DNA of 64,000 nucleotides from a virus (Duplodnaviria > Heunggongvirae > Uroviricota > Caudoviricetes). The stretch lies in IMG/VR virus record IMGVR_UViG_3300045988_004821; one strand, 5' to 3'. How positions within the stretch are numbered: position 1 is the first letter of the stretch; each line of letters begins with the position of its first letter. The notes under the pieces were generated by a model. The model saw only the letters and a list, made by a program, of their open reading frames with translations, ran no database searches and was not told where the DNA came from. The position numbers were made by a program, and so were the translations under genes. Shown one piece after another: positions 1 to 64,000 of this stretch.

Positions 1-63
1 AATTACTTACAAGGTTCTGAAGAGGCTCCTGTAAGTTTAAACGTTAACAATTCAGGTGAAGAA

Positions 64-531
64 ATGACTGAACAAGAAAAGCAAGAACTAGAAGCTTTGC
101 GTCTTCAGGTTGCTCAAATGAAAGCTAAAGAACAGGAAGCTGCTTTGTCAGATTTGACTAATAAGATTTCTGCTTCTGCTGAAGCTTTTGGGTTTGATGC
201 AAAAGAAGCTGCAACGACTATTTTAGGTGCTGGTCTTGACAACCCTCTGAGTGTTCTGTTTATGAATGCTATGGAAGGTGCTAACCAGAAACTTAATGAA
301 ACTATCGCGTCCCATGCTTCTGCAATGGAAGAAAAAGAATCAGAAATTACCAAGCTGAAAGAAACTGCTGGTGCTGTTCTTGAACATTCCAACGCTATGG
401 AAGAAATGGGTAATGACGGCGAAGCTGATTTGGTTGAAGAAGAAAAAGAACCAGCTAAGAATGCTTCCGAAGACACCGCTGAACAACGCAAACTGGCTCT
501 CCAGAATGCTCTAAAATCTCTTATCAAATAA
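64..531 (+). CDS. putative capsid scaffolding protein; frame is open back to window start, so true 5' end may lie upstream
   Basis: SD-like AGGTG upstream of ATG 64; acidic Glu/Ala/Lys-rich helical composition; directly upstream of capsid genes. Confidence 0.4.
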   Translation: MTEQEKQELEALRLQVAQMKAKEQEAALSDLTNKISASAEAFGFDAKEAATTILGAGLDNPLSVLFMNAMEGANQKLNETIASHASAMEEKESEITKLKETAGAVLEHSNAMEEMGNDGEADLVEEEKEPAKNASEDTAEQRKLALQNALKSLIK

Positions 532-542
532 GGAACACAATA

Positions 543-920
543 ATGGCATATGAAGGTTTTACTCACTTAGGTAAAAGAGAACCTCTGAATGATATCATTC
601 TTTGGGAACAGGTTACCCCAACAGGTCACTCTCGCAAAGAGTACACTCCAGTTGCTTCAACAGAATACCGTGTAGGTGAAGTCCTGAAAGCAGATGGTAC
701 TAAAGTTGCAGCAGGGGAAGAAGCTCAGGCTGATTCTGTATGTATCGTTAACTTTTACGCAGACCTACAACTGTCTTATCACGGTCAGTTGAAAGTAGTT
801 GGTATTCACCGTGACGCAGAACTGAAAGACCTGCTTACTCTTGAATCCGGTGTTAATGCTGAGAACGTCAAGAAAGCTCTGGCTGCTAAAGGTATTGATT
901 TCGTACCAACTGGCCTGTAA
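543..920 (+). CDS. putative head decoration protein
   Basis: 125-aa ORF between scaffold-like and major capsid genes; size and position typical of decoration proteins. Confidence 0.3.
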   Translation: MAYEGFTHLGKREPLNDIILWEQVTPTGHSRKEYTPVASTEYRVGEVLKADGTKVAAGEEAQADSVCIVNFYADLQLSYHGQLKVVGIHRDAELKDLLTLESGVNAENVKKALAAKGIDFVPTGL

Positions 921-953
921 TAACAATAATAAGACATTCTGGAGAATTTTACA

Positions 954-2057
954 ATGTTGACTAATTCTGAAAAAAGCAGATTTTTCCTTGCTGACCTGAC
1001 TGGTGAAGTCCAGTCTATCCCAAATACTTATGGGTATATTTCCAACTTAGGTCTGTTCCGTTCAGCACCAATCACCCAAACTACTTTCCTTATGGACTTG
1101 ACTGATTGGGATGTTAGCTTGCTTGATGCGGTAGACCGTGATAGCCGTAAAGCAGAGACTAGCGCACCTGAGCGTGTTCGTCAAATCAGCTTCCCAATGA
1201 TGTATTTCAAAGAAGTTGAAAGCATTACTCCTGATGAGATTCAGGGTGTACGTCAGCCAGGCACTGCAAATGAACTGACTACCGAAGCTGTAGTCCGTGC
1301 TAAGAAGCTGATGAAGATTCGTACCAAGTTCGATATTACTCGTGAGTTCCTGTTTATGCAAGCTCTGAAGGGTAAAGTTGTTGATGCTCGTGGTACTCTG
1401 TATGCTGACCTGTACAAGCAGTTTGATGTTCAGAAGAAGACTGTTTACTTCGACCTTGATAACCCTAATGCGGATATCGATGCTTCTATCGAAGAACTGC
1501 GTATGCACATGGAAGATGAAGCTAAGACTGGCACTGTAATCAACGGTGAAGAAATTCACGTAGTTGTTGACCGTGCATTCTTCAGCAAGCTGACTAAACA
1601 CCCTAAGATTCGTGATGCTTACCTTGCACAGCAGACTCCGCTGGCTTGGCAGCAGATTACTGGTTCTCTGAGAACTGGTGGTGCTGACGGCGTTCAGGCT
1701 CACATGAACACTTTCTACTACGGTGGCGTTAAGTTTGTCCAGTATAACGGTAAGTTTAAAGACAAGCGTGGTAAGGTTCATACTCTGGTTAGCATTGATG
1801 GTGCTGGTGCAGACGTTGGTGTAGGGCACGCTTTCCCTAATGTATCTATGTTGGGTGAAGCTAACAACATCTTTGAAGTTGCATACGGCCCATGTCCTAA
1901 GATGGGTTATGCAAATACACTTGGTCAGGAACTATACGTATTCGAATACGAAAAAGACCGTGACGAAGGTATTGACTTCGAAGCTCACTCTTACATGCTG
2001 CCATACTGTACTCGCCCTCAGTTGCTGGTAGATGTTCGTGCTGACGCTCAAGGCTAA
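954..2057 (+). CDS. major capsid protein
   Basis: 367-aa ORF in head module upstream of head-tail joining genes; size and position fit a major capsid protein. Confidence 0.55.
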   Translation: MLTNSEKSRFFLADLTGEVQSIPNTYGYISNLGLFRSAPITQTTFLMDLTDWDVSLLDAVDRDSRKAETSAPERVRQISFPMMYFKEVESITPDEIQGVRQPGTANELTTEAVVRAKKLMKIRTKFDITREFLFMQALKGKVVDARGTLYADLYKQFDVQKKTVYFDLDNPNADIDASIEELRMHMEDEAKTGTVINGEEIHVVVDRAFFSKLTKHPKIRDAYLAQQTPLAWQQITGSLRTGGADGVQAHMNTFYYGGVKFVQYNGKFKDKRGKVHTLVSIDGAGADVGVGHAFPNVSMLGEANNIFEVAYGPCPKMGYANTLGQELYVFEYEKDRDEGIDFEAHSYMLPYCTRPQLLVDVRADAQG

Positions 2058-2078
2058 TATTCTTAAGGAGGGTTATGA

Positions 2079-2528
2079 ATGTGTTATACAGGCGACCCAG
2101 CCAATAACCCTCTTGATAGAGTAAGAATCCTCTGCACAGACACCAATAATGATGAAATTCTTATTGAACAGTCTGTGCTAGAGTGGTTCTATCTAGAATC
2201 TGGAAAGGATGAAAAGAAAGCAGCCATCAAAGCTCTTAAATATTTACTCTTTCAAGTAGCCAAGATGGGAGATGAGAAGGTTGGTGGTGTTTATTTACGT
2301 AACTCTTCCAGATTCAAATCTCTGAAAGCTGTTTATGACGACCTTGTTAAAAGCTCTGTTTCAGGACTACCCTATGCAGGTGGTATTAATCAGTGTGATA
2401 TTGACATGCGTCGTCAGAATCCTTGCTCTGTCAAGAAATACACAGAATATGGTGATGCTGCCAGATACGAAGGCAGAGATTACTGCAACCGTGTTAATGG
2501 CGTATTTATTATCGAGCGAGATGAATAA
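2079..2528 (+). CDS. hypothetical head completion / head-tail joining protein
   Basis: Co-oriented ORF with RBS GGAGG upstream, between capsid and sheath genes. Confidence 0.3.
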   Translation: MCYTGDPANNPLDRVRILCTDTNNDEILIEQSVLEWFYLESGKDEKKAAIKALKYLLFQVAKMGDEKVGGVYLRNSSRFKSLKAVYDDLVKSSVSGLPYAGGINQCDIDMRRQNPCSVKKYTEYGDAARYEGRDYCNRVNGVFIIERDE

Positions 2529-3010
2529 TGGTTAAAAGGGTTATTCACCCCGCGAGAGCAAAATTAGTCGGGGCTATGAAGAACTTGCAAACGGCTAATG
2601 CTCAAGTTGGGTATTTTCAAGAACAAGGTCAACATAGCTCTGGTTTTTCTTATCCTGCTTTAATGTATTTACAAGAAGTTATTGGGGTTCCTTCAGCTTC
2701 TGGTAAAGTATATCGTAGGTTGTTTGAAATCACTATGATGCTAAACAAACAGACCTTGTTAGAGCAGACTAAGAAGAATCTATATAAGCAACTTAGCAGT
2801 CTCAACACAGACCCTTCAAATACCTTAGAAGCATTTGCAAAGAATGCTCAAAAGGCAATTAAAAGGGGTTTTGGTAATTCTGCTATCCTCCCTCCTAACG
2901 CACCTTCCACAGTCAAGAAAAAAGGCTTTAACGCACCTCTTGTTGAGACAGGTGACTTAAGAGATAACCTTGCTTATAAAATTTCTACTAAGAAGGGTAT
3001 TAAGAAATGA
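2528..3010 (+). CDS. hypothetical head-tail joining protein
   Basis: Start overlaps upstream stop (ATGA); position in morphogenesis block. Confidence 0.3.
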   Translation: MVKRVIHPARAKLVGAMKNLQTANAQVGYFQEQGQHSSGFSYPALMYLQEVIGVPSASGKVYRRLFEITMMLNKQTLLEQTKKNLYKQLSSLNTDPSNTLEAFAKNAQKAIKRGFGNSAILPPNAPSTVKKKGFNAPLVETGDLRDNLAYKISTKKGIKK

Positions 3011-3408
3011 GACTCTTAAACAGACACAGCTTTGTAGTAAAGCGTAAAGTCTCTGAAGATGGTTATTATAATGATGATGGTGATTGGGTAGCTTCACAAG
3101 ATATTGTAGAGGTTAACTGTAAAGGTAATATCCAGCCATATATCAAAGGTTCTGTAAAGAACGGTACACAGATTGCTTTACCGGAAGGTATTAGACTAAC
3201 CGATACAAGAATCCTGTATACTACATATAAACTTAGAACTTCAGATGATGTAGAGTGGAATGAGTCTGATATTGTTATGATTGATGGTCATGAGTATGAA
3301 GTATTTATGACTATGGATTGGTCACAGCAATTAGCCCATACATCCCATTATGAATATATCATTATTAGAAGGGATAAAATGAATGCAGTTAGAAACAGCA
3401 GAACTTGA
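3007..3408 (+). CDS. hypothetical tail completion protein
   Basis: Overlapping start/stop, position between capsid and sheath genes. Confidence 0.3.
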   Translation: MRLLNRHSFVVKRKVSEDGYYNDDGDWVASQDIVEVNCKGNIQPYIKGSVKNGTQIALPEGIRLTDTRILYTTYKLRTSDDVEWNESDIVMIDGHEYEVFMTMDWSQQLAHTSHYEYIIIRRDKMNAVRNSRT

Positions 3409-3982
3409 AAAAGGTCTAGTTAGAACCTTAGTGGATGTTATTGGTCACAGATTAGCTCGTGATAAAAATAATAGACCAAACGTAATTAGAGCTTACCCTT
3501 CTGATAACTCAAATGACAAAGGTTTAAAACCTGACCAGCCATTTATTACCGTATATTGTCAAGATGCTGCAACACCTTATGGTTGGGTTCTTGATAAGTT
3601 TGTTGAAGATGATGTAGTTTGTTACAGAATTGCTTTTCAGATTCCAGTATTAATTACGGTGAATGGTAAAGGTGCTCACAGTATTATGCTTGAGCTTAAA
3701 CAAAGATTAGAGATGAGTTCAGTCAGAGATTTAATCCTTGAAGAAACAGGAGCTACAGTACTGGACACTGGAGCAATCCCAAATGATTACACTTATCTCA
3801 ATACAGATTTCGAAAATTCTGCACCTCTTGTTGTAACTCTTGTAAAAAACTCAGTCCTGAAAGATGAACGTGGAAGTATTATTGAGCGTGTCATTGTTGA
3901 TGGTGAGTTAGTTTATGAAGAAGGACAAGAGCCACCAGAATATATTATCCATCTAGATGTAGACTCCAAAGGGGTAAAATAA
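3383..3982 (+). CDS. hypothetical tail terminator / sheath-associated protein
   Basis: 199-aa ORF immediately upstream of sheath-like gene. Confidence 0.3.
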   Translation: MQLETAELEKGLVRTLVDVIGHRLARDKNNRPNVIRAYPSDNSNDKGLKPDQPFITVYCQDAATPYGWVLDKFVEDDVVCYRIAFQIPVLITVNGKGAHSIMLELKQRLEMSSVRDLILEETGATVLDTGAIPNDYTYLNTDFENSAPLVVTLVKNSVLKDERGSIIERVIVDGELVYEEGQEPPEYIIHLDVDSKGVK

Positions 3983-5335
3983 ATGTGGAATCCAATTGTT
4001 AATGTAGATATTACATTGAACACCGCAGGAACTACAAGAGAAGGTTTTGGTTTGCCACTATTCTTAGCTTCAACAGATAACTTTGAAGAAAGAGTCCGTG
4101 GTTACACTTCCTTAACTGAAGTTGCTGAAGATTTCGATGAAAACTCTGCTGCATATAAGGCTGCTAAACAACTTTGGAGTCAGACTCCTAAAGTAACTCA
4201 GCTTTATATTGGTAGACGCGCTATGCAGTACACTGTATCAATTCCTGATGAGGTTACTGAGAGCACGGACTACTCAATTACTGTAGCTGTCGGTGGGGGA
4301 ATGTCACAACCATTCCAGTACACCTCACAAGGTGAAGATACTGCCGAGAATGTATTACAACAGTTTAAAACACAGATTGAAGCTGACCAATCAATTAAAG
4401 ATAAAGTTTCAGTCAATGTTACTGGTAGCAACGGTTCTGCCACAATGGTCATCTCCAAAGCTGGTGACAATGATTTCGTGAAGGTAACCACTACAGCACA
4501 AACTGTGTCTATTGCAAGCACAACTGCTGATACAGCGTCAACTGCTCTGGCAGCTATTGAAGCTTATTCTACCGACTGGTATTTCATTGCAGCAGAAGAC
4601 AGAACTCAACAGTTTGTTTTGGCAATGGCTTCTGAGATTCAGGCTCGTAAGAAAATCTTCTTCACAGCTAACTCTGATGTAGCAGCACTGCAAGGTACAG
4701 AATTAAATGGTGCAAATGATGTTCCAGCACAGCTTGCTAAGAGTATGTATACTCGCACAGTTTGCTTGTGGCATCACACAGCGGCAGAAGATTATCCAGA
4801 GATGGCATATATTGCTTATGGCGCTCCATACGATGCAGGGTCAATTGCTTGGGGTAATGCTCAGTTGACTGGTGTAGCTGCTTCTTTACAGCCAGCTAAT
4901 AAGAGACCTCTGACAAGCATTCAGAAGTCAGCTTTAGATGTACGTCACTGTAACTTTATCGACCTTGATGGTGGTGTTCCAGTGGTTCGTAGAGGGATTA
5001 CTTCTGGTGGGGAATGGATTGATATCGTCCGTGGTGTTGACTGGTTAGAATCAGACCTGAAAACTTCTCTGAGAGACTTGCTAATTAACCAGAAGGGTGG
5101 TAAGATTACTTATGATGATACTGGTATTACCCGTATTCGTCAAGTCATTGAAACCTCTCTACAAAGAGCAGTCAACAGAAACTTCCTGTCATCTTACACA
5201 GTTAATGTTCCTAAAGCCTCTCAAGTTGCTTTGGCAGACAAGAAAGCTCGTATCCTGAAAGATGTTACCTTCGCAGGTATCTTAGCAGGGGCTATCTTGG
5301 ATGTTGACTTGAAAGGTACAGTGGCTTACGAATAA
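3983..5335 (+). CDS. tail sheath protein
   Basis: 450-aa ORF directly upstream of tube-like gene and chaperone/tape-measure genes. Confidence 0.55.
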   Translation: MWNPIVNVDITLNTAGTTREGFGLPLFLASTDNFEERVRGYTSLTEVAEDFDENSAAYKAAKQLWSQTPKVTQLYIGRRAMQYTVSIPDEVTESTDYSITVAVGGGMSQPFQYTSQGEDTAENVLQQFKTQIEADQSIKDKVSVNVTGSNGSATMVISKAGDNDFVKVTTTAQTVSIASTTADTASTALAAIEAYSTDWYFIAAEDRTQQFVLAMASEIQARKKIFFTANSDVAALQGTELNGANDVPAQLAKSMYTRTVCLWHHTAAEDYPEMAYIAYGAPYDAGSIAWGNAQLTGVAASLQPANKRPLTSIQKSALDVRHCNFIDLDGGVPVVRRGITSGGEWIDIVRGVDWLESDLKTSLRDLLINQKGGKITYDDTGITRIRQVIETSLQRAVNRNFLSSYTVNVPKASQVALADKKARILKDVTFAGILAGAILDVDLKGTVAYE

Positions 5336-5350
5336 TAGAGGTAAATTGGA

Positions 5351-5797
5351 ATGGCTATGTATCAGCAATATTCCCCTAAAGACGTTGTATGTAGCTGGAA
5401 TGGTATTGCCATTGAAGGCTTTGCCCCAGACTCATTTTTACGTCTACAGAGAACATCACCACTTATCACACCAGTTGTAGGTGCAGGTGGTCAGGTTGCT
5501 CTGACAAGAAATGCAGACAAGACAGGTACTATTGAGATTGAGCTAATGCAGACTTCTCTCTCTAACCAGATGCTTTCTGCAATTCAAGCTAAACAAGACA
5601 ACATGGAACTTGAAGAAGATATCTCTTCTAACTTCGTAATCTACGACCCATCAGGCTCTGTTCTGGCAACTGGTATTAATGCTTGGTTGCAGGAATTACC
5701 ACAGATTGAACTTGGGCGTGACCAGAACTCTAAAACTTGGATTTTTGGTTGTGAGAAGCTAGACTACACTTCTACAATTCCAGCGTCAAGTGTTTAA
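5351..5797 (+). CDS. tail tube protein
   Basis: 148-aa ORF after sheath gene, followed by a terminator-like hairpin, then chaperone and tape-measure genes. Confidence 0.5.
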   Translation: MAMYQQYSPKDVVCSWNGIAIEGFAPDSFLRLQRTSPLITPVVGAGGQVALTRNADKTGTIEIELMQTSLSNQMLSAIQAKQDNMELEEDISSNFVIYDPSGSVLATGINAWLQELPQIELGRDQNSKTWIFGCEKLDYTSTIPASSV

Positions 5798-5810
5798 TAA
5801 ATCCTATAAG

Positions 5811-5841
5811 GGGGAGACTTTAAAAGGTCTTCCCCTTTTTT
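5811..5841 (+). terminator. rho-independent terminator after tail tube gene
   Basis: Hairpin GGGGAGAC...GTCTTCCCC followed by TTTTTT. Confidence 0.6.
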
Positions 5842-5870
5842 GTTTCTTTTAAAAGTATTAAGGAATCACA

Positions 5871-6269
5871 ATGAAAACAGAATCTAAAGTAATTAATGGT
5901 AAGAAAGTAAATATCGTTCTGCTTGGGGCAAGAGATGGGATTAAGATGTCTATGAAGCTGGGTAAAATTGTTGTTCCAACATTTGCACAGATGCTATCAA
6001 GTCTGACTGATAAAGATAAGAAAGAAGCTCCAATGGTTCCATTTAAAGACCTTGTTGAAGCTTGTTTTGACAGAATTGAAGAAATTAACCTTGAAGAAAT
6101 GGCTACCCTGTTATTTCAAGGGGCAACTGTTGATGACTTCCCACTCAATATTGATACATACTTCCAAGCAAACTACGGTGAGTTTATTGATTACTTAGCA
6201 TTTGCGCTGGAGGCAAACTTCGGAAGTTTTTTCGAAGCAAGCATTTTCAAAAGCCTAACTTCTCAGTAA
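5871..6269 (+). CDS. tail assembly chaperone (G-like)
   Basis: Located between tube and tape measure; slippery T_TTT_TTC near 3' end allows -1 shift into next ORF. Confidence 0.45.
   Translation: MKTESKVINGKKVNIVLLGARDGIKMSMKLGKIVVPTFAQMLSSLTDKDKKEAPMVPFKDLVEACFDRIEEINLEEMATLLFQGATVDDFPLNIDTYFQANYGEFIDYLAFALEANFGSFFEASIFKSLTSQ
6227..6233 (+). promoter_or_regulatory. putative -1 programmed ribosomal frameshift slippery site (T_TTT_TTC)
   Basis: X_XXY_YYZ heptamer in zero frame near end of chaperone ORF; -1 frame open into 6272-6511. Confidence 0.4.
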
Positions 6270-6271
6270 AC

Positions 6272-6510
6272 ATGGGTAATACTCTACAGACACCACTAAC
6301 TGATGCTGCTGTAGAGGCAACCTATGAAGAAGCAGACGAGATGAAATTTGTGCTTGCTATTTATGGTATGGAAGGGTGTAAAGAAACACTTGACCAACTC
6401 TTTGCTATGACATTCTCTGATTTATTATCATTGAGACAATTTCTTGAAATTCAGAGGTCGTATAAAGAGGAAATTGCTTACAACGAACTTAGAAGAGCAG
6501 GAAAAATGTA

Positions 6511-6511
<1 letters not shown>
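6272..6511 (+). CDS. tail assembly chaperone extension (T-like part of putative G/GT frameshift product)
   Basis: In -1 frame relative to upstream chaperone, with no stop between slippery site and this ORF. Confidence 0.4.
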
Positions 6512-14527
<8,016 letters not shown>

Positions 14528-14529
14528 TA

Positions 14530-15702
14530 ATGGCAGTAGGTGAAATTCAAATTAGTGCCTTGCCTCAAGCATCCTTACCAATTGACCTTAGTGATATCTT
14601 CCATCTTAAGCAGGGTATTGAGGATAAGAGGTGTACTCTTGAGCAATTACTTGCTCCACACGCAAGCCTAAGAAATAACCCTCATGGTGTTACTAAAACA
14701 CAAATTGGTTTAGATAATGTTATTAATGCTCTTCAGTTAGTCGCTGCAAATAACTTATCAGATATTGTTAATGTAGCTGAGGCAAGAGCAAATCTACAGA
14801 TTATGTCTTCAGAAGAGGTTAATAACCTTGTCCAGCAACATATCAAGGACAAGAGTAACCCACACAATACAACTAAGGCACAGGTTGGTTTAAGTAATGT
14901 TCAGAACTGGACAACATCTAATCTGTATAACGAAGATGCAGATAAGTATGCTACAGCAAGAGCAGTAAATAACTTGTACAAGGCTGTTCAGGCTTCTTAT
15001 CCAGTAGGTACTATCCATCTTTCTATGAACTCTGCAAACCCTTCCACATACTTAATTTGTGGAGGTACTTGGGAGTTAGTTTCAAAAGGCAGGGCATTGG
15101 TTGGCTATGACTCTGATACAAGACCAGCAGGTTCTGTATTTGGCGCTTCAACTGTCACTTTGTCAGTTAATAACATGCCTCAGCACTCCCACTCTGTGTC
15201 TCTTAGCGGTGGTGGTCACACTCATAATGCAACTGTGTCAATTTCAGCTTTTGATTATGGGACTAAGACTACAAACTCTTTTGACTATGGGACAAAAGCT
15301 ACTAACACAACTGGTAACCATACACACAGTGTGTCAGGTAACACTAGCACCAATGGTACTCACAACCATGATGTGTATCCTAGAGAAAATGATGGCACTG
15401 GTAATGCTGTGGCTGACTCTGATGGTGGTGGTGCAAGAAGGACATCAAGGACTTCTAGTGATGGTGCGCACTCACACAGCTTTAACGTCACATCTGGTGC
15501 ATCAGGTGACCACAGCCACACGGTTGGTATTGGTGCTCACAGTCATACAGTTGGTATTGGTTCACATACGCATAGTGGCACTGTAACAGTTTCTTCTTCT
15601 GAACATACACATAGTGGCAATACAAATAGTGTTGGTGGAGGTCAGGCAGTTAATATTGAACAGCCATCCTTCGTACTGTATGTATGGCAGAGAACAGCTT
15701 AA
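14530..15702 (+). CDS. tail fiber protein with His-X-His repeat tip
   Basis: C-terminal third has repeated HTHS/HSHS/HSHTVGIG motifs; C-terminus ...YVWQRTA paralogous to next gene. Confidence 0.6.
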   Translation: MAVGEIQISALPQASLPIDLSDIFHLKQGIEDKRCTLEQLLAPHASLRNNPHGVTKTQIGLDNVINALQLVAANNLSDIVNVAEARANLQIMSSEEVNNLVQQHIKDKSNPHNTTKAQVGLSNVQNWTTSNLYNEDADKYATARAVNNLYKAVQASYPVGTIHLSMNSANPSTYLICGGTWELVSKGRALVGYDSDTRPAGSVFGASTVTLSVNNMPQHSHSVSLSGGGHTHNATVSISAFDYGTKTTNSFDYGTKATNTTGNHTHSVSGNTSTNGTHNHDVYPRENDGTGNAVADSDGGGARRTSRTSSDGAHSHSFNVTSGASGDHSHTVGIGAHSHTVGIGSHTHSGTVTVSSSEHTHSGNTNSVGGGQAVNIEQPSFVLYVWQRTA

Positions 15703-15711
15703 TTTCTTTAC

Positions 15712-15732
15712 AGGGGCTTTATAGCCCCTTTT
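15712..15732 (+). terminator. hairpin between the two tail fiber genes (weak terminator)
   Basis: AGGGGCT-TTAT-AGCCCCT followed by TTT; preceded by TTTACAGGGG also seen in cassette B. Confidence 0.35.
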
Positions 15733-15748
15733 AAGAGGAAAATTTATA

Positions 15749-18103
15749 ATGGCAGATTACAAATTGAGTGAGCTAAACTCAATCGACACAATCCGTTCAG
15801 ATGACCTTCTTCATGTCAGAGTTAAAAAGAGACCTGAAATGCTGGGTGATGAAGACCGTCGAATGACCTATCAAGATTTCTTAGCATCTTTTAAGCTTGA
15901 AAGATTTGTTCAGATTGCTGGTAGCACTATGACGGGTGACTTAGGAATTGTTAAGCTACTTTACGGTGGCAAGGCTGTATTCGACCCCACAGGCTCTTCT
16001 GAGATTACTGTTGGTGATGTTTTAAAGACTTTTAAAATCAACGCAAACGGCCTTAAACTAACTATTGCAGACGCTTCAAGGTCGGCAACTGTTTATCATA
16101 CTTTGAATAAGCCAAGCCCTAATGAACTTGGGATGAGAACTAATGAAGAGAATGACGCAAGGTATGCAAGACTAGCCGTGAATAATACCTTTAGAGGTAC
16201 TCAAGCTATCCTCTCTGACAATGAAGCGCTCATTATTAAAAATATCACTCAAGGTGCTCCACTCTATCTTCGTGGTCAAGATGCAGATGGTACTAACAGA
16301 TGGTATCTAGGTAATGATAATAGGGGTACAAATAATCTTGTATTGAAGAATGTAAAGTCTGACGTTTCAATTGCTATTTTAGAGAATTTGGTGACAGTCA
16401 ACAGAACTCTTCAAATTGCTGGCCAAGTTCAGCCTTCAAGTTTTGCTAACTTAGATGCTAGGTATTTTACCCAGACAGCAGCTAATCAGAGATTTGCGCA
16501 GTTAGCTGGTAATAACACTTTTACTGGTACTAACACTTTCTCTAATTTTGTTGCTAAGAAGAATGCTGAAGCCATCACTCTGCAAAATGTGGACACTGCT
16601 CCCTCTTTATATATCCGAGCAAGAAAGTCAGATGGGAATTATAAGTGGTACATTGGTAATGACGGTGATGAGAACATTTTAAAAATCTATAACTATCTAA
16701 CAAAAACACAAGTCTCACTAGGTAACACTATTGCCATGAGCAAAACAGTTCAAATTGATGGTCAAGTACAACCTTCTGATTGGACTAACATTGATTCTAG
16801 ATATATTCCGGCAGCCAATTTGAGTAATCTCCCTAAACTTAATGTGTCTAATACTTTTACAAATGTGCAAACTATTGTATCTAACAACGAGGGTTTGGTA
16901 TTAAGGAACTTGACACAGGGGCAGCCACTATATATCCGTGGTGTTGATACTGAGAATGTTTCTAGATGGTGGTTAGGTGTAGGTGGTCCAAACTCTAATG
17001 TGGTAACACTTAACAACACCTATTCTGACACTAAAATCTCACTTGGTGGCTCATCAGTAATGACTAATAAGAGCTTAGCTATTACTGGTCAAGTACAACC
17101 TTCTGACTTCTCTAACTTAGATGCTAGATACTATACCCAAGCTGCCGCAAACGCAAGATATATGCTTGCAAGCATCACTGGTTCGGCTTCTGAAGCAGAT
17201 GGTGGTGATGGTGTTGCATGGGATGCAAAAACAGGTCTTTATAAGGTTACTAACACCACTGGACAGTCTTCTTCACTTGTATATAACATGTTTTTAGGGA
17301 CTAGTTCTACACCATCTGCACAATTAAAGTTTTCGTTTAAAAATGGTGGGATGTGGTATAGAACATCAAGAGATGCCTATGGCTTCGAAGTTAATTGGTC
17401 TAAAGTTTACACGGAAGCACAAAAACCAACCCCTTCAGAGATTGGTGCATACACTAAAGCTGAAACTGACCAGAAAATTGCAACAGCAATTAGTGACTCT
17501 ACAGACCTTAACAAAATCTATCCAGTTGGTATTGTAACGTGGTTTAACAGTAATGTTAACCCTAATACAGCACTCCCTGGTCTAACTTGGACGTACCTGA
17601 ATAATGGTGTTGGTAGAACTATCAGAATCGCAGCAGCAAACGGTTCAGATGTTGCTACAACTGGTGGTTCAGATTCTGTGACATTAGCTGTTGGTAACTT
17701 ACCATCACACACTCACAGTTTCTCTGCTACCACTTCATCTTTTGATTATGGTACGAAGAACACTAACAGTACTGGTGCACATACCCATTCAGTTAGTGGT
17801 ACTGCTGCATCTGCTGGGCAACACGCACACAGAATTTCACAGGGTGACAACGCTAACGTTTCATCAGGTAGAGTCGCATCTTCAAACTCTGCTCAGACCC
17901 ATGTTGGTTGGACTGAAAATGATGGTGTTCACACCCACTCAGTTAGTGGTACTGCTGCATCTGCTGGTGGACATGCTCACTCTGTAGGTATTGGTGCTCA
18001 TAGCCACACAGTTAGTGGTAACACTGGTGGTACAGGTTCTGGTTCAGCATTTAGTGTTACTAACCAGTTCTACAAGTTAATGGCTTGGGTAAGAACTGCT
18101 TAA
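15749..18103 (+). CDS. large tail fiber protein with internal repeats and His-X-His tip
   Basis: 784 aa; three approx 100-aa repeats containing GQVQPSDF/W; C-terminal HTHS/HAHS repeats ending ...MAWVRTA. Confidence 0.65.
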   Translation: MADYKLSELNSIDTIRSDDLLHVRVKKRPEMLGDEDRRMTYQDFLASFKLERFVQIAGSTMTGDLGIVKLLYGGKAVFDPTGSSEITVGDVLKTFKINANGLKLTIADASRSATVYHTLNKPSPNELGMRTNEENDARYARLAVNNTFRGTQAILSDNEALIIKNITQGAPLYLRGQDADGTNRWYLGNDNRGTNNLVLKNVKSDVSIAILENLVTVNRTLQIAGQVQPSSFANLDARYFTQTAANQRFAQLAGNNTFTGTNTFSNFVAKKNAEAITLQNVDTAPSLYIRARKSDGNYKWYIGNDGDENILKIYNYLTKTQVSLGNTIAMSKTVQIDGQVQPSDWTNIDSRYIPAANLSNLPKLNVSNTFTNVQTIVSNNEGLVLRNLTQGQPLYIRGVDTENVSRWWLGVGGPNSNVVTLNNTYSDTKISLGGSSVMTNKSLAITGQVQPSDFSNLDARYYTQAAANARYMLASITGSASEADGGDGVAWDAKTGLYKVTNTTGQSSSLVYNMFLGTSSTPSAQLKFSFKNGGMWYRTSRDAYGFEVNWSKVYTEAQKPTPSEIGAYTKAETDQKIATAISDSTDLNKIYPVGIVTWFNSNVNPNTALPGLTWTYLNNGVGRTIRIAAANGSDVATTGGSDSVTLAVGNLPSHTHSFSATTSSFDYGTKNTNSTGAHTHSVSGTAASAGQHAHRISQGDNANVSSGRVASSNSAQTHVGWTENDGVHTHSVSGTAASAGGHAHSVGIGAHSHTVSGNTGGTGSGSAFSVTNQFYKLMAWVRTA

Positions 18104-18182
18104 TCCCTTGTTGACTGATTGTTAAGATGGTGTTAATATTCTTTATGGGTATTCTCACCATCTTGGCTGATGAGGTGATTAA

Positions 18183-18380
18183 ATGCCTACAATCCTAGCA
18201 ATTCTTCTAAAAAATCTAGGTAGCTTCTTCTGGAAACTCATTTTATCCCTTCTAAGTGAATACATGATTGAGAAAGTGTTCTTTAAGCTTGCAAGATATC
18301 TTGCGAGTAAGACAGACACACCTATTGATGATGAGTTCGTAGATAACTTAGAAAAAGCTTTTAAGGGGGAGAATAAATGA
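18183..18380 (+). CDS. hypothetical small protein
   Basis: 65-aa ORF after tail fiber gene. Confidence 0.3.
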   Translation: MPTILAILLKNLGSFFWKLILSLLSEYMIEKVFFKLARYLASKTDTPIDDEFVDNLEKAFKGENK

Positions 18381-18748
18381 AGTGGCTAGAGGAAGCTTTT
18401 AAAAATAATATTGGTGCAATTGTAGTTGGTATTTTTAGTGTTATTGGGATGTATACCACCATGCAAGTTTCGGATGGTAAGCAAGAAGTGTCTGTCACAA
18501 CAAAGTTACAGCAGCTAGATAATTACAGCAAAGCTAATTACTCAGCTATTCGTGATTTACAGTCTGACATGAGACTGATTCAGCTAGGGATGGAGAACCA
18601 GAAAGTTCAGTTAGAGAATGTTAAGGGCGAGAACGCAAAACTTACTAAAACCCTTGATAAATTCTCTGACAGCGTGAACAATCTGGCTCAATCAGTATCA
18701 GCCTTGCAAGCTATTACTGAAAAGAACACAAAGAATACTGAAAAATAA
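18377..18748 (+). CDS. hypothetical membrane-anchored coiled-coil protein
   Basis: N-terminal hydrophobic helix (IGAIVVGIFSVIGMY), then coiled-coil-like region; followed by strong terminator. Confidence 0.35.
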   Translation: MKWLEEAFKNNIGAIVVGIFSVIGMYTTMQVSDGKQEVSVTTKLQQLDNYSKANYSAIRDLQSDMRLIQLGMENQKVQLENVKGENAKLTKTLDKFSDSVNNLAQSVSALQAITEKNTKNTEK

Positions 18749-18753
18749 AATTT

Positions 18754-18786
18754 AAGGCTCCTTTTTTACGGGAGCCTTTTTTGTTT
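18754..18786. terminator. bidirectional terminator between converging + and - gene blocks
   Basis: AAGGCTCC / GGAGCCTT stem with T-rich loop, T-run on + strand and A/T run on - strand. Confidence 0.6.
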
Positions 18787-19686
18787 TTACTTGCCTACTG
18801 ACAGAGGTGCTTCAATCTTTCCTGCATGTTGGTAGTTGTTAATGCCACCAATAAAATCACTTGCAGTAAGATGTTTCAGGTCACTTAAAGTATTAAGTGG
18901 TAGACCAATCTCAAAAGTTGGTGCATGGAACTCTTCATTGTTCAGTAGTTCATAAACCTGTTTCATGTGGTTCTGATAAATCTGAGTATCTCCAAAGACA
19001 CCTATCAAGTACCGTGGAGTGTATCCAGTCATCTTACAAAGAACTTCCAGAATAAAACCATAAGATGCAATATTAAACGGGAGTCCTAAAAAGGTGTCTA
19101 CTGAACGCTGATACCATTGTAAGTCAACTTCACCCTCGTTAGTGATATAAATCTGAAACAGAACATGACAAGGTGCTAAAGCCATTGAGTTTGCTGCAAT
19201 ATCTGCTGCATTCCAAGCATTAACAAGCATGTAACGGTCTGTGATATCACCCTTCATCTTCGTTACTAAGGTCTCTAGTTGGTCTACAACACAACCATTA
19301 TGACCTTCAAAGTTTCTCCACTGAACCCCATAAATCCTTCCACCTGCATCATCTAACCAATCTTGTTCAGAAGAATAATTAGAGCTTAACCAGCGTTTAA
19401 AATCATCTGACCAGATAGTCCAGCGTTCTCCGTCATTTTCACCCCAAGTACGGTAACGAAGTTCGCCCAACTTATTCTCGCCATTCAGGAACCATAAAGC
19501 CTCCCCAATAACTTGCCGTGTAAACACCTGTTTAGATGTTAAGAGTGGGAAACCAGTTCGCATATCAAAGCGAAACTTAGGTGGAGCAAATGCAGAGATA
19601 ACATCTCCAGTTCGTGTAGTACGCAGTTCACCAACTGATAAAACATGGTTCAGGATATTTTTGTAACTTGTATCTGCTTGTGACAT
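18787..19686 (-). CDS. thyA: thymidylate synthase
   Basis: Motifs as in ThyA: catalytic-site ALAPCH, QWYQRSVDTFLGLPFNIASY; SD AGGA upstream. Confidence 0.85.
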   Translation of the reverse strand: MSQADTSYKNILNHVLSVGELRTTRTGDVISAFAPPKFRFDMRTGFPLLTSKQVFTRQVIGEALWFLNGENKLGELRYRTWGENDGERWTIWSDDFKRWLSSNYSSEQDWLDDAGGRIYGVQWRNFEGHNGCVVDQLETLVTKMKGDITDRYMLVNAWNAADIAANSMALAPCHVLFQIYITNEGEVDLQWYQRSVDTFLGLPFNIASYGFILEVLCKMTGYTPRYLIGVFGDTQIYQNHMKQVYELLNNEEFHAPTFEIGLPLNTLSDLKHLTASDFIGGINNYQHAGKIEAPLSVGK

Positions 19687-19687
19687 A

Positions 19688-20233
19688 TCAAAAGTGTCCT
19701 TTCACTTGTGGAACATAAATTTCAAAAGTTGCTTTACCATCCTCTGATGGTTTTGACTGTACCTTTGTAAATACACGGTTATCATACAGCTTCTCAAAGA
19801 AGTTTTCAAAAGGTAAATGCACAGTGGCCTCTTCAGTAACTTTATGGAAAACTGTATGGAAAACTACACCAGCATACGGTAAAGCATTGACAAGGACACC
19901 TGCACCACCAATTACAAAGACATCTTCATCAATAGAGCTATCAAGATACTTCAAAAATGCTCCAAAGGATTCTTTGCTGGCCTTAGCATACATTACCTCA
20001 TCTTTGCCAAAGTCTATGCCTAAGTATGGTACAGAATTTGTTAAGATGAGGTTTGCACGTTCTGGTAAAGGTTTACTACCCAGAGTCTTAAAAGTCTCAT
20101 TACCCATGACTACTAAGTTATTTTTAGTGAGTCTCTTAAACTCTTGCATGTCCTGTTTATGTCGAGGCCACGGCATACCAGTTGGAGTACCAAATTCACC
20201 GTTTTCACCACTTGCAAATATTAGCTTAATCAT
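19688..20233 (-). CDS. folA: dihydrofolate reductase
   Basis: N-terminal MIKLIFA...GMPW and VVMG..TF..L pattern typical of DHFR; adjacent to thymidylate synthase. Confidence 0.75.
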   Translation of the reverse strand: MIKLIFASGENGEFGTPTGMPWPRHKQDMQEFKRLTKNNLVVMGNETFKTLGSKPLPERANLILTNSVPYLGIDFGKDEVMYAKASKESFGAFLKYLDSSIDEDVFVIGGAGVLVNALPYAGVVFHTVFHKVTEEATVHLPFENFFEKLYDNRVFTKVQSKPSEDGKATFEIYVPQVKGHF

Positions 20234-20490
20234 TTTGTAAACCCTTTCTTAATGAACCAGTTGATGACACTCTTCACAGCTTTATTGCTATGGTAGACTA
20301 AGTGTGGTGTAGGTTGGTATGAACCATAAGCCCAGAAAGCAATGATTTCATTACATCCTGTACACCTTGTACTCTCTTCAGCAATATGACCGTTGACTAT
20401 TTCACTTACCTCACCTTGTAAGTCTGTACACCCACAATGTGGACATCGGATAGGTGTTCCATCAGACTCATAGCAGTGTTCAATTTTCAT
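20230..20490 (-). CDS. small zinc-ribbon protein
   Basis: Paired Cys motifs CPHCGC ... CTGC. Confidence 0.35.
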   Translation of the reverse strand: MKIEHCYESDGTPIRCPHCGCTDLQGEVSEIVNGHIAEESTRCTGCNEIIAFWAYGSYQPTPHLVYHSNKAVKSVINWFIKKGFTK

Positions 20491-21006
20491 CTATTTAACC
20501 TCAAAAACTGGCTCAAGAACCAATATAAAGTCTACACAGTCATCTTCTTCATCCAGAATACCATCAAAGTTCTTAGGAACGAAGTCGAAGAGGCTCATCA
20601 CAAAGCAGTCAGAAGTGACCCTGATAGTTCCTCCCATGTTCTCTACAGTTAACACTGTACGACTTTCTTTTACCTCCCTCAGAAGATTACCCACAAAGTC
20701 ATCTAAGAAGTACTTCATCAGTGACTTAAAACCTTTAGGATAATCTGTACCAGAGTATGTTTCAATCTGAGGCACAAGCTTAACATTTATACTAGTCTTT
20801 GTTAAGAACGTGTTAGAGAACATACTATCAGGTAACTTACAAACACTCTTTCCAGTACCTTCATGTTCAATCTCAACAAAACCAGCTTCGTCGCCACATG
20901 TAACTATTTTAAAAGATGCTTCATTCTCATACTGTGAAGCCATAAACTTTTTAAGCATCTCTTTAAGGAAATCTGCATGAGCATCTTGTAAGTAGATATC
21001 AATCAT
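20491..21006 (-). CDS. hypothetical protein
   Basis: 171-aa ORF co-oriented in - strand block. Confidence 0.35.
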   Translation of the reverse strand: MIDIYLQDAHADFLKEMLKKFMASQYENEASFKIVTCGDEAGFVEIEHEGTGKSVCKLPDSMFSNTFLTKTSINVKLVPQIETYSGTDYPKGFKSLMKYFLDDFVGNLLREVKESRTVLTVENMGGTIRVTSDCFVMSLFDFVPKNFDGILDEEDDCVDFILVLEPVFEVK

Positions 21007-21019
21007 AGTTAATCACCTA

Positions 21020-21379
21020 TTATGGGAACAAACACTTAATGTCATCGTTTTTGAAAACGAAACTTGTGTAGTTATGACCATCAACATCCAACCAAACAGC
21101 CTGAACATCTACACCATCAAGATTCTGGTAAAGCTCTTTGATGAAGTGGTCTTTCACAATCTGGCTACTAGTGGTTTCCAGCTTGATGTTTGAGATTGCT
21201 GAACCTACAGCCATATAGCCCATGACACGTTTCTTCTCAGTATGCTTAATCTTACCATCTTTGTAAGCCATAATGAGATTGGAGAGAATCTTCACACCAT
21301 AATACTTTTCAAGGTGAGTGGGTACGCCATAAAAGCCTAATGCGAAGTTTTCAGAGTGGATAATGTTTTCACGTTTCAT
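21020..21379 (-). CDS. hypothetical protein
   Basis: 119-aa ORF co-oriented in - strand block. Confidence 0.35.
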   Translation of the reverse strand: MKRENIIHSENFALGFYGVPTHLEKYYGVKILSNLIMAYKDGKIKHTEKKRVMGYMAVGSAISNIKLETTSSQIVKDHFIKELYQNLDGVDVQAVWLDVDGHNYTSFVFKNDDIKCLFP

Positions 21380-21380
21380 A

Positions 21381-21710
21381 TTAATCTGCCAACCTTAAAT
21401 TGAAATTAACACCAAATTTTTCACATACTTCCAACATATACTCAAGGGAAACATTACCAGTGAGGTGGATTATGTTGGATACACGAGCCTGAGAGATACC
21501 ACAAATTTTAGCAACTTGCTCTTGAGAAAGACCTCTGGATTTAATCTCTCTCTTAAAACGATGTGCAACGAAGTCTCTCATTTCGTCTACATCCATTGGA
21601 CAAATATAACTCTCCATTTCAGCCTCTCTATCAGCCTCCCAATCATCTTGTGGGGCATAAGGGTCAAAAACCTCATTCATCTTTCTTCTTCCGTTTGCGT
21701 GAAGTGTCAA
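21381..21710 (-). CDS. helix-turn-helix DNA-binding protein (XRE-like)
   Basis: Motif LSQEQVAKICGISQARVSNI typical of Cro/C1-type HTH. Confidence 0.45.
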   Translation of the reverse strand: MTLHANGRRKMNEVFDPYAPQDDWEADREAEMESYICPMDVDEMRDFVAHRFKREIKSRGLSQEQVAKICGISQARVSNIIHLTGNVSLEYMLEVCEKFGVNFNLRLAD

Positions 21711-21885
21711 TCAATGAATCTATGTTTGTAGCCCTAACCTTTTCACGTTCATCATTAAGATAATCATCAAGAGCCTTTTCAATCTGTGAATCATCTTGAC
21801 AGATGACTGTAAAGACTGTAAAGCCGTCTGTATCGTCAATTATCTTACCATAACCGCTTCTGGGATGTAACTTTTTAAGAGCCAT
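21673..21885 (-). CDS. hypothetical small protein
   Basis: 70-aa ORF, co-oriented. Confidence 0.25.
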   Translation of the reverse strand: MALKKLHPRSGYGKIIDDTDGFTVFTVICQDDSQIEKALDDYLNDEREKVRATNIDSLIDTSRKRKKKDE

Positions 21886-21886
21886 A

Positions 21887-22270
21887 TCAAATACCTGTGC
21901 AGCTTCTGTTTTCTAAGAAATACTCAACACCATACATAGCTTTTTGCATCAAATCTTCTTTAAACTGAATACGATGATTGAGCATAGCCTGTACATCAAT
22001 ATCATTAGGGTGCTTCTCTTTAATGTTTGCAGATTGCAGGAAATACTCTGCAAGAACACGATATTGGTAGTCAGTTACCTTATCAGTCATCTCTGTCAAA
22101 GACTCTTCAGAGATTGGTTTAAGTAGCTCACCATTCGCTAGAGCAACACCTTTAACAATCTGGCAAGTGTCTTCTGGAACACCTGATAAGTCCACATTTG
22201 GAAGTTCTGTTGCATTGACTGGTAAATTCATTGCCATAACCATTGCAGCAGCTAATAAAATCTTTTTCAT
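21887..22270 (-). CDS. secreted/periplasmic protein with signal peptide
   Basis: N-terminus MKKILLAAAMVMAMNLPVNA looks like a cleavable Sec signal; sigma70-like promoter upstream. Confidence 0.4.
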   Translation of the reverse strand: MKKILLAAAMVMAMNLPVNATELPNVDLSGVPEDTCQIVKGVALANGELLKPISEESLTEMTDKVTDYQYRVLAEYFLQSANIKEKHPNDIDVQAMLNHRIQFKEDLMQKAMYGVEYFLENRSCTGI

Positions 22271-22314
22271 AATGACCTCAAAGTTATATTAAATTTTGTA
22301 TTACATTGAGTATA

Positions 22315-22343
22315 AAAATAAGCTATAACACCTGACTTGTCAA
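22315..22343 (-). promoter_or_regulatory. sigma70-like promoter for secreted-protein gene, inside an 8-bp inverted repeat
   Basis: On - strand TTGACA-17-TATTTT; flanked by AGCTATAA / TTATAGCT at about 22321-22357. Confidence 0.3.
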
Positions 22344-22380
22344 CAGACTTTATAGCTTATTTGGCAGATTTTTTATAAGG

Positions 22381-22740
22381 TTACTGCCATCCTTCCATAC
22401 CTTACCTTACCACACCTAACCATACCTAACCAAACTACACCATACAATACCTTATTAAAAGACCCTCTTAAAGACCTTTTAAAAAGGTAAGTCTCATTTT
22501 AATGTAGCTGAGACTAACTACCCATACCTCACCCTACCAGACCCTACCAGACCAGACCTTACCCTACCAGACCCTACCGAACATCACTTAAAAACCCTCT
22601 TAGAAGACTCTTAAGTGATGTAATCGAATTTTAATGTAGCTCCGATTAACTACCCATACCTCACCTCACCCAACCATACCATGCCTTGCCAGACCGCACC
22701 TTACCTCATTAAAAGACCCTCTTAAAAGACCTTTTAAAAA
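22381..22740. repeat. structured non-coding repeat region A (CA-rich tracts, iterons, two covarying hairpin families)
   Basis: H1 hairpins about 22455-22482, 22582-22620, 22709-22737; H2 hairpins about 22490-22515, 22621-22648; no ORF. Confidence 0.6.
22521..22580. repeat. iteron-like direct repeats (ACCCTACCAG x4)
   Basis: 10-bp units at about 22531, 22541, 22561, 22571 with ACCAGACCTT between. Confidence 0.6.
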
Positions 22741-22758
22741 GGAGCCTCCGAAGAGGCT
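22736..22758 (-). terminator. rho-independent terminator after gene 22770-23210
   Basis: On - strand AGCCTC-UUCG-GAGGCT followed by TTTTT. Confidence 0.55.
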
Positions 22759-22769
22759 ACCTAGTCAAC

Positions 22770-23210
22770 TTAGAAAGGTTTTCTACGTTGCTTGTTAATG
22801 TTAGCTTTCATAGCAGCTAAATGGTTTTGCTGTTCAATCAGTCGTGAACGTTCTTGATGACTAAGCGCCATAGTGTTCACATTCTCAATTGCTTGAGTGG
22901 CTTGCTTTAAAGCTCGACCAATCTTACCAGACATTTTGCGTTTTGCAATAGTTGCTTGATGCTTAGGTTCAACCACACGATAACCAACACCCATTGAAGC
23001 AACCAGATAAATCTTCTCTTCTTTAAGAAGCTTTTCAATAAACTTCTCAAGTCGGTTTAGACGTGTAAGTGCATAAGCCTTCATTTCATCTTCGTACTTA
23101 ACAATGTCACCTTGATAAGTTGGCTTCACAATACCTAAGAAGGTGTCCATCTCGGAATGTGATACAGTGTCGCCGTAACTAAACTTTGCTGCTAATGCTT
23201 TTGTATTCAT
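22770..23210 (-). CDS. hypothetical protein (repeat-flanked module, gene 2)
   Basis: 146-aa ORF; followed on - strand by UUCG-loop terminator. Confidence 0.4.
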   Translation of the reverse strand: MNTKALAAKFSYGDTVSHSEMDTFLGIVKPTYQGDIVKYEDEMKAYALTRLNRLEKFIEKLLKEEKIYLVASMGVGYRVVEPKHQATIAKRKMSGKIGRALKQATQAIENVNTMALSHQERSRLIEQQNHLAAMKANINKQRRKPF

Positions 23211-23212
23211 AA

Positions 23213-23818
<606 letters not shown>

Positions 23819-23841
23819 TTAGTTGATTGTTAAATTGTTTG

Positions 23842-24187
23842 TAAAGAACCCTCAACAGAAGACTCTTTAGAAACTTGGTAGATTTTTAACGTGGCTACTA
23901 CCATCCACCCATACCATGCCACACCACACCGGACCTTACCTAACCCGACCTTACCATACCTGACCTAACCCTACCATACCTTATTAAAAGACCCTGTTTA
24001 AAGACCTTTTAAAAAGGTAAGTCTCATTTTTATGTAGCTGAGACTAACTACCCACACCAAACCATAGCATACATCGCATTACCGGACAGAACCATACTTT
24101 ACCAAACATCACTTAAAAACCCTCTTAGAAGACTCTTAAGTGATGCTGGTGAGTACCCGTTGGTTTATGCTGCTCAGTATACTCACC
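23842..24187. repeat. structured non-coding repeat region B (paralogous to region A)
   Basis: H1 hairpins about 23842-23869, 23984-24012, 24107-24145; H2 about 24020-24045; extra hairpin GGTGAGTA...TACTCACC 24148-24187. Confidence 0.6.
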
Positions 24188-24199
24188 AAATTTTCTATG

Positions 24200-24388
24200 T
24201 CAACAACTTTCTAATAAAGTTTTATGAAGATTTTGCTTAACGACCCGCCTAACATGCCTATGCTCTTTCTTAATAAAGAGTGACCTCTTCTTGATAGAGC
24301 GCCTATTCTTGTAAGTGTTGCTAGGATACTTATCATGAACCGGACAACAACTCCCCGGTTTTACAAACTTGATAATCTCTCTTTTCAC
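24200..24388 (-). CDS. hypothetical small basic protein
   Basis: 62-aa Lys/Arg-rich ORF directly downstream of ligase gene. Confidence 0.25.
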   Translation of the reverse strand: MKREIIKFVKPGSCCPVHDKYPSNTYKNRRSIKKRSLFIKKEHRHVRRVVKQNLHKTLLESC

Positions 24389-25487
24389 TATTCATAATCC
24401 CTAATAACGAGACCAACAGGGAACTGTAAAGAACCCTTACGAGTCATCTTCTGGAACTGAACCGTTAAAGGCTTCCCGATAAACTCTTCAGGGTGCTCAG
24501 CAAGATACTGTTTCTTCTCGTGTGTAGTTTTCCATGAGACATCTACAAAGACGTTAGGAAGAGTCTCTACAACGAACTTGCCATGACCACGTTTATCGGT
24601 CTTTACACCAGTCACTTTAAACTCTTCAGTGTGCATCTTCTTATGCTTAATCAAGAAGTATGAACGGTGACAACACTCATAGAAGGAGTCTTTAGAGATT
24701 GAACGGTACATTGCACCTTCAAACTTAGCTTCAACCCACTTATCATGGGCTTCATCAAACTCTTCCCAAGAATTTACACGGATAGTCTGTACAGGAACCA
24801 CTCTACAGGTATCCCCAAGCTGAACGATAGGTGAACTATCAATAACTTCACGACGCTCAGGCCAAGATTTTGAATTGTCACAGATATCATACCAGTAGAA
24901 TTTAAGAAGGTGACGGTCTGGATTGTCAGCATTCTTAATCATGGATACAATATCTTCTAAGTCCCAACCATGAGCATAAATCTCTCCATCAAAGTCTTCA
25001 ACTTGTGGATGTAATTTAAGCAACAAAAGCAAATCTGGAATTAGTTCTGCTGGAACGTTGTAAACAGTATTCTCACGAGAATAAGCCGTGAAGCTAACTG
25101 AATCATCATCTCTTGAAATTCTACAACGGACACCATCAAGTTTTGGTTGAGCATCAGCAGGGAACTTCAGATACTTTGCATGGCTAACCTTTGCAGCATC
25201 ATGAGCAAGCTGTACACCTACCTTCTCAGTATTCTGTGCAGATTCTTTTGTGTAAGCATAACCTTTACGGTCAACTTGCTTTTTATACTTAGCAGTAACT
25301 TCAAAGAGAGCTTGCTGTTCAGCGTTACGCTCATTCTTTTTACCGATGTTCTTAGGCTCTGCTGTATACTCTTCAAACATCATCTTGCCATTCTCTTTAC
25401 CATAGGTTGTAATAACTTTGTCACCTACAGCAACACATGACCAGACGTTGAAGGAACCATCTTTATTTTGTTTGTACAGAATTGTCA
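24388..25487 (-). CDS. ATP-dependent DNA ligase
   Basis: Adenylation motif KLDGVRC (KxDG); size matches T7-type ligases; start set at MTILYK with SD GAGG (track start 25524). Confidence 0.8.
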
Positions 25488-25681
25488 TTTTTAACCTCTG
25501 AGTGATACCAAGTATTGCAAGCATTACATGCGTAAAGCTCTAAGTCATTTTTATCTGGTTTGTGGAAACAGTTTGACCCACAACGACACCGGAATAGCTT
25601 ACCATCAACACGAAGAATGAATGTTTCAAGCTCACCATCTTCTGTAAGAACTGCGTTCTTAAATTTATCTTCTACAGTCAT
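25463..25681 (-). CDS. small zinc-finger protein
   Basis: Cys clusters CRCGSNC ... CNAC. Confidence 0.3.
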   Translation of the reverse strand: MTVEDKFKNAVLTEDGELETFILRVDGKLFRCRCGSNCFHKPDKNDLELYACNACNTWYHSEVKNDNSVQTK

Positions 25682-25884
25682 TTTCTCTTACCACCAATCT
25701 CTACGTCGATAACTTGAACATCGCCAGCAACATCAAACTTATGAATGATGCTTTCCACAGTGTAAGTCCAACCCTCAATGCGAACCAACTCACCTTCTCG
25801 TGGGACGATTGGATTACGTTGAGCTACGGTTGTAGTGGAGTGAACAACATCATAACAATAGATATAGTTTACTAGGACTTCCAT
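25678..25884 (-). CDS. hypothetical small protein
   Basis: Start moved to internal Met with SD GAGGT to avoid overlap with lipoprotein gene (track start 25983). Confidence 0.3.
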   Translation of the reverse strand: MEVLVNYIYCYDVVHSTTTVAQRNPIVPREGELVRIEGWTYTVESIIHKFDVAGDVQVIDVEIGGKRK

Positions 25885-25894
25885 CGTGAAAACC

Positions 25895-26131
25895 TCACTC
25901 AATAACCGTAGTGTGTGATTGACCATTTTTTCCATAACTATAAGATGTTGTTGTTTGAGAGTTTGGACATCTGACAACAACAATATCTCTGCTTATGGCA
26001 TCACCATGCAACTTATAGACTTTACAATCTTGCATCTCTGGTGGGAGACTATAAGAAGCATTTTTATCTTCATAAGAAGGGTTGCAGCCAGCTAGAAAAA
26101 TAACACCAAGCACAATTACTGGTTTCCACAT
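25895..26131 (-). CDS. putative lipoprotein
   Basis: N-terminus MWKPVIVLGVIFLAGCN has signal peptide with lipobox LAGC. Confidence 0.45.
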   Translation of the reverse strand: MWKPVIVLGVIFLAGCNPSYEDKNASYSLPPEMQDCKVYKLHGDAISRDIVVVRCPNSQTTTSYSYGKNGQSHTTVIE

Positions 26132-26288
26132 AATACTTCTCCTGTCTGTTGTTCACGATACTCAAGCTCTCTGAAAGTTTTGTAGTAATGAGCTTTGTAG
26201 TACGCTATCTCATTACTTTTTACGTTTGTTTTTAGTAGGTTCCAATCAGAGTCTTTACCCATCCTTCCCCAGAGACTATACAACCTAT

Positions 26289-26522
26289 TCATAACAATTC
26301 CAAAATATCAATACGTTCACCCTTAAGAACACCTGTGCGGTCTCTTGCAATCTTACCGTCAACAATAAGGATATGCACACTCCTTAAAGTGTCCCGATTA
26401 AAACCTTTTACGAACTTACAAGGCATTACCACAATAGACATCTCCTGAATCAACTCTGGAGTATAGCAATTGTCGTGAAGTTGCTGAATAACGTCTGCAA
26501 GTGTCATTTTTGATGTCTCCAA
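26289..26522 (-). CDS. hypothetical small protein, paralog of 26710-26928
   Basis: Shares ...VDGKIARDRTGVLKGERIDILELL with ...AGGKIAKDKTGYLKGERVNIESLL of the paralog. Confidence 0.4.
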   Translation of the reverse strand: METSKMTLADVIQQLHDNCYTPELIQEMSIVVMPCKFVKGFNRDTLRSVHILIVDGKIARDRTGVLKGERIDILELL

Positions 26523-26713
26523 TACTCAATATCAATAAGTTCTTGTGCAATGCTTTTCAGATTGCCTTTCAAGAAAACCTTCTCAGAACCTGAAAGAGAT
26601 GAATTGTCAATTAACCTGTTCATTCTCTCAAACAACTTCTGCTTACGATTCTTGATAGTTTCCTTTGAAGCACCTTTCATCATCGCTGCATGGGTTCTTC
26701 CACGGTGGCTCAT
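26504..26713 (-). CDS. hypothetical small basic protein
   Basis: 69-aa ORF between the two paralogs. Confidence 0.3.
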   Translation of the reverse strand: MSHRGRTHAAMMKGASKETIKNRKQKLFERMNRLIDNSSLSGSEKVFLKGNLKSIAQELIDIEYWRHQK

Positions 26714-26928
26714 AGTAAACTCTCAATATTTACACGCTCACCTTTCAAGTATCCTGTCTTATCTTTTGCGATTTTGCCTCCAGCGATAAAGATATCTACT
26801 CTACGTAGAACTTCAGGGTTTACCTTCAAATTCCTACAGCTACTGCAAAGAACAATAAACAGCCCTTCAATCTCTTTTTGAGAGTAACCAGCACATTGCA
26901 ACTGGACTTCAATTTCTGAAAGTGTCAT
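26710..26928 (-). CDS. hypothetical small protein, paralog of 26289-26522
   Basis: Conserved C-terminal block shared with 26289-26522. Confidence 0.4.
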   Translation of the reverse strand: MTLSEIEVQLQCAGYSQKEIEGLFIVLCSSCRNLKVNPEVLRRVDIFIAGGKIAKDKTGYLKGERVNIESLL

Positions 26929-26989
26929 GTGACCTCCTATACAAGATACAGTATAAGGTACTCTTCCATGAGCACCTTGTCAATACTAA

Positions 26990-29689
26990 TTAGTGTACTT
27001 CAAGCCAGCTTTTACCAACCTTACCAGTACCTGTTACAAGTGTTTCTTTCTTAAGACCTAAGTTCTTAGAAGCTTGTCCATAATACCAGTCAGTAACTGC
27101 TTTCACTTCTGCCGTCATACTCTCTGGACATTCCCAGCTTGTTTCATCGTGATATGCACAGAGTAAACGAGCACCAATAGCTGGTTGACGACCATTTAAC
27201 TTCATCAAACCTTCGTCAATCATACGACGACAAGCAAGGTTAATTGCCTCATTTTGAATCTGAGCCTCTGAACCCATCAAAAGATAGTTCAACAGCTTGT
27301 GTGGAGATTTACACCACAACCAAGCTCCAGCAACCTTTACAAATCCCCCTTTAGAGATTGCAGCAGTCTTACCAAACACCTCTTCAAGTGCCTTTTTAGT
27401 TGCTTTGTAGTCAGCTTCCAAGTTATCTAATAGTTTCTTAATCTTTGGCAAACGCACAAAGTAAGTCTGTTTAGTTAATGCACCTTCCTGAGTAGTGGCT
27501 GCCTTAATAGTTTTAGCAAACTTCTCATCACCTGCACCAAACAGTAGTGCATAGATACCATTCTTAGCTTTCTTACGACCTTTGCTAATCTCATGAAGAA
27601 GATTCTCATCCTGAGTAGCTCGACAAGTCAAGATGTCCTGCTCATCGTTCAAGCTAAAGTAGATACTGTTCAGTGTATGTGCATCAGTCCCTGAATAGAC
27701 AACGTACAGGTCATTCTCAGAGTCATAGCGAAGGTACTTATCAATCTCTGGGTTGAGGTACTCATCAAAATGTTTGCAGTAATAGCGTCCATCTTCTTGA
27801 CGAATGAACTCAATTTCCTCTTTACCTTGCGTTACCGCTTTGGTGAAGTCTTTATCACCCATAAAGTTACAAAGAAGAACTAGCTGGGCTGAGTTCATAT
27901 CTACAGAGACAACGTTAGTGCCTTCCTCACAAATCCACACTGCCCTCATTGGTTCCCCATAGACAGCAGCACCAGACGGTACGTTTACAATACCATATTG
28001 TGTCATACGTCCAGTTGAAGTACCAAACACCATTGCACCAGCACTAAGGCGACCATCTGGACGAATCTGGTTCAACCAGCCTTTTTCATCGTCCTTTGAG
28101 TTCTCAATAGTTCTGCGTCGGTGCATCAAAGTGTAGTATTTCGCAATCTTCTGTCCAAGCTCACCTTCAATCGTATCATAAGATGATTCAGTAAGTTTTG
28201 GTGAAGTACGGATTAAGCAAGGCTCAAGCAAATCTGTGTACTTCTTCACAGACCAGTTATGTTCAATGTACTGTACACCTTCATGTTCAACATAACTCAA
28301 ACCACACCGCTCAACCATTTCCTGCCACTTAGGATGTTTTGTAATCATCTTTTTATTGTCTTTGAAACGACAAACTTTGACAGGGCGACCATCAGAGTCT
28401 TTCTTGTAGTTCCAGTCATCTGGAATCCAACCAACTGATTTCAAGTAGTCTTTAACAACTGCTACCTGAGTCATACGAGAAACTTCAAACTCAATTGGTG
28501 TATATGGTGCATCAATCAAACCTGTGTAGCGACTTGACTCAAGTTCAAAGTGGTTAACAACGTGGCTGTTATAATACTTCACAGTCTTAACTGTTTTTAC
28601 TGGCTTCCAGTCTTTGCATTTCTTACCAATCTTTGCGTTCAACTCGTTGCAAATTGCACGAGCATCCTTCATTGCTACAAAACCTTCCTTGTACTCTTCA
28701 CCAGTTACAGAGTTGGTTGGTGTATAGCAATTTCTCTTTTCAATGTTAAAAATCTTTGTAGTTGGCTTACCAAATGGCTTGATTTCATATGTCTGCATCT
28801 CACCGTTACGTACCTGCTGACGGTACTTCGTCTTAGGGTACTTGGTAATTCTCTTCAGTCCATCTGCATGACCGAACGCTTCAACATACTCATTCCAAGC
28901 TTTTGCAAACTCTTCTCCAGTAACTTTACCTTTAGTCTTAATAGTTGGAGGAAGATGTGGTTCAACTTCTGAAGCAAGCTCATTAGTCAACTTGTCAAGT
29001 TCCTTCACATGGAACTCCATAAGCTCTTTATCAGCTTTCCAACCATTGATAGCTTGTTGACTCATCCAGAAAGATGTTTCTTTAGCTCGCATATAGGTTT
29101 CATAAGTGTCTATACCACACTTCTTTAACTTCAGGTATTCATTATCCAGTGCACGTTTAGTTTTGGCGTTAATACGGATATCTTCTACAACACGAGTGAA
29201 GATTTCTGCATTCCACACACCCCAATGTTCAATCTCTGGTTTACGTACACCAACACGAGCACCCCATGCTGCCAAGCCATGAGCACCTTTATAGCCTTTT
29301 GGAGTTGGTCTATCCATCCACTGAACACGAGATTGGATAAGAGAATCCTGAAAGAAATTACTCCACGGCTTACACTTTGGATTATCAAAGTTCCATAAAT
29401 CAGGTGCAATGTGATTGAAAACCCACCAGTCATAACCCAGACCATTATGGATGCAAAGTCGTTTCGCCTTTAGTGCAAACTCAATACCTTCACGCAAACC
29501 ACCCTTAATGTACTTGGTGTACTTGTGACCGAGGATAGGCTCATCTGTAAAAACCCATACAGGTGGCTCTTCATCATCAGATTTATAGTCTGCGAAAGCC
29601 ATTACGTGCACTTTAGTGAACTCAAGGAGTAAACCATCAGTTTCTGTATCACCAACTAAATGTAAGTTTTTAAAATCTACGTTTTCCAT
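26990..29689 (-). CDS. DNA polymerase, family A, with 3'-5' exonuclease domain
   Basis: N-terminal exo motif VGDTETDGL; about 900 aa; start set at MENVDFK with SD GAGGGA (track start 29719). Confidence 0.85.
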   Translation of the reverse strand: MENVDFKNLHLVGDTETDGLLLEFTKVHVMAFADYKSDDEEPPVWVFTDEPILGHKYTKYIKGGLREGIEFALKAKRLCIHNGLGYDWWVFNHIAPDLWNFDNPKCKPWSNFFQDSLIQSRVQWMDRPTPKGYKGAHGLAAWGARVGVRKPEIEHWGVWNAEIFTRVVEDIRINAKTKRALDNEYLKLKKCGIDTYETYMRAKETSFWMSQQAINGWKADKELMEFHVKELDKLTNELASEVEPHLPPTIKTKGKVTGEEFAKAWNEYVEAFGHADGLKRITKYPKTKYRQQVRNGEMQTYEIKPFGKPTTKIFNIEKRNCYTPTNSVTGEEYKEGFVAMKDARAICNELNAKIGKKCKDWKPVKTVKTVKYYNSHVVNHFELESSRYTGLIDAPYTPIEFEVSRMTQVAVVKDYLKSVGWIPDDWNYKKDSDGRPVKVCRFKDNKKMITKHPKWQEMVERCGLSYVEHEGVQYIEHNWSVKKYTDLLEPCLIRTSPKLTESSYDTIEGELGQKIAKYYTLMHRRRTIENSKDDEKGWLNQIRPDGRLSAGAMVFGTSTGRMTQYGIVNVPSGAAVYGEPMRAVWICEEGTNVVSVDMNSAQLVLLCNFMGDKDFTKAVTQGKEEIEFIRQEDGRYYCKHFDEYLNPEIDKYLRYDSENDLYVVYSGTDAHTLNSIYFSLNDEQDILTCRATQDENLLHEISKGRKKAKNGIYALLFGAGDEKFAKTIKAATTQEGALTKQTYFVRLPKIKKLLDNLEADYKATKKALEEVFGKTAAISKGGFVKVAGAWLWCKSPHKLLNYLLMGSEAQIQNEAINLACRRMIDEGLMKLNGRQPAIGARLLCAYHDETSWECPESMTAEVKAVTDWYYGQASKNLGLKKETLVTGTGKVGKSWLEVH

Positions 29690-29749
29690 TTTTACTCCCT
29701 CTAAAATCATTAACCTCATACATTACTGCAAAAAATTATAAAAAGCAAG

Positions 29750-29778
29750 TTGACAATGTACTTGACAAGGTGTTAATC
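29750..29778 (+). promoter_or_regulatory. possible sigma70-like promoter in divergent AT-rich intergenic region
   Basis: TTGACA with weak -10 (TTAATC/TAATCT); second TTGACAAGG copy at 29763. Confidence 0.25.
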
Positions 29779-29886
29779 TTTGCGAAGTGGGTTTTTACTT
29801 AAAAGGTTACTTAACAGTTTAACTATACAGATACTTTAAAACTCTTAAAAGATTATTTAATAGCTTTTAAAAAGCTTTAAAGTATA

Positions 29887-29901
29887 ACGTATAGAATACG
29901 T
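29887..29901. promoter_or_regulatory. palindrome ACGTAT-AGA-ATACGT in divergent AT-rich intergenic region (operator-like)
   Basis: Perfect 6-bp inverted repeat with 3-bp spacer between DNA polymerase (-) and first + strand gene. Confidence 0.3.
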
Positions 29902-29946
29902 TAAGATAAAAGATTAAAACTTAATAGTTACTTAAAAGAGGCTTAC

Positions 29947-30369
29947 ATGCAGAAAATGTTTGTTCACCCAGACATAGCTGACTTTGTTAGAGCTTTGCAG
30001 AAGTTGGAAGAACTTGACATTGCTGCTCAACGGGAATATGCTCACCATCACAGGAGAATGGTTGATATACAACATGAAATAGAGTTGTCTGAAAACTATG
30101 AAGATGACTTAAAATGCTCTGTATTTGAGCATATGAAAGATGTTGCTACAGCTAGACGTAAAGCTAAAGACACAGTTGCTTTACTAGATTCTCTTAAAAA
30201 GAGGTTGCAAAGTGGTACAGACCTGTGTAATCTAGCGTCACTGATTAATGATGTTGAAACTTCTTGGGATAGACATTACTATCCACGTTCTGAAAAGACA
30301 CTTGACTTTTCTTCATCCGAAAACTTAAAATGTTCTAGAAAGAAACTTAACCAACTGAGAGAGAAATAA
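29947..30369 (+). CDS. hypothetical protein
   Basis: 140-aa first ORF of + strand block after divergent AT-rich region. Confidence 0.35.
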   Translation: MQKMFVHPDIADFVRALQKLEELDIAAQREYAHHHRRMVDIQHEIELSENYEDDLKCSVFEHMKDVATARRKAKDTVALLDSLKKRLQSGTDLCNLASLINDVETSWDRHYYPRSEKTLDFSSSENLKCSRKKLNQLREK

Positions 30370-30370
30370 T

Positions 30371-31183
30371 ATGAATATCAATGTAGAACAAATGCTTGAA
30401 GAAAAAGGTATTGACGAAGCATTCTTAATCAATGCCGTAGAAAGCATGGCTATGATTCTTCGTGGAAACAACTATACAGAACAGTTTATGCCTGCAAGCT
30501 ATAACCTGCCTAAAGACAAGTCTGATAACGGTGCTTTTGCAGAACAGGTTAATATGATGCTGTGTGACAAAACACTTGCTTTAGCATCTATTGTTGTAGG
30601 TGTTGATGCTCTTGCAGAGTTCATTTTTTATGAGATGCAGAAAAATGACTATATTGCCATGACCTCTGAAGAAAAAGACTCGCTACTGCTCTTAGGTTAT
30701 GATGAGCTAGTTAACCTATTAATTTCGTCAACGAGTGCTGTTATGGCTGCTCTTGAGAAGCGCATGGAAGAGAAGCTTTCACGATATGAAAAACTTGATT
30801 GGGGTGTAGAGGAATTAAACCCACGAATCAAAGAGATTATCCAGCAAACCAAAGATTCTTTGGAAGAAGCTGTAAAAAATGATTCTGTAGCTGACATAGA
30901 GCCACTTCAGGTGAAAGTTGCATTGATGATTCCAGCCATCTCCACGATGATGAATATCGTTGCACTAATCCAGCTTTCACAGATGATGGGCACAAGCATT
31001 GAGTTCATTGAGAGTATGACTGGTGGTGTGAGTATGCAAGCAATCAATGATGTTCTGGTGAGTATTGGTGCTTCAATCATTGAAGAGAAGCTGCGCATTA
31101 ACTTTGGTGATGATTTTGTGAAGCAAATCTCAGCTATGGCTGAAAAAGAGTATTCACAGACTAATACTGACCAACTGCACTAA
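30371..31183 (+). CDS. hypothetical protein
   Basis: 270-aa ORF, followed by terminator-like hairpin. Confidence 0.35.
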   Translation: MNINVEQMLEEKGIDEAFLINAVESMAMILRGNNYTEQFMPASYNLPKDKSDNGAFAEQVNMMLCDKTLALASIVVGVDALAEFIFYEMQKNDYIAMTSEEKDSLLLLGYDELVNLLISSTSAVMAALEKRMEEKLSRYEKLDWGVEELNPRIKEIIQQTKDSLEEAVKNDSVADIEPLQVKVALMIPAISTMMNIVALIQLSQMMGTSIEFIESMTGGVSMQAINDVLVSIGASIIEEKLRINFGDDFVKQISAMAEKEYSQTNTDQLH

Positions 31184-31200
31184 GTCTTTATAAACCTTAC

Positions 31201-31225
31201 AAGCCTCCTTAGTTGGGGGCTTTTT
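31201..31225 (+). terminator. rho-independent terminator
   Basis: AAGCCTCC-TTAGTT-GGGGGCTT (one G-U wobble) followed by TTTTT. Confidence 0.5.
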
Positions 31226-31244
31226 AGTAATTAAGGGAGATAGA

Positions 31245-31988
31245 ATGAGTAATATTATCGCATTTACTGGAAAGGCACGTTCTGGAAAAGACACCTCATG
31301 TTCTATTGTTAAGAATATCCTAGAAGATGAGTATGGCTACAATGTTGCAGTAATGGCCTATGCAGACAACCTTAAACTCTCTGCATCAAGGATATTTGAC
31401 TTGACTTGGAATGACCTGTACGGTGAAACTAAAGAGACTCCACAGGTTTTTGATTTATCATACTCTGAACTGATGTTCAAGGTCACAGAAGCTATGGAGT
31501 TTACCTTCAGAGGCGAACGTTATCATACGGACTTCAAACTCATGTCAGAGTTAACCGGACGATTAATTATGGAACTAAAGAAGGTTGCTAAACCGACTCT
31601 ATTAACACGTCTGGGATTTAGTAAAAAGTATAAATTTTCATCAAGACAGATTCAACAGATTTGGGGTACTGAAGTTATCCGTAAAGTTATGGGTGACAAA
31701 TTCTGGGCTAAAGACCTCGAAAAACGAATGGTAAATTTCTTTGACGTTTGCTCACTTAAGAATCAGGACGGTGTTGTTTTAATCAGTGACTTAAGGTTTG
31801 ACTCTGAAGCTGAGTGGCTGAGCAGATTTGCACACCAAACTATTGAAGTAAAAAGAGACAATGTGGATAAGGTTTCGTCACATGTTTCAGAAAATGGGAT
31901 TTCTACCAAATATGCGCGTGACATTATTCATAATAATGGTACTCTTGCAGACCTTGAAAGCAAGTTAAGAGCTATCCTGAAAATTTAA
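31245..31988 (+). CDS. deoxynucleoside monophosphate kinase
   Basis: N-terminal P-loop IIAFTGKARSGKDT closely resembles T4 gp1 dNMP kinase (LIFLSGVKRSGKDT). Confidence 0.7.
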   Translation: MSNIIAFTGKARSGKDTSCSIVKNILEDEYGYNVAVMAYADNLKLSASRIFDLTWNDLYGETKETPQVFDLSYSELMFKVTEAMEFTFRGERYHTDFKLMSELTGRLIMELKKVAKPTLLTRLGFSKKYKFSSRQIQQIWGTEVIRKVMGDKFWAKDLEKRMVNFFDVCSLKNQDGVVLISDLRFDSEAEWLSRFAHQTIEVKRDNVDKVSSHVSENGISTKYARDIIHNNGTLADLESKLRAILKI

Positions 31989-31996
31989 AAGAGAGA

Positions 31997-32197
31997 ATGA
32001 AGATGAGAGTAAAAGATAATTTTAAAGTTATTGACCATCGTTTAGTGGAACTCTCATCTCTTTCCAATGAGGTAATGATTGAACGTCTTAAGAGAGTTGA
32101 ATCACGAAGGAAAGAGATTGCAGATGAGATTCATGAACTGGACAAGATTGAAAATGGATTGAAGGCAGAACTACAACGAAGAGGTGCTAATGTCTAA
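31997..32197 (+). CDS. hypothetical small coiled-coil protein
   Basis: 66-aa ORF overlapping start of primase-helicase. Confidence 0.3.
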   Translation: MKMRVKDNFKVIDHRLVELSSLSNEVMIERLKRVESRRKEIADEIHELDKIENGLKAELQRRGANV

Positions 32198-34175
32198 AGG
32201 TCGTAAATTGAAAGAGGCTGGTCAGTTTGTTGGTCATTGTGCATGTCCACGTTGTGGTTCATCAGATGCTGGTTCAATCTACCATCACGACGATGATTCT
32301 TATTCAATGACTTGCTTTAGTTGTAATAAAGGTTTCCCAGAGTGGGATTTTGATAAAGGACAAATTGTGAGCACTTATTCTACTGGTTCAGATAATAAAA
32401 ACCGTACTTTCCGTGGAATGGATTTAGACGATGTAAAAGAAAACCTTGAAGCAATGGACTTGAAAGACAGGAAGATTCCTGCAAAAGTTCTTGAACGCTT
32501 AGGTATCAAGGTTGACATTGACAGTGATGGTGAAATTGATGCACATTTCTATCCGACTTACAAACGTAATGAAGATGGCAAACTAGAACATGTTGGCTAC
32601 CGTGTTCGTCACCGTTACCCAGAGGACCATCCAAAAGAACACCTACGTGGTAAGCTAAAAGACTTTTCAGGTGGTGTTGGAGACATTAAAGGTGAACTGG
32701 CAATGTTCGGTTCATGGATTGCTCCAGAAGGTGGCAACCGTCTATTCATCTGGGAAGGTGAGATGGAATGTGCTACGGCAATCTACATGACTTCTCTGGC
32801 AATTAAAGATAAGTCTCGTCGTAAGAACTACTGTCACGTATCTGTTCCATCAGGTGCAAACATTAAGTCTATCAAAGACAACTATCAGTACATTACATCA
32901 TTTGATGAGATTTACTTGTGCTTTGATAACGATGAAGCAGGTGCTAAAGCAACAAAAGAGGCTGCTGGCATCCTACCTATTGAGAAGGTTCGTTTATTCC
33001 AGTATCCAGAAGGTGTAAAAGACCTTAATGAATGGTGGACAAAGTTCTATAAAGAGAAAGATACAGTTCTGGAAGGGTTTAAGCAGCGTATCTACAATGC
33101 ACCTCGTTACTGCCCTGCTGGTATCAAGAACTTTGCAGACGGTTTTGAGGCAATGAAGAATCGTGGTCAGATTCCATTGATTCCTTTTCCAGAATCTTTC
33201 GGAGACTTGAACAGGCTAACTTACGGTGGTTACGGTTTAGGTGAGATTACGACTATTGCAGCACCATCTTCAGTAGGTAAGTCAGCTTACACTCGTGAGA
33301 TGATTTATTCAGCTTGGAAAGAAACTGATTATAATATCGGTGTAATTCCTGTAGAAGATACCTATGAAGAGTTGATGGAAATGCTCTGTGCAATCCACCT
33401 GAGCAAACAGATTTCTGAGATTCCTTATGATGAACGGGATTGGGATGAATTAAAGGGAGCACACGCAGAGCTTTCAAAAGGTCGTCGCATCCATATCGTT
33501 GACCATCAAGGGGCGATTGACCAAGATAACCTGCTGGAGTTTGTTGACTATCTTGTTAACAGTTTAGACTGTAAGATTATTATTCTTGACCCTATTACAT
33601 TGGCTCTGTCACGTTCTGATACGGATGAAGAGGAAGTCTTGTCTGAACTATTGCGTCGTTGCAAACGCTACCAGTATGCACAGGTAAACGTTTGTCACGT
33701 TCGTAAGAGTGCAGGTGGTCAGAAAGCTAACTCTGAAGGTGGAGATATCTCTGAAGAGGATATTAAGGGTTCTGGTGCGTATTTCCAGATTTCCATGAAC
33801 AACATTCTGTTAATGCGTAACAAGGTTGACCCAGACCCTGTTAAGAAAAACTTGACAAAAATCAAGTTAACTAAGTGTCGTCGTCATGGTAAGTCAACAG
33901 GTATTGCTGGTCATACTTGGTACAATCCAGACACAGGACGTCTTATCAAAGCTTCTGGATGTGGTGTTGACATTGATGGTGCAGCAGAAAATATTCGTCA
34001 ACAGTTTGGTATTGGTGAAGCTGAAGACCATTATGACGACTCTTTACCTCATTATGAGGATGAAGTGTTTGACCGTGAGACTGGTGAAGTCTATACTGAA
34101 GAACAGCGTCAAAGCTCAACGATTCCACCTGTATTAAGTGAGGATGCAGATGACTGCCCGTTTGAAACTGAGTGA
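32184..34175 (+). CDS. DNA primase-helicase (T7 gp4-like)
   Basis: N-terminal zinc finger CACPRCG...CFSCNKG, central primase region, C-terminal Walker A SSVGKSAY. Confidence 0.85.
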   Translation: MLMSKGRKLKEAGQFVGHCACPRCGSSDAGSIYHHDDDSYSMTCFSCNKGFPEWDFDKGQIVSTYSTGSDNKNRTFRGMDLDDVKENLEAMDLKDRKIPAKVLERLGIKVDIDSDGEIDAHFYPTYKRNEDGKLEHVGYRVRHRYPEDHPKEHLRGKLKDFSGGVGDIKGELAMFGSWIAPEGGNRLFIWEGEMECATAIYMTSLAIKDKSRRKNYCHVSVPSGANIKSIKDNYQYITSFDEIYLCFDNDEAGAKATKEAAGILPIEKVRLFQYPEGVKDLNEWWTKFYKEKDTVLEGFKQRIYNAPRYCPAGIKNFADGFEAMKNRGQIPLIPFPESFGDLNRLTYGGYGLGEITTIAAPSSVGKSAYTREMIYSAWKETDYNIGVIPVEDTYEELMEMLCAIHLSKQISEIPYDERDWDELKGAHAELSKGRRIHIVDHQGAIDQDNLLEFVDYLVNSLDCKIIILDPITLALSRSDTDEEEVLSELLRRCKRYQYAQVNVCHVRKSAGGQKANSEGGDISEEDIKGSGAYFQISMNNILLMRNKVDPDPVKKNLTKIKLTKCRRHGKSTGIAGHTWYNPDTGRLIKASGCGVDIDGAAENIRQQFGIGEAEDHYDDSLPHYEDEVFDRETGEVYTEEQRQSSTIPPVLSEDADDCPFETE

Positions 34176-34584
34176 TAGTTACAAAAGAGAGGGGTTCATA
34201 CCCTTCTTTGAAGAAAAAAGTTTAAATGAATTTCAGGAAGAGTGTTTGACAAAGGTTGATAGGTTCTATAGAATGCTCTACATGAAATGTGATGGAGGCG
34301 TTGAGGTAGAAGAAAAGTTCCATCACAGTATGATAACAGTCACTATTACTATACCTCGACATAATATTGGTTGGCTGTTTATAATTAAAGAAAATGTGTT
34401 TGAATATCAAGTATATCGGAGAATATCATGAAACACTCTAAAGCATTTGAACAAGTTTTTGGGGATTCCTTAAAAGCCACTGCTGGTAAACCAGCAAAAT
34501 ACTATGAAGAGAAGCGTGTAAGAACTGGAAAAACTGCACGTAAAGCAGCTTCTAAAGATAAGCACAACTTCCAGTAATTAATGT

Positions 34585-34613
34585 TTGACAATAGAGTATC
34601 AACAAATTAGAAT
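34585..34613 (+). promoter_or_regulatory. strong sigma70-like promoter upstream of SSB-like gene
   Basis: TTGACA-17 bp-TAGAAT. Confidence 0.55.
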
Positions 34614-34649
34614 TGGTACTCTTCATAAATTGAGATAGAGGTTTAAATA

Positions 34650-35507
34650 ATGTCTAAAGTTGTTAAAATGAAAGCTCCGGTAGAGAAGTACAATGGTACT
34701 GAACGTCAAACTCTGCGTTACCTTCTGAAAGATGTTTGGTTTTATTACCTGAACACTTCACCACGTCCGGGTAAAGGTAAATCTATTGACAAGAAATTCC
34801 CAGGAAAAGATTGTAACTACAGCGTATCAATTCTGGCAGAAGACGGTAACAAACTCTTTAAAGAGTTTACTAAGTCTAAGAAGAACCCAGAAGGTTGGGA
34901 TAAAGTTACTACTGAAGCAGTTGATGCAGATGACTTCGAAGAGAAGTTTGGTTGTAAACCACCTTTTGAAGCAGACACTTACTACATCTTGAAAGTAAGT
35001 CGTGCAGCAGCTTATAAAGATGGTGCTGTATGGACAGCTAAACAGTCATTCCCTGTAATGCTGATTGAAGAAGTAAATGGTAAGCGTGTAGCTGTTAAAC
35101 AGCCGATGAAGAAAATCAAAGCTCAAGCATCCGATAAGCATGAAGATGACAAGAACTATGATGTAATTCATCCAGATATTGCAGTTGGTAACGGTTCTTT
35201 TGGTAGTGTGATTCTTTCTACTCACTTCTACACTTTTGAGAACAATGTTCTGACAAAACCTATTCAGGAACAGTTTATCATTGATACTCTTGTACCTTAC
35301 ACTGGTGGTAACGGTGCTAACGGTGAACCTGAACTGGATGAAGACGAACTGGCTATGCTTGGTCTTGATGGTGTTGAAGATAATGGTGAAATCACTGAAG
35401 AAGACGCAACAGACCACAAACCTTCGAACAATTCTGATGATGGTGACGATGAAGACTTGCCAGACCCAGATGACGAAGAAGATGAAGACTTCGATACAGA
35501 AGACTAA
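34650..35507 (+). CDS. putative single-stranded DNA-binding protein
   Basis: Very acidic C-terminal tail (DDGDDEDLPDPDDEEDEDFDTED); strong sigma70-like promoter upstream, terminator downstream. Confidence 0.45.
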   Translation: MSKVVKMKAPVEKYNGTERQTLRYLLKDVWFYYLNTSPRPGKGKSIDKKFPGKDCNYSVSILAEDGNKLFKEFTKSKKNPEGWDKVTTEAVDADDFEEKFGCKPPFEADTYYILKVSRAAAYKDGAVWTAKQSFPVMLIEEVNGKRVAVKQPMKKIKAQASDKHEDDKNYDVIHPDIAVGNGSFGSVILSTHFYTFENNVLTKPIQEQFIIDTLVPYTGGNGANGEPELDEDELAMLGLDGVEDNGEITEEDATDHKPSNNSDDGDDEDLPDPDDEEDEDFDTED

Positions 35508-35524
35508 TCTCTAAAAGTTACTTT

Positions 35525-35553
35525 AAAGCCCTGTACTTAGTATGGGGCTTTTT
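35525..35553 (+). terminator. rho-independent terminator after SSB-like gene
   Basis: AGCCC...GGGCT stem followed by TTTTT. Confidence 0.45.
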
Positions 35554-35569
35554 CATATGGAGAGTCACA

Positions 35570-36610
35570 ATGGAGAAGTATACACTAACAAAACTTCCCG
35601 ATTCAGTTACACATGTCTTTATTGACTCTGATAGCATTGCCTATAAAGGTGCTTGTGTAGTTGAGAAAGCAAAATATAAATATGTCAATAAACTCACAGC
35701 AGAAGAATCTGAACCATTTGATAATGCAAAAGATGCTGCAAGATGGTTAGCAGACCAGAGAATCCTTGTGGAAGAGCTTGGCCTGACATTTGATGAAGAT
35801 GAATGGGAAAGACAGACTTGGAAAGAAGCTAAGAGTGAAAAAGAAGCTATCATGGCTACTCAGCAGGTTCTTCAGGAATGGCTTAAGGTTGTTGGTAAAG
35901 AAAGAACTTGGGTAGGCTACTTAACAGAGAAGGGTGTACATAAACATAAAGACATTAAAGGTCTTGAGCACCAATATCAAGGTAACCGTAAAGATGCTGT
36001 CACACCAACACACTTAGTTGCTTGTCGTGAATATCTTCTGTCAAGACCAGAGTTCAAGCTCTTAAAGGGAGGCTTCGAAGCCGATTCCATCGTAATTGCT
36101 AAAGCTGAAAAGATGGGTAAGAAGGCTGCTCTTATGAGTATTGATAAAGACCTTCGACAAGCTGAAGGGACTTATTGTATTGATATGACTTATGAAAAGT
36201 CACCACTAATTTTTATTGCTGATAATAATGTTGGTGATATCTGGGATTGTCCTATCAAATCAAAACCAAAAGCTGCAAAAACAGTTGGTGTAGGTTTTAA
36301 ATTTTTGTGTTATCAGGCTGTTGCTGGAGATAATGCAGACAACTACTTCGGCCTTAAAGGTGCTGGCAAAGTAGCTGTGATGAATGCTTTAGATGGTAAA
36401 GAGACCTATAAAGAGTGTCTTGATGCTATCTATGAACTCTATGCTAAAAAAGAGTCTTACACCTATGTGTCATGGGATGGACAGACTGTTACCAAAACAC
36501 CATTAGAGTTAATGGAACAACATTTCTGGGTAGCATATCAAGAGAGAAATCCAAAAGATAATTTCTCTTTTAAGAAATATAATTGGGAGCCGTGTATGAA
36601 TGAAGATTAA
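35570..36610 (+). CDS. 5'-3' exonuclease / flap endonuclease
   Basis: Motifs FIDSDSIAYK, YQGNRK, EADSIVIA, helix-3-turn-helix GDNADNYFGLKGAGKV as in T5 D15 / T4 RNase H. Confidence 0.7.
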   Translation: MEKYTLTKLPDSVTHVFIDSDSIAYKGACVVEKAKYKYVNKLTAEESEPFDNAKDAARWLADQRILVEELGLTFDEDEWERQTWKEAKSEKEAIMATQQVLQEWLKVVGKERTWVGYLTEKGVHKHKDIKGLEHQYQGNRKDAVTPTHLVACREYLLSRPEFKLLKGGFEADSIVIAKAEKMGKKAALMSIDKDLRQAEGTYCIDMTYEKSPLIFIADNNVGDIWDCPIKSKPKAAKTVGVGFKFLCYQAVAGDNADNYFGLKGAGKVAVMNALDGKETYKECLDAIYELYAKKESYTYVSWDGQTVTKTPLELMEQHFWVAYQERNPKDNFSFKKYNWEPCMNED

Positions 36611-37097
36611 AGGATTTGGCAATTGCCCCACCTATGGTCATTGGGTATCTTTGTGTGGGGAAGTTGACCCCACTAAACATTTTGGCTTTGTCTATTTAGT
36701 ATACTGTAAGAAAACCGGACAATATTATATCGGAAAGAAACAGCTTAATAGTGTGACCAAAAGAAAAGTTGCTGGCAAGACTCGGAAGAAGGTAGTCACT
36801 AAGGAAAGTGATTGGATGACTTATGAGACTTCTTCTGAGTATATTAAAAAAGATATTGAGAGCTTTGGAAAAGAATTTTTTGACTTTTATATTATTCAAA
36901 CCTACCACACAAAAGGTGGTCTAGTTTATGGTGAAGCAAACCTTCAACATAAATTCGATGTAATGACAAAAAGGATTGACTCTAAGCTCAGACTCTTCTA
37001 CAATGCCAATATTGCAGCAATTAAGTTTATTACTAAAGAAACTTATGAAGATGCTGAAAAAAGAATCCATAAGGTAATGAAAGCAAACTGTGCTTGA
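36600..37097 (+). CDS. putative GIY-YIG domain nuclease
   Basis: N-terminal FVYLVYCKKTGQYYIGKK resembles the GIY-(10)-YIG motif. Confidence 0.35.
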   Translation: MKIKGFGNCPTYGHWVSLCGEVDPTKHFGFVYLVYCKKTGQYYIGKKQLNSVTKRKVAGKTRKKVVTKESDWMTYETSSEYIKKDIESFGKEFFDFYIIQTYHTKGGLVYGEANLQHKFDVMTKRIDSKLRLFYNANIAAIKFITKETYEDAEKRIHKVMKANCA

Positions 37098-37103
37098 TAA
37101 CTA

Positions 37104-37367
37104 TTGAGAGAGAATAAAATGTTTAACAAAAGTAAAGCTGTGAGTCATGTAGCAAAAGTTGACAGCAAGATTGAAGAACTTGAGCGCATTCTTGCAAATG
37201 CCAGAGAGTCAATAATTAAAGAGGTTGAAGCTGTTGAATCTCAAATGCAGCACCTAATGCTTAAACGTCAAGAGCTACGTGAGCATCTGGAATATATTGA
37301 AACACGAGAGCTAAAGGTTAACAGATATTTTAAGGAGTCAGAATGTTTAACTCAAGAGAATCAGTAA
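37104..37367 (+). CDS. hypothetical coiled-coil protein
   Basis: 87-aa ORF. Confidence 0.3.
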   Translation: MRENKMFNKSKAVSHVAKVDSKIEELERILANARESIIKEVEAVESQMQHLMLKRQELREHLEYIETRELKVNRYFKESECLTQENQ

Positions 37368-38098
37368 AAAACTGGAATCTTCGTTGTGGAAACACTCAAA
37401 AGCAACCCTACAGCAATGAGTATTGGGAATCTTTGAAATCTCAATCTCTATGTATGCTTGAAGAAGCAAAAGAGCTTGTAAAAGCAATTGAAGAGAAAGA
37501 CCCCATTGAGACACTGGATGCTCAGGCAGATTTGCAATATGTTCTTGACGGTTTGATTTACCTGTCACAACATGACCATAATGGTGCTATGGAAGCTGTT
37601 TGCCATAACAATGACCTAAAATACACAGACAACTATGAAGAAGCTTTAAAACGTCTTGCAGATATTGAGAAGCGTACTGGTCAAGAGTGTATCATCAGAA
37701 TGTCAGTAGTTGATGGCAAAGAATGGTATGCAATTGTTCGTGCAGCCGATGGGAAGATTATGAAGCAATCTAATCTCCCTAAAGTTCAGCTTGGTGAATA
37801 CATTGTAGAACTTGAAAGCCAAGAACTTTTTGTGGTAGTATCTGAGACATGCGTTATCTGCAAAGGTATTGTATGTAGCTTAAAGGATTTGGGTGTAGAT
37901 GGTTTTGTAGAAGTTAATCCAATTACCTCTAAAGCAGATAAAGATTTCTGTAAAGAGAATGGACTATGGATTGCAGATATTGTCTACTATGATGGTGAGC
38001 AGTTCCATGTAACCTCATACCCAAAACTGAATTATGATGCTAATAACCTGAAGTGCTGGTTAAAAGGGGTTGGTTATAATGGATTCACAGAACATTAA
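37343..38098 (+). CDS. putative MazG-like nucleotide pyrophosphohydrolase domain protein
   Basis: N-terminal LEEAKELVKAIEE...DLQYVLDGL resembles the MazG EExxE/D motif pair; C-terminal domain unknown. Confidence 0.35.
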   Translation: MFNSRESVKNWNLRCGNTQKQPYSNEYWESLKSQSLCMLEEAKELVKAIEEKDPIETLDAQADLQYVLDGLIYLSQHDHNGAMEAVCHNNDLKYTDNYEEALKRLADIEKRTGQECIIRMSVVDGKEWYAIVRAADGKIMKQSNLPKVQLGEYIVELESQELFVVVSETCVICKGIVCSLKDLGVDGFVEVNPITSKADKDFCKENGLWIADIVYYDGEQFHVTSYPKLNYDANNLKCWLKGVGYNGFTEH

Positions 38099-38402
38099 TA
38101 AAGAAGGTGTGGCTCAGAAGAGCCACTTCTCAAACTACAATATCTCTATGACGGTGTTTATGAATGACCCGTTACTTGAGAAGTATGGTGAGACTCCAGA
38201 TACACTTCTGGATAATGAACAAGTTTTAAAAGCAGTTCTGTACAAATACGGGATTGATATTGAGAAAGAGTATTCTTTTGAAATCTGTCAACACAGGAAT
38301 ACTTTTGGTAAAGTTGTAATGGCTCCACTCTTCATGGGTGTAGAAAGAACTGACTATGGTTGGTTATATCTAAAAAGAAACTTGGAGAAATACCGTGTCT
38401 AA
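38070..38402 (+). CDS. hypothetical protein
   Basis: 110-aa ORF. Confidence 0.3.
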   Translation: MVIMDSQNINKEGVAQKSHFSNYNISMTVFMNDPLLEKYGETPDTLLDNEQVLKAVLYKYGIDIEKEYSFEICQHRNTFGKVVMAPLFMGVERTDYGWLYLKRNLEKYRV

Positions 38403-38730
38403 AGCAAAAAAGCTATCTTATGATGACATTATCTCAGGTGCTAAATTAGGTGTTGATAGTATCGGACAAGATGTTAAGCACGGTGACACAGTTATGTACT
38501 GTGACGACCGAAGAGGCAGAAGTGCAATCTTGTTTGGAAGAATTGTTTGCAAGATGCGAGGTAATTACGTTGTTGCAGACATGGATGTGAATGTCACACA
38601 AAAACTTGAAACAATTATGGATGCTAGTGCACCGTCATGGTTCCTGAATTGTATGCACACCTCTTCAGTCACAAAAGTAAGTGATAAGTTTTACGATATG
38701 TGGCAGAATGAGCAAATTTTCAAGATTTAA
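38395..38730 (+). CDS. hypothetical protein
   Basis: 111-aa ORF followed by strong UUCG-loop terminator. Confidence 0.3.
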   Translation: MSKAKKLSYDDIISGAKLGVDSIGQDVKHGDTVMYCDDRRGRSAILFGRIVCKMRGNYVVADMDVNVTQKLETIMDASAPSWFLNCMHTSSVTKVSDKFYDMWQNEQIFKI

Positions 38731-38736
38731 ACTAGG

Positions 38737-38758
38737 GAGCCTCTTCGGAGGCTCTTTT
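38737..38758 (+). terminator. rho-independent terminator upstream of nrdA
   Basis: GAGCCTC-TTCG-GAGGCTC followed by TTTT. Confidence 0.65.
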
Positions 38759-38776
38759 CATCTGTAGGATTCAAAA

Positions 38777-41011
38777 ATGATTAAGACAATTAAAAAATCA
38801 AACGGTACAGTAGTAAGCTTTGACCCAGAAAGACTGAATAAGTGGGCATCATGGGCAGACAAGCGTGGAATCATCTGGTCAGAAGTCACTATGGAAGCCA
38901 TGAAACGTGTCTATGAAGGTTGCACCACAAAAGAGATGCACCAAGCCATGATTGATGTTTGTGTTGATAAACAAACTCAAGAGTACTCAGACATGGCTGG
39001 ACGGCTACTTCTGGGGATTATCTACAAAGAAGCCTTTGGAGGCTTTACTAAGGTTCCTACGCTGGTTACCTTCGTTAAAAATATGGAGAGAGCAGGACTT
39101 TGGGAGAAGATGGACTATTCTCAGGAAGAGCTTGAATATCTGCAAGGGTACATTGTGCACTCAAAAGATATCTCTTACGGCTATGCAGTGTTGAAACAGT
39201 TCAGAGATAAATATGGAATCCGTGATATTAAAACGGGAAGACTTTTTGAGTCACCACAATTTATGTTTATGGGTATGGCTATGAAAGCCTTCGAGAAGCA
39301 GCCAAAGCACCGTAGACTGCAAGATGTTATTAAGCTGTACACTTACCTATCTGACCTGAAGATTAACGCTCCTACGCCTTATCTGAATGGTTTACGTGCT
39401 ACTAAGTCAGGTTATGCGTCATGCTGCTTGATTAAAGCAAACGATACTGCTGAGTCACTTGGTATTGCTGCAAAGGTTGCTTATGATATGACCACAAAGC
39501 AAGCTGGTATTGGTATGCTGATGGAGACTCGCACTATTGGTGATGGTATCCGTCAAAACACTATCGAACACATGGGTAAACTACCTTATTACAAGCTTGT
39601 ACGTTCATCTGTAGAGGCAAATAAACAGAAGAGTCGTGGTGGTTCAGCTAACAACTTCTACACTGCTCTAGACCCGCAGATTGAAGATTTACTGCGTTTG
39701 AAGCACCCTACAACGGTTCCTTCGAAACGTATTAACGAGATGGACTACTCATTCGGTACAAATGATTATTTCTGGCAGTGTGTTCAGTATGATACAGATT
39801 GGTTGCTATTCTCTTACAAGGATGCACCAAAACTTTATGACATGTTCTACACAGCATCTGCTGATGAGTTTGCTATGGCAGTTGGTCACGCAGTACATTC
39901 AGGTGTTAAGCACAGACGAGTAAAGGCTCGTGAAATTGCCAAACTGTTTATTCAACAGCGTTATGCTACAGGTCGTGTGTATCCATTCTTCACTAACAAC
40001 GCAAACACACATACACCATTTAAAGAACCATTGAAGATGTCAAATCTTTGTATGGAAATTGTATTGCCAGTGTATGGTTTTGAGAAAGAGACAGACCTTT
40101 ACAGAGACGATGCTGTGAAAGAGGATGGTGAGGTGGCTCTTTGCTTCCTAGCTAGTTTGGTTGCAGGGAGAATTTCAGAAGATGAATACGCTGACGTTGC
40201 TTATTATGCTCTTGCAATGGTTGACTCCGTTATTGACCTTATGGATTATCCGTATCCGTCGATGCGTAACCATGTTCAGAAGCGTCGTTCTGTTGGGATT
40301 GGCCTTACAAATGTGGCTCATTACCTTGCGAAGAACTACGTGAACTACTCTTCACGAGCAGGTAAAACGAAACTCCATGAACTGGCAGAGATGCACTCTT
40401 ACTACTTACACGAAGCTTCTTTAAGACTTGCTAAAGAACGTGGTGTACCTGAGTATATGCAGTTCACTAAGTACCCTGAAGGTTGGGTTCCTCCGAAGAC
40501 AGCTAACAGGAAGATTGATGAGAAGCATGATGCAAAACTTCGTTATGATTGGGATGACTTAGCACAACGCATTAAAGAAAATGGTGGAATCCGCAACTCT
40601 GTATTAGAAGCTTACATGCCTAATGAGAGTTCTTCACTAGCAACTAATACGACAAATGGCTTGTACCCAATTCGTGACTTTATTTTAACTAAAAAGTCTG
40701 CAACTGGTAACGTGCTGTTTATTGTTCCAGATTATGAAGAGTTGAAGTATGTATATGAAATTGCTTGGGGTATTGACACCTTTGACCTGATTGATTGTTA
40801 TGCAATTGTTCAAAAGTTCACTGGTCAAGCTATCTCTTCAGATTTCTATGTTGACTACGCAAAAGCTAAGAAGGTATCATTGGCTCAAGCTTTGAAGTAC
40901 ATGATTTATGCCAACTCGGTAGGTATGAAAACCATGTACTACCTTAACAGTCGCATTGGTGTAGGTAAATCTGCACTGCAAGATGCTTATTGCGAGGGCT
41001 GTGGTGTTTAG
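38777..41011 (+). CDS. nrdA: ribonucleotide reductase large subunit (class I)
   Basis: 744 aa with N-terminal ATP-cone-like region; followed by nrdB-like and glutaredoxin-like genes. Confidence 0.85.
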   Translation: MIKTIKKSNGTVVSFDPERLNKWASWADKRGIIWSEVTMEAMKRVYEGCTTKEMHQAMIDVCVDKQTQEYSDMAGRLLLGIIYKEAFGGFTKVPTLVTFVKNMERAGLWEKMDYSQEELEYLQGYIVHSKDISYGYAVLKQFRDKYGIRDIKTGRLFESPQFMFMGMAMKAFEKQPKHRRLQDVIKLYTYLSDLKINAPTPYLNGLRATKSGYASCCLIKANDTAESLGIAAKVAYDMTTKQAGIGMLMETRTIGDGIRQNTIEHMGKLPYYKLVRSSVEANKQKSRGGSANNFYTALDPQIEDLLRLKHPTTVPSKRINEMDYSFGTNDYFWQCVQYDTDWLLFSYKDAPKLYDMFYTASADEFAMAVGHAVHSGVKHRRVKAREIAKLFIQQRYATGRVYPFFTNNANTHTPFKEPLKMSNLCMEIVLPVYGFEKETDLYRDDAVKEDGEVALCFLASLVAGRISEDEYADVAYYALAMVDSVIDLMDYPYPSMRNHVQKRRSVGIGLTNVAHYLAKNYVNYSSRAGKTKLHELAEMHSYYLHEASLRLAKERGVPEYMQFTKYPEGWVPPKTANRKIDEKHDAKLRYDWDDLAQRIKENGGIRNSVLEAYMPNESSSLATNTTNGLYPIRDFILTKKSATGNVLFIVPDYEELKYVYEIAWGIDTFDLIDCYAIVQKFTGQAISSDFYVDYAKAKKVSLAQALKYMIYANSVGMKTMYYLNSRIGVGKSALQDAYCEGCGV

Positions 41012-41066
41012 TTTTAATAACTATGAGGGTCGTAAAAGACCCTCTAAAAATAACTTTGGAGAGACC

Positions 41067-41324
41067 ATGAAAGATTTAATAGAAAAACATGAGCGACCAA
41101 TATACTTGCTCTACAAACCCCGCAAAACATTGTACTATGTGAGCAGCACAGGTATCATGATAAAGCAGAATGATGACTTATGGGTCACTGGAGCCTCTTA
41201 CATCTCTACAGCAGATGGTAAAATCTACGCAAGACCTTATGAGATGTTTAACAAAGAAAATTGGGAAGTTTTAGACAGAAAACAAGCCTTAGAAATGATA
41301 AAGAAAGGAGAAATCACGCTATGA
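41067..41324 (+). CDS. hypothetical small protein between nrdA and nrdB
   Basis: Start set at MKDLIEK with RBS GGAGA (track start 40983 overlaps nrdA). Confidence 0.3.
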   Translation: MKDLIEKHERPIYLLYKPRKTLYYVSSTGIMIKQNDDLWVTGASYISTADGKIYARPYEMFNKENWEVLDRKQALEMIKKGEITL

Positions 41325-42394
41325 TTAACCAGCACCCAATCTTTTTAGGTGGTGAGAGAAAAACTTTTGACTCACTTAATAAGCACTACCCAAAAATCTT
41401 TGAACTTTATAAACAACAAAAAGCACAAGACTGGTCAGAAGATGAGTTCCCTTTTGAACAATCACGTCTTGATTTTGAGAGTGTGCCAGCATCAATGTCA
41501 GGTGTAATGCTTGAGATTCTTAAGTGGCAGTGGGAAGCAGATACCCAAGTTGCTAAGAGTTTAGCGTTTGCCTTTGCACCATTCATCTCTGATGACATTT
41601 ATGCAACTGCGATTATGAAGCAGTCTGAGATTGAAAACCTACATGCCCTTACTTACTCAGAGATTGTAAGGCAATGTATTAAAAATCCTGAAACAATCTT
41701 AGATGAGATTAACCAGAACATTGCTGTACAAGACCGATTAAAAACTGTGAATCGTGTTCTTGAAGAATTACTGGATGAAGGTATAAACTATCGACTGAGT
41801 TATGTCCGTGACTCACTTCTGGATAAAGACCCTTTGCACTTCCATAAAGTGATTCTAAAAGGTCTATTTGCAGTGACTGCACTGGAAGGAATATCTTTTA
41901 TGGCATCCTTTGCATGTACTTTTGCACTTGATGCTCAAGATAAATTTCAAGGTATTGCTCAAGCTGTCCAGAAAATTATGCTTGACGAAATCCTTCACAC
42001 TAAAATTGATATTGAAGTTTTAAAAGAAACTTTAAGAGATGATGAGTGGCAAAAAGCTTTCCAACAAATTCTTCCAGAGATTAAAGTAATCTTAGATGAA
42101 GTAGTTGAAAGTGAAGAGAAATGGTCGTATTATATCTTCTCCGAAGGACGTGCTGTAGTTGGGTTAAATACAAAGCTTCTTCATGAGTGGGTTTACTATA
42201 ATGCTGCCCCACTGTATGATATGTTTGGCATTCCCAGAGATTTTGTAGCTCCTAAAGAACCACCTTTGAAGTACATGATTAAGAAGATGGAAATTGATAA
42301 AGAGCAGAATGCTAATCAGGAGCAACAGAATGGTGCGTACCTATTGAATACTGTTGTAGATGATTTGAATAGTGGATTTTTAGAGGTTCCTTAA
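41321..42394 (+). CDS. nrdB: ribonucleotide reductase small subunit (class I)
   Basis: Size and position fit R2 subunit; start set at MINQHP with RBS AAAGGAG (track start 41261). Confidence 0.8.
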   Translation: MINQHPIFLGGERKTFDSLNKHYPKIFELYKQQKAQDWSEDEFPFEQSRLDFESVPASMSGVMLEILKWQWEADTQVAKSLAFAFAPFISDDIYATAIMKQSEIENLHALTYSEIVRQCIKNPETILDEINQNIAVQDRLKTVNRVLEELLDEGINYRLSYVRDSLLDKDPLHFHKVILKGLFAVTALEGISFMASFACTFALDAQDKFQGIAQAVQKIMLDEILHTKIDIEVLKETLRDDEWQKAFQQILPEIKVILDEVVESEEKWSYYIFSEGRAVVGLNTKLLHEWVYYNAAPLYDMFGIPRDFVAPKEPPLKYMIKKMEIDKEQNANQEQQNGAYLLNTVVDDLNSGFLEVP

Positions 42395-42636
42395 TGACTT
42401 ATGTAATTTACTCCAAAACTGGATGCCCTCAGTGTGAGACTGCAAAGAATTTTGCGAAAGCTCGTGGTATTGACCATGTTGTGAGAATGTTAGGGCAGGA
42501 CTATGAACTATCAGACCTGATTGATATTGCACAGATGCCAGTTCGTCAGATGCCATTCATCATGAAAACTGATGGTCAAAATCTAAAACCTGTTGGGACG
42601 CTACAGAATTTTATGGCAGAGGTGAATAATGCTTAA
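42394..42636 (+). CDS. glutaredoxin-like protein
   Basis: 80 aa with CPQC active-site motif after YSKTG; linked to RNR genes. Confidence 0.6.
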   Translation: MTYVIYSKTGCPQCETAKNFAKARGIDHVVRMLGQDYELSDLIDIAQMPVRQMPFIMKTDGQNLKPVGTLQNFMAEVNNA

Positions 42637-42835
42637 ACGCATTTGGGAAGGTTTGGTTGTTGATGCACCAGCTATTGTGATTGGTATGCTTATCGTTAAC
42701 CTATTTACTGATTTTGAACAAGGTTCATTGTTTGGAGCCATGTTACTATGGGTTATCTTTGAAATATTAGAGATACAGTTAGGCATCACTGAAAAACTGA
42801 GAAAACTCGTTTCTAAGTTTTCTAAAAAGATTTAG
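42629..42835 (+). CDS. hypothetical small membrane protein
   Basis: Two hydrophobic segments; followed by UUCG-loop terminator. Confidence 0.3.
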   Translation: MLKRIWEGLVVDAPAIVIGMLIVNLFTDFEQGSLFGAMLLWVIFEILEIQLGITEKLRKLVSKFSKKI

Positions 42836-42842
42836 AATGAAA

Positions 42843-42864
42843 GGGTCTCTTCGGAGACCTTTTT
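42843..42864 (+). terminator. rho-independent terminator between glutaredoxin region and nrdD
   Basis: GGTCTC-TTCG-GAGACC followed by TTTTT. Confidence 0.6.
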
Positions 42865-42883
42865 AGCATGTAAAGGGGCAATA

Positions 42884-45028
42884 ATGAACAAAGTACAGAT
42901 TATTAAAAAGAACGGCTCACTTGAAGAACCTGATATCAAAAAAGTTTTAGCAGCAGTAGCTAAGTCAGCTAACAGGGTTGGATATAAAGAACTTCCACCA
43001 GATGTTACCCAAGCTCTTGAGTCAGCATTCATGAGGATTTTGGTAAAGTCCACTAAGCAGAATAATTTGCTTATCTCGGTAAATGATATTCACAGTATTG
43101 TTGAAGGTGCTTTGGCAGAAGTTAATCACGAGATTTATGAGTCTTACTCAACATACAGAAATTACCGTAAAGAGGTTGCTCAAAATTGGGATGAACTCTA
43201 CCAGAAGACTAAAGATACACTCTTCTTAGGTGACCGTGAAAATGCTAACTTTGACAGCAGTTTAATTTCTACGAAAGGTTCAATTATCCGTGGTTACCTG
43301 ACTAAAGAAATCTTTAAACAATACCATTTAACACCAGAGGAACTTGAAGCCATTGAAAAAGGGTTTATCTACATCCATGACTTAAGAGACCTAATTTTTG
43401 GTGGTATTAACTGTTGCTTGTTTGACATTGGTAAAGTACTGAAAGGTGGCTTTGAAATGTCTGGCATCGAATACTGTGAACCGAAGTCTGTGCTGTCAGC
43501 CTTACAGGTTATTGGTGATGTAGTTCTTTCAGCAACTGCACAGCAATTTGGTGGCTTTACTTTAGCAGAGATTGATAAGGTACTTGTACCGTATGCTAAG
43601 AAGTCTCTACGCTATCATGCTGAGAAAGCAGCATCTTATGGTATTCCTAAAGAACATTACCATAATTATGTCATGGAGCAGCTACAGATTGAATTAACTC
43701 AAGGTTTTCAGTCACTTGAAATGAAGCTAAACACTGTACCTTGTAGTCGTGGGGATTTTGCATTCACAACTTTAACATTTGGGTTGCTCGACTCAGATAT
43801 GTCTAATGAAGACAACCGACTACAATACATGATTGCAAGTACTCTCCTAGATGTTCGTATGAATGGACAAGGTAAGAGCAAGAAGCCTGTTGTATTTCCT
43901 AAACTGGTTTATATTTATGACCAGAAGAGACACGATGAGAATATCTGTCAAGGACACCTGTACAGTAAAGCTATAGAGTGTTGCTCTAAAGCGATGTATC
44001 CAGATTTCTTAAGTGTATCTGGTCATGGTGCTGTAGCAGAAGCTTTTGAGCGTTCTGGCAAGGTTATTTCGCCGATGGGTTGCCGAGCGTTCTTATCTCC
44101 GTATCTTAACGAGAATGGGGAAGAGTTCTACGTTGGTCGTGCTAACATTGGTGCTGTATCTTTGAACTTACCAATGATTTACCAGTATTCTAAAGAGAAC
44201 GGTTTAGATTTCTGGAAAGAGCTTGATAAGTACCTAGAAATGATTCGCAGCTTCCACAAGAAACGTTACGAAATGATTGCTAATATGCCAGCAAGTTCTA
44301 ACCCTCTTGCATTTACACAAGGTGGTCTGTATAAAGGAACTAAGAAGCCTACTGACAGGGTTGGCTGGGATATTGTGAAGTCCTTCACAGCTTCTTTTGG
44401 GGTTACTGCGCTTGATGAGTTATCTGTTCTTGCTGAAGGTAAACGACTTCATGAAGTTGGAAGCTATAGTTTTGCATACGATGTTCTGGCGTACATCAAC
44501 ATGAAAACTGAAGAGTTTAAAAATGAAGATGGTTTCTTATATGCAGTCTATGGCACTCCAGCAGAATCACTATGTGGGACTCAGCTAAAACAGTTCAGAG
44601 ATATGTTTGGGGTTATCAAAGGTGTTTCCGATAAGGAATACTTTACAAACAGTTTCCATATGAATGTTGTAGCAGACATCTCACCATTTGAGAAGCAGGA
44701 CTTAGAAGAGCCATTCTTCCATATCTGTAGAGGCGGTAGAATCCAGTATGTAAGAGTAGCTAACCCAGAAAACTTATCAGCACTTAAAAGTTGTATTACT
44801 AGAGGGATGTTGAAGGGTTTTTATCAGGGACTTAACTTTGACTTAGCAATCTGTGAACATTGTGGTAACAGACCAAAGGCTGATGTTGAAGAATGTGAGG
44901 TTTGCCATTCACATGATATCTCTGTGATTAACAGGGTGTGCGGGTACTTGTCATTCACAAAAATTAAAGGTCAGTCTCGAATGAATGACGCTAAGATGGC
45001 AGAAATTAAGGATAGGGTTTCTATGTAG
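42884..45028 (+). CDS. nrdD: anaerobic ribonucleotide reductase (class III)
   Basis: 714 aa; C-terminal glycine-radical motif RVCGYLS; Cys-rich zinc site CEHCG...CEVCH; activase gene downstream. Confidence 0.85.
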   Translation: MNKVQIIKKNGSLEEPDIKKVLAAVAKSANRVGYKELPPDVTQALESAFMRILVKSTKQNNLLISVNDIHSIVEGALAEVNHEIYESYSTYRNYRKEVAQNWDELYQKTKDTLFLGDRENANFDSSLISTKGSIIRGYLTKEIFKQYHLTPEELEAIEKGFIYIHDLRDLIFGGINCCLFDIGKVLKGGFEMSGIEYCEPKSVLSALQVIGDVVLSATAQQFGGFTLAEIDKVLVPYAKKSLRYHAEKAASYGIPKEHYHNYVMEQLQIELTQGFQSLEMKLNTVPCSRGDFAFTTLTFGLLDSDMSNEDNRLQYMIASTLLDVRMNGQGKSKKPVVFPKLVYIYDQKRHDENICQGHLYSKAIECCSKAMYPDFLSVSGHGAVAEAFERSGKVISPMGCRAFLSPYLNENGEEFYVGRANIGAVSLNLPMIYQYSKENGLDFWKELDKYLEMIRSFHKKRYEMIANMPASSNPLAFTQGGLYKGTKKPTDRVGWDIVKSFTASFGVTALDELSVLAEGKRLHEVGSYSFAYDVLAYINMKTEEFKNEDGFLYAVYGTPAESLCGTQLKQFRDMFGVIKGVSDKEYFTNSFHMNVVADISPFEKQDLEEPFFHICRGGRIQYVRVANPENLSALKSCITRGMLKGFYQGLNFDLAICEHCGNRPKADVEECEVCHSHDISVINRVCGYLSFTKIKGQSRMNDAKMAEIKDRVSM

Positions 45029-45035
45029 AATACAA

Positions 45036-45608
45036 ATGAATTACGAACTAATATATAATGCAATTATTAAAAAGGCACATTCTGAAAGGGGTGTGCCTCT
45101 CACATACTACAAATGTCAAGGTAAGGGTTATGAAAGACACCATATCATACCAGTATGTCTAGGTGGCGATAAAATTAGTGGAGATAACATTGCTTTACTT
45201 ACACCTAGAGAGCATTATATAGCTCATAAATTACTGGTTAAGATGTATCCAAACAATCATAAGTTATGGTTTGCATGGAGCAGGTTAGCTCATGATGGCC
45301 TAGATAGGAAAATATCATCCAGAGACTATGAAAAGGTAAGGGCTTTAAACTCGAAAGCTCTATCGATTGTGAATAAAGGTAGGGTTTTCACTGAAGAGCA
45401 TCGAAGACGATTAGGAGAAGCTCAAATAGGTAATACAAAGTCAAAAGGTTGTAAAAGGTCTATGGAAACAAGGAAGAAGATGTCAGAAGCCGGAAAAAAG
45501 CCAAAGAAAAAGAAAACTTGCCCGCATTGTGGCATGACTGGTGGTGCTGGTAACATGACTCGATATCATTTTGACAATTGTAAGAAAAAAAAAAATAACC
45601 TTATGTAA
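45036..45608 (+). CDS. HNH homing endonuclease
   Basis: HNH motif YERHHIIPVCLGGDKISGDNIALLTPREHYIAH; inserted between nrdD and nrdG; start set at MNYELIY (track start 44985). Confidence 0.7.
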   Translation: MNYELIYNAIIKKAHSERGVPLTYYKCQGKGYERHHIIPVCLGGDKISGDNIALLTPREHYIAHKLLVKMYPNNHKLWFAWSRLAHDGLDRKISSRDYEKVRALNSKALSIVNKGRVFTEEHRRRLGEAQIGNTKSKGCKRSMETRKKMSEAGKKPKKKKTCPHCGMTGGAGNMTRYHFDNCKKKKNNLM

Positions 45609-45619
45609 AACTTGACAAG

Positions 45620-46006
45620 GTGGTGTGGGTCTTGATAGGCTTACATCACCTTTTTATTTGGAGTTACATTATGGACTTGTGGCTTTATGTAGCAGTTTGT
45701 GGGATTGTATGTCTGATAATCTTATTTATTCTTGGAATAATGCGATTTAGAGACATCATACAGTCAGATTTTTTGCCTGAGTTTGCCATGATGGTTGGAG
45801 TTATTGCACTTTGTGTCTTGGCGGTGTTCTATTCATACAAAACTGTGATATGGATGAAGTCAAACAATTGTGTAAAAACTCATCAACATCGTGAGGTTAC
45901 TTATTTTGTGAGTGTACTTAGTGGGAACACCACTGTACTTGTCCCACAAACTTCTGTAGAGTATCTTTACACATGTGATAATGGTAAAACTATATGGTGG
46001 AATTAA
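45620..46006 (+). CDS. hypothetical membrane protein
   Basis: Several hydrophobic helices (e.g. LWLYVAVCGIVCLIILFILGI). Confidence 0.3.
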   Translation: MVWVLIGLHHLFIWSYIMDLWLYVAVCGIVCLIILFILGIMRFRDIIQSDFLPEFAMMVGVIALCVLAVFYSYKTVIWMKSNNCVKTHQHREVTYFVSVLSGNTTVLVPQTSVEYLYTCDNGKTIWWN

Positions 46007-46209
46007 CAATGGCAACACTCTTAAAGGTATTGACACCCACACTACACATAGTAATCTTCTTCTTTGGTGTTAGTGTTATGGTATGGGGTTTTTCAGACCC
46101 ACAATGGAATTTCTCATATCATGGTCAGATGGATTTATGGTCATGCTTCAAACCATTTTTAGGGTTAGCTATAGCATTCAGTGCATTACCAACTAAGGTG
46201 AGATTATGA
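45994..46209 (+). CDS. hypothetical small membrane protein
   Basis: Two hydrophobic segments. Confidence 0.25.
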   Translation: MVELTMATLLKVLTPTLHIVIFFFGVSVMVWGFSDPQWNFSYHGQMDLWSCFKPFLGLAIAFSALPTKVRL

Positions 46210-46601
46210 TTAAGTTGAACCAAAAACAATTAGAGTGGATTAAAGATTACGCCTCAGAGTGTGGCTCTTGCGAAAAGAATCATGTAAGATACTCAACATT
46301 CCACACAGTATTCACATTGTATATTGGCGACAACGTTCTAAGTGATTCTGTAGAAGATGGTGTAGCATTGCCTAATGAATTACTTGATAAACTAGCTGTA
46401 GTCTCTGGAACTTGGTCTGAAGAAGATGGTCACGAACTCTCTGATGATGTTGTATTCTACACCCTTGAAAACATCATGAATCCAGAGTACATTATGCTAA
46501 TGACTTGCGCACAAGATTGTGTACCATTACAAAACTTCATTAAAGAGTACTGTGAAGAATTTATTACTAAACAGGTTCCTTGTCAGGTGGTGTTTGAATG
46601 A
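46206..46601 (+). CDS. hypothetical acidic protein
   Basis: 131-aa ORF, Asp/Glu-rich. Confidence 0.3.
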   Translation: MIKLNQKQLEWIKDYASECGSCEKNHVRYSTFHTVFTLYIGDNVLSDSVEDGVALPNELLDKLAVVSGTWSEEDGHELSDDVVFYTLENIMNPEYIMLMTCAQDCVPLQNFIKEYCEEFITKQVPCQVVFE

Positions 46602-46897
46602 GTAAAACAATTCGAAGAAAAGGTTTAAAGAACGTTCATGGACTTTATGAGTGGAGAAATGAGGTACGTAACAGAGAAAATGCTTCAGATGTCTACTTCC
46701 ATTCTGATATGATGTCCAGAAAAGGTGGCTCTTATGACTTTACAAGTCAGCCTTGTAGAGAGATTAAGAAGGCTACTAAACGTCTTACAAGAACACAAAT
46801 AAGGCAGCTTTCTAAGACATCCTTCTTAGATGAAGACTTTGACATTGACAGTAAGTCTCCGAAGAAAGCTGCAAAGAACACTTATATGTATTGGTGA
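46598..46897 (+). CDS. hypothetical protein
   Basis: 99-aa ORF. Confidence 0.3.
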   Translation: MSKTIRRKGLKNVHGLYEWRNEVRNRENASDVYFHSDMMSRKGGSYDFTSQPCREIKKATKRLTRTQIRQLSKTSFLDEDFDIDSKSPKKAAKNTYMYW

Positions 46898-46906
46898 GGT
46901 AACTAG

Positions 46907-47392
46907 ATGAATTACATGGAGATTCGACCATTTGACACAGCTAATGGTGAAGGGGTTCGTGTAAGCCTCTTCGTAGCTGGTTGTAAGCATCACTGTGAAG
47001 GCTGCTTTAATAAGGAATCTTGGAAGTTTAATGCTGGTAAAGAGTTCACTTATGCAAACCTTTATGGCATCATTAAGTTAATGGATGATAATGCCATCAG
47101 TGGGCTGTCAATACTTGGTGGAGAACCTCTAGATGATAGAAATATTCAAGAGGTTACCAACATATGCAAACGTATTAAAACCGTTTACCCAGAAAAATCT
47201 ATCTGGCTCTGGACAGGTTTTCAGTTACATGAAAAAATTCACCTTGATGTGATGAAATATGTTGACGTGGTGATTGATGGTAAGTATGATTCATCTAAAC
47301 CAACAGTTAAACCGTATCGTGGTTCAGATAACCAAAACCTCTGGAGAAAAGAGTACGGATGGCAAGGTGATTGTCAGTGGAGAGCAGAGTGA
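46907..47392 (+). CDS. nrdG: anaerobic ribonucleotide reductase activating protein (radical SAM)
   Basis: N-terminal radical-SAM cluster motif CKHHCEGC (CxxxCxxC); about 160 aa. Confidence 0.8.
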   Translation: MNYMEIRPFDTANGEGVRVSLFVAGCKHHCEGCFNKESWKFNAGKEFTYANLYGIIKLMDDNAISGLSILGGEPLDDRNIQEVTNICKRIKTVYPEKSIWLWTGFQLHEKIHLDVMKYVDVVIDGKYDSSKPTVKPYRGSDNQNLWRKEYGWQGDCQWRAE

Positions 47393-47472
47393 TTATTCTG
47401 GCAAATGGACTAAGGTATAACTCCAATTGGTATCACTGAAGAAGAACTTAATAAGTTCTGTATTAAACTTTA

Positions 47473-47754
47473 ATGAGAGAGACTAAAATGGGAATTTTAG
47501 GTAATATGAAAGCTGGCTTCTTGAAGGCACTGGCAAAAGCAGCAGCAATCATTTCTATGACTGGAAAGCAGGTTGGTGTAGATGCTTCAGCAGTTGCACA
47601 AGTTCTTACAAGCCAAATTGAACAGCAACCTTACATCTATGTAGGCCGTGGCAAAGGTGGTAAGAAACAAGCCCACCGTCCGTCTGGTGCAGCAGCTATT
47701 AAACGAGCAGCCAAGAAAGCTCGTAACCGTAAACGTAATAAGAAGGTTAAATAA
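47473..47754 (+). CDS. hypothetical protein with basic C-terminal tail
   Basis: C-terminus KRAAKKARNRKRNKKVK. Confidence 0.3.
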   Translation: MRETKMGILGNMKAGFLKALAKAAAIISMTGKQVGVDASAVAQVLTSQIEQQPYIYVGRGKGGKKQAHRPSGAAAIKRAAKKARNRKRNKKVK

Positions 47755-47756
47755 TC

Positions 47757-48077
47757 ATGAGCAAAGTTTATAACACTCGCAAATTACAGATTTTCGTACT
47801 GTGCCAGTTTATGGCTAAAGAATACAACTTCTACTATTGCGGCACAGGTTTTATTAGTGATGATGATGGCTCATACCTTCCATTCAAAGAAGCTGTGAAG
47901 CTCTTTAATGAAGAGGAAAGCTCTAAGAAAGATATTGAAAAGGTGAAACTGACCTACAGCAAGAAAGATAAGAAGATTATCTGCCTAGATAACTTTGTAA
48001 AAGTTACTGGAGAAGCAAAAGAGTTTATGAATGAGAGTGAGATTTCATTCACAAGCATCTTGAAAGTAGCTCAGTAA
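47757..48077 (+). CDS. hypothetical protein
   Basis: 106-aa ORF followed by hairpin plus 15-nt T tract. Confidence 0.3.
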   Translation: MSKVYNTRKLQIFVLCQFMAKEYNFYYCGTGFISDDDGSYLPFKEAVKLFNEEESSKKDIEKVKLTYSKKDKKIICLDNFVKVTGEAKEFMNESEISFTSILKVAQ

Positions 48078-48090
48078 ACAGATACTATAA

Positions 48091-48124
48091 GGGAACTGTA
48101 AAGGTTCCCTTTTTTTTTTTTTTT
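48091..48124 (+). terminator. terminator with unusually long T tract
   Basis: GGGAAC-TGTAAAG-GTTCCC followed by about 15 consecutive T. Confidence 0.55.
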
Positions 48125-48138
48125 ATTTTGGAGATAAT

Positions 48139-48654
48139 ATGTACCTGTCAAACCTGAAACGTTCGGCTGCAATGTCAGTTCTAAGACTCAGCTTTGATGA
48201 GCGTCAAGAGTTTATAGACTCCCACAAATATGACCCTTCAAATTCTAATCACATGGTTCTTTGGAATCGTGATAACTTCCGTGAAAGAGCACTTGTCCGT
48301 TATTACCCACACTACACAATAGATAACCTGTATGAATGGTGTGTTGTGAAGAACACTATTGCAACACTGAACAATCTTTGCAGGTATACAGGTAAGCAAA
48401 CATTTACACTAGGCCACCACAAACCTGTTACAAAGGGTGGTGAGCATCACTGTGCAAACTGGTTTATTCAGACTAAACTTGATAACCAGAAGCAAGGTGA
48501 TAGTCTTCTAAGCACCCCTAAGATGACCTATGAAGAGCAAGAGATATATATCAAAAATAATATGCCAGATGTGCTTGACAACCACTATACAGATTTGGCA
48601 ATATCTCTCCTGTTGAAGTTCGAGACAGTTTATAGGGCAACTTACAATGGCTAA
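48139..48654 (+). CDS. putative HNH-family endonuclease
   Basis: Motif GHHKPVTKGGEHHCANWFIQTKLDNQKQG resembles an HNH core. Confidence 0.4.
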   Translation: MYLSNLKRSAAMSVLRLSFDERQEFIDSHKYDPSNSNHMVLWNRDNFRERALVRYYPHYTIDNLYEWCVVKNTIATLNNLCRYTGKQTFTLGHHKPVTKGGEHHCANWFIQTKLDNQKQGDSLLSTPKMTYEEQEIYIKNNMPDVLDNHYTDLAISLLLKFETVYRATYNG

Positions 48655-48925
48655 AGAGAAGTGGGAAATCCTACCATTAGTGAGTGAAGGTGGTAACGGT
48701 TGTGAGATGTACATGATACGTGGTCATGTTCCAGAGCCAATTGCACTTGAGATGGTAAACAACTTTACAGATGGTTCTTACAAAGACTTAGGCGAACCAA
48801 CTGTCAAGCAACAATGGGTTAAACCTGTACCAGACAGCACAGGTAACTGTAGTGTACTTTATCACGTTGTAGACCCTGCAAAATGCAAATCTGCAATGGC
48901 AGTAACAAACGTAACTTTTGATTGA
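48647..48925 (+). CDS. hypothetical protein
   Basis: 92-aa ORF. Confidence 0.3.
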   Translation: MAKEKWEILPLVSEGGNGCEMYMIRGHVPEPIALEMVNNFTDGSYKDLGEPTVKQQWVKPVPDSTGNCSVLYHVVDPAKCKSAMAVTNVTFD

Positions 48926-48936
48926 GAGAGAAAACT

Positions 48937-49818
48937 ATGAAAACATCTATCCGTGTTACAGTTCATTCACCAACTAAAGGAACTCATGAAGAAGAGTTTA
49001 ACATCATCCAATTTCCTTCTGGTGAGATTGGTGGACACTTTTCGCCAGAGTTTGTTGATTTCACTGCTTATGCAGCATCATCCATCAACAATGTGATTAT
49101 GATTGTAAAAGGCTATGATAAGGACACTTTGTTTGCTGTGGCACTTGCTAAAGAAGCAATTGATGATTTAATTCCTCATGATTATGCTTTAAAGACTGTC
49201 ATCTTTTACTACTTACCAAATGCACGTTATGACCGTCACATGTTTAAAGGCGACGCAGCAGCTTTAAAGGTTTTTGCTAAACAGATTAATGCAATGGGAT
49301 TTGGCGCAGTCTGTGCAGTTGACCCTCACAGCTATGTACCAGATAACCTGTTTAACTGCTTCCAGAGTATTCCTCAAAAGGAAATTGCAGTCCACTATGC
49401 AAATGACCCACTGATTGATTACTTAGTAGCCCCAGATGCAGGTGCTGCTAAGAAGATTGCAGAGACTGCTAAAGAGGTGGATAAACCATACATCACAATG
49501 TCTAAAGTGCGTAACCTTAAGACTGGTGAAATTACTGGTATGCGAATCCTTGATGATGTTGATTTGACAGATAAAACCGTCATGATTCTGGATGATATCT
49601 GTGATGGTGGTCGAACCTTCATAGAAGCAGCTAAGCATCTTCGTGAAGCAGGTGCAAAACGTGTGGAACTCTATGTAACACATGGTATCTTCTCTAAAGA
49701 TGTTGAAAACCTTCTTGACAATGGCATTGACCACATCTACACTACAAACTCTTTAGGGGAAGCTAAAGACCGTGGCTTAACACATTATAGCCAAGTTACT
49801 GTAGCAAACCTTGATTAA
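48937..49818 (+). CDS. prs: ribose-phosphate pyrophosphokinase family protein (possible ADPR-PP synthetase)
   Basis: PRPP-binding loop ILDDICDGGRT, NARYDR and VAPDAGA blocks as in Prs; directly upstream of Nampt-like gene; start at MKTSIRV (track start 48922). Confidence 0.7.
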   Translation: MKTSIRVTVHSPTKGTHEEEFNIIQFPSGEIGGHFSPEFVDFTAYAASSINNVIMIVKGYDKDTLFAVALAKEAIDDLIPHDYALKTVIFYYLPNARYDRHMFKGDAAALKVFAKQINAMGFGAVCAVDPHSYVPDNLFNCFQSIPQKEIAVHYANDPLIDYLVAPDAGAAKKIAETAKEVDKPYITMSKVRNLKTGEITGMRILDDVDLTDKTVMILDDICDGGRTFIEAAKHLREAGAKRVELYVTHGIFSKDVENLLDNGIDHIYTTNSLGEAKDRGLTHYSQVTVANLD

Positions 49819-49827
49819 AACTTTATA

Positions 49828-49848
49828 GGGGCTTAAAAGCCCCATTTT
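49828..49848 (+). terminator. hairpin after Prs-like gene (weak or partial terminator)
   Basis: GGGGCTT-AAA-AGCCCC followed by ATTTT. Confidence 0.3.
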
Positions 49849-49863
49849 GAGAGAGATTAAAAG

Positions 49864-51645
49864 ATGACTAAATCACTTTATGCAGTACCAGCAGGTTTAA
49901 ATGCAGATGCTTACAAATCTGGTCATGTTTACCAGTATCCTAGTGCAACAGAATATTTGATGTTCAACCTGACACCACGTAGCGACAAATGGTTTAACAG
50001 TCCATTAGCAATTGATGGTGTAGTCGCTTTTGGTATTCAACGTTTTGTTAAAGATTACTTGATAGACCACTGGAATGCTACGTTCTTTGAACGTGACAAA
50101 AAAGAAGCAATTGACGAAATCTTAGAAGTCATGAATGGTGTTCTGGGCAAAGATGCTATCGGTCGAGAGCATTGGGAAGCACTTCACGACTTAGGTTATC
50201 TACCAGTTGAAGTATACGCTGTAGAAGAAGGCACGGTTGTCCCTATGCGTGTTCCGATGATTGTTTTCCAGAACACTGTTTCAGGTTTCCATTGGGTAGC
50301 AGGTTATCTGGAAGATGCTTTCTCTGCTGAGATTTGGAAGGCTTGTACCATTGCAACTATTGCATTGCACTACAAACGTATCTGTAAGAAGTGGGCTGAC
50401 CTTACTTGTGACAACGACTTGCATTTGCCTTATCAGTGCCATGACTTTGCTATGCGTGGTATGTCCGGCTTTACTGATGACGCATTTAATGCTGTAGGCC
50501 ACTTAACCAGCTTTAAAGGAACTGATAGCTTCCCTGCTGTGTATACGGCTAAACGAATCTATGGACAGTCCTACCCAATCTCTGATATTGGTAGCTCTGT
50601 ACCAGCCACTGAGCACTCTGTAATGTGTGCAAACATTGCTTGGGAAGGTGGTAATGAGTTGATTGAAGAAGAAAGACGCTTTAAAGGTGAGTTACAAACC
50701 TTCCGTCGTTTCTTAACAGAAACTTACCCAACTGGTATTGCAAGTGTTGTTTCAGACACTTATAACTTCTGGAGAACTGTGTCAGAAATTTTACCAGCAC
50801 TTCGTAAAGAAATTATGGAACGTGATGGCAAACTGGTAATTCGTCCTGACTCTGGAGACCCTGTACATATTGTCACAGGTTATAAAGCAATCCACTTAGA
50901 ATGTGCTAAAAAGGCTTATTACGAACACTTAAGCAAGCTTGAAGCCAGCGACACAATGTTGAATGCTGTTCTGAACATGAAGCTTGAAAACATCAATTAT
51001 GGTATTGCTGGATGGCTACTGTCAGAAGGCTACGAAATGGTTGTTGACAGAGAAGACTTTGAAGTTGCTGATACAGTGCTGTTGAAAAACGCTTATATGG
51101 TTGGTTCTGCAAACGTTGTAACACGTCCTGTAGCTGAGATTGATGGAGCTATTAAAACACTGTACAACATCTTTGGGGGAACTATTAACTCTAAAGGGTT
51201 TAAGGTACTGGATGAGCATATAGGACTTATCTATGGTGACTCTATCACGCTGGAACGTGCAAACGAAATCCTGAAGCGTCTGTATGAAATGGGTTTTGCA
51301 AGCTCTAACGTAGTGTTTGGCGTAGGTTCTTACACTTACCAGTACATGACTCGTGACACCTTTGCATTTGCTGTCAAAGCAACTCTTGCAAGCATTGGTG
51401 GTAAAGAGATTATGCTTGCAAAAGACCCTAAAACAGATAGTGGTGTTAAGAAATCTGCCTTTGGTGGTGTAGCACCTATGTGGGATGGTGACAAGCTGAA
51501 AGCTATAGATGGCTATGGATTCCAGAGTTTTGCAGATGTACTTGACCACCCAGCTTGTGCCTTACGTTTAGTCTTTAGTGACTCTGAGCAGTTCGGTTAC
51601 ACAACTCTTGGGGATATTCGAAATAATATTGACAAGCAGCTTTAA
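49864..51645 (+). CDS. nadV: nicotinamide phosphoribosyltransferase family protein (possible nicotinamide ADPR transferase)
   Basis: 593 aa with N-terminal YAVPAGLNADAYKSGH resembling Nampt/NadV; terminator downstream. Confidence 0.7.
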   Translation: MTKSLYAVPAGLNADAYKSGHVYQYPSATEYLMFNLTPRSDKWFNSPLAIDGVVAFGIQRFVKDYLIDHWNATFFERDKKEAIDEILEVMNGVLGKDAIGREHWEALHDLGYLPVEVYAVEEGTVVPMRVPMIVFQNTVSGFHWVAGYLEDAFSAEIWKACTIATIALHYKRICKKWADLTCDNDLHLPYQCHDFAMRGMSGFTDDAFNAVGHLTSFKGTDSFPAVYTAKRIYGQSYPISDIGSSVPATEHSVMCANIAWEGGNELIEEERRFKGELQTFRRFLTETYPTGIASVVSDTYNFWRTVSEILPALRKEIMERDGKLVIRPDSGDPVHIVTGYKAIHLECAKKAYYEHLSKLEASDTMLNAVLNMKLENINYGIAGWLLSEGYEMVVDREDFEVADTVLLKNAYMVGSANVVTRPVAEIDGAIKTLYNIFGGTINSKGFKVLDEHIGLIYGDSITLERANEILKRLYEMGFASSNVVFGVGSYTYQYMTRDTFAFAVKATLASIGGKEIMLAKDPKTDSGVKKSAFGGVAPMWDGDKLKAIDGYGFQSFADVLDHPACALRLVFSDSEQFGYTTLGDIRNNIDKQL

Positions 51646-51659
51646 AAGTATATGATAAG

Positions 51660-51682
51660 AGGCTCCTACGGGAGCCTTTTTA
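51660..51682 (+). terminator. rho-independent terminator after Nampt-like gene
   Basis: AGGCTCC-TACG-GGAGCCT followed by TTTTT. Confidence 0.65.
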
Positions 51683-51698
51683 ATTTCTGGAGAAAACT

Positions 51699-52034
51699 AT
51701 GAAAATCAAAGAGATGAACATCAACATTGTCTTAGAAGAACGTTGGGAGAACATCAAGAAGCCTGAAGATGGTCATAAGTTCCTTAACAAAATCTTGGTA
51801 GCAGCTAAAGAAGAACTGACTGGCAAGGTCGCAGCAGCAATCACAATAAAGGTCTGCGTAAAAGGTCTTCCGCAACATCACCAATTTGCACTTGACGAGT
51901 TTAAAGAGAGCTTCTACAATCCAAACAAACAGATGCTTGAAAGTAACTTTGCAGTGTCTACAAGTATTGTCCATGACAGAAGCTTTATCCTTTACAAGAA
52001 TATGAGAGGTGAGTCATGCAAGCATATTGGATAG
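51699..52034 (+). CDS. hypothetical protein
   Basis: 111-aa ORF. Confidence 0.3.
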   Translation: MKIKEMNINIVLEERWENIKKPEDGHKFLNKILVAAKEELTGKVAAAITIKVCVKGLPQHHQFALDEFKESFYNPNKQMLESNFAVSTSIVHDRSFILYKNMRGESCKHIG

Positions 52035-52192
52035 AAATTTTACTGTCACTTGGTAGTGTAGCAGTATTTGTTTACCTCCTTTGTAAGTACTTTGCAGAGC
52101 ACAAAAAATGTGACTACTGTAATGGAGAGGGGTACATAAGGGCAGGATGTTGCCCTATGTGTGGTGGTTCTGGTAAAATGTTTAATAAGTAA
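52016..52192 (+). CDS. hypothetical small membrane zinc-ribbon protein (58 aa, below ORF-track cutoff)
   Basis: Read by eye: MQAYWIEILLSLGSVAVFVYLL... with CDYCNG and CPMCGG; fills gap upstream of rIIA. Confidence 0.25.
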   Translation: MQAYWIEILLSLGSVAVFVYLLCKYFAEHKKCDYCNGEGYIRAGCCPMCGGSGKMFNK

Positions 52193-52220
52193 TTTAACAG
52201 TAAACTGAGAGGAAAGTATT

Positions 52221-54587
52221 ATGCGCATGGTAAACGACCACGCAGAAGTGATTAAGAGTTCAACTTCTTTAGAGACGTCTCAAGCACAGATTACAATGAC
52301 ACCTGAAATGTTCAGCCTTTTGAGTTCTGGTGTATATACCTTTAAAGAAAGGGCAGTGATTCGTGAACTGTCATGTAACGCAGTAGATGCTCAGAAAGAA
52401 GCTGGAAAAGAGAATATCCCGTTCCATGTGCATTTACCTACTCGTTTTGAGCCTTACTTTGAAGTCCGTGATTTTGGAACTGGATTGACTCATGATAAAG
52501 TTATGAGTTTGTACCTAAACTACGGGGCTTCTACGAAGAATGACTCTAATGATTACATTGGTGCAATGGGTATCGGCTCAAAATCTCCATTTGCAATTGC
52601 TCAGTCATTCACAGTATCTAGCTATGTTGACGGTGTTGTTAATAAGTACTCAGTTTACCTTGAGAATGGTATCCCTCAAGTAACTAAGCTTACTACCAAC
52701 CCAACAAAGGAACCTAATGGCTTAGCTGTACGTGTAGCAGTTGCTGACCATCGTATCTCAAAATTCTTTGAAGAAGCTGGTCACGTATACTCATACTTTG
52801 CTGTAAAACCAGAAAGCAATATCGAGTATGACGATGTATTAGCAGATATGAACGTCATTGCCCGTGAAGAAGGTGTTTATGATGCCATGATTCATAAGCA
52901 AAGCTGGCGTTCTAGTAGTAACAGGACAGAGTTTAATGTGGTGATGGGTAACATTGCATACCCTGTTAACATGGAAGCATTACTTGGTGATGATTTCTTC
53001 AAAGTCTTGCCAGAATTTTTCCGTAGGAGCGTAGACCTTGTAAACATCTACATGCCTATTGGTTCAGTTGCTATTGCAGCTTCTCGTGAAGCATTGCAGA
53101 TGAATGACACGACAAAAAATGTTATCATTGAGGCTACTAAAAAGATAACTGAAGCAATTACAAAGGATGTTATCAAGAAAGTTAATAGCCAACCTACACT
53201 CATGGATGCTGCACAGGCTTATGCTGAGTTACGTTTGAACTCACGAGAGATGTTTAATGCTGTGTGTCCAAAGCTAGAGTGGGGAGGTGTTAAGCTTGAT
53301 TCTCTGGAAGAAGAATTACTAAACATTCGTCGTGGAATTATCTACGCAGAAGACGGCTCAGTCATCTATGAACGTGACGGCAAAGGTAATATTAAGGTTG
53401 ACAGTAAAGGAAACAACATTCCTAAAGTGGACTACCTATACAATCCAGTTGCTTATGTTAAGTTCAACTCTTTAGAGAGTAAGATTCGTGCAACAGCACT
53501 TTCCTACACTCAAGAAGCAAGCATGTTCAATATCTTTGGTGCAATGCGTAAAAGTCAAATTGAACAGTTTTTGTTCGTGATTAATGACCGTCGCAATAAA
53601 AACGGTACTGAGAAGACTGTAGGACGCAATCAAATCTTGCGTGGTGCATGTCGAGATTATGCCAGTGAGTCGAATCTGTTTCACAGATACAATGGTATTG
53701 TGTTTGTATTCTCGACTGAAAAAGAGTTAGATGATTTAATCAATCTACATAAACTTGATAAAAGCTTGTTAAAGATTGTGAAAATGTCTGATAAGGAGCA
53801 CCATTACCAGCGCAAAGAAGCTGTAAGGGGTGTTGTAAAACTCTGGAAAGCTGTTCCAGCAGAAGGTGTAGCTTCCTATAAAGAGGTTTCAGAGGACTTT
53901 GATACAATTGAAGAACCTCAGCTTTACATTAAGGCAGTTGGTGACACAGTTGATGGCGAATGTTTTTGCTCATCTCCAGAAGATGTAGCCAAGTCAGTTG
54001 CTAATGTTACAGGGAAGACAGTCTATGTTTTCCGAAAAGCAAATTGGAAAAAGATACCAGAAGACTGGATTGAAGTAGATGAGAAACTCTTGAACGACAG
54101 CTTAACTGATGTTCATTGGATTAATCATAACAGGTATATGACACGTATCTATATGAATGGTGTCCTTGACCTTACAAGCAGTTGGATTATTGCCAGAAAC
54201 TTTACGTTCAATAACAGGAAGATTTCTCGTGGCTATTGCTATTCACGAGACACAAACAAAACTATCTTCTTAGAAGGTAATGAAGAGGCTGTAGAGGCAA
54301 TGTTCGGTAAAATCCAATACGTTGCTGCACCATTTGCATACACTTATACTATTAGTGTATTGAAAACTTTGAAAGACTGTCTTGACAATGATACAAAGCT
54401 TTACAAGAAAATTAAGAAAGCTGGTGACCGTATGGTCATTAAGGTGACAAACTACCTTTCAAAAAGAAAACAAGAAAACTTCTTGCTTTCTCATTTGGAT
54501 TGGAATAAAGTGTCACCCATCGAAGTGAGTAAGTTCTTAGGCTTTGATGTGAAGTGTGTTCCAGAAGGGACTACAATTTACGATTAA
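52221..54587 (+). CDS. rIIA: rIIA protein
   Basis: GHKL ATPase-like N-terminus (RELSCNAVDA, RDFGTGL, NDYIGAMGIGSKSPF) and SVAIAASREAL block as in T4 rIIA. Confidence 0.85.
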   Translation: MRMVNDHAEVIKSSTSLETSQAQITMTPEMFSLLSSGVYTFKERAVIRELSCNAVDAQKEAGKENIPFHVHLPTRFEPYFEVRDFGTGLTHDKVMSLYLNYGASTKNDSNDYIGAMGIGSKSPFAIAQSFTVSSYVDGVVNKYSVYLENGIPQVTKLTTNPTKEPNGLAVRVAVADHRISKFFEEAGHVYSYFAVKPESNIEYDDVLADMNVIAREEGVYDAMIHKQSWRSSSNRTEFNVVMGNIAYPVNMEALLGDDFFKVLPEFFRRSVDLVNIYMPIGSVAIAASREALQMNDTTKNVIIEATKKITEAITKDVIKKVNSQPTLMDAAQAYAELRLNSREMFNAVCPKLEWGGVKLDSLEEELLNIRRGIIYAEDGSVIYERDGKGNIKVDSKGNNIPKVDYLYNPVAYVKFNSLESKIRATALSYTQEASMFNIFGAMRKSQIEQFLFVINDRRNKNGTEKTVGRNQILRGACRDYASESNLFHRYNGIVFVFSTEKELDDLINLHKLDKSLLKIVKMSDKEHHYQRKEAVRGVVKLWKAVPAEGVASYKEVSEDFDTIEEPQLYIKAVGDTVDGECFCSSPEDVAKSVANVTGKTVYVFRKANWKKIPEDWIEVDEKLLNDSLTDVHWINHNRYMTRIYMNGVLDLTSSWIIARNFTFNNRKISRGYCYSRDTNKTIFLEGNEEAVEAMFGKIQYVAAPFAYTYTISVLKTLKDCLDNDTKLYKKIKKAGDRMVIKVTNYLSKRKQENFLLSHLDWNKVSPIEVSKFLGFDVKCVPEGTTIYD

Positions 54588-54592
54588 AGTGT

Positions 54593-54622
54593 TTGACAAG
54601 GGGCTTCAAAGCCCCTTAGAAT
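54593..54622 (+). promoter_or_regulatory. sigma70-like promoter upstream of rIIB with hairpin in the spacer
   Basis: TTGACA-17/18 bp-TAGAAT; spacer contains AAGGGGC-TTCAAA-GCCCCTT. Confidence 0.45.
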
Positions 54623-54664
54623 ATCCTCACAAAATGATTTATTAACTAACAAGAGAGTAATAAG

Positions 54665-55774
54665 ATGACTACTAAAACTAAAGCACAGATTGACGCAGAA
54701 ATTTACAAACTGGTTAAAGAAGGTAAGCTGACTAAGACAGCTATTGCACAGAAATTTAATACTTCAACCCGTTCAGTTGGTCGTGCTGTAGAGCGTCATG
54801 AAGCAACCTTAAAAGGTAATAAGAAGGCGACTTCTACACCAGCTACGAAGACTTTGAAACAAGTTGCTAAGACTTTTAAAAAGAAATCTGACAAACCAGT
54901 TGAAAAAGTCGTTAAAGAGGTTGTACAGAAAGCTCCAGTAAATAAACTGCACGAAGCTATGCAGAAAGATGACAAGATTGAGTACATGATTACTGGTGAC
55001 TCTGTAATTATGACTTACGGTTCAGAGTCTGAAATTGTTGAATCTACTCATCCGAACTATCAAGAGATTGTAGTTCATGTTGTGAAAGGTGAGTTTAAGA
55101 AAGCCTTTGAACTAATGAATATTCGTAAGTCTATTGAAAACTTCACTCAGGGTGCTATCACAATCAAAGGTGACAAGTTATTCTACGGTGCTGTTGAGAT
55201 GCGTTCTACTCTGGTTGACCGTATTCTTCACATGATGAAGACTGGAGATAAAGGTTTTGAGCGCCTTGTGATGTTCTTCGAAAAACTGATGGAAAACCCA
55301 TCTAAAGACTCTGTAGAACAACTTTGGGGCTTTGTATCTCACCTTGATGTTGAAATTGATGAAGAAGGTTACATCATTGGTTGGAAGAAAGTATCTACTC
55401 GTGAAGGCAAGCTGGTTGACTCCCACACCTACAGAGTACCTAATGATTTGGGTAACATTGTAGAAATGCCACGTTGGATGGTTGATAATAACCGTAACGT
55501 GACTTGCTCTCAAGGTCTTCATGTTGGTGCTTGGGATTATGTTCGTTGCTTCTCAGGTGATACAATTCTGAAGGTTCGTGTCCATCCACGAGACGTTGTA
55601 TCCGTACCAACTGATTACAACGATATGAAGATGCGCTCGTCTCGTTATGAAGTTGCAGCAATCGTTGATAATCAACGTAAAGTGCTGAAAGCATGGGATG
55701 GCAAGACTGAAGCTTTACATGTCATCGTCGGTACTGCTGGAGAACTTATCTCCCAACGTAAACGTGAAATCTAA
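54665..55774 (+). CDS. rIIB: rIIB protein
   Basis: C-terminal block VRVHPRDVVSVPTDYNDMKMRSSRYEV and RSTLVDRIL as in T4 rIIB; directly downstream of rIIA. Confidence 0.85.
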   Translation: MTTKTKAQIDAEIYKLVKEGKLTKTAIAQKFNTSTRSVGRAVERHEATLKGNKKATSTPATKTLKQVAKTFKKKSDKPVEKVVKEVVQKAPVNKLHEAMQKDDKIEYMITGDSVIMTYGSESEIVESTHPNYQEIVVHVVKGEFKKAFELMNIRKSIENFTQGAITIKGDKLFYGAVEMRSTLVDRILHMMKTGDKGFERLVMFFEKLMENPSKDSVEQLWGFVSHLDVEIDEEGYIIGWKKVSTREGKLVDSHTYRVPNDLGNIVEMPRWMVDNNRNVTCSQGLHVGAWDYVRCFSGDTILKVRVHPRDVVSVPTDYNDMKMRSSRYEVAAIVDNQRKVLKAWDGKTEALHVIVGTAGELISQRKREI

Positions 55775-55790
55775 TAAGTAATTTCTTAAA

Positions 55791-55814
55791 AGGCTGCTTC
55801 GGCGGCCTTTTTTA
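55791..55814 (+). terminator. rho-independent terminator after rIIB
   Basis: AGGCTGC-TTCG-GCGGCCT (one wobble) followed by TTTTTT. Confidence 0.6.
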
Positions 55815-55843
55815 TTTGTATTTTGTGCAGAGTGCTGTATAAT
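55815..55843 (+). promoter_or_regulatory. sigma70-like promoter upstream of secreted transglycosylase-like gene
   Basis: TTTGTA-17 bp-TATAAT with TG just upstream of -10. Confidence 0.45.
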
Positions 55844-55874
55844 TGTTGTCACGATAAACTAAACAGGAGAACCA

Positions 55875-56423
55875 ATGAAGAAATTGATTCTAGGTTTGTG
55901 CTTAATGTTTACAGCACACTTATCTTATGCAGTTGACTGCCCAGAGCTATCAATTAGCCAAAAAGTAAACATGTTAAAAGCTTACCAGTATGGTGAGAAT
56001 AACATGGGTAAAGGTTGGGGTATCACTCTAGCTGCTATAGCCTTACAAGAGTCAGAGTTAGGTCTGAAGGTAGAGAATAAAAAGACACATGATTATGGTA
56101 TTTTCCAGAATCACTTGAAGACTGTTGTAAAGCGTAACAAAATTAGTCCTAATGTGGCTAAAAAGAAACTCTTAAAAGACTTTGACTATGCTGCAAAGGA
56201 AACGCACAAAGAACTTGAATTTTGGACAAAGGTGCATGGTCAGCCAAAGTCAAAGAAGACTTTACAAAAAGTTTTAGCATCATATAATGCTGGGTATTCG
56301 TACAGAATCCCTAAAGCTAAGAAATATTCTCAAGATGTCTATAACAACATGAAAGTCATCGCTCAATGTGAATTTGCAACAAACATTTCTAAGGTAAACC
56401 ATGAAAAAATTAAGAAAGTCTGA
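55875..56423 (+). CDS. secreted lytic transglycosylase-like protein (candidate endolysin)
   Basis: Signal peptide MKKLILGLCLMFTAHLSYA; AIALQESELG resembles SLT-domain catalytic motif; spanins 1.2 kb downstream. Confidence 0.4.
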   Translation: MKKLILGLCLMFTAHLSYAVDCPELSISQKVNMLKAYQYGENNMGKGWGITLAAIALQESELGLKVENKKTHDYGIFQNHLKTVVKRNKISPNVAKKKLLKDFDYAAKETHKELEFWTKVHGQPKSKKTLQKVLASYNAGYSYRIPKAKKYSQDVYNNMKVIAQCEFATNISKVNHEKIKKV

Positions 56424-57096
56424 TGAAGTCCTGTGTCATGCTTATGACTTGCATCCTCATGAGTTTGGTCTTGATTCCTGTGTATGGACTCCAGAACAGT
56501 GCAGGGATTTTGAAGACACAGCAAGAGAAGTTGTATGTTCACTTGAAGAGTTCCACACATCAGAGCCAATTGTGAATGTTGTAGATAAAGAGACTGGACA
56601 AACTATAGGGGTAAGTCGTGATAGTTTAGTCATAGTCAATAAAGACCTTGTAGAAAAAGGTAACCTCATCTTAGCAGATATTGATGGTGTTCTTACAAAT
56701 TTTAATCACGAAGATTGCTCAACGGAATTGACTGATGGGTCATTCTCACAGTACACTAATCTTCTTGACTCTGTAAGAGCAAAACCAACGTATGTTTTTA
56801 GTATTATTGATGCAATTGCTAATCATGCTGCCATTGGACTCTTGACAGCGAGAGGTGAATCTCAGAGAATACCTACTGAGATGTTTTTAAGGCATAACAT
56901 AGAGCATGACTACATGCTTTTTATGCGTGGTTTTGGAACTAACTCTATAAGTGCAGAAAGTTTGAAAGTGAGGATGATTCAGTCTTGCATCCTGCCTTAC
57001 TTTAATATAGTATGTTTTATAGAAGACACAGAGAAGAATGTGCAGAAGGTGAACAGAATCCTTCCACACATTAAAACCATGTTAGTTAAACATTGA
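56401..57096 (+). CDS. hypothetical protein, possible HAD-like phosphatase
   Basis: Internal ILADIDGVLTN resembles HAD motif I; otherwise unrecognised. Confidence 0.25.
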   Translation: MKKLRKSDEVLCHAYDLHPHEFGLDSCVWTPEQCRDFEDTAREVVCSLEEFHTSEPIVNVVDKETGQTIGVSRDSLVIVNKDLVEKGNLILADIDGVLTNFNHEDCSTELTDGSFSQYTNLLDSVRAKPTYVFSIIDAIANHAAIGLLTARGESQRIPTEMFLRHNIEHDYMLFMRGFGTNSISAESLKVRMIQSCILPYFNIVCFIEDTEKNVQKVNRILPHIKTMLVKH

Positions 57097-57106
57097 GAGA
57101 AAACTT

Positions 57107-57571
57107 ATGAACAATATCATTACGGTAGCACTGGACGATACGGTAAACAAATCTGCAATAGTTCGTAAAATGATTCAAGGTAACTTTGAAGGTAAAATTT
57201 TTCGTGCTGTTAATGTAAAAGCTGATGGCAGCATTCGTGAATATCGTGCATTATTGAATGTTAAAAAACACGTAAAAGGTGCTGGTTCAACGACTGCACA
57301 CAAAGAAAACCTGATGACTATCTATGATATGGGTAAGGCTTCAGAGTTAGGTGCTGAAGGTATCGTTAAAGAAGGTGCTCCGTATCGCTCTTTCAATCTG
57401 GAAACTACTCTTATGCTTTCCTTTACAAGTGATTCTAAAACAATCACTTACCTCTTTACTGATGCTGCAACGGTATCTGCTATTAAGGATAGCACTGTCA
57501 AAGCTGGCGTAGTTGCTGCTGCAAAAGCTTCTTCGATGGCTGCGAATATCCTTGCTAAAGTCCTCGGTTAA
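57107..57571 (+). CDS. hypothetical protein
   Basis: 154-aa ORF followed by UUCG-loop terminator. Confidence 0.3.
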   Translation: MNNIITVALDDTVNKSAIVRKMIQGNFEGKIFRAVNVKADGSIREYRALLNVKKHVKGAGSTTAHKENLMTIYDMGKASELGAEGIVKEGAPYRSFNLETTLMLSFTSDSKTITYLFTDAATVSAIKDSTVKAGVVAAAKASSMAANILAKVLG

Positions 57572-57582
57572 GGTTAAGATAC

Positions 57583-57604
57583 AGGCTCCTTCGGGAGCCT
57601 TTTT
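57583..57604 (+). terminator. rho-independent terminator upstream of spanin genes
   Basis: AGGCTCC-TTCG-GGAGCCT followed by TTTT. Confidence 0.65.
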
Positions 57605-57623
57605 CATTTTAGGAGATTGTTAA

Positions 57624-57971
57624 ATGACATTTAAAGAGTTCTGTCAAGCTACTTTCATAATTGTTTTCTTAGTTGGTGCAGGTGTCTGGGGAGGATACTC
57701 TTACAGAGACTATCAAGTTGCTGAAACTGAGCTAAATAATGAGAAACTAATAAGTGTTGCTAAAGATGCTTATCAGGAAGGTTTAGCAACACTCAGCACC
57801 AATTACAAAAATGATTTGAAAGACGTGCTTGCTAAGAATAAGCACACAAAAGAGGTACTAACATATGAAAAAACTAAGCCAGAGTTTTATAATGTTTGTG
57901 TTACTGATAATTATGTCAGGGTGTTCAACGAACAAAGTGAACAGTACATTCAAAAACTCCCAAGTAAGTGA
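57624..57971 (+). CDS. putative i-spanin (Rz-like)
   Basis: N-terminal transmembrane helix ATFIIVFLVGAGVWGG then helical periplasmic domain; o-spanin-like ORF overlaps its 3' end out of frame. Confidence 0.5.
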   Translation: MTFKEFCQATFIIVFLVGAGVWGGYSYRDYQVAETELNNEKLISVAKDAYQEGLATLSTNYKNDLKDVLAKNKHTKEVLTYEKTKPEFYNVCVTDNYVRVFNEQSEQYIQKLPSK

Positions 57972-58134
57972 GAGTGACAAGTACACTCAAGAAGAGTCAA
58001 GATTCACTGTCAAAGGTAATACCGGTAGTGATGTGGCAGCAGCCCTTGAGTTTTATCGTGATGGTTTTTATCAGTGCACAATAAAAGCTAATAACCTTAT
58101 TGACATGATTTTATTAGGAAACAAACAGCAATGA
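57865..58134 (+). CDS. putative o-spanin (Rz1-like lipoprotein)
   Basis: Lipoprotein signal MKKLSQSFIMFVLLIIMSGCS; RBS GAGG upstream; starts inside i-spanin gene. Confidence 0.5.
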   Translation: MKKLSQSFIMFVLLIIMSGCSTNKVNSTFKNSQVSESDKYTQEESRFTVKGNTGSDVAAALEFYRDGFYQCTIKANNLIDMILLGNKQQ

Positions 58135-58400
58135 CAGAGAACGAAGACACTTTCTATGTAGAAGGGTACTTACTGCTACCACGACCAAAAGAAACTTATA
58201 TGCGAATTGACTTCTTACCAACCATTATGGATAATGTGATGTGTCATATCTTTATGCAAGGTGTCACAGCACAGCTTAAGCATGTTGGTAAAGATTGCAA
58301 AATAAAGGTTGACACTCATCCAGAAATCAAAGAGAATCACTACACATGGTTCTTACCAGATTCTAAAGAAATCTTAGCAGTTCTTAAAACGAGGAAATGA
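58131..58400 (+). CDS. hypothetical protein
   Basis: 89-aa ORF. Confidence 0.3.
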   Translation: MTENEDTFYVEGYLLLPRPKETYMRIDFLPTIMDNVMCHIFMQGVTAQLKHVGKDCKIKVDTHPEIKENHYTWFLPDSKEILAVLKTRK

Positions 58401-58711
58401 TTATGCAATTCCAGCCAACAAATCGTGGATTTTCTTATGCAGAATTTAAAGATGCTAAAGGGGAAATTTGTACTTTACAAGAGAGTTCATCATACGAACC
58501 ATGTATCTGGTTAGGTGCTAAAGAGGTCTCTGTTCAGTACCTAGATGGTGGCTGGAAAACACTTGATATCCCAGCATTAGTAGGCAAAGATTTTGTAGGT
58601 AACCAAAGAATGAAACTCAACCAAGAACAGGTAAAAGAACTGTTGCCGTACCTTCAATACTTTGCTGAAAATGGTGAATTACCAACAGAGGAACTTACAA
58701 ATGCAGATTAA
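58397..58711 (+). CDS. hypothetical protein
   Basis: 104-aa ORF. Confidence 0.3.
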   Translation: MIMQFQPTNRGFSYAEFKDAKGEICTLQESSSYEPCIWLGAKEVSVQYLDGGWKTLDIPALVGKDFVGNQRMKLNQEQVKELLPYLQYFAENGELPTEELTNAD

Positions 58712-59024
58712 TGGAAGAGACTTTGTAGCCGTTTACTACGAGAAAGGTAAAGAGGTTGGTGTAGCACAAGTAACTTATGGCAATGGTAAGTGGCTATATG
58801 GAACAATTGCAGTAGTCGGAACAAGGAGTGATACAAAAACTTTCAAAGATTGTGTTGACCTTCTTGAAGAATCCATTCAGAATCATTGGTGTCTGATATG
58901 GATGACTGACAACGAAGTGATGGAGCGTTTCAAAAAGATTGATATCAACATTGATAGTATTGAGCATGTTGACTTATATGAGCTAACTGAGAAGGTAAAC
59001 TATGAAAGCTCTAGAGGTAATTGA
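58662..59024 (+). CDS. hypothetical protein
   Basis: 120-aa ORF. Confidence 0.3.
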   Translation: MLKMVNYQQRNLQMQINGRDFVAVYYEKGKEVGVAQVTYGNGKWLYGTIAVVGTRSDTKTFKDCVDLLEESIQNHWCLIWMTDNEVMERFKKIDINIDSIEHVDLYELTEKVNYESSRGN

Positions 59025-59229
59025 TAGAGACACTGGAGAAGTTACATCAGCATGTGTTTTCGTTAGTAACGACACAGTGATACCGTTTTACAATCTCGAT
59101 AGTTTTAGTTTTACAGGGATAACTCCAGAAGAATACTTTCAAGACCTCACCTTTGCCAGAATTTCTATAGATACATTCTATAAATGCTTCTATGATGAAG
59201 GCAAAGAATTACGAGAAACTGAACTATAA
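59002..59229 (+). CDS. hypothetical protein
   Basis: 75-aa ORF. Confidence 0.3.
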   Translation: MKALEVIDRDTGEVTSACVFVSNDTVIPFYNLDSFSFTGITPEEYFQDLTFARISIDTFYKCFYDEGKELRETEL

Positions 59230-59241
59230 GGTGTATATTAT

Positions 59242-59442
59242 ATGGCTGACTTCTGCAAAGACTGTTCTATCGAAATGTTCGGACGTGATACAGGTGACTT
59301 AAAAGGTCTTATCACTGAAGATGACTTTAAAGCTGGTTATGCAATGCCAGTAATCTGTGAAGGTTGCGGGTGTATCTGGGTAGACCACGAAGGACAACGT
59401 GTAAAACCTTCAGAAGATAAAGAATCTTGGGAGAGATGTTAA
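59242..59442 (+). CDS. small zinc-ribbon protein
   Basis: CKDC ... CEGCGC Cys pairs. Confidence 0.3.
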   Translation: MADFCKDCSIEMFGRDTGDLKGLITEDDFKAGYAMPVICEGCGCIWVDHEGQRVKPSEDKESWERC

Positions 59443-60222
59443 ATGGGTATTGTAAAAGTTGTAAAAGGTAACTTACTGGCTGCCTTCAAAAACACAGATA
59501 TTGAGTTAATTGCTCATGGTTGCAACTGTCGTAACCTCATGGGCGCTGGAATCGCTCAAAAAATTGCTAAGATTTTCCCAAAAGCTGAAGAAGCTGACCG
59601 GAAATTCCATAAAAAGTTTGGCTACAGTGCTCATGATATCGGATACCAGATGGTTGGTGAGGTGTCACATGCTCGAACGGAGTATGGTTACATTTTTAAC
59701 CTATATACACAGTTGGATGTTGGGAAGTGTGCATCATACCGATACTTAGTGGAGTCACTAGAAAAACTCCGTAAATTTTGCTGGCTGCACAACATTCGTA
59801 AGATTGGTTTACCTATGATTGGGGCAGGTATCGGTGGTTTAGATGCACAAGCTGTGAAAAGCCTCATTAATAGTGTTATGTATAACGTTGATGTGTACCT
59901 CTACGTCTATGATGAAACAATGGCAAGTGTAGTTACCCCTAAGTATGCTACCTCAGCACCACAATTCTATGATGGTGTCGTGCTAAGTGACGGGAAGACT
60001 AATCAAGTTACCCTCTATCAACTTGTTGAAGGTAAGGTTGAGGTTAGTTACCCTCTGGTTAGTGAGATGGGTATGTGCAACAGTGAAATGTTCCCAGTTG
60101 ACCCGTTTGGAAGATATGAAGGTGTATTCTTTGATAACTACCCAGCAGCGTACATCTACACAACAAATCAGGATGAAGTTCACTACTTGCTGTATTCTAA
60201 AAAGTTCAAATTCATAAGCTGA
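59443..60222 (+). CDS. TARG1/DarG-like macrodomain protein (putative ADP-ribose hydrolase) with C-terminal extension
   Basis: AHGCNCRNLMGAGIA and GLPMIGAGIGGLD match TARG1 blocks HCISEDCRMGAGIA and SMPRIGCGLDRL; about 95 extra C-terminal residues. Confidence 0.65.
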   Translation: MGIVKVVKGNLLAAFKNTDIELIAHGCNCRNLMGAGIAQKIAKIFPKAEEADRKFHKKFGYSAHDIGYQMVGEVSHARTEYGYIFNLYTQLDVGKCASYRYLVESLEKLRKFCWLHNIRKIGLPMIGAGIGGLDAQAVKSLINSVMYNVDVYLYVYDETMASVVTPKYATSAPQFYDGVVLSDGKTNQVTLYQLVEGKVEVSYPLVSEMGMCNSEMFPVDPFGRYEGVFFDNYPAAYIYTTNQDEVHYLLYSKKFKFIS

Positions 60223-60255
60223 TTAGTACTTTACAGTATCTACAAATCATCTAAG

Positions 60256-60301
60256 AAGGCTGCCTAACCCATTGAAAAATTTAAGGTAAGGCGGCCTTTT
60301 T
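60256..60301 (+). terminator. long-loop hairpin with T-run after macrodomain gene (possible terminator)
   Basis: AAGGCTGCCT ... AGGCGGCCTT stem (one wobble), 23-nt loop, then TTTTT. Confidence 0.35.
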
Positions 60302-60440
60302 CATTTTCAATTTGTGCAGGTATCTGTAGGGGTCTGTACAGATATCCCAAAAAATCTCATCGCCGGATAGAAAAATCATTTTCAAAACGTGCAGACCCCG
60401 CTCAGGTCGGGCAAGAAAAATCATTTTAGAATCGTGCAGG
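60301..60440 (+). repeat. three 20-bp direct repeats TCATTTT(C/A)NA(A/T)N(T/C)GTGCAG
   Basis: Copies at about 60301-60320, 60376-60395, 60421-60440 in a 490-bp ORF-free region. Confidence 0.5.
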
Positions 60441-60466
60441 TAGGTTTTTATAGAGAGCCAGACCAA

Positions 60467-60497
60467 CCCCTCTCCCCCTCTTACTCCCCCTCTCCCC
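60467..60497. repeat. homopyrimidine mirror repeat (potential H-DNA/triplex)
   Basis: CCCCTCTCCCCCTC-TTA-CTCCCCCTCTCCCC: 14-nt arms with perfect mirror symmetry. Confidence 0.55.
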
Positions 60498-60618
60498 AAA
60501 AGTCAAGAGAAAAATTTGTAGCGGATTGAAAAATAATTATTGATTTGTGTTCTGTTTTGTGGTAGTCGTGTGCGCCCGTTTCATTACAGTTTTTCCAAAA
60601 ATATTTTTAAAATTTTTC

Positions 60619-60647
60619 TTGACTCTTTGAACGTGGTTATCTAGTAT
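60619..60647 (+). promoter_or_regulatory. strong sigma70-like promoter of cassette A1
   Basis: TTGACT-17 bp-TAGTAT with AT-rich UP-like tract upstream; hairpin and RBS follow. Confidence 0.55.
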
Positions 60648-60650
60648 TTG

Positions 60651-60710
60651 CATCAACGGGGAGGGAATGACCTTCCCCACTAAATAAAGTCCTAAACTGG
60701 AGATTCAAAA
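60651..60710 (+). promoter_or_regulatory. cassette A1: 5' leader hairpin plus conserved RBS block
   Basis: ATCAACGGGGAGGGAATGACCTTCCCCACTAAATAAAGTCCTAAACTGGAGATTCAAAA then ATG. Confidence 0.5.
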
Positions 60711-61091
60711 ATGGCATATCGTGCACCTAAATTCATCAACAAAGACAACTTTCGCAACGCACTGGAGAAGTCACTTGATGAGAATTTTAAAGGTAATGTT
60801 ATTGTTGTTCACTCGTTTAATTTTAAGTATGATATCAACGGGAATAAAATCAACCATTACACGGCAACAATGTTAGATGGCACGCTTTCAAGTGAAAAAA
60901 CCATTTTACATGCACTTGCTGGACGTGGTAAAAACCTGATAAAATGCGATAAGAGACGTTATCAGGGTGGCGCATATGGTTATGATGATGCTGTTTATCA
61001 TCTTGAAAATATGGGCTATAAAGTAGAAAAAGCTGGGGTATCGCAAATCATCGGTAGTGATGGCTATGTAACAATCTTCAAAATTAACTGA
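60711..61091 (+). CDS. hypothetical early protein (cassette gene 1)
   Basis: 126-aa ORF behind promoter/hairpin/RBS cassette A1. Confidence 0.4.
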   Translation: MAYRAPKFINKDNFRNALEKSLDENFKGNVIVVHSFNFKYDINGNKINHYTATMLDGTLSSEKTILHALAGRGKNLIKCDKRRYQGGAYGYDDAVYHLENMGYKVEKAGVSQIIGSDGYVTIFKIN

Positions 61092-61180
61092 TAAAGTACT
61101 TTACAAGGGGCTTATAGTTCGATAAAGTAAGCCCCAGATAAAGAGCTTTACCACTAAATCCTAAATTGGAGAACTTAAAA
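61092..61180 (+). promoter_or_regulatory. cassette B1: intergenic hairpin plus conserved leader/RBS
   Basis: AGTACTTTACA, hairpin GGGGCTTA-N13-TAAGCCCC (61107-61135), AGATAAAGAGCTTTACCACTAAATCCTAAATTGGAGAACTTAAAA then ATG. Confidence 0.5.
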
Positions 61181-61190
61181 ATGGCTATTA
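61092..61190 (+). repeat. 99-bp perfect direct repeat, copy 1 (partner 63114-63212)
   Basis: Identical by eye from TAAAGTACTTTACAAGGGG through ATGGCTATTA. Confidence 0.6.
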
Positions 61191-61438
61191 TCAAAAACGT
61201 TGTAATTACCGCAAAGACTCGTGATGACGCTCGTATCATGGCTAAAAAGTTATGCGGGAAAGTGGTTGACAACGGAAAACAATCTGCTGTAAGGTGGGGC
61301 GTGAAGGTTGATAAACAACTAACCTTAAAACGCAGTTCAAACAACCTTTTTAAAGGTGTAAAATCACTCGGTAAAGTGAACGTCTTTACCAAAAAAGGCT
61401 ATAAAATGCACTTATCATTAACTGGCAATTTAATCTGA
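61181..61438 (+). CDS. hypothetical early protein (cassette gene 2)
   Basis: ATG start preferred over track TTG at 61166; preceded by cassette B1. Confidence 0.4.
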   Translation: MAIIKNVVITAKTRDDARIMAKKLCGKVVDNGKQSAVRWGVKVDKQLTLKRSSNNLFKGVKSLGKVNVFTKKGYKMHLSLTGNLI

Positions 61439-61526
61439 TAAAGTACTTTACAGGGGGCTTAAAAGCTGATACCTTAAGCCCCAGATAAAGAGCTTTACCA
61501 CTAAATCCTAAACTGGAGATTCAAAA
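61439..61526 (+). promoter_or_regulatory. cassette B2
   Basis: Hairpin GGGGCTTA-N13-TAAGCCCC (about 61454-61482) with different loop, then conserved leader and RBS. Confidence 0.5.
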
Positions 61527-62039
61527 ATGAAAACTGTAGACGCTACCTTTGAAGTTGTAAAAGAAAAATTCACCATTATTTATGAAGCTGTCAATTGCTT
61601 TGAAGCAAGCCATAATCTTGATAATTGGGAGTTTACAGACGACCATCAAGGCGGTGTGACTGTTAAAAATCCTAACTATCAGCATAATGAATTTAAATAT
61701 GCAATTCCTTTGCATTACAGCCTTAAACAGCTTTCTAGTGACTATGCAAAACAAGGCCGGGGGAATCCATCAAAAGAGGCTTACGCCAGCTTACAGAAAG
61801 AACTAGAAAGAGATTTAGAGGCTTCAGAGTATAACCTTGCCGCGAAAGTTGTGGATGCAAACGGTAGCACGGTTTTAGAAAGTTTTTATCTTGGTTATGC
61901 TTTCGATTGGTGCTATCGTGACGGCGATGATTTAGAGGATAGACTAAAAGAAGAGGTGAACAACGCAGACGCAGAATCTGAAGTATTAGAACGTTTGGAA
62001 TCGTTGAAAGACTCAGTGATGAATATCTTTAAGAACTAA
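61527..62039 (+). CDS. hypothetical acidic early protein (cassette gene 3)
   Basis: 170 aa, Asp/Glu-rich; preceded by cassette B2. Confidence 0.4.
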   Translation: MKTVDATFEVVKEKFTIIYEAVNCFEASHNLDNWEFTDDHQGGVTVKNPNYQHNEFKYAIPLHYSLKQLSSDYAKQGRGNPSKEAYASLQKELERDLEASEYNLAAKVVDANGSTVLESFYLGYAFDWCYRDGDDLEDRLKEEVNNADAESEVLERLESLKDSVMNIFKN

Positions 62040-62130
62040 ATAGATTTCTTTACACGGGGCTAACAAGCGGATATGATAGCCCCAGATAAAGAGATTTATC
62101 AAATTAACCCTTAAACTAGGAGATTCAAAA
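62040..62130 (+). promoter_or_regulatory. cassette B3 (diverged copy)
   Basis: Hairpin GGGGCTA-N14-TAGCCCC (about 62056-62083) with compensatory stem change, then AGATAAAGAG...GGAGATTCAAAA then ATG. Confidence 0.45.
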
Positions 62131-62427
62131 ATGAAATTATCAAATAAAGTTAGGGAAAACCTTAGCAAATTACTCAATAAAATTGATTTTATCGAGACAT
62201 CAAGAAATAGTCATGATGTTATGGAATGGTTACACGGCAAAATAAAAGGCCGTCGTGTAGTGATTTGCTTATGGAATAGTTGCAGGGAGTATAAAAATCC
62301 TGTATTGCAAATTAATGTTTATGATGATACTTGTAAAAGTCCTGTTAAGTCTGAAAGTGATTTACTAGATTCTTATGAGATAACTGTAAATGGCAAAGTG
62401 TCACGCAAAGAGGAAGCACTATGTTAA
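62131..62427 (+). CDS. hypothetical early protein (cassette gene 4)
   Basis: 98-aa ORF preceded by cassette B3. Confidence 0.4.
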   Translation: MKLSNKVRENLSKLLNKIDFIETSRNSHDVMEWLHGKIKGRRVVICLWNSCREYKNPVLQINVYDDTCKSPVKSESDLLDSYEITVNGKVSRKEEALC

Positions 62428-62753
62428 TGATGGGTATCACTGCAATCATTGCTATTATGGCGCTATATAAGGCGTACAGCGCCTACAATCTGGCAAGTAA
62501 GGCAATCACGCAACAGGTCAATAATAGCCTTGTAATGAGTTTTCTGGAGCGTTTAAGTGATGAACAAATAAAACGGTTAGAAATGAGCTTCAGATTTCAA
62601 TCAAAAACTTATCAAATCAGCGACATTTTCAAAGATAATTTTCAGCTTGTCGATGATTATAACTCTCTGATAAATGCTTTAAATATCAGTGACTTAAAAG
62701 ACTATTACACTGTAATTGTCCAAGAACTGAACAAACGAAAAAATTTCTCTTGA
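62421..62753 (+). CDS. hypothetical membrane protein (cassette gene 5)
   Basis: N-terminal hydrophobic helix MGITAIIAIMALY; start overlaps upstream gene. Confidence 0.35.
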   Translation: MLMMGITAIIAIMALYKAYSAYNLASKAITQQVNNSLVMSFLERLSDEQIKRLEMSFRFQSKTYQISDIFKDNFQLVDDYNSLINALNISDLKDYYTVIVQELNKRKNFS

Positions 62754-62778
62754 TTTTAGTTTTAAAAACAAGTAAATT
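62750..62778 (+). promoter_or_regulatory. sigma70-like promoter of cassette A2
   Basis: TTGATT-17 bp-TAAATT followed by ATCAACGGGGAGG hairpin as in A1/A3. Confidence 0.45.
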
Positions 62779-62783
62779 ACTAA

Positions 62784-62843
62784 TCAACGGGGAGGGAATG
62801 GCCTTCCCCACTAAGTAAAGTCCTTAAACTAGGAGATTCTAAA
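62784..62843 (+). promoter_or_regulatory. cassette A2: 5' leader hairpin plus conserved RBS block
   Basis: Near-identical to A1 (GGGGAGGGAATGGCCTTCCCC ... CTAGGAGATTCTAAA then ATG). Confidence 0.5.
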
Positions 62844-63116
62844 ATGTACACTACTAACAACGGTCGCACCTTAAACGTAACCCTACGCCACTATGTGAAC
62901 GGTGTAATGCACTTCGAGGATTTACAAGCTGAACAGCACATTTTGGATTGGCAACTTGCAGGATTCCAAAAAACTGCTACAGGATACGGGAAAAAGATTC
63001 CAACCAGTTGGAAAGTATACTACGAAGGACGTTTACGCAGAATTTATCAAGATGTGCAAAGCAATAGCGCATCGAGTTACATTATAGTAAAAGGCAAAAA
63101 ACTGCATTTAATGTAA
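62844..63116 (+). CDS. hypothetical early protein (cassette gene 6)
   Basis: 90-aa ORF behind promoter/hairpin cassette A2. Confidence 0.4.
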   Translation: MYTTNNGRTLNVTLRHYVNGVMHFEDLQAEQHILDWQLAGFQKTATGYGKKIPTSWKVYYEGRLRRIYQDVQSNSASSYIIVKGKKLHLM

Positions 63117-63202
63117 AGTACTTTACAAGGGGCTTATAGTTCGATAAAGTAAGCCCCAGATAAAGAGCTTTACCACTAAATCCTAAATTGGAGAACTTAA
63201 AA
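63114..63202 (+). promoter_or_regulatory. cassette B4 (identical to B1)
   Basis: Hairpin about 63129-63157; sequence identical to B1 through the first codons. Confidence 0.5.
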
Positions 63203-63212
63203 ATGGCTATTA
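63114..63212 (+). repeat. 99-bp perfect direct repeat, copy 2 (partner 61092-61190)
   Basis: Same sequence as copy 1; spans stop codon, hairpin, leader and first codons. Confidence 0.6.
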
Positions 63213-63607
63213 ATAACCGTGAATTATCAATTTTAAAAGCACGTTTGACCGTTAATCGAATCAACATTATGACATCATCAGCGCCTGATGAGACATTGCA
63301 CAACATTATCGGAAAGATTCAAAGCGTTATTTTAGACGTTGAAAACGTAAAAAGCTCATTGGCTGACGTTGCAGCAGGTATCACACTAGATGGCGCACAA
63401 TATGAAATGTCCGACATGTTAGGCAAATCAAAGGTAATGAATAAAGAGCTTGATTTAAAGATGTTCCGATTTGCTGTTAAAGTATGGCTATCCGTCGAGT
63501 ATGACGCTAATTTTGCAATCGCTGATTTCTTTGCCACTTGGTTACAACGTAATTTGACAAATCACGATTTCCGTGATGTCTGCGATGCAATTTATGCAGA
63601 ACTCTAA
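63203..63607 (+). CDS. hypothetical early protein (cassette gene 7)
   Basis: ATG start preferred over track TTG at 63188; preceded by cassette B4. Confidence 0.4.
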   Translation: MAINNRELSILKARLTVNRINIMTSSAPDETLHNIIGKIQSVILDVENVKSSLADVAAGITLDGAQYEMSDMLGKSKVMNKELDLKMFRFAVKVWLSVEYDANFAIADFFATWLQRNLTNHDFRDVCDAIYAEL

Positions 63608-63616
63608 AAAATTTTG

Positions 63617-63645
63617 TTGACACTGGTTTTTAGATAGATTAAATT
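63617..63645 (+). promoter_or_regulatory. sigma70-like promoter of cassette A3
   Basis: TTGACA-17 bp-TAAATT followed by ATCAACGGGGAGG hairpin. Confidence 0.5.
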
Positions 63646-63649
63646 ACAC

Positions 63650-63708
63650 ATCAACGGGGAGGAAATGACCTCCCCCACTAAATAAAGTCCTAAACTGGAG
63701 ATTCAAAA
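63650..63708 (+). promoter_or_regulatory. cassette A3: 5' leader hairpin plus conserved RBS block
   Basis: GGGGAGG-AAATGA-CCTCCCC perfect 7-bp stem, then ACTAAATAAAGTCCTAAACTGGAGATTCAAAA then ATG. Confidence 0.5.
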
Positions 63709-63912
63709 ATGGCTATTATTAATGGTTTAACCATTGAAACTACACACATCAAAGATATCAAAGTTGGCGATATAGTCCTTTCCCACGGCGTAGAAAAAAC
63801 TGTCACTGCAAAGGATATTAAAGAGGATTCTTTCATGGGTAGGACTCTCTTCGGTGATTCTTATTGCTTAGGCTATCTTGCAGTTTTAAAAGTTGTCAAA
63901 AATAACAAATAA
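63709..63912 (+). CDS. hypothetical early protein (cassette gene 8)
   Basis: 67-aa ORF behind promoter/hairpin cassette A3. Confidence 0.4.
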   Translation: MAIINGLTIETTHIKDIKVGDIVLSHGVEKTVTAKDIKEDSFMGRTLFGDSYCLGYLAVLKVVKNNK

Positions 63913-63997
63913 AGTACTTTACAGGGGGCTTATAAGTCTGTACAGTAAGCCCCAGATAAAGAGCTTTACCACTAAATCCTAAACTGGAGATTCAAAA
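63913..63997 (+). promoter_or_regulatory. cassette B5
   Basis: Hairpin GGGGCTTA-N13-TAAGCCCC about 63925-63953, then conserved leader and RBS. Confidence 0.5.
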
Positions 63998-64000
63998 ATG
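63998..64000 (+). CDS. start codon of a further cassette gene truncated by the window end
   Basis: ATG at the same position relative to cassette B5 as in other cassette genes. Confidence 0.3.

Follow-up and report, generated by a model that had tools for sequence, protein, structure and literature searches.

The window, by which we mean the whole stretch of DNA analysed (64,000 nt), belongs to a Felix O1-like myovirus (Felixounavirus) and has a best relative that is 94.6% identical. Following rIIA/rIIB, PseT and a macro-domain gene, it carries an array of small early genes with products of unknown function according to Pfam and PHROGs; all features described below lie on the + strand. Within this array, two copies of a 99-bp sequence, located at 61092..61190 (A1) and 63114..63212 (A4), bracket a block (61181..63116) of five ORFs, namely, genes of 258 bp (61181-61438), 513 bp (61527-62039), 297 bp (62131-62427), 333 bp (62421-62753), and 273 bp (62844-63116). 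Pfam searches returned no match for any cassette gene in the block, and PHROGs searches matched all five ORFs only to families without an assigned function. A1 lies between a 381-bp gene (60711..61091) and the 258-bp gene, and A4 lies between the 273-bp gene and a 405-bp gene (63203..63607). In Felix O1, adjacent genes of the array reach their peak at different times, and the genome of that phage encodes no RNA polymerase.

Direct string comparison revealed that the two copies are identical at 99 of 99 bases, consistent with what the preliminary description had seen by eye, and that the first base beyond the repeat mismatches on either side. The pair exceeds every other perfect direct repeat of the 64-kb window in length (a perfect repeat of 99 bp is expected there by chance at ~1e-50), and the 24-nt core of the element occurs five times in the window versus none in 100 shuffles. 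Some of the borders described earlier had to be adjusted. The repeat includes the first 10 bases of the downstream gene (ATGGCTATTA; ATGs at 61181 and 63203) rather than the first nine, and its start at the upstream stop codon is accurate for copy 2 (true stop TAA, 63114-63116) but not for copy 1, which begins on a second in-frame TAA directly after the real TGA stop (61089-61091). Likewise, the copies do enclose four cassettes, but these hold five ORFs instead of four genes, since a single linker serves the 297-bp and 333-bp genes, which overlap by 7 nt. The genes upstream of the two copies are unrelated (126 versus 90 aa), as are those downstream (85 versus 134 aa), with only the first 10 nt of the 405-bp gene being common to the 258-bp gene. 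Segmental duplication was rejected, since homology does not reach into the flanking genes and the flanking proteins are unrelated.

By their sequence, A1 and A4 are members of a family of intergenic linkers that separate small early genes; all eight linkers of the window fall within 60.6-64.0 kb. In type A linkers, the order of elements is stop codon, TTTACA, GC-rich hairpin, fixed leader, GGAG, and ATG, and the hairpin loop bears TAnnnT exactly 17 nt after TTTACA; in type B linkers, TTGACA-17-TAAATT precedes the hairpin, which is followed by the leader as in type A. Besides A1 and A4, type A is represented by A2 before the 513-bp gene (61439..61526; 77% identical to A1), A3 before the 297-bp gene (62040..62130; diverged, with compensatory changes in the lower stem), and A5 before the next gene (63910..64000; cut by the window end). 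Type B linkers are found at 60608..60710 (AT-rich tract, TTGACT-17-TAGTAT at 60619-60647, hairpin at 60658-60678, shared leader, GGAG, and ATG at 60711), at 62739..62843 inside the repeat-bounded block (TTGATT-17-TAAATT at 62750-62778, hairpin at 62789-62809), and at 63606..63708 (TTGACA-17-TAAATT at 63617-63645, hairpin at 63656-63675); the site equivalent to the last of these is annotated as a promoter in AYO145A. All linker copies carry GGAG, 8-9 nt, and ATG; for the 258-bp gene, the sequence and ORFs place the Shine-Dalgarno GGAG, a spacer of 9 nt, and ATG at 61168..61183, and the equivalent stretch of the 405-bp gene at 63190-63205. The other, diverged copies are 77-87% identical, against 100% for A1 and A4. 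The element is present in 288 phage records, all of which belong by name to Ounavirinae, and 43 phage records hold a 99-mer at least 99% identical to the repeat. Other Ounavirinae genera carry the same element at 76-85% identity, and between genera the linkers are conserved at least as well as the neighboring genes.

A consensus scan identified a sigma70-like promoter match in A1 (TTTACA, 17 nt, TAAAGT; 61100..61128), with its equivalent in A4 at 63122-63150. Three genera contributed 49 distinct copies, in all of which CTTTACA and, at a fixed 17-nt spacing, the TA at -12/-11 are retained without change; conservation reaches at least 90% at G-14 and T-7, and the remaining loop is variable. A stem-length indel is located downstream of the -10, thereby preserving the -35/-10 spacing. 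The rIIA-rIIB gap, annotated as a promoter in AYO145A, exhibits the same design as type A (TTGACA-[hairpin]-TAGAAT), and sequence-unrelated hairpins of Erwinia phages have the same -35/hairpin/-10 layout. The -10 hexamers are weak (3-4 of 6 consensus matches). TTTA of the -35 is in addition base-paired within the lower stem, which offers a possible second explanation for its invariance. We infer that the linkers supply host sigma70-type promoter activity. The type A promoter would consist of TTTACA, 17 nt, and (TGn)TAnnnT, with the spacer filled by the hairpin and the -10 element carried in the hairpin's loop and 3' arm; predicted 5' ends fall ~7 nt past TAnnnT, near the A of CCCCAGAT, at ~61136 and ~63158.

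RNA folding of A1 predicted a long interrupted hairpin at 61092..61151 (A4 equivalent, 63114-63173), comprising lower stems TAAAGT/GCTTTA and CTTTA/TAAAG with a 3x3 internal loop, and an apical stem GGGGCTTAT/GTAAGCCCC at 61107-61135 (dG -25.3 kcal/mol, z -3.5; linker hairpins in general, z -3.1 to -5.4). The type A hairpin comprises ~22 bp; the 1x1 and 3x3 internal loops that interrupt it have invariant bases (CA and AGA), and the 3' half of the linker (AGATAAAGAGCTTTACC) is extremely conserved. Felixounavirus copies alone were too conserved for covariation analysis; upon addition of Mooglevirus and Kolesnikvirus copies, 93% of cells were paired versus at most 55% in slid controls, and three pairs displayed compensatory change, representing few independent events among related sequences. 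An intrinsic (rho-independent) terminator was rejected: the hairpin is followed by AGATAAAGAGC, with no U-tract, and the terminator scan was empty at the linkers. A search of Rfam at a permissive threshold returned nothing relevant for the linker element. Since the type A hairpin fills the promoter spacer and holds the -10, linker-initiated transcripts would lack it, and only read-through RNA from upstream would form the hairpin, which may then act as a 3'-end stabilizer, attenuator, or processing site.

The near-identical pair occurs at the same two positions in 18 relatives (being 100% identical in NBEco005 as well), with an orthologue of A1 in all relatives. As every relative examined carries this pair at both positions, it must be old; together with the unrelated flanking genes, this contradicts the recent duplication that the preliminary description had offered as one cause of the perfect identity. 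Its other proposal, gene conversion, fares better for the linker family as a whole. Across 18 distinct genomes, A1 and A4 differ at 4.8 positions within a genome versus 6.7 between genomes (permutation, p=0.003), and paralogous copies share lineage-specific variants in NBEco005, HK3, DE7, L020, and L029. Such sharing within one genome indicates gene conversion and supports concerted evolution of the linker family by this process. In the genome analysed here, perfect identity may instead result from purifying selection that keeps both copies at the commonest allele, with no recent conversion, a possibility raised by the 43 records with near-identical 99-mers.

Comparison with relatives demonstrates cassette gain and loss at the linkers. 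Where the 258-, 513-, or 204-bp cassette has been lost, a single ~90-bp linker remains, and for the 513-bp loss the crossover lies between hairpin and RBS in VpaE1 and adjoins the ATG in wV8. Additional cassettes are present in some relatives, the x249 cassette occupies two different positions among them, Michonne has a tandem duplication, and indel or replacement borders between close relatives fall within linkers. Exchanges are exclusively like-with-like, i.e., A with A and B with B. The earlier proposal that the intervening 2 kb could be deleted or duplicated through the pair is supported by phage DE7, in which the exact predicted deletion junction and the complementary circle (or duplication) junction were each recovered as one BLAST piece. 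In DE7 the block is re-inserted 2 kb downstream, having re-entered through the type B linker at 62739..62843, and is flanked by chimeric type B linkers; the breakpoints are inside type A and in reciprocal chimeric type B linkers, and the gene order as published for DE7 reads 381-405-...-342-273-258-333-531. This circularly permuted relocation suggests an excised circular intermediate. DE7 is a single database record, and its arrangement may stem from repeat-driven misassembly. Among 39 loci, the junction patterns match DE7 alone, and scans of IMG/VR and JGI metagenome contigs with junction-specific patterns, run without a positive control for the abundance of such phages in these collections, returned no second example of either junction. 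One less specific IMG/VR pattern recovered normal arrangements only. Matches of 100% to the circle-junction query in VpaE1 and HK3 were set aside, being split into two pieces and explained by loss of the 513-bp gene with no rearrangement.

Elements of this kind have been recorded before. For Felix O1, the repeat list of Whichard et al. (2010) includes a 57-bp pair (CTTTACATGGGGCTTAAAAGTCTGTAAAGTAAGCCCCAGATAAAGAGCTTTACCACT), located in the gaps of genes 15/16 and 19/20, as well as 39-bp repeats (TTGACACTGG...) in those of genes 18/19 and 20/21. In the GenBank record of wV8, DR_1 to DR_9 are annotated along the array, and the text of the wV8 paper contains no discussion of repeats. These direct repeats are the same element, listed there as repeats only, with no reading in terms of structure, promoter, cassette shuffling, or concerted evolution. 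The closest known system is provided by the promoter-early stem-loop (PeSL) cassettes of T4-like phages (Arbiol et al. 2010, PMC2839356; Comeau et al. 2014, PMC4122927), which have the T4/PST consensus TTTACW-N17-TAYWAT, a stem-loop just upstream of the promoter that was shown to terminate transcription, and a proposed role in excising and inserting cassettes via mini-circles (PMC2839356; PMC4122927). Judged by sequence only, the linkers resemble PeSLs in being repeated intergenic units with a sigma70-like early promoter (-35/-10), a GC-rich stem-loop (GGGG...CCCC in PeSLs), a Shine-Dalgarno sequence, and a start codon; TTTACA-N17-TAnnnT is close to the T4/PST consensus, and both families are concentrated in hyperplastic regions of small ORFans, at indel borders between close relatives. 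They differ in phage subfamily (here, Ounavirinae) and in the position of the hairpin, which, rather than being a terminator upstream of the promoter, occupies the promoter's spacer and -10 in type A and forms part of the transcribed leader in type B, with no U-tract. In the searchable literature we found no link between PeSLs and Felix O1-like phages and no transcriptomics of the latter. The preliminary description had noticed the repeat, but its membership in a genus-wide, PeSL-comparable linker family went unrecognized.

We consider it probable that the whole arrangement is explained by standard expression linkers that double as portable homology for cassette recombination. Each linker would provide, in <100 bp, the previous stop, a promoter, a GC-rich hairpin, a fixed 5' leader, GGAG, and a start codon, and near-identity would make the linkers portable homology. 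General homologous recombination between two direct linkers would release the intervening genes as a circle and leave one linker behind; the reverse reaction would insert cassettes, unequal exchange would duplicate them, and non-reciprocal exchange would homogenize the linkers. Type A could instead be purely an RNA element, i.e., an RNase III-cut processing or stabilizing hairpin in a long early transcript from the type B promoters, with TTTACA and TAnnnT incidental, which we regard as possible but rather unlikely. RNase III sites in the T7 early operon separate small early genes and take the form of long, imperfect hairpins with internal loops; they lack a promoter and have no known role as recombination linkers. 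The predicted ~22-bp interrupted fold resembles these sites in general shape (~20 bp of interrupted double-stranded RNA between cistrons), a protective 3' hairpin could remain on the upstream mRNA in either case, and the invariant internal-loop CA and AGA, the paired TTTA, the compensatory changes, and the situation of type A elements between clear type B promoters would all suit an RNA role. However, this reading leaves unexplained why unpaired TA and G-14 should be fixed 17 nt from TTTACA in a variable loop, and why the same layout recurs at rIIA-rIIB and in Erwinia-phage hairpins, and Rfam offers no match. RNA-processing and promoter roles of type A are not mutually exclusive.

Other readings concern how linker identity and exchange arise. 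We give little credence to the linkers being active cassette-exchange sites in these strictly virulent phages, where a hairpin-in-promoter palindrome would be read by a structure-specific phage or host factor and single genes would re-enter any linker as circles, also across co-infecting Ounavirinae genera; if true, this would be a functional analogue of an integron without an integrase. Constraint alone, with linkers serving as operator-like sites for a phage regulator, similar to the stoperators or start-associated sequences of mycobacteriophages, and recombination as a side effect, would account for conservation of the 3' half and internal-loop bases beyond promoter needs and for cross-genus conservation at least that of adjacent genes, but it yields no lineage-specific variants common to paralogues, and with no candidate regulator identified we deem it improbable. 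Integron attC cassettes are usually promoterless and need the IntI tyrosine recombinase and defined core sites. That the hairpin linkers are dedicated sites of such a site-specific system, in which a recombinase of phage or host reads the imperfect palindrome and moves cassettes as circles, appears very improbable. The array of promoter-proximal small genes split by imperfect palindromes does resemble integrons, the circularly permuted DE7 relocation fits cassettes leaving as circles and re-entering elsewhere, and Arbiol et al. speculated on protein recognition of the GGGG...CCCC stems of PeSLs (PMC2839356). Nevertheless, crossover points vary along the element (VpaE1, wV8, and within type B in DE7), exchanges join A only with A and B only with B, every cassette comes with expression signals of its own, some of the deletions in DE7, like the duplication junction of Michonne, fall outside any core site, and no recombinase or integrase-like protein was detected in a non-exhaustive scan of 20 large ORFs. 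Finally, 99 perfect bases amid copies of 77-87% identity might suggest that the repeat is artefactual or that this genome underwent a very recent segmental duplication, readings which we hold to be next to impossible, as the flanking genes are unrelated, identity stops exactly at the element borders, and the same pair is present at the same positions in 18 other genomes, including one at 100% (NBEco005).

Felix O1-like phages are widely used for typing of Salmonella and E. coli, in biocontrol, and in therapy, and host-takeover and anti-defence functions are usually encoded among the early genes. The loss, gain, and relocation of such genes, mediated by standard expression linkers acting as portable homology, would explain much of the variation from isolate to isolate, and linker recombination predicts low-level heterogeneity in production lysates. 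The array should also be flagged as a region prone to mis-joins in short-read assemblies, and its linkers would be natural landing pads for payload genes, with expression signals ready-made. More broadly, the PeSL idea of regulatory cassettes doubling as linkers would extend to a second myovirus subfamily, in a more compact layout.

Direct comparison of positions 61092-61190 (copy A1) and 63114-63212 (copy A4) confirmed the perfect 99-bp identity reported in the preliminary description: 99 of 99 positions are identical, and the first base beyond the repeat differs at both ends. The 64-kb window holds no longer perfect direct repeat; the pair is far beyond chance expectation, and its 24-nt core occurs five times in the window versus 0 times in 100 shuffles. 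The downstream start codons lie at 61181 and 63203, and the repeat reaches 10 nt (not nine bases, as first described) into each gene (ATGGCTATTA). As for the four cassette genes said to be bracketed by the copies, the interval does comprise four units but holds five ORFs, because the 297-bp and 333-bp genes (named, like the others, by length) overlap by 7 nt. Three unrelated cassette genes, starting at 61181, 63203, and 63709, share their opening codons (ATGGCTATTA..., Met-Ala-Ile), so that homology between linkers, or else selection acting on the initiation region, extends into coding sequence. The repeat pair is real, and it belongs as an unexceptional case to a family of linkers found throughout the genus.

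Eight linkers are present in the window, all within 60.6-64.0 kb. The five type A copies (starting at 61092, 61439, 62040, 63114, and 63910) consist, in order, of a stop codon, TAAAGTAC, TTTACA, N, GGGGCTTA, an 11-13-nt loop, TAAGCCCC, AGATAAAGAGCTTTACC, a leader, GGAG, 8-9 nt, and ATG. The three type B copies (starting at 60608, 62739, and 63606) carry an AT-rich tract, a TTGACA-like hexamer, 17 nt, TAAATT or TAGTAT, ~10 nt, and GGGGAGG...CCTCCCC, followed by the leader, GGAG, and ATG that are common to both types. Type A RNA is predicted to fold into a ~22-bp hairpin with 1x1 and 3x3 internal loops (dG -25 to -28 kcal/mol; z -3.1 to -5.4). No U-tract follows the hairpin of any linker in the window, a terminator scan made no call at the linkers, and an Rfam search with the linker gave no match. 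Ahead of the first linker, a ~390-bp noncoding gap after the macro-domain gene (60223-60607) contains a terminator (about 60259-60306), a 31-nt C/T tract (60467-60497), and two 39-bp direct repeats (60356-60394 and 60401-60439; ...GAAAAATCATTTT...CGTGCAG); the record of Escherichia phage vB_EcoM_DE7 has a 267-bp CDS annotated at the equivalent position.

An alignment was made of 49 distinct type A copies drawn from three genera: Felixounavirus, Mooglevirus (represented by Citrobacter phage Michonne), and Kolesnikvirus (represented by Erwinia phage SunLIRen). CTTTACA and a TA dinucleotide 17 nt 3' of the -35 element are invariant, and the T five bases beyond this TA and the G two bases before it are at least 90% conserved, while other loop positions vary. 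These conserved positions are the most important ones of a sigma70 promoter with a -35 element, 17-nt spacing, and (TGn)TAnnnT, and we infer that the type A linker is a putative sigma70-type promoter nested in a hairpin. The sole stem-length indel between type A subtypes sits 3' of the -10 element, and the -35/-10 spacing is therefore kept. The same layout of -35, hairpin, and -10 recurs in the rIIA-rIIB intergenic region (54587-54665; TTGACA-[GGGGCTTCAAAGCCCC]-TAGAAT, with the hairpin GGGGCTTCAAAGCCCC inside the 18-nt spacer), where the annotation of phage vB_EcoM_AYO145A has a promoter, and also in the Erwinia-phage linkers, with a different hairpin sequence. Moreover, 93% of hairpin cells are paired versus at most 55% in slid controls, and compensatory substitution is seen at three pairs, among them a change from G-C to U-A in every Erwinia copy, although these represent few independent events; this pattern indicates that the hairpin itself is under constraint.

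If the promoter is active, transcripts started in the linker would begin just 3' of the hairpin, and read-through RNA alone would carry it, where it could stabilize the RNA, attenuate transcription, or be processed. The main rival reading, that the type A hairpin could be an RNase III-type processing site, is compatible with a coexisting promoter. Promoter activity and the role of the hairpin in RNA are matters that we infer, as are the circular intermediate and the machinery of recombination considered below.

The linkers lie in a region matched by 251 phage records, essentially all from Felix O1-like myoviruses (Felixounavirus), with AYO145A as the top match (94.6%). In relatives, this region is an array of 12-16 small genes on the same strand, preceded by rIIA, rIIB, polynucleotide kinase, spanins, and a macro-domain protein, and ending at a terminator. 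For each gene in or adjoining the repeat-bounded block (61181-63116), the sole match is a PHROG of unknown function, and none has a Pfam domain. Sharing one linker and overlapping in ATGTTAATG (62421-62427), the 297-bp and 333-bp genes are a translationally coupled pair that forms one cassette in all relatives. Felix O1 encodes no RNA polymerase, and RT-PCR of its array placed the peak of ORFs 13, 16, 20, 21, and 22 at 5 min and that of ORFs 14, 17, 19, and 23 at 25 min (Whichard et al. 2010). Such differing peak times of adjacent genes, though low-resolution evidence, fit individually driven cassettes.

The repeat had also been proposed as a substrate for recombination, and this has a natural example. 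We built both junctions predicted for an A1 x A4 exchange, i.e., the deletion junction (381-bp gene, one linker, 405-bp gene) and the circle or duplication junction (273-bp gene, one linker, 258-bp gene), and searched them against 50,697 phage records. One genome, DE7, contained both, each as one unbroken alignment, and DE7 alone among 39 loci showed the junction-specific patterns. Relative to AYO145A, the block is absent from its usual site, where exactly one type A linker is left, and now lies 2 kb downstream between the 342-bp and 531-bp genes in a circularly permuted order (273-258-...-333). At each end it has a chimera of the type B linkers normally preceding the 273-bp and 531-bp genes, and the two chimeras are reciprocal. 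The simplest history is that a circle would have been excised by A1 x A4 exchange and then re-inserted by B x B exchange, a scheme that has been proposed for mini-circles of the promoter-early stem-loops (PeSLs) of T4-like phages. All other genomes examined, including Michonne, have the canonical gene order, and DE7 is thus the derived state. The moved block also bears two deletions away from linkers (DE7 locus L009, 7690-7800): ~30 nt from the end of the 513-bp gene now form a fusion with the 258-bp gene at its 3' end, and very little of the 297-bp gene is left. DE7 is a single record, and its arrangement may be a repeat-driven misassembly; junction patterns found no second DE7-like junction in IMG/VR or JGI metagenome contigs.

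The cassette maps of 38 loci, and individual loci, reveal further changes at linkers. Clean losses, each leaving one ~90-bp linker, affect the 258-bp cassette (L018 and L030), the 513-bp cassette (VpaE1, HK3, wV8, and others), and the 204-bp cassette (L029). After loss of the 513-bp cassette, the linker is an A2/A3 chimera (of the type A copies at 61439 and 62040), with the crossover between hairpin and RBS in VpaE1 and beside the ATG in wV8, which argues for independent events by general rather than site-specific recombination. Additional cassettes hold genes of 207 bp, 249 bp, and 52 codons, the last of which has a type B linker of its own. The 249-bp cassette stands before the 204-bp gene in a metagenomic Felix O1-like contig (L021) and after it in EF202P1 and XTG1; its alleles are 78% identical (L021 3368-3906, reverse complement, versus L006 7488-8026). 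In Michonne (L012 6001-6867), the 258-bp cassette is duplicated in tandem with perfect identity (258/258 bases); at the junction, the ATG of one linker abuts the CTTTACA of the next, giving an empty linker; this duplication could be real or an assembly artefact.

The identity of A1 and A4 had been attributed to recent duplication or gene conversion. Recent duplication was ruled out: the proteins flanking the copies are unrelated, and in all relatives examined A1 (before the 258-bp gene) and A4 (before the 405-bp gene) are near-identical, with a common loop (TATAGTTCGATAAAGTA). Copies of the 99-mer that are exact or at least 99% identical are found in 43 phage records, and the linker family in 288 records from three genera; comparison of the window with Michonne gives 73-84% identity for linkers and 60-76% for adjacent genes. 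Gene conversion fared better for the family as a whole. Across 18 distinct genomes, treated without regard to relatedness, A1 and A4 from a single genome differ on average at 4.8 positions, versus 6.7 for A1 and A4 taken from different genomes (permutation p=0.003), and orthologous A4 copies are 8.2 positions apart. Consistently, NBEco005 has GGAGATTCT in both paralogues, which are 100% identical to each other, HK3 has a different leader in both, DE7 has GAGATTTACC in all three copies, and L020 has CTTTACTACTCAATCC in both. Such lineage-specific variants common to paralogues are the signature expected of gene conversion or repeated exchange. Perfect identity in the present genome is explained equally well by retention of the commonest allele in both copies.

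Other repeats and ORFs were observed elsewhere in the window. Five ~95-130-nt modules at 22395-24145, with ACC-rich 6-nt-periodic repeats (CCTTACCTAACC...) and each ending with TTAAAAGACCCTCTTAAAGACC and a small palindrome, flank a 200-aa minus-strand ORF beside the gene for DNA ligase; they may represent iterons or an origin. ORFs at 44985-45608 and 36600-37097 have homing-endonuclease PHROG matches; one overlaps the nrdD 3' end, and one also matches an NAD synthetase PHROG. A 784-aa ORF (15749-18103) has internal direct repeats at 16415-17151 and 17762-17980 (50-71 nt, 72-82% identical), resembling those reported in Felix O1 tail-fibre genes 76/77 (Whichard et al. 2010).

The linker repeats have been recorded before, uninterpreted by either source: the Felix O1 genome paper lists 57-bp repeats between genes 15/16 and 19/20 and 39-bp repeats between genes 18/19 and 20/21 (Whichard et al. 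2010), and the wV8 record annotates them as DR_1 to DR_9. The closest described system is the PeSLs of T4-like phages (Arbiol et al. 2010, PMC2839356; Comeau et al. 2014, PMC4122927), whose consensus in T4/PST is TTTACW-N17-TAYWAT; a search of the accessible literature found no paper linking PeSLs with Felix O1-like phages. The window linkers have most PeSL features, both being composite promoter/stem-loop/SD elements of hyperplastic regions with modular shuffling. However, the defining arrangement of PeSLs is a terminator stem-loop upstream of the promoter, which the window linkers lack, and they occur in another subfamily; we therefore treat them as a variant that works in the manner of PeSLs, and not as PeSLs proper. 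What makes them of interest is that they extend linker-mediated cassette shuffling to Ounavirinae, along with the compact hairpin-in-promoter design and the DE7 rearrangement.
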